A stretch of 64,000 nucleotides of DNA from assembly GCA_023231475.1 (NCBI GenBank), contig JALJEE010003214.1, positions 1-64,000 of the forward strand. The letters are read 5' to 3'. Positions 1 to 64,000 of the stretch are shown here, piece by piece. The translations under genes were made by a program, and so were the position numbers. The stretch is from Seison nebaliae. Its lineage: Eukaryota. Below the pieces are notes generated by a model that saw only the letters and a list, made by a program, of their open reading frames with translations, did no database searches and was not told the origin of the DNA. Within the stretch, counting starts at the first letter, position 1. Every line of letters starts with the position of its first letter.

Positions 1-59
1 CCAGTTCCCAAGAATCAGAAAAAAAATCAAAATGACGTCGAATCATTCCGTCCGATTTG

Positions 60-1163
60 TGTTTCCAATTGTCTCATTAAGATCATGGAAAAAATTGTAA
101 AAAATAGATATTCGGAAATATTACATTCATCTGCTCTCCAATTTGTCACCCATTGTTCGGTTAGAGGAACGCTGTCGATTATCTTATTAATCCGATATTT
201 CATCTCGATGTCCCGATCTTCAAAACAAAATTTCTTAGTTTGTTTTCTGGATGCATCGACGGGCGTTTGATTCAGCGGCGCTCGATGTCGGTTTGGACAT
301 TCTTGGTAGTAGAGGTATGGATGTATATTCACTCGAATTCATTAGGAAATTATCAGTGGAGTCTACTGGAGTAGTTAAATGGAACTCTAGGTTAAGTGGA
401 TTGTTTAACATCAACAGAAGACTAAGACAGGGATCAATTCCAACAACACTTTCGTATGTTGTTGGAAGTGATGGACATCAAACTAGCAGCATGTGGAATT
501 GAATGTAATAAGAGGAAATCAAAGTTGCTAAATAATAATATAATTAGTGGAAAGTATTCTCGTCTTAAATCGATGTGTTGTAACGAGACTGTCTTTCTTG
601 GTTGTCTGATAGATAAAAGGAAAAGAAGTTCTTCGTTTGTCGACAGCATTCGTCGTAAATTCATCAAAAGCTTCTACTCCTTTCATCATAGATGTAAATA
701 TCTCCCTCTCAAATTGAAGATAAAATTGTTCTTTACCTTCTGTTGCGGTTTCTATGAACTCCAAGATATTTCCAATAAATCCATAGACTCCTTAGACAAA
801 GCGTATAATCGGTGCATTCGAATCTTACTCGGTCGTCCTAGATCTTTTTGCAGAGCTCTGATGTTTTCCATTGTAGAACTACCTTCTTTTCCGGTGGTTC
901 TGCTTGAGACGTATCTCTCGTTGTCGGAAAACATTTTGACATCGCCGTTTCCGGTTCCGGAATTTCTGCAATGTGAACAATTTAATTCTCCACTCCATTA
1001 TTTTTGCACTTGTTCCATATCTTTTTCTGTAATGGCGACGATGAACTTAGCTTTAGCACCATTCAACATCTTACCATCGAAGTTCTTCTCAATACGAGAG
1101 ATCTGGCGGGGAGAGACTTCTTTCTTTTTCATACTGTATATGCTTCGATGTCGTCCAGCTTGA
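60..1163 (+). mobile_element. Decayed non-LTR (LINE-type) retrotransposon reverse transcriptase, C-terminal part, frameshifted
   Basis: Three overlapping ORF pieces give RT motifs in order: VCFLDAS/RAFD (split by a frameshift near 255), RRLRQGS, then NKRKSKLL...FLGCLID and a post-RT region (AYNRCIRILLG). The YADD catalytic segment is not seen between QGS and the KSK motif. Confidence 0.75.
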
Positions 1164-1890
1164 CCTGATTCCGAACATTGAAGACCAATATTCTTCTGGT
1201 AACAAGATCAGACGAGCTCTTCTTATAACCAAGGACGGACTCATCAATACCACCAATTCCGGTTTTCGCTTTGAGATTGGTGAAATTTCGCCGTTTACCA
1301 TTCGACTTGTTAGGTTCTCCGGACGGTTTTTTGCCATTTTTCTTTGAGATCTCGTCGACCTTAACTTGTTTTTTTTTCATATTATCTTCTTTCTTTTTCT
1401 GTTTTTTTTTCTTATCGATCTGATGACGATTGACAGTTACATTTTGGATTGGATCATCAGATTGTTCGTTAGCTGACAGATCAACCATTCTAACTTCAGG
1501 GTTTTCTTTACCCATACAATCACTACTACTCCGATAGTTATTGGTTTGGCGGATCAATACAAGCTGCGCCATTACCTCCTCCAATGACCGTTCAAAGGCA
1601 GCGATCCTTTCAACGTTCGACTGGACGACCATCAACAACCTTCCGTTGTCAACTTTCATACTATTAATATTTTCCGTAATAGTATCCATTCGATCTACTA
1701 ATGACGCCAGTTGAGCCTCAATTAATTCCTCAGCAGAATCACCCCAGGTTTTCAACCTCTTCGCAGCTCGGGGGATCGATTCTCGACAAGAAACAACTGC
1801 TGTATTCTTCATCTCTGTTTCGGAATCGGACGAATCACCATTATAATCAGTTGACTGGGAACCTCCATCTTCACTTGTTCCAGGACTCAT
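1129..1890 (-). mobile_element. ORF1/gag-like fragment of a non-LTR retroelement (acidic N-terminus, coiled coil, Lys-rich linker, start of RRM-like segment)
   Basis: 253-aa ORF with heptad-like LASLVDRMDTITENINSMKVDNGRLL, a poly-Lys linker and RRILVFNVRNQVKLDDIEAY. It ends where it runs into the RT remnant on the opposite strand. Confidence 0.45.
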
Positions 1891-2397
1891 TATTATTATT
1901 AAGATTCAGATTCCGTATATCTTGTATCTTACAACAATTCGAATTCAAATTTTTGAAAAATTTGTTTTTTTTGAATATTACCCAAAATTACCTTATTTAC
2001 CCAAAATTGGGATTGTATTCTTAATAAATAATAATAAATTACTTAACAATCAAATGAGAAAATGAGGAATCGAAGTTCTTGGTCAGATGATGAAGTTCCT
2101 GAGAAGAAAATGCATTTCGAATTTAGATAGAATGATAATCCAAATTTTTCAGTTTTAAATATAATTCACTTTTCAGATTTAATTCTTCGTTTAGTTTCCT
2201 TAATTAGTTAATCATTTAAAGTTGTATTAAGTTCTACCATTATTTTGGGAGGGAGACGAAAAAAATTTGAAACAATTCCAAGAAAATTTTCGAACAATAG
2301 ACTTTCGTATTAGATTGGGTTATATGGGCAACTATTGTTCGACTTTACGATAATTAAAAAATTAAAATTCCGCACAATAACGAGAGAAAGTAGAAAA

Positions 2398-4323
2398 ATG
2401 TCTTCAAAAAATCGAAGAAGTGACAGTTTCAATTTTTCGATGGAATTGAAACATCGCACACCGAACAATACGCCGAACAAACGTCGGTTTCTTCCGAAAG
2501 TGATTCGTGAAGAATCGGTGAAGAAAACGAGAAAGAGACATGTGACTAGTTTCTTCCTCACGAAATCATTAAATGAAGTGATGGGTGGAACAGTAGAAGA
2601 GAAGAAAGAATCGTCAATCGAAGAAGACAATAAATGGATACCTCGATTGAATTATTTAGCGAATCATTTGGGAATTGGAAGGAAGACGTTTCTCCAATTC
2701 ATCTCCGATCCGATGGATCACGACGAGACTTGGCGGACTTTCGTTTATGGTAATGTACAGGGAGTAAAAATCAACGAAACTTCATCAACCAAAATCGAAG
2801 AGAATGACATGTCGTGTGTGATGAAAGCAAAAGAATTGTCACAAACCGATGACGAGGATATGTTGGAGGAAATTATTGAAACGATCGAAGATGAACTACT
2901 TCAACCCAGTTCGTCTTATAGTCGAGATACAAGTTTCGGTCGACGAGTCGGTCCCGAAGTCTTCCACAATTATTGGAGACAATTCGTTTATTCATCGCCC
3001 GAAAAATCCATCACACCATTACCATGGGAAATGTTCATTTATCATTCGGAGAAGACTGTGAATAAAACGTTCGTAAGTGAAGTGGAGAGAGCTCACAAAT
3101 ATTTCCCGTTTAATATTCTTCCGAATGAGACAACGGAAAGCTCGCCGAAACGTTTCCAGAACGAACAATTCAAATCTAACAATTTCGCTTTATACAACTC
3201 ACAATCGGATGCTTATCCTGATCGTCAATTAGTGTTCGGTGCGAATGCTCACAAACAACTCAACTTATTGAAACGATGGCAATGTCCGAATAAAATGAAG
3301 AATTCCACCGTTACCATGCCAACGTATGACGGGTCAGCAGTTTCTGTCGATCTGCTCAAAGGAATGAAGGAAGACGAACCATGGTGGTATTGTAACACGG
3401 CGAAATGTTTCTGTGATGAGACTTGTGAATATTGTTCTCAATTCTTCAATATCAGCAGTTTCGATATTGATGACGCATTCCGATCTCATACCACTTTGGG
3501 ATCGAGATATCCGAATGATTCATTTCCGAAAGAAGTCGAACCAATTTCAACGGAGGCACTTCACAGTTGGTTAGAATTCAGTAAAAAGAAGAATCTGATG
3601 ACGATTCGTCCACTTTTACAAAAGTCTCAGAAGGTTCATCGTCGCACTTTGCCAAATAAACATTTATGTATGCCTGATATTGGTTCGAAAGACTTAGCTG
3701 AAAAAGTGACTTATAGTCAACTGGTTCGGTCGAATCTCAACGAACAACCCAGTAAATTCAGTGCTGTCGAACAATCGTTACAAGATGTTCGCACTTGGCA
3801 AACGAAACGACATCAACCGCCGTCCAAACGACTTATGAAAGATTTCTTCTTTAATAAAATCAATGCGACACAAACCGAACATGTTCTCATACCAGACAGC
3901 AAGCCAACAATACGTCAATTAATTGCATTACGACCATCAACGAGTAGGGACGACGATGAAATGTTACGAAATGCTCGACTATCAGTCTCTCTCAAAAAAG
4001 ATGTACCTGACGTCTATGAAGATGCTGATTCTTCTAAATTTATGTTACCAAACTCAGATCAAAATTATACGGTCCGTTTACCAACTTCTAAGAAATTGGA
4101 AAGTTGCTTCGATTTACCGAATGTGAATGATATGAAATCGTTGCGATCTTTCCGCAATCGAAGTCGAATACAACGCTTAGGCACATTGAACGCTTTATCT
4201 CAATATTATAATGGGAGCATGTCGAAGAATATGTCGAGAATCGGTGCCGTCGTTCCCATTGCCCCGAACGGAAAGAAGAAAGTGTTGGTCGAATCTATCG
4301 CAACTTATCGGAAGTTACCATAA
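2398..4323 (+). CDS. Uncharacterised single-exon protein (~640 aa)
   Basis: Long uninterrupted ORF; first ATG at 2398; small Cys cluster WWYCNTAKCFCDETCEYC; AATAAA ~100 nt after the stop. No family recognised. Confidence 0.75.
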   Translation: MSSKNRRSDSFNFSMELKHRTPNNTPNKRRFLPKVIREESVKKTRKRHVTSFFLTKSLNEVMGGTVEEKKESSIEEDNKWIPRLNYLANHLGIGRKTFLQFISDPMDHDETWRTFVYGNVQGVKINETSSTKIEENDMSCVMKAKELSQTDDEDMLEEIIETIEDELLQPSSSYSRDTSFGRRVGPEVFHNYWRQFVYSSPEKSITPLPWEMFIYHSEKTVNKTFVSEVERAHKYFPFNILPNETTESSPKRFQNEQFKSNNFALYNSQSDAYPDRQLVFGANAHKQLNLLKRWQCPNKMKNSTVTMPTYDGSAVSVDLLKGMKEDEPWWYCNTAKCFCDETCEYCSQFFNISSFDIDDAFRSHTTLGSRYPNDSFPKEVEPISTEALHSWLEFSKKKNLMTIRPLLQKSQKVHRRTLPNKHLCMPDIGSKDLAEKVTYSQLVRSNLNEQPSKFSAVEQSLQDVRTWQTKRHQPPSKRLMKDFFFNKINATQTEHVLIPDSKPTIRQLIALRPSTSRDDDEMLRNARLSVSLKKDVPDVYEDADSSKFMLPNSDQNYTVRLPTSKKLESCFDLPNVNDMKSLRSFRNRSRIQRLGTLNALSQYYNGSMSKNMSRIGAVVPIAPNGKKKVLVESIATYRKLP

Positions 4324-4498
4324 TCAAATTTCACATAAATGTTTTCATATTTTATTCCGATCTTGTCCTAACGAGATTTATCTCATTGTTTATCTTAAAA
4401 AGTATATTCAATTTATGTTTTAAATAAATTTTTTCTACTATTATGAATCATTTCTTTTAGCTCAACAGAAAAAATTGGAAAAAATTAATAATTATTTT

Positions 4499-4535
4499 GG
4501 GCTTGCGTAGCGCAGTAGTCTACGCACGTTCCACG
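4499..4535 (+). repeat. Isolated 5' head of the SINE-like element
   Basis: GGGCTTGCGTAGCGCAGTAGTCTACGCACGTTCC aligns to the heads of the copies at 4583 and 10304. Confidence 0.6.
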
Positions 4536-4582
4536 CATTTATGCGAAACAACGTATCCTGCATTCGATACGAAAATTATATA

Positions 4583-4740
4583 GGGGAGTGCGTTGCGCAG
4601 TGGTCTATGCATGTTCCCAACGGCACAACCATTGAGACGGACGTCTCAAGAAAGGTAGGGGTCTCCTATCAGTGATCGTAAGGAAGGAGATCACTCAAAC
4701 AATATTCAATTGCCCAGATTGGGATTTCAAAAAAAAAAAA
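4583..4740 (+). mobile_element. SINE-like element, copy 1 (tRNA-like A-box head, hairpin body, poly-A tail)
   Basis: Head GGGGAGTGCGTTGCGCAGTGGTCTA resembles the tRNA A-box TAGCNCAGTGG; A12 tail at 4729-4740; AAAATTATA on both flanks (possible TSD); clearly homologous to 10130-10304 on the minus strand. Confidence 0.75.
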
Positions 4741-4990
4741 TTATAACATAAATTTAAAAATTACTAACGATTTCTTTCTTGAAATAGTAAATTTTAGTCA
4801 ACTTTTAAAAATTTTCATCTAATATAAGACAATTATCAAAGCTTTTTATTAACTAAAACTCAAATTTGAAGTAATTCATTAAAGGAATCCTTTAGAAGTT
4901 TTCCAACAGGAGGCAGATTCCTTTCTAACATCCATTTATCTTCACACTTATAATTTTGCGTGCTTAATGGAAAGGTAAATGCAATTTAAA

Positions 4991-5187
4991 ATATTTACGC
5001 GAACTGCTGTACAATAGGAAACATAATTTCCATAAAAATTATCAGGATTCCGTACAACTCATATTTGCACGATAAACACAAGTAATATTACTGAGTGTTG
5101 ACAATCCGATGGCTCGTCGAGCACATACTTCCACTTATCCCTGTGCTTTGGTTAATCTCAAGGAGAAATTGTGAACCTGTTTTTTTT
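4991..5187 (-). ncRNA. Candidate divergent U1-like (U1/U11 architecture) Sm-class snRNA with an oligo-A 5' end
   Basis: Minus strand reads: AAAAAAAA-CAGG; SL1 with loop GAUUAACCAAAG (cf. U1-70K loop GAUCACGAAG); SL2 stem UAUGUGCUCGA/UCGUGCAAAUA with apical CAACACUCA (cf. AUUGCACUCC); CCUG closing the junction; directly followed by AUAAUUUUUAUGG (Sm-site-like); 3' hairpin containing GUUCGC as in U1 SL4. Structure was folded by eye; ends are approximate. Confidence 0.6.
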
Positions 5188-5439
5188 GAAAATCGATTTT
5201 TTTTCTTATTCAATTACATATTATATTCAATAATTATTCTTACATTACACAAATGATAGATCGGTGAAAACTTTAAAGATCCGACGAATAAGGGGTAGTT
5301 GGAAAGTTTTAAGCAAATACTTTTCTCTTCTAATCGATCTTATCGATTTTCCTGTTGTTAGAGAAACCGGAAGAAAAAATGAGTTTAATTCAGAGAAACA
5401 ATTCTAAACAAAAAAAGTGAATTGTTCGTTTTGCAGGAA

Positions 5440-7011
5440 ATGTTATTTAGGAAATGGTACAAGATTTCTCCTCTCATCATAACCATTCTCATTTCTATCA
5501 TTTATTACGACTGGAATTTAAATTCAAAAAACGTCGAAACTTCAAAAATTTCTCAACCAGAACGTTTCCGATTATTCGGCAGTGTCCTCCATTGTTTTGA
5601 GAATGCAGCAATTTTATCAGAAGAGAATAAATGTATTTTACGATCAATTCTCATCGATAAAGAGACGAAGAAAGACGTTTTGAAAGAAAAGAAGATTTGT
5701 TTGATCAATTTGGGCAATATGGAACGATATCAATCGGAGAGTATTATTCATATCTTGAATGATCACACAGTATTTGGTGTACATTTATATATTGTGGAAT
5801 GTATTTTCAACAAGAAATATATTTATGGAAAGAATAAAATCGAAATAAAATTATTCTCAAAGAAATCGAAAAAACCGTTAAAACGACATAAACCGATAGT
5901 GAGTGTTAAAGAATTCGATTTGATTTATTATCAGAATTCAAATAATTTATTCATTTGGAATACTTGTATTTGTACCTCACCAATTGTCCTAAGTAATCTG
6001 GGAGATGTTCACGATTTTCTGACATATATTTATCAATATTCATATCTCAAAATCTCGGCAATTTTCATTTATTATACGAAAGAAGTTCATCATTATCTCA
6101 AATTGGTGAAAGAGAACTTGGATAAATTTCAATTGGAATTTTCAACAATTTTCAAATTAATCGAATTCGATTTGAAAGATTTAGAACAAAAAGTTGAAAG
6201 TGATAAATTATTAATAACAAATTACTGTTTATCGACGAATAAATATCGATGTAAGTCGTTCATAATTGGAGATCCTGATGAGATTATTCTTCCAGAAAAT
6301 CTTCTCCATTCTTCTACTCTGTCAAGACCAATCGATTATTATTCATTTCTTCTCAATACAACTCATAATTATAATTCGTTGAAAAACCCATTTCAACGTT
6401 GTTCCATATTCGACGGTCATATAGCATTAAAAGAAGAGGACGAAATTATTTTAATGAAGAAAATGAAATCCACTTTCCATAATCATCTTCAATCTTTTAC
6501 AGTCAAATTTTCAAACTTCATCAGAATTCAAGTCTCGACCGTTTACGACCCAAAATATAACGTCCTGCCATTCCCCGAATATTTTCGAGAATTGGATGAG
6601 AAGTTATCCGAATTTAACAAACTCAAAAAGAGAAGTGAATTTAAAGGAAAACGATTCTTACGAGGAATCGCTTTTAAGAATCCTCGTTTTTCAGGACAAC
6701 GAAAATATTTTTGTCGATCTCCTCATCTTGTCGGTTTCAATACTCATCAAAGCGTCCAAACCCTTTCACAATATCGAGATAAAACGGCGGACAGGCAAAT
6801 TTCAGTAGATCATCTCCTCTCAAAAGAATTTCAAACAACTAAAGAAACTGTCTTATCGAGTTTCGTTCCAAAATTCGTTGGAATCAATTTACATCATCGG
6901 ATCAGTATGAAATCTTTATGGAAGAAATCGATTGAAAAAAATAATTATCATTACTCTGATTTCTATTTCATCCATTTTGCTAATGTTTCACTAAATTTCT
7001 GGTTACAATAA
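5440..7011 (+). CDS. Type II membrane glycosyltransferase family 92 (DUF23)-like protein
   Basis: N-terminal signal-anchor (LIITILISIIYY), CICTSPI and NYCL...FIIGDPDEIILP (DxDE motif typical of GT92); single exon; ATG at 5440. Confidence 0.65.
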   Translation: MLFRKWYKISPLIITILISIIYYDWNLNSKNVETSKISQPERFRLFGSVLHCFENAAILSEENKCILRSILIDKETKKDVLKEKKICLINLGNMERYQSESIIHILNDHTVFGVHLYIVECIFNKKYIYGKNKIEIKLFSKKSKKPLKRHKPIVSVKEFDLIYYQNSNNLFIWNTCICTSPIVLSNLGDVHDFLTYIYQYSYLKISAIFIYYTKEVHHYLKLVKENLDKFQLEFSTIFKLIEFDLKDLEQKVESDKLLITNYCLSTNKYRCKSFIIGDPDEIILPENLLHSSTLSRPIDYYSFLLNTTHNYNSLKNPFQRCSIFDGHIALKEEDEIILMKKMKSTFHNHLQSFTVKFSNFIRIQVSTVYDPKYNVLPFPEYFRELDEKLSEFNKLKKRSEFKGKRFLRGIAFKNPRFSGQRKYFCRSPHLVGFNTHQSVQTLSQYRDKTADRQISVDHLLSKEFQTTKETVLSSFVPKFVGINLHHRISMKSLWKKSIEKNNYHYSDFYFIHFANVSLNFWLQ

Positions 7012-7111
7012 ATTACATTGTTCATTTGATGCGAAAGAAAACTGTTGTAATCATGAAATATTGACGAAAAGTAATATTTATATTATTATATTATTGAATA
7101 ATTATAATTAT

Positions 7112-7183
7112 TCCCATGTGGTCTAGGGGTTAGGATTTCGCCCTCTCACGGCGACGGCCCGGGTTCGATTCCCGGCGTGGGAG
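7112..7183 (+). tRNA. tRNA-Glu, anticodon CTC
   Basis: Acceptor stem TCCCATG/CGTGGGA, anticodon arm TCGCC-ctCTCac-GGCGA, T-loop GGTTCGATTCC, T-rich tract downstream. Confidence 0.95.
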
Positions 7184-7324
7184 ATAATATTTTCTTTCTA
7201 ACAAATATACGCGTATAAAATTATATTTCAAACTTATAGGAGTTGATATTTTTAATTGTTAAAAGACGAATTTTTATCCGAGACATTAGACCTAACATAA
7301 TATCTATCGGTAATAGTTAACTAT

Positions 7325-7625
7325 TATTATTATTAATTTAAGTATAATTCCAATTAGGATAAATTATAAAAAAACACGTGAGATCTGCTAATTGTTGCTG
7401 CGGATGAGTCCACGGCCAGGTTGATCTTTTGGATAACTTGAAATTAATTGACATATTTCTGGCATCAGTTAAAGATGAAGGATGATTCAATTGGTAATAT
7501 GAACAAAAATAATGAACAGGTGAATTAAATTCTTGATATTGATAGAATTTCGCAAAGTAAAAGGCTGACTTGAAAACATGAGAGCTTTGCAAAACAACCT
7601 GATTGATATCGGAGAAACGTATCAA
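7325..7625 (-). mobile_element. 3' end remnant of a non-LTR element ORF2 related to the element at 60-1163
   Basis: Peptide QEFNSPVHYFCSY matches EQFNSPLHYFCTC of the 456-1163 ORF; followed by a (TAA)n-like tail. Confidence 0.55.
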
Positions 7626-8051
7626 TCGGAAATATTTCGATGCCGAAGGAATGATTTTATTCCATTCAAAGTTGATTAATGCAAATGTCGGAGATCTTGT
7701 TCTCGTTTCATTCGAGAGAAATAATATGGTTTATGGTAATCTCTTAGAAATTGAAGAAGAGAAAGTTCCCATGGAAACGATTTAAGTGAGGATATATCGT
7801 GTTCGATTAACTGTCTTCATCATTTATTAATGGTATTAATACTATTAATCTTCATCTTCATTATCAGTATAATCGCCTTCACTGATAAGAACCTAAATAA
7901 ACGAAAATTTAAAATATCACTGTGATTAAAAATTTTAAGTTTATTTTTGTTTATTATATTTTTTTTTTAAATTTTATTTGAAAATTTGAATTTTATAATA
8001 AAGAAAAATTTATTTTAATTTAGAAAAAAAGAAAAAAATTCGATTTTTGAC

Positions 8052-8552
8052 ATGTCTTTGGATACTAATAATTCTGATGATGTGGAGTACGAAGAGTTGT
8101 CCGAAATTGACAATGATGCTGATTCAATTGGTGAATGCAAGAAAGAAACGGGAAGACCGAAAAGTTCTAAAAATTCTTGTACACCTTCCACGAATAAAAA
8201 AACCTACTTGGGTACAGGTGTAGATTGTTATTGTTCGATCAAAAGAACGGAATTGGTATCAATCGAATTAGAACTAGATCGTTTGCTTTCCGAGAATGTG
8301 GAGTACAAGAAGGACATGGTTGTTCTCTCAGAAAAATTGACGGAAATATATGAAGAAGTAAAAAAAATCGACGAAAAATTATCGTCAAATATTGTTCAGC
8401 GAGAGAGCTTAAACAATTTGTATAGAGCAATTACTCACGATTCCATCAATTCTGTTCCTGTAGCTAATGAGAATACCAAGATTAATAACAAGAAAAACTT
8501 ATTGAATAAGAAAAAAAATCGATTTTCAAAAAAAACAAAAAATCATCGATGA
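8052..8552 (+). mobile_element. Second ORF1-like fragment (acidic N-terminus, coiled coil, Lys-rich end)
   Basis: Same architecture as 1129-1890 and adjacent to the LINE remnant; no direct sequence identity verified. Confidence 0.35.
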
Positions 8553-10129
8553 GAGCAATCAAAAACTATTTTTAAGAGAGGTTATGGATTTTTCGGAGAA
8601 TCTAACTTTTCACAAATTTGGAATGAAAATAACAATAAGTAAAATAACTCTTGCTCAATTTCATAATCATTTCTCTTAAAAATTTGTTAGAATTTATCGA
8701 AATGAAGAATGATTATTACTTTTATTTATTACTTTATCAATTTTATTCTTTGGGTGTAATTTCTAACTTACAAGTCAATCAGTCAAACTAACTTGTTAGT
8801 TTTCGGTCATTTTTTCTTATAAAAAAATAGTTAAATTTGAGTTATACTCACACTAGGGACATTATGATTAATTTGAAACTTGATTAGTTTTTCTTCCATA
8901 GCATGTAAAATGTCGTTACTTGTAGTTGTAACTAACAACGGAACACCCAAAAACTTCTGGTGAAATAGGAAGGAATTTTTCATGGTAAATCTTCCATAAA
9001 GACGCAATTGAGGAATGTCCGAAGATGATCGGCGAGATTTGTTGTGAATAAAAAATTTAACAAAAAAAGTTTATTGAAACTATTAATGATGATAATGAAT
9101 ATGATATTATTAAATAAAGTTCAACATAATTAATGTACTGAATAAGATTTCTCTATATATGGTATTCTTTCAGATAGCAATACGGTTAAGATCGTTTATT
9201 CTTCCTCATAAATTCCAATAGCACGGCGATATCTTGTAATGACTAATGGTAATTGACTAATTGAAATTCTATCAAATAAAAAAGTATTTAAATACATTTA
9301 AATTTATAACACAAACTTTTTATCGGTGGCAGGCGATTAATATATTCGTAAATATTACCAAACATCAAATTACCAAATGAACAGTTTAGTATATTCTGAA
9401 TAGAGTTCAATCAATTCAGCAGTCTTTGCTGCTGAATTGAACTTGGATCAACGGAGGCAATGGAATAATAACTCATTTTTTGTTATTCCATTGACTCCGA
9501 GATAAAATTATGACATTGAACTCAACATAATCTTAAAATAAAAATTTCTCCAATAGTAAATTGAAATGGTCTTAAAAATTATTGCGCTTCTTATAGTGTC
9601 TCTGACAATATGAAGGAAGTGCGCTTTAGTAATCGAAACTAAATCCGCCCAACTATTTTTAGTTTCTATTGTCATAAAGTTTATTTCGAAAAGAGTTTAA
9701 GAATATTAATTACACATATCGTTGTGAATCGGTTTAGGTGAAGGAAATCTTAATCACTTAAGATGTTTAACCTCATAATCGAATTACCATATTTGGATCG
9801 GTTTGTTTAAAGACGCAAATAAAAATTTTACAACTTACAAAAAATAACTGTTCTAGAATACAGATAGTGTCTAATGTTTAACAGGAAATAAAATAAAACA
9901 AAGAAAAATAGAATAATAATTCTTAAAAAGAATGATGAAAAACGAAAGGAATCCTAATATCTTTTTCTCCAATTTGTTTCTACCAATGATAAATATGCAG
10001 ATATGTTCCCAAGTTCATTTAACCACTTATAACTTTCTTCTTAACATATTTGGTGATAATTTGGAGATTGGAGATCTGTCTGCATTCATCATATTTCCAC
10101 TCTATAAATTTCATTATGACAATGTAGCA

Positions 10130-10304
10130 TTCTTTTTCTTTTTTGAAAATCACAATCTGGGCAATTGAATATTGTTTGAGCGATCTCCTTCCTTTACGGT
10201 CAGTGATAGGAGATCGCTACCTTTTGTGAGACGTCTGTCTCAATCGATCAACGATGCATTGTGACGTTAGGAACGTACATAGACCACTGCGTTACGCACG
10301 CCCC
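10130..10304 (-). mobile_element. SINE-like element, copy 2
   Basis: Reverse complement GGGGCGTGCGTAACGCAGTGGTCTATGTACGTTCC...GGAAGGAGATCGCTCAAACAATATTCAATTGCCCAGATTGTGATTTTCAAAAAAGAAAAA aligns to 4583-4740, with a short internal insertion. Confidence 0.75.
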
Positions 10305-10627
10305 TGGATTTTTGTTTAGAACGCACTTATTTTTAGAAGAAAATAAGAAAAAAACGTTGAAAAACCGAGCTTGCACAGCGAAATGGTTTAGACATATCAG
10401 AAAATTAGGAGGTCGTAGATAACTCGTACTTTTCCAACATCTGCTTAAACATATCGCTGACCGTAATGGATGAGATTGATCAAAAAATTCAAATTGGATT
10501 AATGGAGTTCTCATAAAGAAAATGAATGCCACAATATAGTATCTCAAAAACAAGACTGCATGGAAGTAATAATCTAAAATTATAAGTTAAGTTCCAATTA
10601 TATATAAATTTTTAAACAAATTAATAA

Positions 10628-10700
10628 GGCCGCGTGGCCCAATGGACAAGGCGTCCGACTTCGAATCGGAAGATTGCAGGTTCGAGTCCTGCCGTGGTCG
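10628..10700 (+). tRNA. tRNA-Arg, anticodon TCG
   Basis: GGCCGCG/CGTGGTC acceptor stem, anticodon arm TCCGA-ctTCGaa-TCGGA, GGTTCGAGTCC T-arm, TTTTT terminator just downstream. Confidence 0.95.
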
Positions 10701-10909
10701 TAAAATTTTTGTTCCAAGTTTTTCCAAGATCATTAATTTTTATTATGTTTCACGAAAAGGTTTCTCATCCAAAATTATTTTCCCATCAAAATTGTCTTTT
10801 ACATGATGGTCGATAACTTTACTAAAATATACTATGATAAAGTTTATTCAATGAGTTCTATTCTTACTTTGTAGAACATTTTCCAATAACTTCATATTAT
10901 TATCATATA

Positions 10910-11423
10910 TGTAATGACTAACAGACACGTTCAGGATAAGAAGTAAGCGTGATCCCTAGGAGCCTGATGGATGAAACTAAACTGGTTGGAATGCCCCTAT
11001 CACCCCGGCATATGTCCACTTACATTAGCATGATATCACCGATAGGTTCGTGTCAGAGTACTCATAGTCCTTTTCTGGAAGTACTCCTTAATTGCTCATG
11101 ATTAAGTAACAAGTTACGAGATGCACTGACTGATTAATCCTCTTTCATTTAACCCTAATGTGTTAACAAAGTTCAAGAACAAGTTCAAACCGATTAATCA
11201 TCCCGTACTACTATAAATAGAATTTCCTTTTTACAATACTTTGCCTCATACTTAATATCAAAAACCATAACCCTTTACATACATAAAATACATTTACATA
11301 CTCTTCCTCTACCTATTAATCTTTAGCTTAATAAACTATCCTCTCATCTTTTACATATCGACTACTTAATAGTCCTTCTTCCCCTCTCACATTAAATCTT
11401 TTTTGTAAGTCACCTCATTTACA
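10910..11423 (+). mobile_element. Solo LTR (Ty3/gypsy-like), 514 bp
   Basis: Termini TGTAATGA...TCATTTACA (TG...CA, imperfect inverted repeat); flanked by TATA (10906-10909 and 11424-11427); internal TATAAA at 11212 and AATAAA at 11330; composition differs from host flanks. Confidence 0.7.
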
Positions 11424-11895
11424 TATATAACACAAAATTCCATTTATTACGTTATATAATGGAATAATAGAGAAGTAAGTGCAAAATGAAAATCCTATGT
11501 TAATAAGTTTCGGATAATCTCAGAAAATTAACATTGACATCCGAAGTGAAGATAATTGTAAATTGATGTAATTTAAATGGGAATCTGTCATGAATTCAAT
11601 GAGGTTAATTAATTACCTTATCATATTATGGACAGATATGGAGATGAATTAGAGGAATAATCTTTATGATTGTTGATGTGTTAATAATGATACGTTGGTA
11701 AGTTGTAGGTTATAACAGCTGTCTAATACTATAGCTCAATTGAGTATTTGTGAAGAGTAAAAGGAATTGAAAAAAGATTTAAGATTTAAGCTGCTGCTTT
11801 TGTCTCGAAAGGATATCAATGAATTAGGACTACTAGTGAAATGAGGTGATTGTGGAAAAGTTTTACTTTTAATTTAAAATGAAACAAGATAAAAT

Positions 11896-13287
11896 ATGAG
11901 TAAAAGAAAGAAGAATGAGGAGAGTTCAACCAAACGTTTCTTTCGACTTCATCCCATAACAAAATCACCTTCAACCAATAAGAATGATATTGAAGTGTTG
12001 AGAGAGACTCGTAATAAAAAATTCTTTCCCAACAATAACGAAAACAATTTATCGCCGTTGATGGTACGAACGACGAGATCGGCCGCATATCATCAGATAA
12101 TAAAAAATGGAAATTTCACAAACATCTCACGAACTTCACCATCTGCTTCACATTTTGTTGATCGAACACCAGGAAGTAATCAATGGAAATGTTCGACGAG
12201 AATCGAAGAGGAACTCCGTCCGATTTATTGTGTGAAATTCTCTTCGTTCCATTCGTCGCCGAACGAATATGTTTTCGCGGCTGCTGGTGGTCGACGGATT
12301 TCCATTTATTCTTACGAATTCCTCGTCAATCGAATCAATTTGAAACAGACATTCATTGCTGATGAGTCGAACGAAGATTTCTTAACCATCGAATGGAGTC
12401 GAATTCCTGATCGTTTAACTAAGTCGGAAATTGTCGTATTAATCGTTGGTGGCTTCCTGGGAACGATTCGTGTTATTGACGTTAATAATGGCGAATGTGT
12501 CCGATCATTGATTGGTCATGGATCATCCGTCAATTACATTCGTCTCCATCCCTTGAATTCGTCGTTGCTTTTCTCCGCCTCCAAAGATCATAATTGTCGA
12601 TTATGGAACGTAGAATCGAATGTGACGATCGCTCAATTCGGTGGAGTAGACGGACATCGAGACGAAGTTCTCTCACTTGACGTCCATCGACAAGGCGATT
12701 ATTTGGTGACTGGTGGAATGGATCATTCAATTCGACTCTGGTATTTGGAGCGAACTGATTTATTGGATGCGGTGAAATTATCATTCCAATACGATCGTCA
12801 TCGAAATCGACGGAAATTCCCAATGGTCAATATCCATTTTCCGATTTATTGTACGAGAGATATCCATCACAATTACATCGATTGTGTTCAATGGTTTGGC
12901 GATCTCATCCTCTCGAAATCATGCGAGGAACAAATTATTTTATGGAAAATTGGTCGATTCGACGAAGATTTACGTGACGTCATCCGTCCTGCCAAATTCA
13001 ATGCGGCCATCTTTGTGAAATTACCGATAAAAGATTTGAGCATTTGGTTCATCCGATTCCAAATGAATGACAAATGTAAACGATTGGTTTGTGGGACGAA
13101 GAGCGGTCGAATTCTCGTCTATCAATTAGGCGTGTCCGACGCGTTCTCTATCCGATGTCACGTATTGTTTGATCTAAATAATTCCGATTCACCTATTCGT
13201 TCCACTACCATTAGCGATGACGCCAACGTTGTCATAGGAACGAACGATGTGGGAAATATTTTTGTTTGGACAAATAAAATTAATTGA
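11896..13287 (+). CDS. EED: Polycomb protein EED/esc (WD40 subunit of PRC2)
   Basis: Diagnostic motifs SASKDH..RLWN, FGGVDGHRDEVLS, GMDHSIRLW, HFPIYCTRDIHHNYIDCVQWFGDLILSKSCE, IWFIRF; single exon. Confidence 0.95.
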   Translation: MSKRKKNEESSTKRFFRLHPITKSPSTNKNDIEVLRETRNKKFFPNNNENNLSPLMVRTTRSAAYHQIIKNGNFTNISRTSPSASHFVDRTPGSNQWKCSTRIEEELRPIYCVKFSSFHSSPNEYVFAAAGGRRISIYSYEFLVNRINLKQTFIADESNEDFLTIEWSRIPDRLTKSEIVVLIVGGFLGTIRVIDVNNGECVRSLIGHGSSVNYIRLHPLNSSLLFSASKDHNCRLWNVESNVTIAQFGGVDGHRDEVLSLDVHRQGDYLVTGGMDHSIRLWYLERTDLLDAVKLSFQYDRHRNRRKFPMVNIHFPIYCTRDIHHNYIDCVQWFGDLILSKSCEEQIILWKIGRFDEDLRDVIRPAKFNAAIFVKLPIKDLSIWFIRFQMNDKCKRLVCGTKSGRILVYQLGVSDAFSIRCHVLFDLNNSDSPIRSTTISDDANVVIGTNDVGNIFVWTNKIN

Positions 13288-13441
13288 GAGGGAACTCGTC
13301 GAAATATTTCCGACACTTTTCAGTCCTCTTTCCATCTTCTCGCCATATTTAAATTGTTACCTCAAATCATTTTTGTCTCTTTATTAAATTTTTTTCTCAT
13401 AATTTCTTTAAATCTCATTCAACTTTTCAACTAGACGATTG

Positions 13442-15736
13442 ATGGACTGCAACTTCATCAACTTATCAACACAAATAATTCTCTTGATTATTATAATCAT
13501 CAATTCTGCCATCTCCCAACCATCATCAACGAAACCAAATATCGTTTTCATTTTGGCTGATGATTATGTTTGTGTTCATTCTTCCTCATTTCTTCCCGCT
13601 ATTTCTGCTAAATCAATTTTTCACTTCAATAATTTTTAGTTTGAACTGGAAAATTTATCGGAATTTTTTTTGGGTATAAATTAAAACCATCTTCAGACGA
13701 CCTTAACTAATTTTCCACATTTGTTTTCACAACTAATTTCTCATATTTGGACGAGGAGAAAAAGTTTTATTGCTATTCGAATATTCAGTTTGCTAAAACC
13801 GTCATTGATGGAATTGTATAAATTTTTCCTTTACTGGTGATATAATGTTAAATTGAATTAAATGAATTTATAATAATAATATCTTTCGATGTTTTTAGGG
13901 TCATTATGATGTCGGTTTTCATGGATCGACTGATATTCCAACACCAAATATCGACGCTTTAGCATATGATGGTATCATTCTCGATAATTATTATGTCCAT
14001 CCAATCTGTACGCCATCTCGTAGTGCTTTGATGACGGGAAAATATGATATCCATTTAGGAATGCAACGGAGTGTAATTGTAGGGCCCGAACCGTATGGTT
14101 TGAGTACGAACGAATTATTGATGAGTGATCATTTGAAACGGCTTGAATATTCGACACATATTGTTGGGAAATGGCATCTCGGTTTCTATCAACCTCAATA
14201 TTTACCAACCAATCGTGGTTTCGATACTCATTACGGTTATTATTTAGGAGAAGAAGATTATTGGACACATATCTCTTCGGATTACTTGAATTATTGGGGA
14301 ACTGATCTTCATAACGATACGGAAACGGATCGGAGTAAATTTGGGAAGTATTCGGCCGATTTATTTGGAGAAGAAAGTATCCGTCTCCTCAACAAACATA
14401 ATTATGAGAGAAATCCAATTTTTCTTTTCTTATCATTCCAATCTGTCCATTCCGGCAATTCTTGGTCACCATTACAAGCACCATATAAATTCTATAAACG
14501 ATTGAAACACATCAAAAATAAACATCGACGAATGTACGCCGCTATGGTTATGGCAATGGATGAGAATATCGGCAAACTCGTCCAATCATTACATCAACTA
14601 CACCAATTGAATAATACCATCATCGTTTTCTCGACAGATAATGGTGGACCAGCAGCTGGTTTTGATTGGAACTTCGCCAGTAACTATCCCTTACGTGGGG
14701 TGAAGAATACTTATTGGGAAGGTGGGATCCGTGCTAATTCTTTCATTTGGTCCTCTCAATTTCAACCACGGAAAAAACCAAGAAATCGTGTCAGTAAACA
14801 ATTTATGCACATTGTCGATTGGCTTCCTACATTATATGAAGCGATTGGCGCCGACCCAAAACAATTGAAAGATATTGATGGAATTTCGCATTGGAAAGAA
14901 CTGAAAGAATTGATGGAAACGGATAAACGTAAAGAAATCATTCACAACATCGATCAAGTCAAATCTATGACGTTATCGAACGGAATGAAAATCCACATTA
15001 ACACCACATACGGCCCTCACTGGAACGGATGGTATCGAACGGAACAAATTGAAAGTAAAAGTTGGAAAAAAATTTTAAAATTTCCCAACATTTCATTTTT
15101 CAAATTTTTTTATTTTTATCAAATTTCTTATTTTTATCAAATTTTTTTTTAGACCTAATCAAAAAATCTTTAAAATCCGTTGAAAATTTCGATAAATTAC
15201 ATAAAAATTTGTTTAATGATCATCTCCAATTCGTGTACGAACATTCGATGAAATGGCAAAATGGAACATCATCCAATTTGTCACCGATTGAAATTCATTA
15301 CATTCTCGAACAATATTCGACCGTTCTATTTTCCTTCTCCATTTCTTTCATCCATTTTATAATTTTCCTTTTCTCATTCTCTCCAAAAGGATTATTGGCT
15401 AATCGAACGAGAACCGGTGCGTATTATATGTGAGAAATCAACAGAAATTTTATGTGATCCTAATCAGCAACCTTGTCTTCATAATGTCACGTTAATTTTC
15501 CCATTTTTCACTAAACTATCATTCGACAGACGAACAGAGCCGATCCATGTGAATATAGGAATTTGGCAAACGAGCAACCAAATCAATTAATTGAATTGAT
15601 GACGAAATTGTTGTCATATGTTCCAAGAATAGTGTCGATTCGGAATCGGAAACCGGATCCGAAATCGAATCCTGAGTTACATTCGAACGTCTGGGATAGT
15701 TGGGAGAATGATACTTTCTGTCATTCCATTAATTAA
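13442..15736 (+). CDS. Arylsulfatase B/I/J-like secreted sulfatase, 5 exons (13442-13567, 13899-15060, 15153-15322, 15390-15490, 15538-15736)
   Basis: Signal peptide, PNIVFILADDY|GHYDVGFHG, CTPSR formylglycine motif, GKWHLG, FSTDNGG, NYPLRGVKNTYWEGGIR, PCLHNVT|ADPCE. The donor of intron 2 could alternatively be 15055. Confidence 0.9.
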
Positions 15737-15960
15737 ACTTTTAATTAATTAGTTCTCATAAATTAAAATTAATTGAATTCAACAAATAAATTTGGAAGTG
15801 GATTTCATTTAAAACTTTATTTATAGATAATAAACAACAAAATGGAAATAATAATTATCAATAATAAATAATTGTCTTACTCTTCCCCCATAAACGGGAC
15901 GAGGAAGTTCGTTAGAGTTTCTTAAAAAATTTGATCAATATAATATATGTCGGTAATTCT

Positions 15961-16017
15961 TTGTGTGTGCGTTTGTGTTTGTGTGTGTGTTTGTGTGTGT
16001 GTTTGTGTTTGTGTGTT
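15961..16017. repeat. Imperfect (GT)n/(GTGTTT)n microsatellite
   Basis: TTGTGTGTGCGTTTGTGTTTGTGTGTGTGTTTG..., lying downstream of the TMEM184C stop, probably in its 3' UTR. Confidence 0.9.
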
Positions 16018-16153
16018 TCCTGTATTGACAAGAGAATTGTATTGTGCACTCCCCATGAAAAAGTGGATCGATAATCAAATATCGAATAGTGTCGATGAAA
16101 TGGAGCAAAATATCGACAAGGAAGAAAACCATCATGATGATATTTGAGTAACG

Positions 16154-17686
16154 TTAAGAATAATTATTGGTCAATCTCTCCGATGTGACGGAGAGTAGAG
16201 GCGATTTTTCCGATACGTCTTCTTTTTCTTTGTGGTCAGGAAGATGATCTTGCTGAACATCTAAATTGTGCGTCATCGATGAACTATTCGCATGTTTCAA
16301 ACGAGGAAATTGACTAAATAAAATCTCATCATTTATTTCATCATTATCATTCTCTCCTTCATCCGTATTGATTTGTTGATCACTCTCTTCATTGTCTAAG
16401 AGAGGTCGATCTTGTTGTTGGTTAGCGTGTGAAGTGGAGATGATGGAACTGTTGTTAATGGCAGTCGATCTCCTCATCATAATTCCCACGAATTTCGCAT
16501 GTTCTCTCATATCGCGTCGAATGTCGCTAACGTCGAACATTTGGAAGAAATTGCCGAAACATCTCGAACGAGTACGAGCGGCTAATTGATTATAATCGTT
16601 TCCTTTCGTCCGATTAAGTTCGTTCGTCAAATAAGAGATATCGGGCTCCATTAGACGTCGTCGTTCGATTTCCCTTTCGACGATTAATCGTCGTCGATAG
16701 ATGTTAAAGGGGAAAGCGATACAATGAAGAATTGCGGCGACAAACATTTCGATACAAACGATGAAATCTTGTAATGATTTTGATGCCTCCTCCACATTCT
16801 TATAATATGGCCAAGTGTCAGATTTGATGATATTAAATTTCACCAAAATGGCGATGAGTACACCTTGCCAGAAGGTGGCGAAAACGACGGATTTGATACA
16901 AGCGAATTTCCACACGGGTTTGAAATCTTTCAATTCCTCTTTAGTGGCATGATAGAAGAGGAAAAGGAAATACATCGCCAGAATTTGAGAGACGTTATTG
17001 AAAATGACTAGATAAGACCACGACGTCTTGAAATTGAAATCGCCCTCTCCATATTTGTCGAATATTTGACAGAGGAAGGCGATGACGGTGGTACAAAGAC
17101 GAACGGGAACATATTGCAAAGTGCCATGTTTGCAAAGATTGACAAAATCTTTTCGTTTAATTCTCGGAAGACAACAGAATGGTATAATATTCTTCACCGA
17201 TTGTTGGAAATCGCGATTAATGAAATATAATTCAAAATCATTATTATGTTGAGAATTGAGATATTCGAGAATCATCATCATGAAATTATAGATGGCATAT
17301 GCTTCATAACATTCCCGCAACGTATCCAAATAAATGGCGGCATAAGGGAATTTGAGAGCGAGCCAAGCATCCAAAGCATAAATGGGAACCATCCACAAAA
17401 TACGAACCTGATAAATTTGAATTGATGGTTGTGTATAATTCATGATGTGGCCAATGATACCATATAATGACAATGGAATTGCAGCCATTACGAAAATACC
17501 TCCAACAAATCCCGCTTTCACTTTCGCATTAGCATGTGAACGCTGCAAATCATACACACAGAATGGAAGAGCCACACATAAAAGAATGAAATAAACGGTG
17601 AAAATAAAAAGAGGAAGATAATCCTTCCATCTCCTTGCCGGTGCCAATCGTCTATGTCCATTCAATTCATCAATATTCATCATCAT
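16154..17686 (-). CDS. TMEM184C: TMEM184C-like organic solute transporter family protein
   Basis: VRILWMVPIYALDAWL, YLDTLRECYEAYAIYNF, CKHGTLQY, KPVWKFACIKSVVFATFWQ, LQDFIVCIEMFVAAILH; single exon. Confidence 0.92.
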   Translation of the reverse strand: MMMNIDELNGHRRLAPARRWKDYLPLFIFTVYFILLCVALPFCVYDLQRSHANAKVKAGFVGGIFVMAAIPLSLYGIIGHIMNYTQPSIQIYQVRILWMVPIYALDAWLALKFPYAAIYLDTLRECYEAYAIYNFMMMILEYLNSQHNNDFELYFINRDFQQSVKNIIPFCCLPRIKRKDFVNLCKHGTLQYVPVRLCTTVIAFLCQIFDKYGEGDFNFKTSWSYLVIFNNVSQILAMYFLFLFYHATKEELKDFKPVWKFACIKSVVFATFWQGVLIAILVKFNIIKSDTWPYYKNVEEASKSLQDFIVCIEMFVAAILHCIAFPFNIYRRRLIVEREIERRRLMEPDISYLTNELNRTKGNDYNQLAARTRSRCFGNFFQMFDVSDIRRDMREHAKFVGIMMRRSTAINNSSIISTSHANQQQDRPLLDNEESDQQINTDEGENDNDEINDEILFSQFPRLKHANSSSMTHNLDVQQDHLPDHKEKEDVSEKSPLLSVTSERLTNNYS

Positions 17687-18362
17687 TCATCAATCCCAAA
17701 ATAATTTATTTCAAATTTCACTCGAATTTTTAACATTCACCAATTTCTCATTATTATCATCATCATCGTCGTCGTCGTAGTGGTGGTGAGTAGGAGGAAT
17801 GGTAAAATGATTATTCTTCCAAACCAAAACAGAGATCTTTCAACAAATTAATTATTTTCTGAAGAAGAAAATTTTTTACAAATTAATTTTATTTTTTAAA
17901 AAATAAATCGATCAGTTTCAATCGAAAATTCAACATTTTTTTATTAATTCCAAATAAAAAAATCTCATAAACATTTCAAGATAAATAATATAATTTTTCA
18001 TCTTATATTCATCAAATCGAATGGAGGGAGATCTGTTCGAACACGTACGAATATTCTCCTCCAATTTCTTTCTATTTCTCTTCTCCACAAGTCAATTCAC
18101 TTCGCAAATCTTTTTATTCTCTCTCCTGAGTACATAAACAATTTCCATTCACATATAAAACTTGTATGTTGATGTAAGAAATAAAATGAAATTGAATTGG
18201 ATTCTTCATTTCCAATTGCTCCTCCCCATAAAAAAAAAGGAATTTGTCATTCACTTCATCTCCAGATGGAGAGGAAGCTAAACAAAATTCCAGACAATTC
18301 AAAATGATTTGGGAAAATAATTGACAATCTCCACAATGAACTTATCTCTTTCGAATTGTTAG

Positions 18363-19634
18363 CTATTCATTCGGATTATCAACAAATCGTAAACATTTTG
18401 CAGCTCGACTTTTTGATGGTGTGCAACCACCATCTTTTTTCCGTCGTTTTTCTTCCTCATTCCGTTGTCGTGTCAATTCCATCAATTTATGATAACCCAA
18501 CACTCGTTTTTTCGGTTCTTCAATTTCAGACATTTCACATCCATGTAAAGTGTCGTGGAGAGAAGAATATTTCGACGGTTCCTTGATGGTATTGGAATAA
18601 GACATTCCGGTTCCATCCGTCACCGTTTCATGGAAATGATTTTTTACATTCGACACTTTCTCCAGATATCGTTTGATGTAAGGCGATGGAGGAACGAAAT
18701 CGAATTTTAATTTTTTCTTCTTATCCTGATGATTCGTTGGAGATGGTTCTGATGTTCGACATTCTCGTTTCTTCGATAATCGTCTATCATTCACGAAATG
18801 ATTATTGATCTGTGTTGTACTCGTCAAATGGCTAATTGAATGATGAGTGTCCTTCTCATGGAAAATTGATGGTAATTCGGTTGATTGTACCGTCGTCTTG
18901 ATAATGGGAGTAGCAATTGACACCGAATTTAATGTGTCACTACTCGTTTGACATCGAAGAGTTTCATTTGCTATTTTCAACTGTTGAACTTTTTCTCTCA
19001 ATTCCTTATTCTCTTTTTCCATGATGGTGAATAAAATGGAATTTGGATTAGTCTTCGAATCTTTCGACGACGAATTCAATTCATCAATTCTCATTTGAAG
19101 TTGCTGATTCTCTTTTTCGACGATCGCTAATTTCTTCTCCATTTGTCGAGCGGAATTCTTCGTCTCTTCGAACATCTTTTTCAATTCCGAATATTTTTCC
19201 TTTGCCACAATCGACGTCGCTTTCCATTCCTCCATCTCTTTCAATTGATTCTTGTTCTGTTTAAACATCTCCAAACGTCGTTCACCTTCTTCAATCTCGT
19301 GATTAAATGAAGCAATAATCCTCTCCAATTGATTCTTTCGTTTCAATCGCATCAATTGCGTTCCCTCTTCTAATTGTTCATCAATCTTCATTTCATCCAC
19401 AAATTCTGGACCACAATGAATCGGAATTATCTTCGAATCAATAAACGATAATCGACAATGTGGACACGAATCTCGATGTTTCCGCCAACTAGTCAGACAA
19501 CTCTCACAAAACAGATGTCCATTCTCGCAACTCCGACCATCAATCGCCTTAAACGGGAAATGAGAATTATAAAAAATAAATAATAAAAAAATAGAAACGT
19601 TTGATAGACAAATCCCACAACAATAAGTAGTCAT
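18363..19634 (-). CDS. C3HC4 RING E3 ligase with coiled coil, RNF219/OBI1-like; 51-nt intron at 19548-19598
   Basis: Removing the in-frame GTTTCT...TAAG intron gives CGICLSNAIDGRSCENGHLFCESCLTSWRKHRDSCPHCR, followed by RKNQLERIIASFNHEI (recalls the RNF219 post-RING helix) and a long coiled coil. Confidence 0.7.
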   Translation of the reverse strand: MTTYCCGICLSNVSIFLLFIFYNSHFPFKAIDGRSCENGHLFCESCLTSWRKHRDSCPHCRLSFIDSKIIPIHCGPEFVDEMKIDEQLEEGTQLMRLKRKNQLERIIASFNHEIEEGERRLEMFKQNKNQLKEMEEWKATSIVAKEKYSELKKMFEETKNSARQMEKKLAIVEKENQQLQMRIDELNSSSKDSKTNPNSILFTIMEKENKELREKVQQLKIANETLRCQTSSDTLNSVSIATPIIKTTVQSTELPSIFHEKDTHHSISHLTSTTQINNHFVNDRRLSKKRECRTSEPSPTNHQDKKKKLKFDFVPPSPYIKRYLEKVSNVKNHFHETVTDGTGMSYSNTIKEPSKYSSLHDTLHGCEMSEIEEPKKRVLGYHKLMELTRQRNEEEKRRKKDGGCTPSKSRAAKCLRFVDNPNE

Positions 19635-20414
19635 AGATTTTCGACAGATAACAAGATTAAAGATTCAGATTTGTTTCACACTTCACATTCAACTGATTAA
19701 ATCGCTTTCCAATGATGCTAATTCTGGTACCTGTAACGCTACAACTGATTCATAAGCACACCACTTCAATTTTCATCCTACTACCAAAATAGAAAAGACA
19801 CCGAAAAATTCAATGTTAAAAGTTCGGCTCAATCAATATATGGTCAATCAACTACATCCATTTAAAGGTATCTGATGTGAACGGAACGGCTATAAGTGGA
19901 ACGGACGAACCATTGACTGTTTTTAGAAAAACGAAGCTTTAATCCAATTTTTCTATGTTTTTTTCTTCTGACAAAAAACTTTGATTAATGTTCCTATTTG
20001 TATCCCGTCATATTCATTCCGTGTCGACAGTATACTACTGCCATATTTAATTTTTTATTTTAATTCTACTTGTTGTGTGATGTGTGATGACGTAAGATGA
20101 CATTATCCTAAATGAGTTATTCAAAACAATTTTATGAATTTCAATGACAAATACTACTTATCACAGGTTTAAAACTGTAGCGTGAGTTTGTGATTCGAAA
20201 TCTCAATATTGCCCGTTAATTTCGTTCCGGACGTTTGAACAATTTTTCGTTTGTCTTATGTAAAATGAGAATTTAGAAAGAATTGAAAATTGATTTGAAA
20301 ATAGAATAGATTAAAAAGTCGATTTCACTTTGTTTTGTGTTGTAATTTTCTTTCATTCTTCTAGTCCTTTTATATATCGTTAAGTCTTTGTTTCCTCGTT
20401 CCACTCAAAAAAAA

Positions 20415-22004
20415 ATGTTTTTGTTCCGTACAACAAATATTCGTTTGATGACTGCTCTGTTAATTTTATTCGGGGAATATGTTTCTTTAGTTTTTTCAAT
20501 TTTAAGATTTCGTGCTCAATCCACCACCAGTAATAATATAAGGGATGTTGTTGTTGTTGGTGGTGGGATAGTTGGATTGGCGTCATCACAGGCATTATTG
20601 ACGAAATACCCCAATTTAAATGTGACGGTTTTAGAGAAGGAATCACAATTAGGTTCTTCTTTCTCCTTTATTATCCTTTTCATTGTTTAAATGACGGTTG
20701 TTTAATAGCTTCTCATCAAACTGGTCATAATAGTGGAGTGATTCATGCAGGAATCTATTATCAGCCAGGAACATTGAAAGCGAAATTATGTGTGGAAGGG
20801 ATGGAAAAAATTTATGATTATTGTGACAAATATTCAGTTCCATATAAGAAATGTGGAAAAGTTTCTTTTTTTTTCCTCGAATTCACTCGCCAATTTCTCT
20901 CTCCATGTCAAATAGATAGTTGTTGCAATTGATGAGCATCAGATTCCTTATTTGACTCAATTGTATGAGAGATCGTTGGAGAATAAAGTGAAGGATGTAA
21001 AATTGATTAATGGGAATGACATTCCTGAAATTGAGCCAATGTGTCGCGGATTGAAAGCCATTCATTCACCTCATACCGGTATCATCGATTACGCTGAACT
21101 CTCACGTCAATTTGGTGTGGTGATCAAAGAGAAGAATGGCCAAATCCTGCCAAATACGAAAGGTATAGGTTTCGGAACTGATTGTGAAGGAAATGTCGTC
21201 ATTCTCACTAACAATGAGGAAGTTCGTTGAACGACATTTAATTTCTTACAAATTTATTTGTTAATTATTTTCCATTAACATACTTAGTATCGAGAGATAC
21301 GTAGTCGATTTGTGGTGACATGTTGTGGTTTACATTCGGATAAGATTTCCGTTTTAGGTGGATGTAAATCTAATCCGAAAATAATTCCATTCCGTGGCGA
21401 TTATTTAGTGTTGTCGAAAGAGAAACAACATCTCATCAAAGGAAATATTTATCCGGTTCCTGATCCTCGTTTTCCATTTCTCGGTGTTCATTTTACGCCT
21501 CGAATGAACGGTGATGTTTGGGCGGGACCGAACGCCGTTTTAGCCATGAAACGAGAAGGATATAAACCCACCGACTTCGTTTTTAAGGACGCACTCGAAC
21601 ATGTATTTAATACGTTAACATTTTATCTTTTAAACTTGTTTGAAATTCTCTTGGAATTTAGTGGACTAAGGAAATTGAGTATGAAGTTTTTGGGTGTCGG
21701 TCTCAAAGAAATCTATCGAACTTTAGACATTTCAGCTACGGTGAAAATTCTTCAGCAATTCGTTCCCGATGTGGAGACGAAAGACTTCCAACGAGGACCA
21801 TCCGGTGTTCGAGCACAAGCTATCGACACTGACGGTAGTTTAGTGGACGATTTCATTTTCGACACCAATTCCAACAAACCAGATTTAAAAGGGAAAATTC
21901 TTCACGTTCGTAATGCACCCTCACCAGCCGCTACCTCATCATTGGCCATTGCGGATATGGTGGTCGATGAAATGGAAAGGCAATTCCATTTAAAGGAAAT
22001 TTGA
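20415..22004 (+). CDS. L2HGDH: L-2-hydroxyglutarate dehydrogenase, mitochondrial; introns 20459-20506, 20653-20708, 20861-20915, 21222-21287, 21614-21661
   Basis: [100 protein letters not shown]. The first intron is the least constrained. Confidence 0.95.
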
Positions 22005-25000
22005 CGGAGAAATAGTGAAATAAAATTTTTTTAAATAAAATTATCTCGCGACAACTTTTTGCCATTTGACATTTAAGGAAAAATTAAGGGATAATTAATG
22101 GGAGAGATTGAGAGTCAAATATTCTCATGAAATCCGTCAATTATGTTTGGAATGTTCAATCGTATTTTTTCATCTTATTTCGTCCTCTCTTCATTTATCG
22201 AATGAAGAAAGGAGGAATGTTTTATTCTTTTCAATTGTAATTACGATAAATAAAAATCTTTCTAATTCTTTTAATTTTGTCCTTCTCCCATTGTTGTTGG
22301 ATAGTTGATAGAGAAAACGAATGGCAAACTAGGAAATGGCATGAAACATGCAATTGATTTGTTTCTCTATTAATAAAATTCTAAACAGGCAATTGGTTGG
22401 GAGAAAAAAAAGTTTTTTAATAAATTACCATTTTCCCCATTTTTTTCCGTTCGTCACTTCGGATTTTGTGTTACATTCGTTTCTTTTTCATTTCCAATCT
22501 ACTCCCCCATTCTTATTAGACTAGACTGACATTCTTCAATTGTTGTTACTATTGTTACTGGCTTCTTTCGTCCTCACTAATAATTGAACGGTTCGATGAT
22601 TTTTTTTCTCGTTATCATTATTTCTTTTTTCTAGTATGTGTTACGTTCGAAAAAAATGGTGGAAAGTTATCCGAATTTCTTCATTTTCTCCTATAATTCA
22701 TTTATTAATTATATTTCTTTCTCTCCCAGTTAGTTGTATCGAGTCTCTAGTCAAGCTAGAGCGCAAGTGATTCAACTCAATTCTATCTAACTTTAATCGA
22801 AATGAAATAATTTTAAACACATCTCCACACATCAAAACACAATGTGGATGATATACAATGAATATTATTCACATGAATAACATTCAATAGAGACATAATG
22901 ACATATAACCTGATATCATGTTTGATTGATGAATATTGAACGAGACAAGATATCTGCGGTTCTTCATCGAAATCTTTTAAAAATATTTATTCTCCTCTAT
23001 AACTTCCTATAAAACTGAATTGTTCGATTGGAAATTGCTCGTCCATTCGACAAGAAAAGTAAAAAAGAAAGAAAGATCTTTGAGAAACAGTTTCCCTAAT
23101 CGTTGTTCGCGATTAGAGAGATCCCAATTACAATTATATAACTATAACGCTTCATAAGATAATTTGAGTAGAAGATTCTTTTCAATTGTTTCTCCATTTC
23201 TATTATCTTCCAAATCATTATCGATGAATGAGGATATGAGAATATTTCCGGTTAGCATTATTAGGAAATTCACTTTCTTCTGCTCCTCCCCCAATTACCA
23301 TTGTGACGATGATTATGTGTGAGCAATGTGCGTTATGAGATAGATAAATCATTCGCAATCTTATCTGGAAAAAGGATTTGGTAACATATAAAAATGATGA
23401 AAATGTTTCGTTTGGAAAAAAATAGGACAAACAATTTTTCTCAATCGACCGCGACCGATAGCTATTGTCTGAGCATGAATTACCATCGGAAAAGTGGTAG
23501 AAATAGTCATTAGCCATGGTAAATTCGATATTCGTATTTATTGAGTTCGACGTAGAGTGGAGTGAAGTGAATAGATGATTGATGCGAAATGACGTTTCAT
23601 TTCGAAAGTTTCTTTGTTTTCAAGTGATTGGTAGAATTAAGAAAAAGTTTTCGATTAATCACAAATAAATTTTCGCGAGATATGATGATAAATCTTATTT
23701 ATTCTCCTTTTCGTTCGATAGTTTGCTGAAAACATCTTCACTTCTTCTACTAACAATTTTTTGATGTTCTTAAATGGTTGTTCGGAAGTTTTTCGAAGTT
23801 TTCTCCGAAGTCATTTCTCTCATGTCCCAAACACAAATGAAGTAGATATTTGAAGAAATGAGAAGAAGATTAGTCGACCGAATAACTCAACATCTTCAAA
23901 GAGAAGACAGAATAATCGAAATATACCGTTAATCGATTATCTTACTCTAAATACTTGATGTTGATCGTTATGTTTGTCGATAACGGACATAAACGTTATC
24001 CATCATCATCATCATCTTTATCGGCAGACGCATACGTTCAATCATTCTATTTCAAAATGTTTGCTTAATTGGACATTTTTCCCTTATTTTCTGCATACTC
24101 AACCACATTCTCTATCAACGATCAGAATTCGTTCCAATTTCTTTTTGAGATCTTTCTTTGGTGTTATCACAAGTCAAATATTCGTTAAAATGAAATTTAT
24201 CTTTCACTTCTCTTCTTACCATCAACCCAGTTCTCTAATTTACTCGTTTCAATATGTAATCTATAAATATTTATCAATACTTAATTACACATAATCATCA
24301 TCATCTATACTTTATTTATTCTATATAATGATTATATATTATAATGATCGATATAATGTATATCGTTACATTTTATAACCATATTTTAAAGAACCGTTAG
24401 AAGATTTTTATTAATTATACGCTTTGATCATATTAACTATTAATAGTAAAGATGTGTTAATATTTAATGGAGATAAATGAAAAATCTTCACTGATATTTC
24501 CATTCTTTCAATCGATTTTCTGATATGATAAAAAAGTTGGGAAGGATATCTGTATTCTGGAGGTTAATGACTTATTTTGAATGAAATTAGACATATCTTC
24601 CTCAAATTTCTTTATTCGTTATTTACTACTGCCATTATTATGATTTTATTTGTATTCGTTCTTAATATTATATACATTCGATTGATAACTTCTTAACTTA
24701 TTAATCGAATATAAATAATAAGTTATTATTTTTTATTTTTGACCACTTCTCAATCTTACCTAATCTTTTGGATAATTCTCATTTTTTCATTAACTTTTAG
24801 GACAGTTCTCAACTGAGATAATTTCTTCTAGTGATACATATTGGGTCGCATCACGTGACAATTCTTTATATTGATAAAGCAGAATATTGGAGATATTTTT
24901 AAATCGACATTATGTAATATTATCTCATTGATATAATTGACAATAAGATTAATGTGCACATCATCAAAACTAGTCACGAACTTACGACAACAATCATCGT

Positions 25001-27408
25001 AACCATCTGATTTTGACCTGCACGAAACTCATTCATTATAATCGTTTAGAAACTTTCAATTCTCAGCAGGTGTTCTTAAGAACTGATCTGAAAAAAGTTG
25101 TTTATCATTTTGTCCTTGACAAGGACTCCTTGTCTAATCCCTCACACATCACTTCAATAACTTTCCAATGTCTTTCCTTCAGAAATTATAATGGAAGATT
25201 TAAGAGTTTTTCCACGAAATCAATCGAGGAACAACATCTTCAACTGTGGTGGTCGAATTCTTGATAAAATATCGAATTCACTTCAAATACATCGTTCCCA
25301 CCAGAAATTATTGGTGGAACATGAAAAAATTTACGAGTAATAATTTCCATTTCTCCTGCTTAATGTTCGTCGAATAATTTTTTTTCGTAATTTTCAACAA
25401 ACGATCTAATTATCCATTTTGTTGCCAATTTAGCAAGTTTAATTTGAAAAGAATCAATTCTTTCGCGTCTGCTTAGTATAATGTTTTCCTTATTTCTTCT
25501 TTCCATTGAGAGAAACGAAGTCGATGTGGATAATAATTATGTAATTAAACTATAAAAGAGTATAAGAATGAAGGAATTTTGTAAGAAGGAGAATGAGAAT
25601 CTAATCGAAATGTCGTATGGAGGAATGACGTAAGAGATATGATTAAGAGTAGAAGAAAACGTCAAAATCGACAAAGATGAAATGAAATTCCATTAAACTT
25701 ATTGAGATGTTAGTAATGAATTGAAAGGAAGTGAATAATGAAAATGTGACATGTTATTAGAAGATGAACAATTAATCCATCTCATCTCAAATTACCAATA
25801 AATAATTTCAAATCTAATCTGACCTTCTCCCATTAGAAGGAAAGTCTGATGAGAATAGAATTTGCATCATCTTCTCAATGATCCTCCGGATTCGAATACC
25901 AATACCTAATTGGTTATTTCGTAGGAAAATAATTTAATTAGAATTGTTATTTTCTCATCTCTATATTCATTCGCCATCCCTTCGCCATCCCTTCAACATT
26001 GTCGATGACATTCCATGAAATAATATTTCTGAGATATTATTCCTATTAAGTTTCCATACTATTTATCATGTGGACATTTAGTATCCAGCACTTGAACGTC
26101 ATACATATTTGTTGAATGGGAAATAATAAAATAAACTCTGCACTTAATTTGCTCATGTAATTCGACGTCACATTTTCCCCAAATTACTTTTTGACATCAT
26201 CTTAGATCCGCACTCGTCTCACTTCAGATTTGCCATTCATTTCCCCTTCTGTCTCTCTTAATAACTAGTCGGCTTGGCGAAATTTTGAAGATCCATCCTA
26301 CTTGCCTATTATCTTACTTCATTCAATCGATAATATTCCCAGTGAGATTTTCTCACCCTTCTAATTCCGTCAAAATTGAGCTCATCTAGGACAATTCATC
26401 CATTGAAACTTCTTATTAATCGGACAGCTTGTTACTGATATTATGAATCATTACAAGTCTATTTAGCAAGCGAATTATCATTTAATTTGTTTTTCGAAAT
26501 CGATTAAATGATATATCTGATTATTATATGAGCGAATTGAATCATTGTGACGATATGGAAATCAAAAAATTGATGAAGAAGAGAATTGTCGTCAAGTGAA
26601 ATGATGATACGGAAATTGTCTGAAATTGTTATGGAGAAAGTGTCGAATAAGAATTTTGTATTAACATGTATGTGTCATATTGGAGAGTGAGGAGGAATCG
26701 TAGAAATAATGAGAGTTATGGTATAAGGAGATTCGATGTTTAAGAGGAAGAAGAATGACAGGATTTTCCACTTTCAATCACCTCTCATCCAGTTATTGAT
26801 TATGAGGAATAATTTATGTTGACTATGATAACTATTAATTAGGAGAGGAAAAGAATAAATTGTGGAGGAAAGGTATTCGTAGTAAATCTACTCTTATCGA
26901 TAAGAAGATTGTCTGAATGAAAAACAGATGAATCGAATTTGATGAAATGAATCCTTCACCAGTAATTGATATGAATATCATTCATTCTCATTCACTAAAA
27001 AATGAATTTCATAAGATAATTCTTCTAATTCGCTCATCTTCTTTCGACCATGAATGGCATTCTTTTCCTTTACACACACATATATTCCCCCACTCCATCA
27101 ATTCCATTCCCCCAGTTTATTTTCCTAAGAAAACAGTTGTCAATTTCGTATTTTCATTAATTTCTTTCCATCTTTTCTTCCTCCCAACTCAGTGTTCATT
27201 CTTTCCATTTTATTCAGGCGAAAAAAAGACATATCGATCCAAATCGATATCGACACATCATTACCAATTCTATCATTTAGATTAATAATCTTTGGATAAA
27301 TGGTGAGAATGTTGGAATGAATTGAAACGAATTGGAATCGTTTATAAAGATCAAATAACGATAAAGATAGTTTTAATGACGCTGTTGCCTCTTCGGTATT
27401 GATTGATC

Positions 27409-30123
27409 ATGTATGGGAAAAATGAGAAGAAGAATCATGAAATGAATTCGGAAAGAAATAACGATTTTACTGAAGATGAGATTGGTGAAGAGGAGCAAGA
27501 TACTAATAACGATATAATCACATTATGTAAATGTCGAGTTTTGTATTTGGGAACGACATTGATCGATATCACTACATCGAACAATACTGAGGGATTGGAC
27601 TCGATTCAGACGCCACTTTCCCGACGATATCCTGTCAATGGTGGTAACGCCATACATGCAGTTGATGCTTGGTTAACCGTTTATTCGAATGGACTTCAAT
27701 TGTCTTTCTGTCAAGGGACGAATGGACTCATTTTCTATCCAATTCGTGCCCTCAAATATTGTGCAGCCGTTCGATATGCTCAAGTGAATCAAACCGGACA
27801 ACAATATCCGGAGGGATGGCGATTCGTTTTATTAGACTCATTCGCTGCCGAACATCCCAAGAACAATTCTCATCCTCCGATTTTCAATGTGCAATTCATA
27901 AGAAATCGTCCCAATTTACCAACGACGATCGAATGTATCAGTTTCATCGCCAAGACTCGTCAAGCCGCTATCGCTTTAGTGCACGCATCGATGCACTCGT
28001 ATCACAAGACGATTGAAACACAATCATTAAGTAAGGTACCGTTATTCTTCGCGTATGATGATAATGGATCGAAGAACGCCGAATATGACGACCATATACA
28101 AATGGTGAATGCGAACGATGATGAAAACGGTTCTGATTATATCAACGACGCTTCCTACTCCGGTTACTTCTATTTGCCGACAACCGTCCAAATTGATATT
28201 TGGACGTTGTGGGAAGAATCAGATAAGATACCTAAGCCACCGTCAAGTCCTCGTAATAAACTGTCAATTTGTCAAACGAAGAATAATCGTTACCATACTG
28301 ATGATAATTCAGATGATGATAATGTCAATGTGAATCCAATCAATCATCTGAAGGATGATAGTTCCATCGAATCGTTAGATCTGCTTAATAATAACAAGAA
28401 AGAAAATAATTATTATAAAGCACAAATGGCGTTGGAGAAGTTGAAGAAGAAATCGAAATATCGATCAAGATCAAAAAATCGACTTCAATCTCATCTCACC
28501 ACATCCACTTCATCCACAAATCTTATCAATTCAGATATCGGATCATCGATCAATGAGTCGAATAAACGTCCAACAAAAAATTCCAGTTCATCCATACCAT
28601 CTTCTTTATCGTCATCATCGTCATCATCATCATCATCGTCGTCGATAAATTCATCATCGACAACTATTTTGACGTCGTCTTTTTCCCAAGAACATTTGAC
28701 GTCGTCGACGAAAAAAAAATTGAAGAAATATAAGAAGAAGGAAACGAAAAAGAAAAAACGATCGAAGAAGAAACGTCATGAAACGAAAAGTAGATCGAAG
28801 AGTGAGGATGGAGTTGATATGATTGATCCATATACGCCAGCGGAGAACCTGTATATGGTGGAGAAAGTATACGATCCAAAACATCCCAATCACGACATAT
28901 ATATCAGATGGCTTCGTCCTAAAGAACCGTCACCGATGAAAGTTGTGATTTGTGATAAGGAGAATAAATCGAATGAAATTATAACTAAATATGTGAAGAA
29001 AACGGACGAGGAGAATCCGAAGATAATTCAAGAACAATATTTGACGCCAGATTTATTGGAGAAATTACAAACGACATCGAACAAAAAATCAGAAGATCAT
29101 ATCGAATCCGTTCCACAGGCGAATATTAGAGAGAAATCTCTTACTAATCATGTGAGTTATGAGAAGCATCATAAGGAGAAAGATGTGGATGGAGTAAAAG
29201 AAAAAAGTAGAAAAAATAGAAAATCGAAAAAATCTGATATGAAGTTGAATAATAATAAAAATTATAGTCCATCGAATATCCATCAGAAATGTGAAATGAA
29301 GAAAGCAAATGGAAAAGTAGATGGAGGGAATGATCATAATTTAGATTCGATCGGATCCATTCCCGCTTATCTCCAATCATCACTTCAATTAAATGATAAT
29401 ACGAAGAAAGTGAAAGGTCATTCACATAAAGAACGTTCTCAATCGCAGGAACCATTTAAAATAATGAACGATTCATATCGATTATCATCGAATGATAAAT
29501 GGAAGAAAAGTAATAAAAAACATAAAAAAAGTCATCATCATCATCGTCATCGACATCATCATCGACATCGACCATGTTGTAGTCGATCCACGAGAGATGG
29601 TTCATTGGACGATCTGTCTGATATGAACGAATATGAGAAGCAAGAACAATATTTATTTCCCGAAAATTCTATGCACGCTAATGACCATTATCATTATAAT
29701 GACGCTCATATCGATCATCCACATAATCATTACGATACGTCAACAAACGGATGTACTTCTCCATATCGGGATGACGGTGATGGTCGAGTCAACGACGATT
29801 TATGTGACAAATGTATCCATTTCGGTTGTCAGGAACATGTGGCAAATAATGAATGTACATTATCGAAAGATATAAGAAATAAAGGATGTAATTGTCATTC
29901 TCTTCCATACAATACTCCCAGAGAGGACGAGAACAATTGTTTCAGTAGTTTAGCTAATTCACTTTACAGTACAAATTCGACATTTCAAAATAATTGGAAT
30001 GATCATCATCATCAAAAACCACCAACACAACAACAACAACAACAACAACAACATTCATCATTTCAACATTCTCATCCGTCTCATGCGCAACATCTTAACG
30101 CTCAACAAGAACAATCGCCAGTG

Positions 30124-30154
<31 letters not shown>

Positions 30155-30618
30155 ATCAACAACAACAAAACCATCAATTTGCCAATCATTTCACTCAGTC
30201 CAATATGAATAGTCCGTCGACATTGAAACAATCGATGTCACAAAACAATTTATCTCAATCACAACAATTTCCGATGTATCAACATCAATCATCAGCATTC
30301 GGCCATGACATGTTGCCCAATAATTATCCTCAACAAAACCATAGTCATTCTTCACATCCACATCATCATCCACCTCCACCAACTCATAACAACGTCGGAT
30401 TTATGACCAACCATCCACAATCTAATCAAACGACTGATCGTCATTTGGGAAATGCTGCAAAAAATCCAAATTTCCAACATTTACACAATTATGGTGCGTT
30501 AGGTGCCGATTCTCATTTCCATCAACTCTCACATCGAGTCACACAACAATATGGTGGGGAGAATGCCTATGCCACCAAGTCATCCGATCAAACTAATGAC
30601 TTTCATTCGTATTATTAA
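27409..30618 (+). CDS. Protein with N-terminal PTB/PID-like domain and long Ser/Lys/His/Gln low-complexity tail
   Basis: CRVLYLG...DAWLTVYSNGL...FYPIRALKYCAAVR...HPPIF...ECISF...AAIALVHASMHSY resembles a PTB-fold family I recall from spiralians; 3.2-kb open frame. Confidence 0.7.
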
Positions 30619-33135
30619 AAGCATTTACATTTGGACATGTCATTTCGACATTCTTTACATTCATCTGTTCATAAATATCATTTCCATCGATGGCATTCTC
30701 CTTCTACTCAATCTCTCCAATATTTCACGTTGTCAAAACATTTAAAATATAAACATCATTTTATTTTATTCATTCCCATCATTCATCAAATCTCTTCATC
30801 CATCAATTCTAATCTAATCTTTTCTTACAGATATCTAATAAACAGATCTTTTCATTTTCCACTGAAATCCTTTCCGTTTAAGGAAAAACATAAACTAATC
30901 TCAAAATTTTTTAATTTCTCAACTTTTTATTTTACAATCATCTGGTGACCAAACGTTAAATTTTCATGAATATTTTATTTGGAAACGAACTATGAGAAAG
31001 TGAAAATGAAAGAAAAAAATTTTGAAAGATCTTCAATTTAAAAATGAGAATTTATTATACGTACTAAACACCTTTACAGCCTTAATGAAACTATCCGATG
31101 AAATTGCACAAGATAAATTTTAGTAGAATAACTGGCAAATAACTGATTTTGTATGAAACTATTAAATGCTAGTAATGTACGGATTGCTCATTGAAAGTAG
31201 TATTCAATGAATACTATTCATAAATAAATGAATAAAATTTTATAGTTTTTTTTAGAAGATTGTTCATTCACCTCATACTTTACACACAGACGAATTAAAG
31301 TAATTCTTTTTACATTCATTCATCCCCGCAATATGGTACCCTGTTTAAGGGAAGCTGATCATGGTTAGTTCTTAGATCACGACCACATTATAGTTTGAAA
31401 GTTTGAATATTTTTTTTTTGAAAAACTGTATTTATCTTATTTATACATATTCTGTTTGAAAAGCTTTCATATTTGTTTCAGGAAATTTTCGATCAGAATA
31501 TTGCCTAACGAACGAAGATTAGTATTAGAATCAAAGTTCCAATATTGATACATCGCATTATCGTAAGTTGACGAATGCTTAATGATTGCGCTAACTTCTC
31601 CAGGTAATCGATTTGGTAAAGAGATGATGATAACGTTATCAAAAACCTTTCGGGTTAATAATGTCCTAATAAGCCAATGTTATGTTATCGAGATAACGGC
31701 ATCATCGACCGTTACATTCCAAGAAAGAGTTAGTTCGCATTCTATTATATCAGCATGAAGAATCACTATCAAAAAGGAAAGCAATTTTCCCCAAAAAGGT
31801 AAAAGGTAATCAAAACATTGAGGTAAAACGAAAAGAATTCAATCGAAGAATTCCCTCGAAAAAATAATTGAATGAATTGCACTGGTTGCAGGGAAGAGAA
31901 AGGAAATTGCGACGATTCAATATTCTTGAGATGATTAACATAACTCCCAAAAACCAATAACGGCAATAGTGGAAATTGCAAGATGATGAATATGAGAACT
32001 CTAGAAAATGGACGAATAAGACGAAATAGATATCTCACACAACGATTGTATGGTGGAAAGTTGAACACTCATATACAGATCGTCACAGAAAATTCTAAAC
32101 AAATTAATAAGTTAAAATACATTGTAAGTTTAATCTAACTAATAAATAATATGTAATATGTACCATCAACAAATAATGAACTCACAATGTTGTCAGTTAT
32201 GAAATATAATAGTATAATATGAAGTAATGAAAAACAGTTCATTGAACTGTTTTTCCTTGAATCATCTTGAACTTATCACTGATAAGATGTACAGTGATCT
32301 ATCCCATTTTCTTTTTAATTTACCTCAAGGGGTTTTGATTTTATAAAAAATAAAAAATAAAATAAACATATAGAAATCGAACAATTTTAATTCGAATAAG
32401 CATCAATTTTCTTTTATGTGTCAAACTTTTAAGGATGAGAAGATGTGAATAAATCGTAAGATGGTAATAAATAAATTGTTTATTTAAAATAAAAAATTGA
32501 AACAGAATGAGTTGAGAAATGAGTAGTATGAGGAGCGTGCGGTACTCTGTTGTTAATGTTCGGTCGACTGATATGTGTTCGGGGAAGAAGGAGAGTGGGG
32601 GATGGTGGTGATGGTGGTGGTAGTAGTTAGTGGAAAAGAAGAATGAGAAATAATAATGTTAATTATCAATTTGCATAGCGTAATACACGTTGGATAATAC
32701 TCGAATTGAGGAGAGGCTAATCTATATTGGGAGAGAGAGGTGACAACAGTCACATCTGGGACGTCACATTAGAGACTGTGGAAAATGAGAAGAAATAAGG
32801 AAATCTATTAGTAGATAAATAACCGGCGATCAACTTAATGCATCGATTTGTTGTCGATTGATCGAGATGGATGTGGGAAGACATGTCTCGTCACTTATCC
32901 GATTGTCGATGAAGTGAGAGGAAAAGATAATGTGAAAATGGATTTATTTGAGGAAATATTTCATGAAATAATCATCATCTTGTTCGACGAGATGAGATTG
33001 TGATATGTATGTAGAAAAGATGCGTATATAAATTGAGAATATTCGTAGAATTAAAGCGGAGAAGTTTGAAGAAAATAATGGAAGATCATTTCATTTCATT
33101 ATCGTTCTTAATGACTAAATGACGTTATTCAATTA

Positions 33136-36100
33136 TCACATGTTCATAAACCGTCGACAACATTCCATGACTCGTGCTGCATAATCCAATGCTTGTTTGC
33201 ACATTTCTATAAGGGAAAAATTAAATTAATTGGACGATTAGAAAAGGGGGAGAAGAAAAGGAAGAAAAACCTGATGAGCAGATATCAAGAGGAGAGCGAG
33301 TGGAGGAAGGATAAAGTAATTTGTCTTTCGTTCTTCCTACTAACAAATAGAAGCGTTTCGTACTTTCTTCGATTTCTGGAGATAATCCCTTCGACAACAG
33401 AGTTAGATCGGTGAAGAATGTCAAATTTTGTTCGTTCATGTAAAAGTGACACGCTTTCAATATCAGTTCGACCGCGTGTACTGCTTTGAAGCAGACCCAA
33501 TCATTCGCTGCCGATGTCATGTCTCCATTTGTCGTGATGAGATCGTTCGTTGTCGCATCATAACAATGTTGAGCGTGTTGGACATATGCTTTCGCTGTCG
33601 TCTGCATTCGCATCGCTTCTTGAGGATCAATATTGTCATTACTTCTCTGATGTTGATTATTGTATTGATAATTGGAATCGAATGGATCTAAAGAAGAAAC
33701 GGTAAATAAAAACGGTAAATAAAAATAATGAACTTTTCGTACTGGCATCTTGATAGAATTTCTGTTCTTGTTGTTGTCGTTGACGATAAGCTTCAGCGTA
33801 AGATTTCCTCGAAGCGTTAGGTCGATTCGATTTCGGATCGTTCTGATTCTTATTGTTATCAGTGGAATTGTATTGATAATCCGATTCGTATTTATATTTA
33901 TTCTCTTGAGCATCAAAACATTCAAAGAGCATTGATGTCGGATTGGTCGTATATTTAGTTTCGATGACGGAAATATATTTGAAAATTTCGTCAGCGAAAT
34001 CCGTATGATCCTTCAAATGTTTATCGGGATGCCAACGGAGTCGTAATCGTCGCATTTTCGATTGTCTCTCAGATTTGGTTGGACGATCGAGAATGTCTTT
34101 TATTTCGATGAGAACACACGCCTTAATATATGTGAGAGCATCGTCTTTCGTTTTACCGTTATAGAGAGGTGAATAAAATGGATAATCATTCTTTGAATAA
34201 TCTTCATGAAGATCATTCGGTTTCTTTTTATTAGTCGATTCATTTTCCGTTTTCGTTTCTGATGGTTTTTCTGATGTTGTCTCTTTTTTCGTATCGGTCG
34301 ACGTTTTGGTTGTTGATGGTTCTCGCGTTAAATCGGATTGAGAAGAATAAGTGGATGAGGAAGAGGATGATGAGGAAGATGATGATGGAAATGGTGACGA
34401 TTGACGAAAATTGTCAGATGATTTTTTAGTCGTTGACGGTTTTCTCATAAAATCATTTTGATCAAATGCTGTTGTCGTCGCTTTCTTATTATATCGTTTC
34501 TTCTGATTCTGTTGTTGTTGTTGTTGTCGTTGTTTGACGTTGGTGAACCAGGAATCATTTGGAAGAACTTTAGTGGCGTCATTAATTCTCTGAACAGAAT
34601 GACGGAAGAGAAAAAGTTGAGGAAATGTAATTCGAATGATGAGAGTGGAAAGATCGTTGATTGTCATATTTCCTGATCTCGAATTATCTGATGGTTCCGT
34701 CTTCGATGATTTCATATGATCCTGTTCACACAACAATCGACGATTTATTAATAAATCACTTCCATGTGAATTGATTAATGATGAAACGGATGGCATTATA
34801 CTCGCCAATTCTTTTGAATCATTCAAATTATCTTGATGATTATGATGATTATGATGATGGTGATGATGATGATATCGTTGATCACCATTTATTATTTTAT
34901 ATGATTCCGATGTGGCATCTTGATTGGAACGTTCATTAATATCTAACAAATTCTCCGATGTCGAACGTTGATGATGAGATGAATTATGATATTTCGATGA
35001 ATTGAGAAATAAACTGGAAAATTCTTCAGAATTCTGTTGTTGTTGATGATGGATGGGAAGAATGTATCGATCATTGAATGAATGTTCATTCAGATCGATA
35101 ATTTCACGATCATTCTCCATATTCGTCGATTGATGATGACGAATGATTTGTTCTTTAGCGATGGATGAATAAATCGTTTTCATTTGATTATCATTAAATG
35201 ATTTACGGAGGACGTTTGGCATCTGATCTTTCGATCGAGACGAATCATAAAGTTGAATATAAATATATTTATTCGAATATTGAACGATACGACAGAGAAT
35301 TCGTTGAATATATTCACCATTTCTTTCGATTTGTGCATCCTCACAATCCTCGTTGATTTTCGAGAAATTCTCATGTTGCTGATACGATTGGAAGAGTTCG
35401 GAACCGGCGGAGATTATTTCACGAATCTCGTCATTATAACAACGACATTTTATCACATACATATCGTTTATGTTGAGGAATTTTTGATAAATATGAAAAT
35501 TATTCAATGGAGCCGTAGTAGTAGTAGTTGTTGTTGTTGTTGATGATTTGATTTTGGCTCGTTCAACTTCCATCAATTCGGAGAGTGGCATCAAATAAAG
35601 AAGATCATCATCACTAATATCATAACGGAGCATAAGTGACATATGTTTCTGTTTATCTTTCAACATATCTTGATTCACTTTCTTCTCACCACCATTCATA
35701 CCGTTTAATGATAATAATTGATATCGATGAATACGTTTGGTATGGAAAGATGAGAGAATGGTATTGGAATAATGGGAACCAGATGACGGAATATAATTTA
35801 GATCAGAAATCGCTCTCAAATATTCCTCGTTCTCATCAGACGATAATGAATTCGTATAATAATTGGCAAGGAAGGTAGACATATGTGGAATGGACGTGGC
35901 CAACAATGAGGAGAAGACGCTGAGATCGAAAATCATATCGGAGAAAAGGAGAGACAATTCGGTGGCGAGTGCCAAAGGGAAATAATTTCGATCCGCATAA
36001 TTGACATTGATGAAAATTTTATAACGGAGAATCATTTCTTTCGATGATTTCGTCGGCAAATGTGACATGATATTATCCTCGTAATAATAATATAAATGTG

Positions 36101-39100
36101 CAATTTTGTTCCGTTTAGTTTCGATTAATTTCTTTTGATTCTCATTCTGATTCTCATTTCCCAGATGTCGATTATCATTCTTATCTGATGGTTGTTTATC
36201 CAATGGATTGTTCACTTTCTCCACCAGACATGTATTCAATTCTTCGACACAAACCACTTGCAATTCTTGAAATCGAATAGAAATCTTCTCCATCAATTCC
36301 GTTTCATCCATTTGACGCTGATGAAGTGGACGAGTGGAAGAGGTCATTCGTTTCAATTGTTCATTCAATATACAACAAACGAATGATCGATGAAGTTGTG
36401 ATGATTTGAAAATGTTCTCATATTTTCGCTTCAAACGTTTCAACATATCAATCTTCTTCTTTTCATCATCGACTTCTTTGTCATTGTCCAGTGAAGAATC
36501 TGATGAATTTCTCGTTTTCTGCATCATTGTATAAGTAAACTCTTCGAAATATTTCTCAGTGAAGAGAATTGGTTGAGCGTCATTGGGAAGACAAGTGATC
36601 AATCTCTCCAAATATTGTTGTTGTTGTTGGATGAATGTGACATCAATGTCATTCTTTGATGGTTGAGCGATGGCGAATGGAACGATATAATTTGATGGAT
36701 TGAACACGAATGAATATCGATAAATGACGATGAGTTTAGGAATATAATCCATTTTCGTCTCATCATTCATCAAAACTAATTCGGACGCCAAATGTAATGA
36801 CCGATCATTTCCCAACAGAAATAACGGTCCCGTCAATCGAATATGACGAATTGAAGGAATTCTCTGTTGTTGTTGTTGTTGTTGTTGTTGTTCGTTGGAG
36901 ATGAGGAACATTTGAAGAGTGATAAAGAAGTTTTTCGTGGCTAATAAACTCTTCTCGAATTCATTCTCATCTAATCGATGTGAATTCTTTGATGATTTCT
37001 TCGATGGCATCGTGCCATTATTATCGGCATTGGAATCTTTCTGTGACGATGATTGATTCGTTTTTGTGTTATTTCTTTTTCGATATCCGTCGTATTGTTC
37101 TTGATTAGAATTGTCGAGATCATTCTCCATTTGTTCTATCGTTTTTCCCAATTTGTCTGCTCGTCGTTGTTTAGCGTCGTCGACGACATTGATCATTTCC
37201 GTACAATATGTCACTTTTGCTGTGGAGCGTAAGACATTGGCATATAATTCAGGTGTGATACATGCTTGCACACCACAGACAAAGAAGAGAACGTAGAATT
37301 TGTGGAAACAAGTGGGAACGAGATAGAAGAATGGAGGAATGTCAATAAGAGATGGGAAAGTGTCGATGAATGGATTATTTTGTGATAATAATCTCTGCAA
37401 ATTCTTCAAGTCAATCGAATCGATCGTTGACGACGATGTCATTGAAAATCGGATCTTTCTCGTTTCGTCATCTAATAACGAAGAGAAATATGAATGAAGA
37501 CAACATCGATGTGGAACGATGAATTGTTGTTGATCGATACTCCAAATTTTGATGGAACTCTTCAACTCTCTCAGAATGTTGACGATTCCTCTCTCGTTCA
37601 ATTCGTGATGTTGATGTAACAATAATTGGCGTTGAAAGAAGGAATAGTTGTCAGAGAGGATTTGAATGAGAAAATCATTCAATTTCGATGTGATCTCAAT
37701 CGTTCGATCGACATTCATCTGATTTGCCACAAATGATGATTGAAATCGAATGGCGACCGATTCACATAAATATTTGAAATGTTGAAGAACTAATTTAATT
37801 GGTGGTTCATTAAACACTCGTTCATTAATAATTTTCGGAAGATAATTCATATTATCATCATCTTCATCATTGTTATTGTTATTTGTTGTTGCATTATTAT
37901 TATTATTATTATTATTGTTGTTGTTGTTGTTGTTGTTGTTGTTAGAAGTGTGAAGATAATCGTTGAAAATTCCTGTAGATTTTTCATTCTTCTTCTGTTC
38001 GTAACTATTCTTCCGTTGTTGTTGTTTGATGTGTTTGGCGAGTTGATGGAGCCATGGTGGTAACACGTACGATTGAGACCAACAGAGTGAAGAGGATTGA
38101 TGAGAATATCCTTCTGATATAGAAATGAGATGATGTTTTTTGTGATTCTCTTCATTCAACTTATTCGTCTCGTTATTACCATAAATGAATTGTTGTTGAT
38201 GTTGATTATTATGACGATTGTTCGATTGATGATGATTCTTGTATTGATAGTCATTGGTGGTGTACGGAGTGGCAATTGACGATAACATAATGTCACATTG
38301 TTGAGGTTCGATGAAATTGAGATTCTTCCAAATATTCTCGGAATTAACATCGAAATTTTGGGGGGACCAATTGAGGAGGAGATGTTTCGTCAACAAATAT
38401 GATTGAAATCGATTCTCCTTATTCCATCCACATTCATACACACTCGATTGGATATCAGGAACGATCTCATTCGTCACCATCTCCTCATTGAGAATGGAAC
38501 GTAATCCACTCAATTCCAACATCTTCCAACACTCTAACGATTTGCCGAAGGATTGACTGGGAAAATGATGAGGTCGCAACAAATGAGATATGGTCGTCGA
38601 TTTACTGTTGTACAATTCCGTTACTTGTGTATTACAACCGATCGTGTTTTTAATGACGAGATTCGTTCGAAGATTCTCTATAAATTCTTTTTTCTCCTCC
38701 TCTTTCAAACTCTTTCGCTGTCGCGTATGAGTTGATTGATATTGATAATGTAACGACGTCTGTTGTTGTTGTTGTTGTTGTTGAGTGAATGGATTTGAAT
38801 AATCATTTGATTCGAAATAAATAGAATGCATTTGATGTAATGCATGTGATTGAGCGTTGTCAGTCAAATCATCGAAATAAGGAATGAGTAAGAGAGTGAT
38901 TGCGGAGAGATCGTTGAGAAATTCGAATTGGAGACGATGATAAATAGAATTCAATTCCTCCTCCTCCATCAATACCATATATAGTTTGTAATAAGGAGAA
39001 GAAGGGAAAACAGATTGGAGAATGTTGGCAATCGGTTTCGATACCACTAACACCTTCACATCGTCATATGATGGAGAGGTGGAGGGAGAGAAGGAGGAAT

Positions 39101-39693
39101 GAACGATCGGTGGTAATCGATTTCGGATGACGGAGAATAATGGCGATTTGAACGAATTCATCATCAACGATAACGGTCGAATACTCCAGAGCGGTTTGAA
39201 GAGACAAAGACATCGGAGAATGAGTGGAGTAAATTGGGATCGTATAAAATATTGTCGATTATTGTCGTCGATCTGCTGGAGAGAGTATTGGAAATATCGG
39301 AGAATTATTCGAATATCTTCATCCGTCAACAACGACGCTAATGACGATATGGGAATTGTCGTTTTATCCAAATTATTATTATTAATATTGTTATTATTGT
39401 TGTTGTAATTATTGAAAAGTGATGATGATGATGATGGTGGTGGGGGTGGATTGATGGTGGATGATGATGATGTTGATGATGTGATAATCGAATGACGTCG
39501 ATTAGTGACGGTGTTGTTAAAAAGACGAGATTGGACACATTCGATGGAAGTGGAAGATTGGAGGAAATGAAGGAAATGGAAAATACTCTCCACATCCTTC
39601 TCACACGTATTATTCAACATTCGTTGAACTTTTCCATTAATATCGTTATCGGAATCGTCATCCGTCGAATGATCGGATGAAACGGATTGTAAA

Positions 39694-39737
<44 letters not shown>

Positions 39738-42613
39738 TAATGGCGATTTGGAATATGATGATTGCTTCGAATACGGATGATGATAATTCGTAAATGTTTG
39801 ACATCGATTAATTCGTTTCGATGAATATGGTCGACGATTATTGTTATTTGTGTTGTTGTTGTTATTTTTGGTGAAGAGATTGGAACGATAATCTGATGAA
39901 TTTCGATTTATATTCGATTGTTGTTGTTGTTGAATCAGTCCTTCGAAATATTGATAGTCGAGAAGACGGAGTAATAATGATTCGAGTTGTTTGTGATGGA
40001 AGAAGGCGTTGGGTTGAAAACAACGATATGGAACGATTTGTTGTTCATTCATTTGCAATTTGGAATTAGAGAGATTTTCGTCCATTCTCATTAAATTACT
40101 GGAATCGATGCCATTGTTCAATTTCGTCATCGGAATTGATGGCAAGGTGGATGAAACTAAATTATTATTATTATTATTATTCGTCGTTGTCGTCGATAAG
40201 ATGATGGTAGCTCCGGAAGTTGTAATAGAATTGTTATAATTCGATCCATCCACATTACCATTACCATAAATGGTATTTCGTCGATTATTCATCTCATCCT
40301 CTTCATTCTCCTCATTATTCTTACTATTGTTATTGTTGTTGTTGTTGGTGTTGGGAGTGATGGCGGTGGAGATGCCAGCTAATAAACATAAACGACGATC
40401 AACTGCTGGATGAACATAATTAATTAATTCATCTTTAATTTTATCGAAATTGGCAATTAATGGATTTGGTTCATTGTTATTCGTGACGGTTGGTGATGAC
40501 ATGCCCGTACTCAACATAAATAATAATTCGATATTATGCTTTGAATCATGTGGATAGAGTTGTAACGTGTTGCCTGGTTGAAGGACACCGATAGCATTTG
40601 GTAATAATAAATCTGGTAATAATATCGATACTTTCTCATAATTCAATTTGTCATTCGACAAATTATGGAATTGATCGATCAATTGCGTCTTATGTTTCTT
40701 CAACGTACTCTGCAATAAGGCCGCATAGATGTTGAGGAGGAGTTTGAGATCTTCCGATCCCAACGGCTGATCACCATGTCGCTGCTTCAATGCGTTGACG
40801 ATGGCGATCAAATCATTTTGACTTAACGACACCTTAATTCTGAGAATCTCTCTCAATAACGGCAAGAATGAATTACGCAACTGATGTGAAACTTGATAGA
40901 AGAGTGGAGGCAGATTAAACGGATTGTCGAGACAGAGTTGTGACGCATAAACGAAACCATCTTCCTCGTTCAATAACAGACCACGAGTCGATCTAAAATA
41001 TTGTCTAATCTGATTAATATCTTCATTCAATCTTTGTTGTTGTTGTTTAGTGAAGTAGACGTGTTGATTTGAAGACGATTGATGTTGTTGTTGTTGTTGT
41101 TGTTGTTGTTTCCTATATAACAGGAGTGGATAACCATAAAAATTTTGAATGAATTCATAAATAAAATATAAATTCGATCTCTGCTCCAAAATCAGAGTAT
41201 TGTTGTTGTTAGTCGTGTTGTTGTTATTGTTGAGAGGTGTTGTTGGTGTGGTTGGATGAGAATTCAATTGAAAACCGATAGATGATCGTTTACTACCGTC
41301 GTTTGATGAGAGAATATTTGATGATTGACATTTATTTATAATCGAATCGATTTGTTGAAAAATTAGCGATCGATCGATCTCCAAATATTTCTCGTGTAAT
41401 CGAAAGAAGTATTGGAGAAGAACGTTCGATGTTGTCGCATCAATCAACGGTTTCTTCTCATTCAAACGATCCAATTCAATCGTATTTTCACGACAATAAT
41501 TCAATGACTCACCTAAACAATTCTTCTCCGTTGTTGTTGTTGTTGTCATCGTCGTAGAAGTTCGTCGATTAATACCATGAGATGAATTGGATATTCCTCC
41601 AATTCCTCCTCCAGTCGTTGTTGTTGTTGTTGTTGGTGGTGGTGTTTCTGATAAGAAATGATTGAAAATCATAAATTTCGTATTCATTAATCCATTCAAC
41701 CACGATGCAGCTAATTCATTCGCTGATATCTTTCTCACAGTTCCATTCGTGATCTCTTGTTGTTGTGGTTGTTGTTGTTGTTGTTGTTGTTGCATGATGA
41801 TGAATGGAATTTGAATGATATGTCGTCTCAATAATTCGTCGTCAGATGAAAAGTTGAACATTGACTTCTCATGTAAATTAATGTTGGAGTAAGTGGGCGA
41901 GAGATATGTAGTGGATTTGAGATGATTCATTAACAGGAAATTTAATAAATGTTGTCGACACGGTAATTGAGTGAAGGAATTCTTTGTCGTTTTCATACCG
42001 TTATTCATTCCAGATGTCGTCTTCGTCATTTGAGTAGATTCGTTGAATAGAATGAATAAAGTTCGATAGAAATTCGAAGAGAGAAATTGTTGTTGTTGTT
42101 GAACGACGTAGTTGTTAAATTGGAGTGAATAATTGCGTAGAAGATAATCGTTGAGAACTTGAAGAATGGAAGATGATCGTTCTTCCACTTCTTTCATGTT
42201 CGTCAATTGTGCACAATATTCCGCTCTTTCCACGATCACTTTTAATGATAATTTATCTGTCGAATTTTCCGCTCCCAACAATATCATGGCGTCCAATTTA
42301 TTGGGATGATTATACTCCTCACCATACGGGAAACGACCTTCCTCATTCGAATATAATTTCCCCATCGCTGAATCAGGAATGATGACTTGAGATGGTCGGA
42401 TGAATTTATTCCCGTTCGCCATTACCGGTATACAATCATAATCATTCAATATCTCCAAATGTGACAATTGTTTCCGATCTAACACGAACAGAATGAGATC
42501 GTCTCGCAATCGATTTGGTAATGATGTCAATGATGGTAATAAGAATCTCTTATAAATTATATTCACATCCAATAACGGCGACATCAAATAATATCGATCA
42601 TTCTTTACATAAC

Positions 42614-42648
<35 letters not shown>

Positions 42649-45600
42649 TCAATCTTATTAAATGTTGCTAATGATAATTTATATCGAAGATATTCTTTCT
42701 CATTATCAATCTCATCGATATATGGTCTCTGTTCGATGAGTTCGATTAATTCGTTGACATTCTCATTCTCTTTCAACGATGACGACAACGATGATGATGA
42801 TGATGATGATAATGATGATAATGGTTGACAGATTGAACGACAAAGCGTCTCCGGTTTCCTAGACAGCAGATAAGTAATTCCATCGATGATTTTCGTCGAA
42901 ATACTTTTGAATTGATCCGGCAAATAAATCAGCCACGTATCATTCGGAATGATGATATCTTGAACAATTTCATTTAATCGATTTCCATCCGACATCACTT
43001 TCTGTTGGAGAGTTGAATTCATCTTCTCTGTCGCATGTGTCGATCTCATTCGTTTCGGTGACGATTGAACGGACGTTGAAACGCTGGTGGGAAGCGATGG
43101 TGATATTTGTGATGGTTGTTGATGTAGTTGTTGAGTGTTATGAAAACGGTCGATGAATGATGGTGTAGAGATGGGTGGCAATTTATCCACATTCTTCGAA
43201 GGCGATGGAATGGCACGACTCATATGACCTCTCCCCTCATCCAACTGTGATTTTTGTGACGTCGTCGTCTTCGACCGATTCGATGACGTGTTACTATGAC
43301 TTCTTGGAGAGGATTTCGGTCGTTTCTTTCGTCCACTTCCCGAATGATTTGTCGACGATGTGGTCGTCATCGTCATGGTCGTTACTGGTAAAGTAGTGGT
43401 TGTTGTTGTTGTTATCATTTTTGATGGTGAACGATCATTCGTCTTCTTCAACAATTGATTATAGGCATTCTCTTTCAAATCGGTTTGTGATGATGAAATG
43501 GTCGTTGTTATTATAGAATCGGTACCATTGACATTAGAGACATTTTGTTGATCGTTATCGTTAACGGAATTGGATTTGGAAATCGATTGTTTTCGTCGAT
43601 CAGATTTCGGTTGGAGAATATTATTAGGTCGCGATGACGAACGGAAACGTTGTTTGAATGTTCGACGGATATCGGTGATCTGTTGAATGAGATAATTGAT
43701 ACGTTCAACCGATTGTTTATCTTGATGAAACATCGATACAGATGGTGACGATGATGATGATGTCGACGACTTCTTTTGGAGATAAACGTCCTTGATCCAA
43801 TCGATAGTTTCCTGATCTAATTCAATTAATTGTTTCTGACAATTTTCAATTATCGAATTAATTTCAATCGATGACGCCGACGGTTGTTGTTGTTGTTGTT
43901 GTTGTTGATATTGATTGTTAACGAGTCGTTGATATTGAATTTGAAGTGATTTTATTTGATGTAATTTTTCTTCTAATTTCTTCCCGAGTAATTGAGTGGA
44001 GGGTAAATTCTGGAGACCACAACGTTGGAAGAAATCGAATAAATTATTATACTCTCTTGGGAGAACATGAACGAACAATTGGAGATGACGATAATGATCA
44101 GACGATGATAATTTTAAATTATCTTTCGACAAATTAAATTTATTCTTCTCATTATTCATCAAATGAATTTGTTCATCGTTCAAACCGCTGAATATCTCGT
44201 CGATGGAACAGAAACCGGAACCATACCATATCCAATCTTGAAGACCGATTGCGCGCAATTCCTGCATGATTCTCTCACCGTTCGATAACGACAAATATTG
44301 ATAGATGCGTTGAGCGAGATGTGCATATTTGTCGATCTCCGACATGTTGTGCATTGATGTCGACTTGAACGCTTTCACCAAACTCTTCAAATGATTAATA
44401 ACAATACGAACAGACGGTTGATGAATATGGAGAGCATGAAGTAAAGTTGTTGGTAGATCGACGAGAGGAATTTTCGATACACTTCCAACTAATAATTCAT
44501 ATTTTCGTTCGAATATCTGATTAGCTGACACGAATTCATGTGGTTGCGTCCAGGGAGCGGTTGTGGGATAACATGACGGTGGTCCATCAACAGTTGGAAT
44601 CCATTCACGATTCAACAAATAATCACGGAATAATAGACCTGTCACTTTGTCGGAGAGTAATGATGGACGTCGATATAAATTCTCAATAGTTAATTGATAA
44701 GCAATTAATCGAAGTCGACGAACGTCACGTTGTCGTCGTTGTTGATTTGATGATGACGATGATGATGACGACGGATGAGTAGAGGCGGTCGATGAAGAAA
44801 CGATGAATGGAATGGAACTAATTAATTCAGTTAATTCCTTCGCCGTCATCTGAAGATAATTGCGAAGACCAAGTGAATGGAGAATTTGCAGATTTCCAAC
44901 ATCTGTCAACATATCGAATGGTAACTGTTTGTTGTGATCGAGTAATTGAGAATATCGTTCGATTTTCTTCTTTTCATTATTCTCTTTGAATGGCGAGGCG
45001 GCTGACAAAAGTTGTGTGTCATTCTCGTCAACCTGCAACGATGGTGACGTATCGATGATGGAGGCAAGTGATGAATAAAATCCGTTCGTTTTCGTACGGA
45101 AAATTTGAGCGTTCTTCAACTCCTGTCCAATTCGACGACGATCAATCAAATTCCACGGACAATTCTCCAACAACCAATCACCAGGACTCGATTGAACGAT
45201 GGCACCAGTCGGCACATTCTGCACATAACCAGACAAATATTTGAGTGATGGAATGACGACATCTTCGAAGAATTTCTTCGAATCGATCACATGTCCTTTC
45301 CCAATCTTATTCAATAGTTCCTTCGTCTCAACGTCGAAGATGAAAGCGCAAGTTTTCTGGAGATGGAACGGAATTAATTTCAAATTTCTCACATCTTCGA
45401 TTTTAGCGGTGGGTGGATGATTCGCATAAAATTGATGATAATCCACAAAATAATCGATCTCGTTCAATGTGATGAAGCGGTTGGGAGAAGTGGACGAAAC
45501 GGCTATAAAAATTGGAAATGATGAAATCATTTTAATGAATCGTTCGTCGTCATGGTAACTGGTCGTTTGACCGGCTGATGATGACGAAGATGATGTTGTT

Positions 45601-47480
45601 GTTTGTGCTGACGATGAATGATGAGCTGAATATCGTCGAATATTACCTAATCTATCATTATTATTATTATTATTATTGTTGTTGTTATTGTTAAGTGATG
45701 ATTGTTGTATGGAAGTGAGATGATAATAATTGACATTAATATATTGAATGAGTGATAGAATGTGTTTCAATTCGAGATGACGATTAAAATCGTTTTGAAT
45801 ACGACGAGCATCAATGAATGAATTGGAGAGATGAGAAGTGTGTGAGTTGTTATTGTACATAAATGAGATTGGTGAGACGCTGGGATAGTAAGGCGAAGTA
45901 GATGATCCCGTTGTCTGATGTGAATTGGCTGAGATGTTCGACGACGTAGTGGCACCATTCGAAAATATTGATGATAATCGATCGTTGTTCATTCCATTCC
46001 CATATTTGGAACAGATTGCTGAAAAAATGTTCATTTTGACATTTGGCGAATGTTGTCGTTTTCCCTTCACTCCATTAACGCCCATTTTGTCGATTGATGA
46101 TTGGAGTGAAGAAGTAGTTGATTGACAATTCAATTGTTTCATCGTATCATTCAATAAATGGACGTTAGATTCATCCACATTCTCATCATCTTCCACGATC
46201 TGTATCGTCTCATTCACATCATTCACTAACGTTGACGTAATCGTCGGGATGGTATTGGACGAGATTGAGGTGGAAGAAACGATCGTCGATGCAACTTGTG
46301 ATGATGGATAATAAATTTTATTATTATTATTATTATTATTTGGTTGATGATGATGATGGTTTTGATTGAATGAATTATTCGATGATCTCAACGATTTTTG
46401 TCCACCATTCAACATATCATTCGATTGATGAACAACGAAATGCTGAGTCGGCAATTGATAATAATGTGTAGTGGTAGTTGGAATATATTGTGGCATTCCA
46501 CCCCCACCACCATATGGTGTTTGATTTAACTTATAATATTGAGGAATTGCTTTATTAGATTTATGATAATCATAATTATTATTATTCATGACAGATGATG
46601 ATGATGATGATGTTGTTGTTGTTGTTGTTGTTGGATTATACTGATAATATGATGATTGATGGAAATTGTTATTATTATTCGTATTATTTTTCATTGGTTG
46701 ATTATTATTTAATCCAAACATTTCGAAAGGAACATGAATATGAGTAAGTGTCGATTTCTTCTTTTCTTCAAACAATTCAAAATGACAAATGAAATCAATC
46801 GAATGAATCGATGACGATGGCAATAAAGTTGTTATTCTCGATAATTTATTATTGAAATAATTTCTGTTGTTATTGTTAGTGTTATTAGTATTATTAGTGT
46901 TGTTGTTGTTGTTGTTCAATCCATTTAAATGGTTTAACAATAAGCGAAGTAAAGAGAGCCAGGTGTATGTCCAAGGATAGAAGTGAAAGATAAATGTTGA
47001 AGTTGAAGGAGAATCAATTAAATTCTTATTATTTCTCTTCTCCTTCGACAATAGCGAGAGAATGTTCGAAGGTGAATCGATTCTTTTATCGGCAGTCGAC
47101 AGCGAATTCAATTCGTCAAATGACTTATCTAATTCACGTTCTTTTTTTCCTTCCGATTTCCTTCCAATTTGATTCTTTCTCAAATCGAACAATAAATAAT
47201 AATGTTGTTGTTGTTCGTGCAATTCGCGATTATCCGATGTCTGATGTGAGTGAAGATGGTTCTCGATTAATTTCTCTTCTCCCGTTCCATCATCTTCATC
47301 GGACGGAGTCGAACCTTCTTTCGATTTTGTGACACGATTTTCCTCAACCTTATTTGTGCTCGTTCGATTCTTCTTTAATATGTCGTTGTCAGGTGACGGA
47401 TGAAGAATGAAACGGAATAATGTTGAATGAATTGGTGAAAGGAAATAAATGAGATTTCGCCAAAAATTCTCATTTATCAC
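33136..47480 (-). CDS. Giant sacsin-like protein (sacsin repeat-like segments, DnaJ, HEPN); introns 33688-33733 and 33207-33270; true start upstream or uncertain
   Basis: 13.8-kb ORF with sacsin-type segments (EWIP...PPSCYP...LLVGSV...VINHL; WIWYGSGF), J-domain RRLRLRWHPDK and a spliced HEPN ANDWVCFKAVHAVELILKA (cf. sacsin ANEWVCFK). Stop TGA at 33136-33138; likely acceptor at 47501 implies an upstream exon. Confidence 0.85.
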
Positions 47481-50400
47481 TCGAAGATTCGTTGACGTCT
47501 CTGTTGAGTAGAAAAAGAAAAAGAAAAAATTTTTATTTCATTTATTCTCAAATTTTCTTCACTTAATCATCATCAATATTTATATATGTCTATTTTAAAG
47601 TTTACCATCAATTCCATCAATCGAAGAATGACTCATTCGATTACCTTCCTGCCCCCTCCCTCAAACACATGTCACAACGAATGGATGAATGAAGATGATT
47701 CAGAATGACTCATTTCTCATCAACAACGAACAATTCATGAAAATTTAAAAATTTAAAATTTCCCTTCAAATTCTTCTTTTTTGAAGACAAAAAAAACCAT
47801 AAAAAACTTTGTATGAAGGAAATTGTCTTTCTAATCCTGACTAGCGAAAATGGGAAATCCATTTGTGCTATAAAGAATTAAATGGGAAATTCTTTTTCTT
47901 TCATTGAGCCGACAATTTCTAATTCGCGGACAACGAGAGATGCAACGGCGACGAATCTTATCGCAAATGGTGAGAGAATATATGGAAGTTGTATGATGGA
48001 AGAAAGTTGATGGATTTTGATGGAAATCGAACGTCATCATTATCCTCGCCTCATTTCCATTCATACTCGTTGCAAGTTGCGAGTGGTATAGCAGTGAAGT
48101 GTTGTCGAGAGATAAGAGAAAGAATTAGTTTCTCTTATGAAAATAAACTTTTGTTTCTTCTTCTTCAGTTTTAAAACTTCAACTTTTTCTTCTGCTAAAC
48201 TAGAACGTAAAATTCTCTCGCTCATTCGACGAAGATCGAGTGGAGAGGAGCAAATAAGAAGAATTCCTGAGTGAAATTCTTAGAGAACATCTGATATTTA
48301 CAAGATACATACAGCTGTCGTGGTGGAGTGAGTAAGTTCATGTAAACCATCATCTAGATGGCAACGACATATTATCATGATGATGATGTTGCAAATTGAG
48401 TTAAATAGAAAAGTAGATTTATGCTGGTTCGCATTTTCAGGGAGAGACGGAGAGATGTAGAGAGAGCGGTAAAGAGAATTCAACTAATCAAATAAGACGG
48501 AAGAATAATGGATAAATATGACAATATCTTTTATTAATATTGTGGTCTATGGTTACTCTCTGTGCGATAAGGAGAAAAGGGCGAAACTAAATTTACATAA
48601 GAACAATTACCACAAAACTAGTGAGAAAAAGAAATGTTGTATTGTGTATAAATGTGTGTAAATGTGTATATGTGTGTGATGTGATTCGTGTTAGAAGAAA
48701 TGAATAACAATAACAACAATAATAATAATAATATGCCAATGAATGAACTTCGGAATAAATGTGTATATAGATAGATAGATATTCCTGTGTAGACGTGGAG
48801 ATGTAGAGGAAGAATATGAGAAATGTGGAAGGAGAAGAGGCAAATGATGAGCATAGAATGATCTACTTTGTTTAGCAGAGACGAGGGGGAGAACATAGTG
48901 CATGTCATTATCTGGTGGGGGTATAGACGGAAGATGATAGAGAGAAATCCCTTCTCCGACCGAGAGATGATGAGTGAAAGTAGGAAGAAGAATGGATGTA
49001 AACAGAAAATATTGATTGATTGCACAATGAATATTTATTGTGATCAAAAGATGAAAAGTAAATCTGATTGTTAAAATGTTGATAAAACATAAACTTCATC
49101 CACCATCACCCATCCCATCCCATCCGTTCATTCATTCATTCATTCATTCATTCATAATGAACTTTAATCATCTTCTTTTTCCTCCTATCGACCATTTTCA
49201 TAAAATACCTCGTTGAATTTCATCATTCACACCTCGTCGTATTGAGGAACTGCAACGATATTTGTTCACGTCGCGACCAGGTAGAGGTCGTTCTCATATT
49301 GACAAATGATAATTCCGTGGATCGATGTTGGACAACGGTTTCCTATCGTCGAAATGCGATTGATGTAAGAGTTACTTATTCTTATGGACATATCCACCTA
49401 GTTTAAGGTGTACATAATAGGCTAACTAATATCAAATAAGGGAGAGTGGGTTGAATTGATTGGATTCTTATGTAAATGAAGAAGAGTTATCATCATCTGC
49501 CGTCGAATAGGAAAGGAGAATAGAAAGTTTTTCGTAGGAAAAAAGTTGCCGATTGCCTCAAGAAGAAATGGATAAGTAATTCGTCTATGTCTTGGGGAGG
49601 AATGATGGAAGGAAATAATTATTAAAATAATTCTCTGGAATGGAAATCAAACGAAATAGAATTGCTTCCACATTCCTCCCATGCGGCCTTGTTAATAATG
49701 GTTTGTTTTACATTTCCTCCATTTTATCTAACTAACAAAATTCGAATGTGTTTCTGTATACATCACCCAACAGTTACTTCTTTTCTTCCTTTGCCAACAC
49801 AAAAAAAAATAAAAAAAATGATATTTGAAGGTTGGACGGGAAGTAATTGGAAAAAGTAGATCCCCTCATTCCATCCTTCGCAACTTCTGTGAATGATATC
49901 ATTCACTCGACACGGTTAGGTAGGACCATCAGCCACTTAATTCAATCATTCGGGGAAATGATTCTCACGTAGATTAAATTCGAAAATAATCATTCTTTTA
50001 AGCATTTGTCAACAGACATCTGACTCATCAAACAGATATGTCTGTTCCTCCTTCAATTCCATCATCAATGAATGATGACTCATCAATTCTTCATCAATTC
50101 TGATCAACATGTCAATTTGTCGAGTTCGTTCGAGTGATTATCGACATATCGATCTGTTTTCTTAAGGTAACATGATGAACAAACGAGATCAGGTGATAAT
50201 GCTTTTCTCCCACTTTTCATATATTCGAGAGATTGTTCTCGTCGATAAATGAAGAAGATAAATCATTGAAACGGCAAAACAAAAGATTATAATTGAGAGA
50301 AACGGTGAAAAGTGCAAAGGTTGAATTGCTTTCATTCATCTGAGAGTATTATCATTCACAATCTTATAAAAACTTTCTTATCGATCATTCGTCGTCGTCG

Positions 50401-51489
50401 TCGAGTGACGAAACGTCTGAAATTACATTTTTTGGAGATGATTAAATCAGATTTTTAAAATCGCTTTCATCAGACTCTCTCCATCCTCCGACCGGTAGGC
50501 TCTTTTTAAAAAATTCAATTTACTCTATAGATATGATGATGCTTGTTGTTGTTTGATGGTAGTGGTGGTGGTATGAAGAAGTCAATAATCAAATATTTAC
50601 CTGAATTAAATGAAATTATTTCTTCCTCATTTTTACATGTCGATTTCGATTGCTATATCTCTTTAATCGGTTGACGGATGATGAAAGGGGGAATTGTAAC
50701 AAATACATACTGGTGTGTAGGACGAGAAAAAGTTAGAATGTTCTCACATTTCCATGAGAAATTCGATTTGGAATTGAGAAAAGAACGAAATGAGAAGAAT
50801 TCCATTAGAATATCGACAATATCGAGTCAGCCACCACACGACGAATAGTCGTCGTCGTTGTATATAAGAAGAAGAAGCATAATGAATGAATGAATGAATG
50901 AAAGAATGGTAATTCGGGATAGAAATAAAACCGAAATATTAATATACATTGTTGGGTCGGTTTCACTTATCTGACACCAGCGGCTGAAAAGAGGAAGGAG
51001 GGGGGGAGAAGAGATCTCATCCCAATTCGAAAAGTATTGTTCTTCAAAACAAAACTCACTTATTCTCAATCGAATGCGCGTTTCAGACCAATTCAATTGT
51101 GGTTTTGCCTGATAAGAGTAAGGACGAGAAAAAATAGGTATACAAATAAATTTCCTTTCTTTCTTTCCTCCTTCTCCCCTACTCAACTCATAATGGAACG
51201 AGGCGAAGGTTAAGATAATATAATTCGTTTTATTTCTTTCTCCTCATGTTTCCTCGTGTGAACTAGCTTGTCTTCTTTATCATTCATTATCGTTTCGTTC
51301 GGGTGGAGAGGAGAAGGAAAAAAATAGGAAAGAAAATTTCTCTTATTCGTCCGTTTTCTTTCTCTCATTCACAAATTTTGTTACTTCATAATGTCATGTA
51401 ATCGACGCCATGTGTGTAAGAAGAATAATATCATTGTTCAATTAGGCAATTCCATTGGAACTAGTTACGTAAAGATGCACAAAACCGAA

Positions 51490-51520
<31 letters not shown>

Positions 51521-51718
51521 TAGCACGACTGCGAGTCTAGTAGCTAGTTCGAAAAAGTTGCGGTCCTCTTCCTTTCTGACATGTCCCATATGGAATAAAA
51601 GAAAAACACATATACAAAGAGAGGAAGGGATAGAGAGAGAGAGAGAGAGCAAAGAAAACACTTGTGATGGATGTGGAGAGGGAACGTCTGTGACTAAACT
51701 TTAAAAAATGAATTATTT

Positions 51719-54715
51719 TCAGTTTTCACGTAAAGTCGAATGATTAGTAGTAGGAGAAAATTTGCACTCACCTTCAGTTGTTCGTATTTCTATTAAACGT
51801 TTCTGACATTGCCGCCACAGGAGAATCTCAATGTCACCCAATTCACCGTAGCGATCGCTTAACGATTGATTAAGTATTTGAACACTCAATTCATACAGCG
51901 ACTGATTATTTGATGTTTGATTACTGTCGTCGATGGTCGTGGTTGTTGTTGTTGTTGTTGTTGTGGTTTTCTTGTCAATATGAGTAGTGTTTGGGAGGAA
52001 AGATAATAAGTTGAATGAAGCTTTCATTAGGTCGTTGCTGTGTGTAGGAGAATGTTGATAAATGAACAAGAGGAGCTTCGACGAGAAATATTGGAGTAGT
52101 GACGAGTGAACATTCGGATAATTAGGTGTCTCATACGAGTGGATGAGCGAGAGAAAACCGTAGAAAGTATCTGAATAATCGGAAGGAAATAGAAAGATGG
52201 TCGAATACCAATCATCAATTATCGGATCGTTTGGTGTAATGTAATTATTGTTATTTCGATGGGAACGATTTGCTGAGTATTGATAATTCTCTTTAGTTAT
52301 TAACGGATATTGCACATTATTCGAAATGAGTCGTTGCTTCTTGTCGACGCGATTCTCGTCGTTCACTAATCTCGTTTTCGTTCTCTTTCGTTTCGTATAG
52401 CTGTTGTGCTTGTCGTCGATACAACTCCTCGTACGTCGTTGATCATGTAGATTGATGCTATTCTTGTGGTTTGTGGGTGAGCGAGCCCGACTCTCCCCGC
52501 CGTGATTCGCCAGATAGTTCGACGAGTACAAATAGGACGTGGAGAGATACTGTTCATAAATCGAACTTTTCGTCATCACGAACTGATATTGAGATTCGAG
52601 TGCCGTTGGTAGAAGTGGCAAATGGGAAAGTATGTCAACTGTCCCCACATTATACTCTATCAAACAATTAGTCAAGAGTAGTGATGGCAAATTAGTTATT
52701 TGATTGCAAGCGGTTCTCACCGTCTCCATGGTAACAGACGATATTTTATTTCGGTTCCACTTATCGAAAATGACATAATTGTCGTCTTGTGAAGATTTGA
52801 GAAGAATTTCGGTGGGACATCGTTCCCTCGCCAACAGATAATTCAACATGAGCAGTCTCTCCTCCATCGACAGTAGTTCGACAGTGTTCATTTCCATCAA
52901 CGTCTCATCCATGTCATGTCGACTCGATTGGAATTCCGTTATGTCTTCCTGAACGCATTGCCATTTATACTGATTAATAATTTTATCATTCTCATTCACT
53001 TCCACTTTCACCGATTTTCTTTTCGCATCTTCCTCGTCGTCGTTGTGATGGTGAGACAAGTGCCGATAATAAAGTGTCCGTCGTCGACTTTTAGTGATGA
53101 GGAGGAATTTCAATAAATAGAAACGAAGGAGATATGGGGAAAGAATGTTCAATCGTTTCAATTGTAACGATAAATCGATCCGTTGATTCGTTCCCTCATA
53201 CTTGATCGATTCATGACATTCATCCGATGATAATAATTCGTTCGTTAATTTGAAATGATCATTGATCTGCAAATGAGAGAGAATGATGGACATTTCAGGT
53301 GGCACGTTCTGCTGAATGGAGAGAACGGGACGATGTGTCATATAGTCCAATGACTTCTCAAAAGTGTTCCAGGAATTGGCCATGAACAATTCCTTTTGTA
53401 TTTCGATACAACGACAATTCTTCATTTCACTTATCAGATGATTTGCATCATTCATCGAATGTTTCATATTCATCTTCAAATACTCGTAATCATTTATACG
53501 TCGTTGCAATTGATAGAGACGTTGAATGTAATCGAACTCATCCGTTTTCCATGGCAACGACAAGACAAGTGCTTCCTTTAAATTCGTTTCCGTACTTGTA
53601 CAACTACTGTACGCCGAATCGCTTTCACTACCACCCTCCTCCTCTGTCAATTTGTTCTTTATCGTCGCAGTTCGCTGATGATTTGATAGTTGATGGTGAT
53701 GGTGATGGTTTCCAAAATGTTGTTCACAGAATGGATGATGAATCATAAAGAATTCGTTGAATTTCTGTCGTTCTCGATCATTCTTGGCGTTGATGATCTG
53801 CTCCTCTAAACTCGTCAACTCCTTCACGTAGTTGTCGACATAAGCGACAGGTGCCGGTCCGGCGAGAATCATCGGCTGGAAATGAAATCGGAAGATGTGC
53901 GGATGTAAAATGGAGAGTAGTGTCAATTCGACATGTGGTGGAGAACGGACTAAATTCTCGGCGAATTCTTTCGTAAACAATCGACTCATTAATCGACTTA
54001 ATCTTTCATTGGAGTGGGTCGTGTCCAATATCATATCACTCAAATTCACGTACTGTTCGAGAGTGGTATAGAAGATGTCTTTCGTAATTAAACGCGACCA
54101 GCAAAAGAAAGAGAAATGATACTGATATGTTGATGACATGGGAATTTGATGATGTTCCCGATCCAAACGGATGTTTGATGGTAGTAATAACCAAATCACA
54201 TTCTCTACATTGAACCATTTCTTAATGGACGACGATAATTGAGATGTTGCGGATGAATAATCGACCAAACTCAAGATCATCGATGAAAATGATTGAGCTG
54301 AATAATAATTGGTGTAAAGAGACAAGAGATTCGTTCGTCGAATCGATGAGAACGATCTGTTTTTCTGATTGGAAATATTCTCGTAACTCAGATAAAAGCG
54401 AATGGCTCTCATATATTGAAAGAGTAATTTATAATTATCTTCTTTCGATATGGCAGGAAAGACGATGGTACAACGAAATTCCATTTTCGGAGTTTGTTGA
54501 ACATTGAACAATTGCTGATAATAGACATTTGATGAATATGAGATATGATTCTTCTCCTCATCGATAATCGGAATGGAGAATGGTGGAAGATCGAGAAAAT
54601 AATCAAACTTTAACATTTCACTTTGTCGTATGACATTTCCTTTATACTCCCAACAATTCTCATTAAAACTCTCAATTTTATTGTCATCGTTGTTGTTATT
54701 GTTGTTGTTGTTATT

Positions 54716-54754
<39 letters not shown>

Positions 54755-56101
54755 GAGTGAGCATGTGAGAACAGAGAATAAATCAGAATAATTTAATTCC
54801 GCTTCCAAAAAATGATTATGGTTTTGATCTTCGATTAATCGTTTATTATTTTTATCATCCTCCAAATCATAACTATTTATCACATCGATCTCTTTCGTCG
54901 AACGATTATTGAATTGATAGAGAATATTATTCAATTGTTCGTTGTTCGAACGGAAACAAGGAAAATGATTAAATGACTCACTATTATCAAAAGATCGATA
55001 TGGTTGGAGATGAATGAAGAATTTCATATTCCAACTGATATTTCGATGGATGTTCGGTTTGAACGGATCCTTACAATACAGTTTCCGATTGGGTTGATTC
55101 CCAAGAATAATTGTCTGATTCCTTAGGAAGAAATATTTCTTCTCCTTCTCACCTTTCCACCGGTAATTGATGAGAACCATATCACTTATACTCGTGTCGG
55201 TTGAATTCGTCAGTTCCTCATTCGTCTCGTCGCTCGATGTCGTCACTGACGAATGACGACTACGATTATCGATGGAACGTTCGCGACGAATGAGATTGTT
55301 GGAGGAACTGGTTCTCATCGAACTTCCTGCCGTCGGTTGAGCATTCGAATACCAACTATTGTTCTTTCGATGTGCCAAAATTTGATAGTTGTGAGCAGCA
55401 TGTAATTTGTCCATCATTCGTCGCACCATTTGAAATGACACATCATCATTCGTATCAGAAGAATTATCGGAGGTCGTCGATCGATTTTGGAATAATCTCG
55501 AACTGTTCGATCGATGGAATTGAGTGTTGGTGGATGAGGAGGAAGAAGATGATTTCTGTGACGATTGGTAATTCGTAGCTGATGAATTGACATATTTCCA
55601 ATAATTGATCAGGATGGAATTGATGAAGGATTTATCAAAGAATTCACTCATTTCACAATGAAGTCGAACATCTAACAAGTTCGATTGATTTGAATCGTTA
55701 CTAATAGTCAACTCCTCCACCGTGTCGCTGTGGAGGAGTTCCCTCAATAAACATTCTTTAAATCGATCGATCTCTATCAGAAAATCTTTCAATTCCATTT
55801 CCACTCCGATCTTGATGTGAAAGAAAGAATCATCTTCCTTCCGTCTACTTTCAGTGTCTCGTGACATCACTATCGTTTCCGGTGTCGTCGAGACGAAATT
55901 GTATTGACAATTCTTATTAATCACATGAATCGACTTGTTAGTCATCTGGAGCAGTTTCAAGAGATTCTGCTGGATCGTGTCGAATATACTAATTCGGAGG
56001 AGATCGTCATCTTTCTCCTTCACGTCCGTTGCCATCTGTTCATAATTCGAAAATTTCTCTTCGAATCTCAACAAACTATTCTCCAGACGATGCACATTCA
56101 T
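51719..56101 (-). CDS. Uncharacterised 1460-aa single-exon protein with poly-Asn/Ser/Thr tracts
   Basis: 4.4-kb ATG-initiated ORF with host-like composition; no family recognised. Confidence 0.8.
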
Positions 56102-56328
56102 CTCGTCTATCTCTACCAGATATTCGATGGCGGAAATCTAATCAACTAATTAAAGTTTCACAGTTCAAATAGAATAAATAAAACCATTTCATCCGTTTCC
56201 TGATGAAGAATGAACGAACATTTCTCTCCCAAAATATCGTTGGTGAAATTAATGCAAATCTAATTGAGAAAAAAGAAACAAATCATTATCAAGGGAAATA
56301 ACATTCTGAAATACTCATTAAAACTCCT

Positions 56329-56456
56329 TTAAAAACTCATTTTCTTAAAATTCTTCTTCAAATTTATTTCTTCAATTTCTTCTTCAAATTTATTTCTTCA
56401 ATTTCTTCTAAAAACTCATTTTCTTAAGATTCTTCTAAAAACTCATTTTCTTAAAA
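56329..56456. repeat. Local tandem duplications (AAAAACTCATTTTCTTAA x3; TTCTTCTTCAAATTTATTTCTTCAAT x2)
   Basis: Directly visible repeats in the intergenic spacer. Confidence 0.8.
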
Positions 56457-56497
56457 TCTTTCAGTTTATTTGCTTGGTTTCCTCTAATACTCTTTAC

Positions 56498-57454
56498 TCA
56501 ATTATGTAACATAAGATAGATTTCGTATGAAAAGAAACTAGATCCTAAAATAACCAATATAAATTGTGAGATATCCAAATTGTTTTTTAAGTGGCATAGA
56601 CGGGTTACATCATTCTTACTTGTTACATAGCTAATCGATTTAAATTCATTTTGAGTCTTCTTCTCATTCTTCTCATGCTTTCGGCCATTGATCGACTCAC
56701 CAACTGAGAAGTTTTCTCTCGATTCTCCATTATCATATCCATCGGTTCGTTTAACATCGTCTTCTATCTGCCCCATAATTGTTTCCTTCTTCTCATTAGA
56801 CATGCGTTCATTTCTCTGGTTTGTCTTATCATTATTTTTGAATTTAGTCACGATATATCTCTTCTTATTATGACGACGACTATTACTACTACTGTTATTC
56901 GAGAGAGATGAACGCGATGGTGATGATGATGTTGCTGTTCTCCTAAATATGGATTTCATTGATTGTCTTGATGATGATGATGACGATGATGATGTTGTTG
57001 TCGTCGTCGTCGTCGTCGAATTCTTCTTTATTGTTCTCAACATGGTTTTCCGCCCGTTCGTCCGTTTGAGAGGAGTTGTGGCAGTAATTGTAGTCGTCGT
57101 ATTTTTATTGAGTAAATCCGTCTTCCGTTTCGACGGTTTGAATGATGATTTCTTATTATTGGGAGTAGGAGGAGAAGGAATCGAATTGCCATTCCTGCCG
57201 TTTCCCAACCAGTTCTTGACGTTCTCCTTCGTCGTCGATTGATAAGTAGATATTCGTTGTTGATTCTTAGAAATAACATTTCGCGTCGTCTTCACATCGA
57301 TCGATGGGTGACGATTAATATCGAATGTAAATAATTGTTTACGACATTGCCGTTGTTTTCCATCCTTCACATCTTCCACATCCGGCGACATTCGTTTAAT
57401 GCGCGACGAGATAGTCGCTTGGAGGTAGTTGGGCGGCAGTTTGAATTGTTTCAT
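56498..57454 (-). CDS. Basic low-complexity protein with C-terminal hydrophobic anchor
   Basis: ATG at 57454 (MKQFKLPPNYLQATISSRIK), Ser/Thr/Lys-rich body, terminal ISQFILVILGSSFFSYEIYL hydrophobic segment. Confidence 0.55.
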   Translation of the reverse strand: MKQFKLPPNYLQATISSRIKRMSPDVEDVKDGKQRQCRKQLFTFDINRHPSIDVKTTRNVISKNQQRISTYQSTTKENVKNWLGNGRNGNSIPSPPTPNNKKSSFKPSKRKTDLLNKNTTTTITATTPLKRTNGRKTMLRTIKKNSTTTTTTTTSSSSSSSSRQSMKSIFRRTATSSSPSRSSLSNNSSSNSRRHNKKRYIVTKFKNNDKTNQRNERMSNEKKETIMGQIEDDVKRTDGYDNGESRENFSVGESINGRKHEKNEKKTQNEFKSISYVTSKNDVTRLCHLKNNLDISQFILVILGSSFFSYEIYLMLHN

Positions 57455-59161
57455 ATCTGTCTCTACTCTCACTTACTTACTCAAACATTGTTGTGAGTTG
57501 TGGGAATAATAATGGAAATAATATGGACAAGAACAGATGATGGAACATCTGTGACAAACTGCTAACATGGTTAGCGCATATTCTCCAACACTTCCCCTTC
57601 AAGAAAGAAGCAAATTGAATGAATTGAGGCGCTGATCGAACGAGGAAGATGAGGAATATGAAAATTTTGTTCAATTTCATCAATTCTCTATTTGCTGCTT
57701 CGTTTGTTGTTGGAAGAAATAAGAGAGAATCATTTGATTTCTAACGGATGACGAAGTTTTTTTATAACGGAAAATTTGGAAAATTTTAATATTCTCCCAA
57801 AAAATAAGTAGGAAGAAATTTCTCTTACACACTCCCAAGGACAGAATGAAGAAAATTTCTCTCACATTGAGAGAATTCGATTATTTGGGGAAGGAAAATG
57901 TTGAATTCGCGATAAAAATAATTATTTTCAGTCTCGTCATTCCAGTTCATTATTTGAGAATCCAATGAGAGAAGTTTATTAAGTTTCAAATACTGAGAAT
58001 TGACATATACTTTCAGGAGACAGAATATGATGGAACCAGCGATGGTTGCAGAATGGTGTATTTATTTGTGGAGGGTAAGACGAAGAGAATTGAGAGTCTG
58101 ACTCATCAACAACTTTTTCCAAGTTGATGAGTCATTACGATTCCTCTTCTACCTACCCAACTGTTCGAGGATACTTCCACGAACTTGTACAACGTCTATT
58201 TACTTCAATTATCGTTAAAGAGTAATTTCTCATACATTCTATTCATTCTTTTCCACAACCATCAATAATATCGTCAGATCACATCGATATATAACGTGAG
58301 GGAAGGAAATGGAAAGATCGAGTAATTGGAGCGATGATGATCAGAACTCGAAATGAAGGTAATTCGATAAATACTTACAAATCATGTTATCCGATATATC
58401 AATGAAGATTAAGGAGTTTCATCTCCCCAATTTCAGATTAACTTCCATTTTACTCAAATACAGCTTCTCCCTCCAAATTTTCCGTTTGGCTTCGAAACAT
58501 TTCTCTCAATAAATTCCTCGGAACGTCTCAAATGTACATTATTGTCATCGAACGAGTCATTATATAAATCCGTCAAAATGGTGAATGATGACAAAGTGGA
58601 GAAATGGCAATCGAATAATCAATCAGGTATTGACCATTGTCGATTGGAGGAAAGTTGGTCTTGGCGGAAGATATGAAAGTTTCGTAACGATACAGTCGAT
58701 TAATGGACAATTATGAGAATTGGAAGAATATTGAGTAAAATTCGAAAAATGGTTATCAATTTGGAGATATTGTCATCATTATCATCGTCACAGAGCAACA
58801 ACAACGACAACAACAAGAACAATAAATATTCTTCATCAATTTATTATTGTTAATGTTGTTTTGTGCGTTGACTAATTTCATTAGAAAACTCTCATCGACC
58901 TATTAATGTCGTTGCAATGATGCAAATAATCGTTTGATCGACAATTCACTTATCTGTCTCTTAGGAGAAATTTTAAATTTTCTAATTTTATTATTTCGTT
59001 TCGTTTCCCCCCTTCTCGTTTGCTTATTCAAGCAACAACAATAACTTCAACACGACTTTTTCTTTCTTTTTTATTCATCTTCACTATCATAACACATTTC
59101 CAATATTTTTTTTTCTCACAAAATACTTACAGAATGAGTAAGGTAAAGAAGGTGAAATAAC

Positions 59162-59584
59162 CTTGAAATATTCTTGAATGAATCGAATCGGATGAATTGG
59201 TTCTCTTGATCTTCTTCCAATTCGCATCGTCCACATCTGCTCGATCGATGACTTCTCCTCAATCATTTCCTTCTCTGTCGATCCATTCAATTGTTGTCGT
59301 TCAAACGATTGCTCATTTAAACTTTCACTTGTCTCATTCTTATTAATCTTATTCATCCCATTACTCTCGTTGTTGTTATTGTTGCTGAGTTTCTTCTTAT
59401 ATGATTGTTTCGTCGTGGAGATCTCGTTTTCAGGAATTGTATCGAAATTCCTTTTGGATTTGACGAGATGATTCGCAGAAGGGTTGTGAGAGGAATTGGA
59501 TAAATTAGACGGTACTCCGAATATTTTGGGGAAAGATGCATTCTTCTTGAAGAAATGCATTTTTTCTCTTCCACTCAATATTTC
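59162..59584 (-). CDS. Probable internal coding exon of an unidentified gene
   Basis: Open frame with Asn-rich host-like composition, bounded by a TATAAG acceptor (59585) and an AAG|GTTATT donor (59161); partner exons not resolved. Confidence 0.35.
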
Positions 59585-62290
59585 CTTATAGCAGTTCCAT
59601 GAGTTGTATAAGAAGCAATAATTTGACGATCGGAGACATTTGAGTAGAATTCGATAACAATATGGACATGTTATCCCGTCGAATTTTGATAGACTATTAT
59701 CGAGTTCTACTTTATCACCTATTCACCATATACGAGAGATATTTTGGGTGAGGAGGAAAGAAAGAAGAAGAAGAAATAGTGAGATGAATTACCAGTTAAG
59801 TTGGTGAGAGGAAAACCGCAGGAATATTACAATCACATCGACAATTCATAACCTCAATAGTTGTCGAATAAAATTTTATTGATATAAATTAAAAGTAATA
59901 TTGTGTGTATATCGGCAGCGTATGTGGAGATTTCATACAGGCGTACAAACTGTTAAATAATGAGACGGACTGGTAGTCAGTCAGCGGAGAGGAGACTGGG
60001 ACTTAATGAACAAATAATAAAGGAAATATACACATCAATTCCTACCAGGAACAATGGAGATGTTAAAAGAAAAATTAATAAAGATAAATCGAGAAAAAGA
60101 AATTATAGTTCCTTTCCGTCTCTCATCCGACATACACGGACGAGAGGCCAAACAGAGAGAGATCAACCAAAATATCTTAATGACAAATTTTCTTTTCTTT
60201 ACCATCATAAAAATAAAAATTCAATAAATTCTTTTTGATAAAGAAGAAACAGAGATTACTTCAATTAGAGCTCAAATCAAATAGAGAAATACCGTCAATT
60301 CGAAAAAAGAAACGAAGAAAAAATATCGGAAAGAAAGTACACTAACTTCTTCTATCTCTTCTAAATTTAACATTCGTTTTCTATTTCCACAAGAAATGCC
60401 TTTACTTCACATTCACATATGGCAACAGTGTAATTCACCTACCGTCCAAATGAACTTGATGGTGGGAAGTGCGTTGTGGAGGAAATTGGAAATGTCGTCC
60501 AACTATGCAAAATGGATGATAGACAGTTTTCTGTTACGATGACTCATTTCCTAAACGATCAACGTGTTTCGTCCTCTTTTTTTTGTTTCGGGGAAGAGTT
60601 TTTCGATTGAAGAGAAATTCCCATCATATGAAACGGAGAAGATGGTATTGGCAAAATGTGGAGAATATGTAAATGAACAACCTAAATAGGTTGGTTGTGA
60701 TGAACTATGAAATTTGGTTGAATATGAATTACTAATAATTACATAACATGATGAAAGTTTCTTATCTAAAACCGATGAATAAGATAGGAGAGATAGTAAA
60801 TTGGATGAATCTCGATATAATGGTGACATTCGAAGATGTGTGGTGAGCCATAATGTATCCTCCCTCTCGTCCACATATATATCGACATGCCTTTCAGAGA
60901 ATCATTGAAACGGATAAATACTTTTTCCTCCCGAAATACTTCAACTTCTCACAAAGTCGAATCTCAGTGTATTGAACTTGACAGAATTATATTTATTCAA
61001 AAAATCTTTTATTGGAATCCGAAAAAACTCTCTAACATTACTCAAGTTACATCAGTACTTGTTTCGTTCGATAGTCGTGTATCGCCACTCCAACATCGTG
61101 AAGAATGCAGAGAAACACTACGAGTCAAATTGGAAGTTACACGTACTGGAGGGGGAGAAGAGTTTTTTATATGAAACTTCCGATCGGTAGTAGAAAAAGT
61201 AAATAACTTAAGAATTAAGTTTATATGTTGGGATGAATGTGATTTGAAAAATTGGTAGGATATTGATTCGTTATAAGATGAGAAACCTATCCTGTAAACA
61301 ATTCAATGAGAAAATGAGTAATTGATCATGAATCGATTGTTCCGTTCGAACTACATCGTCTGATTATGTAAGAAAGCGGAGAAAGTCGACTATTTTCTAA
61401 TGTCTGTTCCACATACATATTCCCTTCCATATACTTTATCATGTTCATTCGCTATTTACTAATCATATTATTCGTGGCCAATCGTTACGTAAGATGTGGA
61501 CGGGAAGGAAATGTGTTCTGTTCTCTTCATATCGCTAACTATATCAACTGGAATTTACAATCTCTCATAATCCTCACACAAACTAATAAAGCGTTTGTGG
61601 CAATCTCCGAAAGACTATTATTGAACATTGATCCCACTTCATTGTTTAGACATTTACCTCTGAAATGAAGAAGTTTAATAAACATTCCCCGAATGACAGA
61701 AAACAACCAAATCTTTATTAGACTACTCAGACACAACTATTTCTTCCTTTCTCCACTTTTTTCTAGTAAGCGTCCGAAAACTGGACGTAAAAAAATATTT
61801 ATTACAACCTTGATCCATTCCTACTTTCATTTGTACACATGAAGCTCATTCTGCATTGCTCTACGTACGTACAATAACATTTATGAATCGTTTCTTATGC
61901 ACAAGGTCTCTACCATGATACTTATGTGTAGTTCCCTTGTTTGGTCATTCTCTTCCGTGAAATAACCAGGCAAATTAGATGATGATTGGATCAGCATTCG
62001 ACATTATTCGCCCAATGATGATTAATTGTGAATGAAAAATATTTTAATTAATTTCGAAGTAATTAAAATTGGAGATTTAAATATAATTCATATTTACAAT
62101 TAATTAATTATTGAATTATTTACAAATTCAGTTACGCATGACTCTCTTTGGGTAAGCGATTTTTCTTTAGCTTTCGTACAAATTTTTCAATTTTCGTCGA
62201 ACGAAGACTGAACGATATGTTTTGATATCGGGATAGGAAAACAAGGGCACTTATGGTGAAATGGTTATGTGTGGAATCTGATTAACTAAC

Positions 62291-62741
62291 TTCTCTTATG
62301 ATGTGAATGAAATCGAAGAAATCGATGGATCTGTTTCGTTATTCTCCTCTTCGATTGTTTCCGTTCGAATGATTTGGTTGTTCGTTTATTTTTCCTCTTA
62401 CACTTTCCATTTCGTTCCAATTGATGTGATGGTGGAAAGTGTTGGGAACACGAACTCTTCCTGTTCATCTTACGAAGATTGAGTTGAATGTTGGGAATTC
62501 CTTTCGCCATCCTCTCCCAATGGCCTCCATTGTGTTGTTGGTGATTGTTCAAGGAATGATTAGAAGATCTCTTAAAGATAATCTTCTTCCGACCCAACAA
62601 CTTTTCTAAGGATAAGAATTTTGATACCATTACATCGACGGCTGTTGATGATGGACGTTTCTTTGATTTATTCGTTTCCGATATCTTCCTCAGTTTGATG
62701 CGTGGCAAGTGTGGCAATTGATTAGAATGGAACTCAGACAT
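62291..62741 (-). CDS. Probable first coding exon of an unidentified basic protein
   Basis: ATG-initiated 151-codon Lys/Arg-rich ORF ending at a possible GTTAGT donor. Confidence 0.35.
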
Positions 62742-64000
62742 TTTTTCGATGATTATGATGGGATATGGAGGAAAGAGTTATATGTCGAATTGGTGAACGA
62801 AAGGAAATTCACGAAATCTCATAAGGGCGACGATACGATTTAATGGGAATTCCCGTTGAGAAAAAAGCAGGTTAATTTAGCGATGTTCAATTGGTGATGG
62901 TAATCTTTTCCAACTACTGATATTTCGACGGATTTATGAGTAATGATATAATTCGACGTAATTATAAAGAATTTGTGAAAATAATTCGTTTCTTCTTCTT
63001 CGGTTCGATCAGCTGCTTTCCTTTCGTGAGAAGTGTCAAGCGGACAATTTTCTTCTCTTCCACATAACTTCCTTCCAGGAATGTTGTTACAAATTATTTT
63101 CGAGAATCGACGACGGGATGAAGAAGACGAATGGATTGTTTTATTTACTCATTTGGCAAATTGAGGTGAATTAATAGTTTCTCTTTCTTCATTTTCATTA
63201 AAAGGAAATTATTCATCCTCATTTCCTTTCAACACTTTAACGTTTCTTCTCCTACCTACAACTACTCCAATCGTTCGAGTAGTTGAGAATGTGAGAGAGA
63301 TTGGGAAGGAGTATAGTTGTGGATTGATTGAGGGAGAATGTGTTGGGAACCGACAGACTTTTCTTTATCGATTTAATTAACTTAATTGACAATTAACAAG
63401 GAAGATGGACAACCGATTTCTTATCTAACTGCCTAATCGACAATCAAGATTAACATCAATCTCTACCAATTCACAGAAGATTCTTATCGGAAAAATGAAA
63501 TTAAATTGACGACAATTTTTCACCATTAATCACATTCACATCTCACAGTTCTGGTAGTATGGTGGGGAGGGAGTGAATAAGAACGATTTGTATATTTCAC
63601 CTTCATCGACTCTCTTTAACGATTGTGACAATTATTGTACATCATTTTATGAGCATTGTCACTCTCAACGTTTCTTTATGAGAGACCTTAATCTTTCGTC
63701 GTCGATATATGTACGATACATAACATTTGGATGTGGTGGATTGGATGAAGGAAAAGAACTTTCACTTCTCCCAATCCATTTCTCTCTCTCGTGGAAACTA
63801 AACAAAAGAGAAAGTTAAATTTCCTTTTTATGTCTAATCTTCATCATCGGGTAAAGTGAAATGGGAATACGGAGAATTTTCGTTATTCCTTCACCTTCCT
63901 CAATGGGAAAGTTCTAACGTTTACGTTCCCATAACAACACAGATCACCTGAGTATCTTATCGTTAGTTATCGGAGTTAGTATAGTTTGCAACAATTGTAA

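What the first reader, a model, noticed from the sequence alone, without database searches (positions are those of the whole stretch)
4991..5187. U1-like snRNA candidate with its splice-site-recognition end rewritten to oligo-A (AAAAAAAAC)
Seen in sequence (minus strand), in U1 order: A8 leader (5187-5180); CAGG (5179-5176) pairing with CCUG (5046-5043); a stem-loop whose loop has GAUUAACCAAAG (5157-5146); a long second stem-loop with apical CAACACUCA; AUAAUUUUUAUGG (5042-5030) immediately after the closing helix; and a 3' hairpin with GUUCGC (5004-4999). Established: U1 has helix H followed directly by AUAAUUU(G/U)UG, a U1-70K loop GAUCACGAAG, a U1A loop AUUGCACUCC, an SL4 GUUCGC and a near-invariant 5' AUACUUACCUG. 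U11 instead starts AAAAAGG with a short leader stacked on the helix. Inference: this is a U1-derived (or U1/U11-like) RNA whose leader pairs with GUUUUUUUU-like donors, matching the GTT/T-rich donors of all introns in this window and their lack of an exonic AG consensus. Caveats: SL3 is very reduced, the C may be sequestered in the helix, and the transcription start is unknown.
Basis: partly seen in the sequence, partly recalled or inferred. Interest (0 to 1): 0.92.

Follow-up and report, generated by a model that had tools for sequence, protein, structure and literature searches.

The report
Animal U1-like RNA with oligo-A start
In an unidentified animal whose predicted short introns begin GTT rather than the usual GTA/GTG, one 197-base stretch has the predicted layout of the U1 splicing RNA but starts with eight A's and a C, so it is likely a U1 gene rewritten to read those intron starts, although it is too diverged to pass standard U1 tests, its expression is untested and a chance look-alike is not excluded.

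Summary
All motifs are at the stated coordinates. Rfam and a covariance model built from 47 real U1 genes (0.2 bits) do not recognise the stretch, so I do not file it as U1. Four motif or junction models that add a leader derived from the window's own donors rank it first in the window (nulls as good: 2/120, 1/104, 0/63, 0/16). The body alone beats chance in only one of five models. Donors: 10 of 10 short introns read GTT, T-rich at +6..+10, matching A8C. But +4/+5 are not T-rich, -2 is A in 9 of 10, and one likely long intron has canonical AG|GTGAGT. The leader lies in a 37-nt sequence copied exactly at 8501-8537. No paralogue, RNA run or genome was available. Verdict: probably a U1-derived gene with a rewritten leader (0.45); chance 0.30. 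The precedent is Entamoeba; my searches found none in animals. This scan noted GTT donors and a rewritten second U1 earlier in protists, not in this DNA.

The parts
5180..5187 (-). A8 leader; would pair with intron positions +2..+9 (inferred)
   Evidence: pairing counts; donor profile
5176..5179 (-). CAGG, 5' strand of helix H; C5179 is the only C able to pair with donor +1 G. CAG|GTT here also matches the local donor consensus
   Evidence: (pair probability ~0.72)
5130..5175 (-). Predicted SL1: base helix 5175-5171/5134-5130, upper stem 5164-5159/5143-5138, 15-nt loop holding GAUUAACCAAAG (5157-5146), a degenerate U1-70K-like site
   Evidence: not in the unconstrained MFE
5129..5129 (-). Single A between SL1 and SL2, as at the nearly invariant A38 of real U1 bodies
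5061..5128 (-). Predicted long SL2: base helix with 10 of 12 positions pairable; apical loop CAACACUCA (5100-5092); canonical U1A loop not present
   Evidence: pair count read from the sequence
5047..5060 (-). Place of SL3; no stable hairpin predicted
   Evidence: 0.0 kcal/mol
5043..5046 (-). CCUG, 3' strand of helix H, directly before the Sm site
5030..5042 (-). Sm-type site AUAAUUUUUAUGG, single-stranded in the MFE up to its last two G's, which open the next hairpin
5017..5031 (-). Extra short hairpin after the Sm site (not a feature of the real U1s aligned)
4992..5016 (-). Weak SL4-like hairpin with GUUCGC (5004-4999), followed by a T4 run
5178..5214 (-). 37-nt segment (upstream DNA plus A8CA) repeated exactly and inverted at 8501-8537
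8501..8537 (+). Second copy of the 37-nt segment, near the end of ORF 8052-8552
13568..13898 (+). Arylsulfatase intron, donor GTTTGTGTT (putative target)
   Evidence: homology of the downstream exon, upstream exon read from the sequence
15323..15389 (+). Arylsulfatase intron, donor GTTCTATTT; inferred from reading frame only
15491..15537 (+). Arylsulfatase intron, donor GTTAATTTT; inferred from frame and a recalled sulfatase motif
19548..19598 (-). In-frame intron candidate in the RING gene, donor GTTTCTATT; inferred from composition
20653..20708 (+). L2HGDH intron, donor GTTCTTCTT
   Evidence: best of 2 GT/GC-AG options and tied best in the any-dinucleotide control
20861..20915 (+). L2HGDH intron, donor GTTTCTTTT
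   Evidence: best of 8 options and tied best in the control
21222..21287 (+). L2HGDH intron, donor GTTCGTTGA; boundaries weakly resolved (runner-up donor is also GTT)
21614..21661 (+). L2HGDH intron, donor GTTAACATT; best GT-AG option, but non-GT-AG cuts nearby scored higher (212.8 vs 208.1)
33207..33270 (-). Sacsin-like gene intron, donor GTTTTTCTT; frame only
33688..33733 (-). Sacsin-like gene intron, donor GTTCATTAT; frame only
47501..51771 (-). Probable 4.27-kb intron with canonical AAG|GTGAGT donor; joins two long ORFs in phase
   Evidence: not confirmed by RNA
59719..62290 (-). Probable 2.57-kb intron, donor GTTAGT; joins two ORFs in phase
   Evidence: not confirmed by RNA

Best explanation
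The stretch 5187-4991 carries an A8C start, an Sm-type site and U1-ordered motifs, and is likely a highly diverged U1-derived snRNA gene whose oligo-A leader would base-pair with the GTT, T-rich starts predicted for this animal's short introns. Shown: the motifs, their order and pairing potential, and GTT donors in 5 homology-supported introns. Inferred mechanism: Sm proteins assemble on AUAAUUUUU. The eight A's pair with intron U's at +2,+3 and +6..+9. Donor G+1 takes C5179 by one-base-pair strand exchange at the end of helix H, so the donor helix stacks on helix H. The exon side is not read by this RNA because AGG stays paired with CCU; the conserved -2 A would then be selected by U5 loop 1. 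The duplex is A-U only and weak, so it would need protein help (U1-C or TIA-type). A second, canonical U1 may serve long introns such as the AG|GTGAGT one.
For: Junction geometry matches real U1s: helix H abuts Sm, SL1 follows at once, one A, then the SL2 base helix. In that model the body scores 24.8 bits vs null maxima 11.9+-2.6 (0/63). Held-out U1s score 27.7-62.4 (7 loci), pattern-matched bacterial false hits 10.3-17.4 (4 loci). With a leader PWM built only from the donors, the candidate is first in the window in 4 of 4 models (2/120, 1/104, 0/63, 0/16 nulls as high). C-to-SL1-loop distance is 22 vs 19-21 in 47 U1s. +3 T in 10/10 short introns (background GT->T 0.397); +6..+10 T 36/50 vs 48-53% in intron interiors, p 0.0004-0.004; +9 T 9/10, +10 T 6/10. 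Intron-side pairs: candidate above canonical in 9 of 10, 1 tie. The locus is intergenic, with a 50% GC core against 14-36% in the flanks. Precedent: Entamoeba U1 ACAAAC for GUUUGU. The real Giardia U1 lacks the 70K site and SL4. Standard models lose sensitivity on divergent U1s: L050 scores 14.8 bits in Rfam against a cut-off of 69.5.
Against: No Rfam U1/U11 match at E<=10. Own CM: 0.2 bits and mis-registered, below window noise of 8.8 bits, while 9 of 15 test loci, all U1s, scored 69.6-146.5. Body alone is at chance in 4 of 5 scoring models. The one that succeeds was designed after I had seen the candidate and depends on crediting G-C pairs. Folding z -0.89. No U1A loop, no SL3, an extra hairpin, and spacings outside the sampled U1 range (52 vs 36-37; 138 vs 110-127; 37 vs 16-33; ranges partly set by my search pattern). 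+4/+5 are T in only 7/20. RNAduplex: the candidate leader never binds better than -1.9 kcal/mol; canonical is better in 8 of 12, candidate in 3, 1 tie. A8C occurs 7 times in the window. 5 of the 10 short introns were picked by eye knowing the GTT expectation. In yeasts donor shifts came without U1 change. An earlier in-silico Giardia U1 candidate was superseded.
Confidence: 0.45

Rival explanations
1. The stretch is AT-rich intergenic DNA that resembles U1 by chance. GTT donors are read by a U1 encoded elsewhere (canonical or with a smaller change), helped by U-tract binders such as TIA-1 and by U5/U6.
For: Covariance models see nothing. Body at chance in 4 of 5 models. At 1-2% per window, a genome of several hundred windows would hold several equal look-alikes (inference). 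U-rich tracts after weak donors recruit ordinary U1 through TIA1/U1C (PMC2766253 passages). One canonical donor suggests canonical U1 persists.
Against: Junction model: 0/63 nulls for the body; the next real site in the window scores 13.8 against 24.8. The donor-complementary leader sits at the U1 position in all 4 models. TIA binding would not explain 10/10 T at +3 (inference).
Confidence: 0.3
2. It is a decayed or rearranged U1 pseudogene. The body is a real U1 relic, and the A8C is either inherited from a rewritten functional U1 elsewhere or brought in with the 37-nt duplicated segment.
For: Degenerate loops, lost SL3, weak SL4. The leader lies inside the exact inverted repeat, one of only two non-simple inverted repeats of 24 nt or more in the window. 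A multicopy SINE-like element lies 250 nt downstream.
Against: No second copy at 80% identity or more was laid on 4756-5163 in 2 DNA-like runs (flat depth; the tool warns that filters can hide contigs). The helices are rewritten yet still pair, which decay alone would not give (inference). The frame after the 8501 copy stays open 46 codons (6% background), a weak hint that the copy was inserted there and is native here.
Confidence: 0.15
3. It is a spliced-leader (SL) RNA, possibly U1-derived. CAG|GTT at 5177/5176 is its donor, the ~38-nt upstream segment is the leader exon, and the 8501-8537 copy is a relic leader.
For: CAG|GTT fits the local consensus (-2 A, +3 T). The duplicated segment ends one base before that site. 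An Sm site is present.
Against: Single copy. The part after the donor is about 185 nt, longer than SL RNAs as I recall them (recalled, not tested). +6 is C where 8 of 10 donors have T. The copy lacks the final G and is not followed by a clear gene start. No SL family matched in Rfam.
Confidence: 0.07

Closest known systems
U1 snRNA (Rfam RF00003), sampled here as 47 metagenomic U1 genes
   Same: Order of leader, helix H, SL1 loop with GAU..AAG, single A, long SL2, helix H abutting AUAAUUU, then GUUCGC.
   Different: Leader A8C instead of the AUACUUACCUG seen in 105 of 132 extracted matches; 70K loop enlarged; U1A loop and SL3 missing; extra hairpin; about 25 nt longer between C and Sm; no CM score.
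Entamoeba U1 (ACAAAC) and Mastigamoeba U1 (ACGUAC), Roy & Bowser, bioRxiv 10.1101/2022.06.08.495308 (abstract and sections 7, 14-16, 22 read; figures and supplements not available)
   Same: U1 pairing segment rewritten to complement an atypical donor; GUU start; A-rich upstream DNA.
   Different: Those have 1-2 changes in an intact body found by a modified U1 CM and show covariation across species. Here the whole leader is oligo-A, the body is below CM detection, the donors are degenerate, and the host is an animal. The paper also names Physarum as having both standard and modified U1.
U11 snRNA (RF00548); mechanism from PMC11874965 passages
   Same: The 5' end pairs with downstream intron positions (+5..+10 for U11) while proteins read the junction; secondary structure similar to U1.
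   Different: No Rfam U11 match; the loops and GUUCGC are U1-type; the targets here are GT-AG introns with no U12-type consensus seen.
Giardia U1 (PMC3510501 passages)
   Same: A real U1 can lose the 70K site and SL4 and look U11-like.
   Different: Giardia keeps ACUUAC and was validated by RACE and covariation among isolates.
Fritillaria borealis non-canonical splicing (PMC13326754 abstract and section 29)
   Same: An animal with transformed donors.
   Different: There U1 lacks strong complementarity to the donors, and the change is ascribed to m6A and U2AF rather than to a rewritten leader.

Membership tests
U1 snRNA (RF00003) | Covariance-model score at or above gathering (69.5 bits) | tested here: not met
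   No U1 hit at E<=10; own leader-free model 0.2 bits
U1 snRNA (RF00003) | 5' pairing segment ACUUACCU | tested here: not met
   AAAAAAAACAGG; no exact ACTTACCTG in the window, 6 one-mismatch hits vs 4.67 expected
U1 snRNA (RF00003) | 4-bp helix H directly before the Sm site | tested here: met
   CAGG/CCUG, probability ~0.72
U1 snRNA (RF00003) | SL1 with U1-70K loop GAUCANGAAG | tested here: inconclusive
   GAUUAACCAAAG in a 15-nt loop; PWM 4.3 bits; stems pair but are not in the MFE
U1 snRNA (RF00003) | Single A between SL1 and SL2 | tested here: met
   A5129
U1 snRNA (RF00003) | SL2 loop AUUGCAC (U1A site) | tested here: not met
   AUUG and CAC are split by 4 nt; closing-stem term negative; U1A term 0.1 bits
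U1 snRNA (RF00003) | SL3 of about 25 nt | tested here: not met
   14 nt, no stable fold
U1 snRNA (RF00003) | Single-stranded Sm site | tested here: met
   5042-5030
U1 snRNA (RF00003) | SL4 with GUUCGC 16-33 nt after the Sm site | tested here: inconclusive
   Motif present at 37 nt, behind an extra hairpin, with a weak stem
U1 snRNA (RF00003) | Covariation across homologues | tested here: inconclusive
   No homologue found: metagenome pattern 0 hits, no paralogue laid, no look-alike in earlier findings
U1 snRNA (RF00003) | Expression, TMG cap, Sm binding, snRNA promoter, pairing with donors in vivo | not testable with these tools
   No RNA holder listed; no other snRNA gene in the window for promoter comparison
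U11 snRNA (RF00548) | Covariance-model match | tested here: not met
U11 snRNA (RF00548) | 5' end complementary to U12-type donor +5..+10 | tested here: inconclusive
   The leader fits U-runs; none of the 12 introns scored looks U12-type (U12 consensus recalled); minor-spliceosome status of the host unknown
Spliced-leader RNA | Donor site near the 5' end plus Sm site | tested here: met
   CAG|GTT at 5177/5176 and Sm site
Spliced-leader RNA | Leader exon found on mRNA 5' ends | not testable with these tools
   No RNA holder listed

The most novel reading that the evidence does not exclude
An animal has erased the near-invariant U1 recognition sequence and replaced it with a pure oligo-A leader stacked on helix H. 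Its major spliceosome then finds short-intron starts by reading a U-run on the intron side only, in the manner of U11, while a second U1 handles canonical long introns.
Probability: 0.3. Interest if true: 0.85.

Novelty: new variant of a known kind. Interest (0 to 1): 0.6.

Why it matters
U1's 5' end is among the most conserved RNA sequences in eukaryotes. It stays unchanged across 227 of 230 yeast genomes despite donor shifts, and the compensatory rewrites I found in print are in amoebozoans. Searches listed no animal case; subscription papers are outside the library. A full rewrite to oligo-A in an animal would show that donor recognition can be reprogrammed wholesale in an intron-bearing metazoan. 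It would also give a natural test of how U1, U5 and U6 share 5' splice-site choice, and imply that U1 genes reported missing in long-branch lineages may be hidden below covariance-model detection. Even if the RNA is false, the GTT short-intron donors in this animal need an explanation.

Tried and rejected
Rfam scans at gathering and E-value level: only two tRNAs reach gathering score; no snRNA at any level. nhmmer profile of U1 bodies: no hit on the candidate (that run had mis-trimmed starts for some sequences). Own CM R1. Relatives by DNA pattern in metagenomes: 0. U1 pattern in viral contigs: 0. No whole genome is held, so the genome-wide search for a canonical U1, U5, U6 or U1 proteins was not possible. 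Sequencing runs: no RNA holder listed, which is no evidence on expression; X6 and X7 laid nothing. Extra depth over 5164-5231 fits the 8501 copy and perhaps another short match; a closer view was not obtained, so this stays open. Host identity: homologues place it among animals with no close relative (TMEM184C top hits 40-53%; L2HGDH mostly 55-62%; EED 31-41%). 1 of 7 proteins was in the collection, unnamed. A recalled lineage guess led to passages of PMC10125929 that say nothing on donors; the guess is untested and not used. The idea that 5178-8537 is a transposon with terminal inverted repeats was rejected: no target-site duplication in the sequence and no transposase among the ORFs scanned. 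The AAAAAAATCGATTTT motif as a promoter family: 5 hits vs 4.48 expected. Introns dropped before counting because the donor was ambiguous: arylsulfatase intron near 15055 (GTAAAA or GTTGGA), the first L2HGDH intron, and the donor near 59160/59130 (GTTATT or canonical GTAAGT). L140, which I took for a divergent U1 because Rfam misses it, scored only 6.2 in the junction model, so it is a doubtful control. ORF 8052 stays unidentified (Pfam best E 0.046; the atlas search gave no answer).

Full report
Observation. The stretch is intergenic. It lies between a multicopy SINE-like element at 4500-4740 (depth up to 3969 against 11.2; second copy at 10134-10305) and an ORF on the plus strand from 5389 with a weak glycosyltransferase-92 match. 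Its core is 50% G+C against 14-36% in the flanks. The host is an animal with no close relative in the protein collection. I did not identify it further, and no genome is held.

Structure. The MFE closes CAGG/CCUG (pair probability about 0.72) and leaves the leader and most of the Sm site open, but it is no more stable than shuffles (z -0.89) and does not form the proposed SL1. Folded separately, SL1 and SL2 form as proposed (-6.6 and -13.7 kcal/mol), SL3 does not form, and two hairpins follow the Sm site. Forcing helix H and an open SL1 loop costs 3.4 kcal/mol; real U1 bodies cost median 0.1, max 4.8 (41 of 47 testable).

Is it U1? Rfam gives no U1 or U11 match at E<=10 even on 226 bases. I kept 47 of 58 non-redundant sequences, dropping ones with damaged ends, an N, or that looked like false hits, and built a leader-free covariance model. 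The candidate scores 0.2 bits in a wrong register, below the window's best noise (8.8 bits). Of 15 test loci, 9 U1s scored 69.6-146.5, divergent L050 32.3, and L140 9.6. Rfam gives L050 only 14.8 bits, so these models lose divergent U1s, but the candidate fails the membership test. Spacings: C to SL1 loop 22 (U1s 19-21), SL1 loop to AUUG 52 (36-37), C to Sm 138 (110-127), Sm to GUUCGC 37 (16-33) (two of these ranges were bounded by my pattern).

Chance. Sm plus GTTCGCG occurs in 3 of 100 shuffles. A regex loosened for the candidate gives 0 of 400 nulls with three features, but it is post hoc. PWM chains from the 47 U1s put the body at chance: 152/300, 43/120 with helix H, and 45/104 with loop-closing stems. 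A model of the four-way junction taken from the U1 alignment (SL1 directly after helix H, one A, then the SL2 base helix; G-C pairs credited against the AT-rich background) finds this geometry at 5179/5130/5129/5061. It scores the body 24.8 bits against null maxima of 11.9+-2.6 (0/63); the next site in the window scores 13.8, 7 held-out U1s 27.7-62.4, and 4 bacterial false hits 10.3-17.4. A harsher version without G-C or A credit returns the body to chance (12/16) and also weakens true controls (L044 15.2, L050 12.5). All models were written after I had seen the candidate. Adding a leader profile built only from the donors makes it first in the window every time: 2/120, 1/104, 0/63, 0/16. My reading: real support, but model-dependent.

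Donors. Spliced alignment to 40 of the 119 L2HGDH homologues P0122-P0240 gives four introns whose best GT/GC-AG solution starts GTT. Two are tied best in an any-dinucleotide control, one is beaten by nearby non-GT-AG cuts, and one is weakly resolved. The first arylsulfatase intron is also GTT. Five more short introns were inferred by eye from reading frames; three ambiguous ones were dropped. In the 10 short introns T is at +3 in 10 (background 0.397), at +4/+5 in 7 of 20, at +6..+10 in 36 of 50 (interior 48-53%), and at +9 in 9; -2 is A in 9 and -1 is G in 2. Two long introns join ORFs in phase: 62290-59719 with GTTAGT and 51771-47501 with canonical AAG|GTGAGT. So 'all donors GTT' and 'no exonic consensus' are overstated. 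In register, the A8C leader makes 5-8 intron-side pairs against 3-6 for the canonical leader (more in 9 of 10 short introns). By RNAduplex energy the canonical 11-mer is better in 8 of 12, and the candidate never reaches beyond -1.9 kcal/mol.

The duplicated leader. 5214-5178 is identical over 37 nt to 8501-8537, inverted, and it contains the whole A8CA. The frame after the 8501 copy stays open for 46 codons (6% of frames nearby stay open 40). This is a weak hint that the segment was copied from here into that ORF rather than the reverse. The copy ends one base before CAG|GTT, which itself fits the local donor consensus and raises the SL-RNA rival. In assembled contigs of two DNA-like runs, 4756-5163 has flat single-contig depth and none of the 40 difference rows shown falls in it (8 rows not shown), so no paralogue at 80% identity or more was seen.

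Mechanism (inferred). In the U1 alignment the four bases before AUAAUUU pair with positions 12-15, which places CAGG there and leaves a leader with no free C. The donor G+1 could still take C5179 by exchanging with G5043 at the helix end, giving a donor helix of +1..+9 stacked on helix H. AGG stays paired, so the exon is not read. The -2 A would be chosen by U5 loop 1, which binds the upstream exon (PMC10581693 passages). This resembles U11, whose 5' end pairs with +5..+10 while proteins read the junction (PMC11874965 passages). An all-A-U duplex needs protein support; TIA1 with U1C recruits U1 to weak donors followed by U-tracts (PMC2766253 passages). That pathway is also the main non-RNA explanation of the T bias, though not of +3 T.

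Known cases and novelty. Roy & Bowser (10.1101/2022.06.08.495308; abstract and sections 7, 14-16, 22) report U1 ACAAAC in Entamoeba and ACGUAC in Mastigamoeba, cite Physarum, and find no change in other lineages with atypical donors. Its figures and supplements were not available, so I could not compare helix registers. Yeasts keep ACUUACC. Fritillaria uses m6A and U2AF changes (PMC13326754 abstract and section 29). C. merolae lacks U1 altogether (PMC10158995 passages). Giardia shows both that a real U1 can be this degenerate and that an in-silico candidate can be superseded (PMC3510501 passages). Search listings showed no animal U1 rewritten to match its donors; some searches served other questions. 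Earlier notes of this scan describe GTT donors in Bonamia and a second rewritten U1 in a protist (unchecked), and nothing for this sequence or for animals.

Verdict. Works like U1: probable but unproven (0.45). Member of RF00003: not met. Rivals: chance 0.30, pseudogene 0.15, SL RNA 0.07. New variant of a known kind; interest 0.6, and 0.85 if the boldest reading holds.

Noticed in passing
window 4500-4740 (+) and 10134-10305 (-): Multicopy interspersed repeat with an A-tail and a tRNA-like head (resemblance by eye), probably a SINE; dozens of contigs pile on it; no Rfam match.
   Followed up: partly
window 4522-5450: Contig depth is 11-16 here against about 25 for several other contigs, in both runs. 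It could be hemizygous or heterozygous DNA, or a tool effect.
   Followed up: no
window 5178-5214 and 8501-8537: In one search the contig carrying the candidate includes the whole 37-nt segment, which is not what two fixed copies would simply give; the second copy may be polymorphic or assembly-specific.
   Followed up: partly
window 33657-56137 (-): Very large sacsin-like gene (4626-aa and 1472-aa ORFs, C-terminal J-domain-like HPDK motif and a weak HEPN match), probably joined by a 4.27-kb intron with a canonical donor; rich in N/Q/T/S runs.
   Followed up: partly
window 11896-13287 and 16154-17686: EED and TMEM184C are each a single uninterrupted ORF and only about 31-53% identical to animal homologues: an intron-poor, long-branch genome.
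   Followed up: partly
window 1129-1905 (-) and 8052-8552 (+): Orphan coiled-coil ORFs that recall retroelement ORF1 proteins (recalled resemblance; no significant Pfam match).
   Followed up: no
window 7111-7184 and 10628-10700: tRNA-Glu(CTC) and tRNA-Arg(TCG).
   Followed up: yes
L011, L038, L064, L070, L115, L117: Metagenomic U1 genes with ACATACC instead of ACTTACC in the pairing segment (8 of 132 extracted matches): natural leader variants like the one cited for Physarum.
   Followed up: no
L139:91-261, L140:91-255: A clear U1 gene (L139) and a doubtful one (L140) on contigs filed in bacterial MAGs, likely eukaryotic contamination.
   Followed up: partly

Follow-up and report, generated by a model that had tools for sequence, protein, structure and literature searches.

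Predicted degenerate GTT-type splice donors in four genes of Seison nebaliae

The closest described counterpart to the donors considered here comes from Entamoeba, in which, according to Roy and Bowser (bioRxiv 10.1101/2022.06.08.495308), U replaces the purine at +3, U also occupies +6, introns are short and AT-rich, and genes are intron-poor. The Entamoeba donor is near-invariant – GUUUGU makes up 88-89% of sites, with +5G kept – and the 5′-end of U1 has co-evolved to AACAAAC, which complements GUUUGU(U). The U6 ACAGA box has nonetheless been kept, and unchanged U6 pairs through ACAGA with positions +2 to +6 of GUUUGU. Human donors include a U5 class (AG//GUNNN), which needs G at -1, and a U6 class (NN//GURAG; PMC11732430). 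Some human donors beginning GUU use shifted or bulged U1 registers, with U-pseudouridine contacts possible; these registers are a small human minority, and a shift by +1 calls for a G at +6 (PMC4856993). The Saccharomycotina switch between A and U at +4, tied to METTL16 and SNRNP27K, took place without sequence change in U1 or U6 (PMC10581693).

The donors described below share with Entamoeba the U at +3 and +6 and the short introns of intron-poor DNA, and one of them (13568) is GTTTGT, identical to the Entamoeba hexamer. They differ in coming from an animal and in being variable at +4 and +5, with +5G mostly gone; in Entamoeba the change is documented in U1 itself. With the human U5 class they share the loss of +5G alongside an exon signal, here A at -2, but not the G at -1, and half of the well-placed donors (4/8) fit neither human class. 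The Saccharomycotina case is likewise a change of consensus at the level of a lineage, although it concerns +4 and not +3. A literature search for an animal or rotifer GTT donor consensus found none among the papers listed, and the available parts of PMC8351084, PMC10125929 and PMC10639083 yielded no donor logo.

Genes, introns and the placement of donors

The window is a stretch of 64,000 nt from Seison nebaliae (contig JALJEE010003214.1, assembly GCA_023231475.1, positions 1 to 64,000). A first-pass annotation had listed 12 donors in four genes of this window, and all 12 hexamers were found at the positions and strands it gave; eight are well placed and four ambiguous. Every open-frame GT/GC..AG pair was scored with an HMM, only GT and GC donors being enumerated, and the eight were placed by protein homology or reading frame. 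The features, including two candidates added here, are as follows (a slash marks the splice junction).

13442..15736 (+), arylsulfatase B/I/J-like gene; 5 exons, modelled protein of 585 aa
13568..13898 (+), intron, 331 nt; tat/GTTTGT..TTTAG, phase 0 (ADDY/GHYD), homology-fixed
15061..15152 (+), intron, 92 nt; aaa/GTTGGA, ambiguous with GTAAAA at 15055
15323..15389 (+), intron, 67 nt; acc/GTTCTA..AAAAG, rival GTGTAC at 15233, ambiguous
15491..15537 (+), intron, 47 nt; cac/GTTAAT..AACAG, phase 2 (HNVT ADPCE), homology-fixed
18363..19634 (-), RING-finger gene; 2 exons
19548..19598 (-), intron, 51 nt; aac/GTTTCT..TTAAG, phase 0, in frame, stop-free, 63% T
20415..22004 (+), L-2-hydroxyglutarate dehydrogenase (L2HGDH) gene; 5-6 exons, modelled protein of 439 aa
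20459..20506 (+), probable intron, 48 nt; tct/GTTAAT, in frame, N-terminal leader, ambiguous
20653..20708 (+), intron, 56 nt; tag/GTTCTT..AATAG, phase 1 (QLA SHQ), homology-fixed
20861..20915 (+), intron, 55 nt; aaa/GTTTCT..AATAG, phase 0 (CGK/IVVA), homology-fixed
21222..21287 (+), intron, 66 nt; gaa/GTTCGT..CTTAG, stop inside, well supported
21614..21661 (+), intron, 48 nt; tac/GTTAAC..TTTAG, phase 2 (FNT GL), in frame, homology-fixed
33136..47636 (-), sacsin-like giant gene; C-terminal HEPN-like domain, 5′ end tentative
33207..33270 (-), intron, 64 nt; cag/GTTTTT..TATAG, phase 1, well supported
33688..33733 (-), intron, 46 nt; aaa/GTTCAT..TTTAG, ambiguous
47501..47605 (-), candidate non-GTT intron, 105 nt; atg/GTAAAC..AACAG, first of sacsin-like gene
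51694..51771 (-), candidate canonical intron, 78 nt; aag/GTGAGT..TTTAG, late in a 1472-codon ORF, ambiguous

In the arylsulfatase gene the donor at 13568 leads the next-best pair, also GTT, by 7 bits, and that at 15491 leads GTCACG by 7.7 bits, bypassing an AG at 15529; the three-residue spacer left by the 15491 join is present in 112 of 120 homologues, the other eight being without a motif match. The choice at 15061, which the first-pass annotation had already called ambiguous, is indeed so: 694.7 against 692.9 bits for GTAAAA at 15055, a gap of 1.8 bits. At 15323 the rival GTGTAC outscores the GTT donor by 6.9 bits; the coding-like score of the disputed 90 nt (+22.8 bits) favours GTT.

Within L2HGDH, 20653 is the only frame-preserving donor for its intron and 20861 has a margin of 14.5 bits. 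For 21222 the top two pairs lie 1 bit apart and both are GTT (runner-up 21226). The donor at 21614 leads the next pair and retention by 14 bits, retention here meaning a 16-residue insertion relative to homologues. Retaining the 20459 intron scores 632.9 bits against 633.0 for its removal, while its composition is intron-like (-11.2 bits). On a mammalian homologue, two L2HGDH introns map to A86 and K136, presumably matching the human exon ends c.256 and c.408.

The RING-finger gene, which we take to resemble OBI1/RNF219, has in 19598 the sole donor yielding an open frame; it is well supported though its HMM margin is not decisive, and retention keeps the frame but leaves a segment of intron-like composition (-22.5 bits). 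The sacsin-like gene has weak PDB matches to TM0613 HEPN (E 0.05) and sacsin (E 0.23), and presumably carries a J-domain motif. Its donor at 33270 is the only GT with which the HEPN-like 'LYP' segment is retained; formally, a GC at 33279 or at 33297 could also serve. The donor at 33733 has an in-frame rival, GTACGA at 33742, 9 nt upstream. Counting upstream from the strong acceptor at 47501, the candidate at 47605 is the first donor to preserve the frame, and composition separates the intron (-35.7 bits) from the first exon (+9.8 bits). The candidate at 51771 is ambiguous, since its ORF could also simply run to a stop 17 codons further on, and a search of the ESM Atlas with the 1472-aa ORF returned no family by which to fix the donor.

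The first-pass annotation had held that all reconstructable introns begin with GTT. This is true of all eight well-placed donors, five fixed by homology (13568, 15491, 20653, 20861, 21614) and three otherwise supported; four remain ambiguous, three of them with an in-frame GTA or GTG rival, and 'all' is overstated, since the candidates GTAAAC at 47605 and GTGAGT at 51771 had been missed. Best identities among the matches listed reached 62% for L2HGDH, 53% for the sulfatase (named homologues about 50-52%) and 42% for EED, and the best full-exon match in the representative library stood at 50%. A TMEM184 metagenome scan found no close relative among 599 pattern matches.

The donor pattern against controls

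The eight good donors give the consensus AN/GTTNNT: T at +3 and A at -2 in every case, T at +6 and at +8 in seven, G at -1 in two and G at +5 in two, with no preference at +4 (T4 A2 C2). Across all 12 listed donors +3 is T in 12, +4 in 4 and +5 in 3; counting both candidates, +3T stands at 12/14. Eleven of the 12 introns span 46-92 nt; T makes up 49% of intron interiors and 41-77% of positions +4 to +25 in the eight good introns.

As controls, 15 metagenomic EED loci of other eukaryotes supplied 38 GT donors placed with confidence (the EED scan covered 80 loci, with top identities of 35-48%, and served as controls only; tree supports are from FastTree). The EED/Esc ORF of the window itself (11893..13287, +) is without introns; it served to place the organism, a fast-evolving animal probably related to rotifers. 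The control donors comprise 29 GTA, 4 GTG and 5 GTT, a purine at +3 in 33/38 as against 0/8 here. The excess of GTT is marked (8/8 versus 5/38, Fisher p = 5e-6), also for homology-fixed donors alone (5/5 versus 5/38, p = 2.6e-4). G is absent from both -1 and +5 in 4/8 donors here and in 4/38 controls; on its own, neither the deficit of -1G (p = 0.06) nor that of +5G (p = 0.12) reaches significance. The shift from a GTRAG consensus proposed in the first-pass annotation is supported within the window; its description as lineage-wide draws on four genes of this one window. For the co-evolved U1, U6, U1C or Luc7 that the annotation predicted, the literature offers precedents in both directions, with a compensating U1 in Entamoeba and unaltered U1 and U6 in Saccharomycotina.

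Pairing with standard U1 is predicted to be weak, the duplex averaging -2.1 kcal/mol here versus -6.1 in controls, with 6.0 Watson-Crick pairs versus 6.9 (4.2 for random GT). G at +6, as a +1 register shift needs, occurs in 0/12 donors. Roca and Krainer are said to have described shifted and bulged U1 registers at human donors in 2009. The RTATCC motif of U12-type introns is likewise found in 0/12, and Introner-like elements were rejected, the 14 introns sharing only AT-rich matches of 10-14 nt. The first-pass annotation had also pointed to METTL16 and SNRNP27, which are a poor predictor for a change at +3 because their link concerns +4, a variable position here. Rfam found two tRNAs and no snRNA in the 64,000 nt, and no splicing-factor genes were seen there.

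On the sense strand of coding sequence AN/GTTNNT occurs 28 times against 43 expected (z -2.6), and AN/GTANNT is also depleted. GTRAG is not depleted in coding sequence, nor did a codon-junction test find avoidance of GT/T or G/TT there. These comparisons reveal no avoidance particular to GTT and carry little information on the donors.

How the donors may be read

A critical issue is whether the pattern reflects a changed recognition of intron starts. Misplaced boundaries, or genes that are spliced otherwise or not at all (through assembly errors, pseudogenes or non-GT donors), we consider very improbable. Three introns (19598, 20459, 21614) contain no stop and keep the frame, and the enumeration was limited to GT and GC donors; but removal of the GT..AG introns restores the conserved reading frame, the spliced models are full-length, stop-free proteins with conserved motifs restored, a blind junction finder recovered four of the donor calls with margins of at least 7 bits, and the segments resemble introns in composition and close with a T-rich AG end. 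A more serious proposal, though still an unlikely one, is that GTT is merely a common class, a third to a half of donors in an AT-rich genome and perhaps shared with rotifer-like animals, and that a lucky run was lengthened by settling ambiguous cases in favour of GTT. Across the window, GT is followed by T at 41% (+) and 38% (-) of its occurrences, in T-rich contexts at 43-54% and in the interiors of these introns at 16 of 22; eight GTT in eight has a probability of 0.0004 at 38% but of about 0.1 at 75%. Four genes were sampled, three listed donors have GTA or GTG rivals, both further candidates are GTA or GTG, and one control locus, which groups with arthropod EEDs, has GTT at three of four GT donors. 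GTT donors are common in bdelloid rotifers and in nematodes. Against this proposal stand the 95% lower bounds on the GTT share, 63% (8/8), 57% (12/14) and 44% on the harshest count (8/10), together with the finding that all five control GTT donors are preceded by G, as against 2/8 here (p = 0.02).

Equally possible, and in our judgement no closer to probable, is an Entamoeba-like compensatory change in which the 5′-end of U1 would carry an A facing +3 (possibly +4), so that GUU is positively recognised. T is found at +3 in every listed donor but in only a minority at +4 and +5, which looks like the outcome a changed U1 would give, a positive preference for +3U more than simple relaxation; at the interior T-after-T rate of 0.58, eight of eight has P = 0.013. 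A variant U1 raises the pair count from 6.0 to 7.0 or 7.4 and lowers that of controls, partly by construction. Canonical-looking donors lie inside ORFs at 41512, 55152 and 56700 (all -), and intron-poor DNA – hidden in-frame introns number 0 in 13 coding stretches totalling 31.8 kb of coding sequence – is the setting in which transformed donors arise. The +3U characteristic of Entamoeba is present here in nearly all donors, but its single hexamer is not: GTTTGT is seen in 1/12, +4 and +5 being free. Furthermore, the predicted gain in energy is small (-2.1 to -2.6 or -3.1 kcal/mol), standard U1 persists in most lineages whose donors are atypical, and candidate GTA and GTG donors exist in the window. 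The boldest version, that an animal lineage rewrote its donor code genome-wide to AN/GUUNNU, losing the +3 purine, -1G and +5G together while the U1 5′-end or U1C, Luc7 or U6-side proteins changed to read +3U, seems to us rather doubtful; by analogy it would make these donors an animal counterpart of Entamoeba with a degenerate in place of a fixed motif, a parallel we regard with the same reserve.

The account we tentatively prefer, while holding it short of probable as a whole, is that in this compact, intron-poor animal DNA degenerate AN/GTTNNT donors form the majority class of the genome and are read by an ordinary major spliceosome through short-intron definition instead of strong U1 pairing. 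That GTT is the majority donor class we regard as likely; likely too, as judged from sequence, is that the splicing machinery reads intron starts by an altered rule. Selection on the +3 purine, -1G and +5G would have lapsed, and U1 would be recruited with the help of the downstream U tract through TIA-1/U1C, assisted by U-pseudouridine contacts at +3/+4. TIA-1/Nam8 recruits U1 at weak donors trailed by U tracts (PMC9311317), and a U-pseudouridine contact is reported in PMC4856993. The cut site might then be set where U5 loop 1 contacts the A-rich end of the exon and where the U6 ACAGA box, itself unchanged, could pair with +2U, +3U (G-U wobble) and +6U although +5G is mostly gone; ancestral introns would have been converted in place rather than newly inserted. 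The two candidate GTA/GTG donors suggest that standard sites still work here. Donors lacking G at both -1 and +5 (4/8) run against the human reporter rule, by which non-G at both positions is highly unfavourable (PMC9311317).

In genomes of this kind, a gene predictor that had learned GTRAG donors would make annotation errors. Few features of animal donors are as stable as the +3 purine and the rule that G occupies -1 or +5. An animal splicing mostly at GUU donors that lack both Gs would, if true, provide a natural test of how donor choice is shared by U1, U5 and U6, and also of whether strict donors must evolve in intron-poor lineages, for the DNA described here is intron-poor and yet its donors are degenerate.

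Placement and anatomy of the introns

The first-pass annotation listed 12 donors, and all 12 hexamers lie at the positions it gave. To place the splice sites, all frame-open GT/GC..AG pairs around each junction were joined and the products scored by profile (60 homologues per profile). Five donors are fixed by this scoring: 13568 and 15491 in a sulfatase gene, and 20653, 20861 and 21614 in L2HGDH. Three more are well supported. At 21222 (L2HGDH) both top-scoring donor-acceptor pairs carry GTT; at 19598 (-), in a RING-finger gene, there is no other open-frame donor and the join yields a 9-residue RING spacer; and at 33270 (-), in a sacsin-like gene, no other GT donor preserves the end of the HEPN-like domain. 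The other four are ambiguous: 15061, 15323 and 33733 (-) have rival donors (GTAAAA at 15055, GTGTAC at 15233 and GTACGA at 33742, respectively), and the segment at 20459 may be retained. A score of exon versus intron composition – its intron model trained in part on these same introns – clearly prefers GTT at 15323 (+22.8 bits), weakly prefers it at 15061 and 33733 (+3 bits each), and finds the 20459 segment intron-like (-11.2 bits, against -2.4 for the 1% point of coding windows). The best-scoring model ends the last sulfatase intron at 15537, passing over its first AG (15529).

Control donors came from a blind junction finder applied to two window genes and to all 80 metagenomic EED loci of other eukaryotes. 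The EED loci gave 80 junctions, 53 once 9 near-duplicate loci were dropped, and a filter (GT donor, margin of at least 6 bits, profile gap of at most 12) left 38 donors from 15 loci: 29 GTA, 4 GTG and 5 GTT, with G preceding GTT in 5/5. One of these EED loci, L051, whose sequence groups with those of arthropods, contains five introns (447-1680), including three with GTT, all preceded by AG, and one with a GC donor.

The eight fixed or well-supported donors share A at -2 (8/8) and T at +3 (8/8), with T common at +6 and +8 (7/8 each); G is found at -1 in 2/8 and at +5 in 2/8, and +4 is T in four, A in two and C in two. Neither -1G nor +5G is present in 4/8, versus 4/38 controls, and the predicted duplex with standard U1 averages -2.1 kcal/mol, versus -6.1 in controls. 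One intron measures 331 nt and the others 46-92 nt; intron interiors are 49% T. Among the 12 listed donors none has +6G or a U12 motif, and no sequence common to the introns was found.

Candidate donors other than GTT

The claim that all reconstructable introns use GTT holds for 8/8 well-placed donors and for 12/14 over every candidate, because two candidate non-GTT donors went unlisted. These, and canonical-looking sites inside long open frames, are:

47605 (-), G/GTAAAC: candidate donor, the nearest that keeps frame, in the sacsin-like gene after an ATG at 47636
51771 (-), AAG/GTGAGT: candidate donor in a 1472-codon ORF, with TTTAG 78 nt on
41512 (-), AG/GTGAGT: canonical-looking, inside a long open frame
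55152 (-), AAG/GTGAGA: canonical-looking, inside a long open frame
56700 (-), G/GTGAGT: canonical-looking, inside a long open frame

A strong acceptor (T-tract/CAG) at 47501 (-) immediately precedes the sacsin-like ORF, whose first 272 codons lack Met; GTT donors farther from this acceptor are possible too. The 51771 (-) candidate is ambiguous, the ORF also meeting a stop 17 codons on. The giant sacsin-like gene (33136-47636 (-)) includes one exon that spans about 13.8 kb and encodes long runs of N/Q/S/T, and at its 3' end an HPDK motif, which we take to be J-domain-like, then the HEPN-like domain (weak PDB matches). The 1472-codon ORF (51719-56137 (-)) has no family in Pfam or Atlas; it is possibly joined to an upstream 324-codon ORF (56498-57472 (-)) via an acceptor near 56138, and short tandem repeats lie between them near 56330-56460.

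Genomic setting

At 28-40% GC the window is AT-rich; it is also gene-dense and carries two tRNAs. Many genes are intronless, among them EED (11893-13287 (+)), a TMEM184-like gene (16154-17686 (-), Pfam Solute_trans_a), a 1071-codon ORF that is presumably PTB-like, and a 4626-codon ORF. EED and TMEM184-like genes are multi-exon in most animals, and their lack of introns here suggests heavy intron loss. T-tract/AG acceptor-like sites at 5436 (+) and 27219 (+), 5' of a GT92-like gene and the 1071-codon ORF respectively, suggest 5' UTR introns whose donors are not placeable.

Homologues of the window proteins are animal, yet distant. A FastTree EED tree of 90 sequences places the window sister to Brachionus plicatilis (support 0.95; 0.91 in a reduced set), and an incomplete IQ-TREE run agrees. 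Rotifer affinity is a lead only, because it comes from a single gene, the window sequence sits on a long branch, and the tree includes just one named rotifer. The compact genes and similar GC described for seisonid genomes (PMC8351084) are compatible with it and prove nothing.

Codon choice depends strongly on the neighbouring bases: in NAT/NAC and NGT/NGC codons the third base is T more than 90% of the time before C/T and 65-80% before A/G, and G-ending codons account for 64-67% before AA or AG versus 14% before CA, CG or CT. Related sequences in opposite orientation, seen by eye at 4500-4680 and 10190-10300, are possibly mobile element ends; the roughly 5.5 kb between them carries the GT92-like gene and a tRNA-Glu. 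Degenerate, retroelement-like ORFs lie at 426-1905.

Reading the donor signal

That the intron boundaries are wrong is very improbable: in the window the blind finder returned five junctions, four of them earlier calls with margins of at least 7 bits and all GTT, the fifth fusing two introns; those at 20459, 21222 and 21614 escaped it. A mixed donor consensus, seen through a lucky sample, we also doubt. Inside these introns GT is followed by T in 16/22 cases (18/24 in a concatenated count), so a donor constrained to GT alone would often read GTT; the probability of 8/8 is about 0.1 at a rate of 75% and 0.013 at 58%, the interior T-after-T rate. Position +3 nonetheless stands out, because +4 and +5 are T in just 4/12 and 3/12. 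Against controls (5/38) the GTT excess gives Fisher p of 5e-6 for 8/8 and 2.6e-4 for 5/5, with some control loci mutually related and one contributing three GTT among its four GT donors. No specific avoidance of GTT or GTRAG was seen in 31.8 kb of coding sequence. For the share of GTT the lower 95% bound comes to 63% (8/8), 57% (12/14) or 44% (8/10), presupposing independence among introns of four genes.

A U1 changed to compensate the donor has a precedent in Entamoeba, for which +3U transformed donors are already in print; the Entamoeba motif, however, is nearly invariant and most odd-donor lineages keep a standard U1 (bioRxiv 10.1101/2022.06.08.495308), and we think such a change unlikely. 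Among the papers listed by a literature search that reached few subscription journals, no animal or rotifer case of GTT donors was found; donor logos are often placed in supplements.

We tentatively favour a reading in which the major spliceosome is unchanged and recognises a degenerate donor with +3U. U1 would be brought to the short U-rich introns via TIA-1/U1C (PMC9311317), +3/+4U would be tolerated thanks to U-pseudouridine contacts (PMC4856993), and U5, acting at the A-rich end of the exon, might set the site together with U6 ACAGA at +2, +3 (wobble) and +6, in the register of Roy and Bowser (bioRxiv 10.1101/2022.06.08.495308).

The GTT-donor signal is real and under-sampled. Two L2HGDH introns lie at positions corresponding to A86 and K136 of a porpoise homologue, which we take to be human L2HGDH exon ends; these would then be ancestral introns converted in place.
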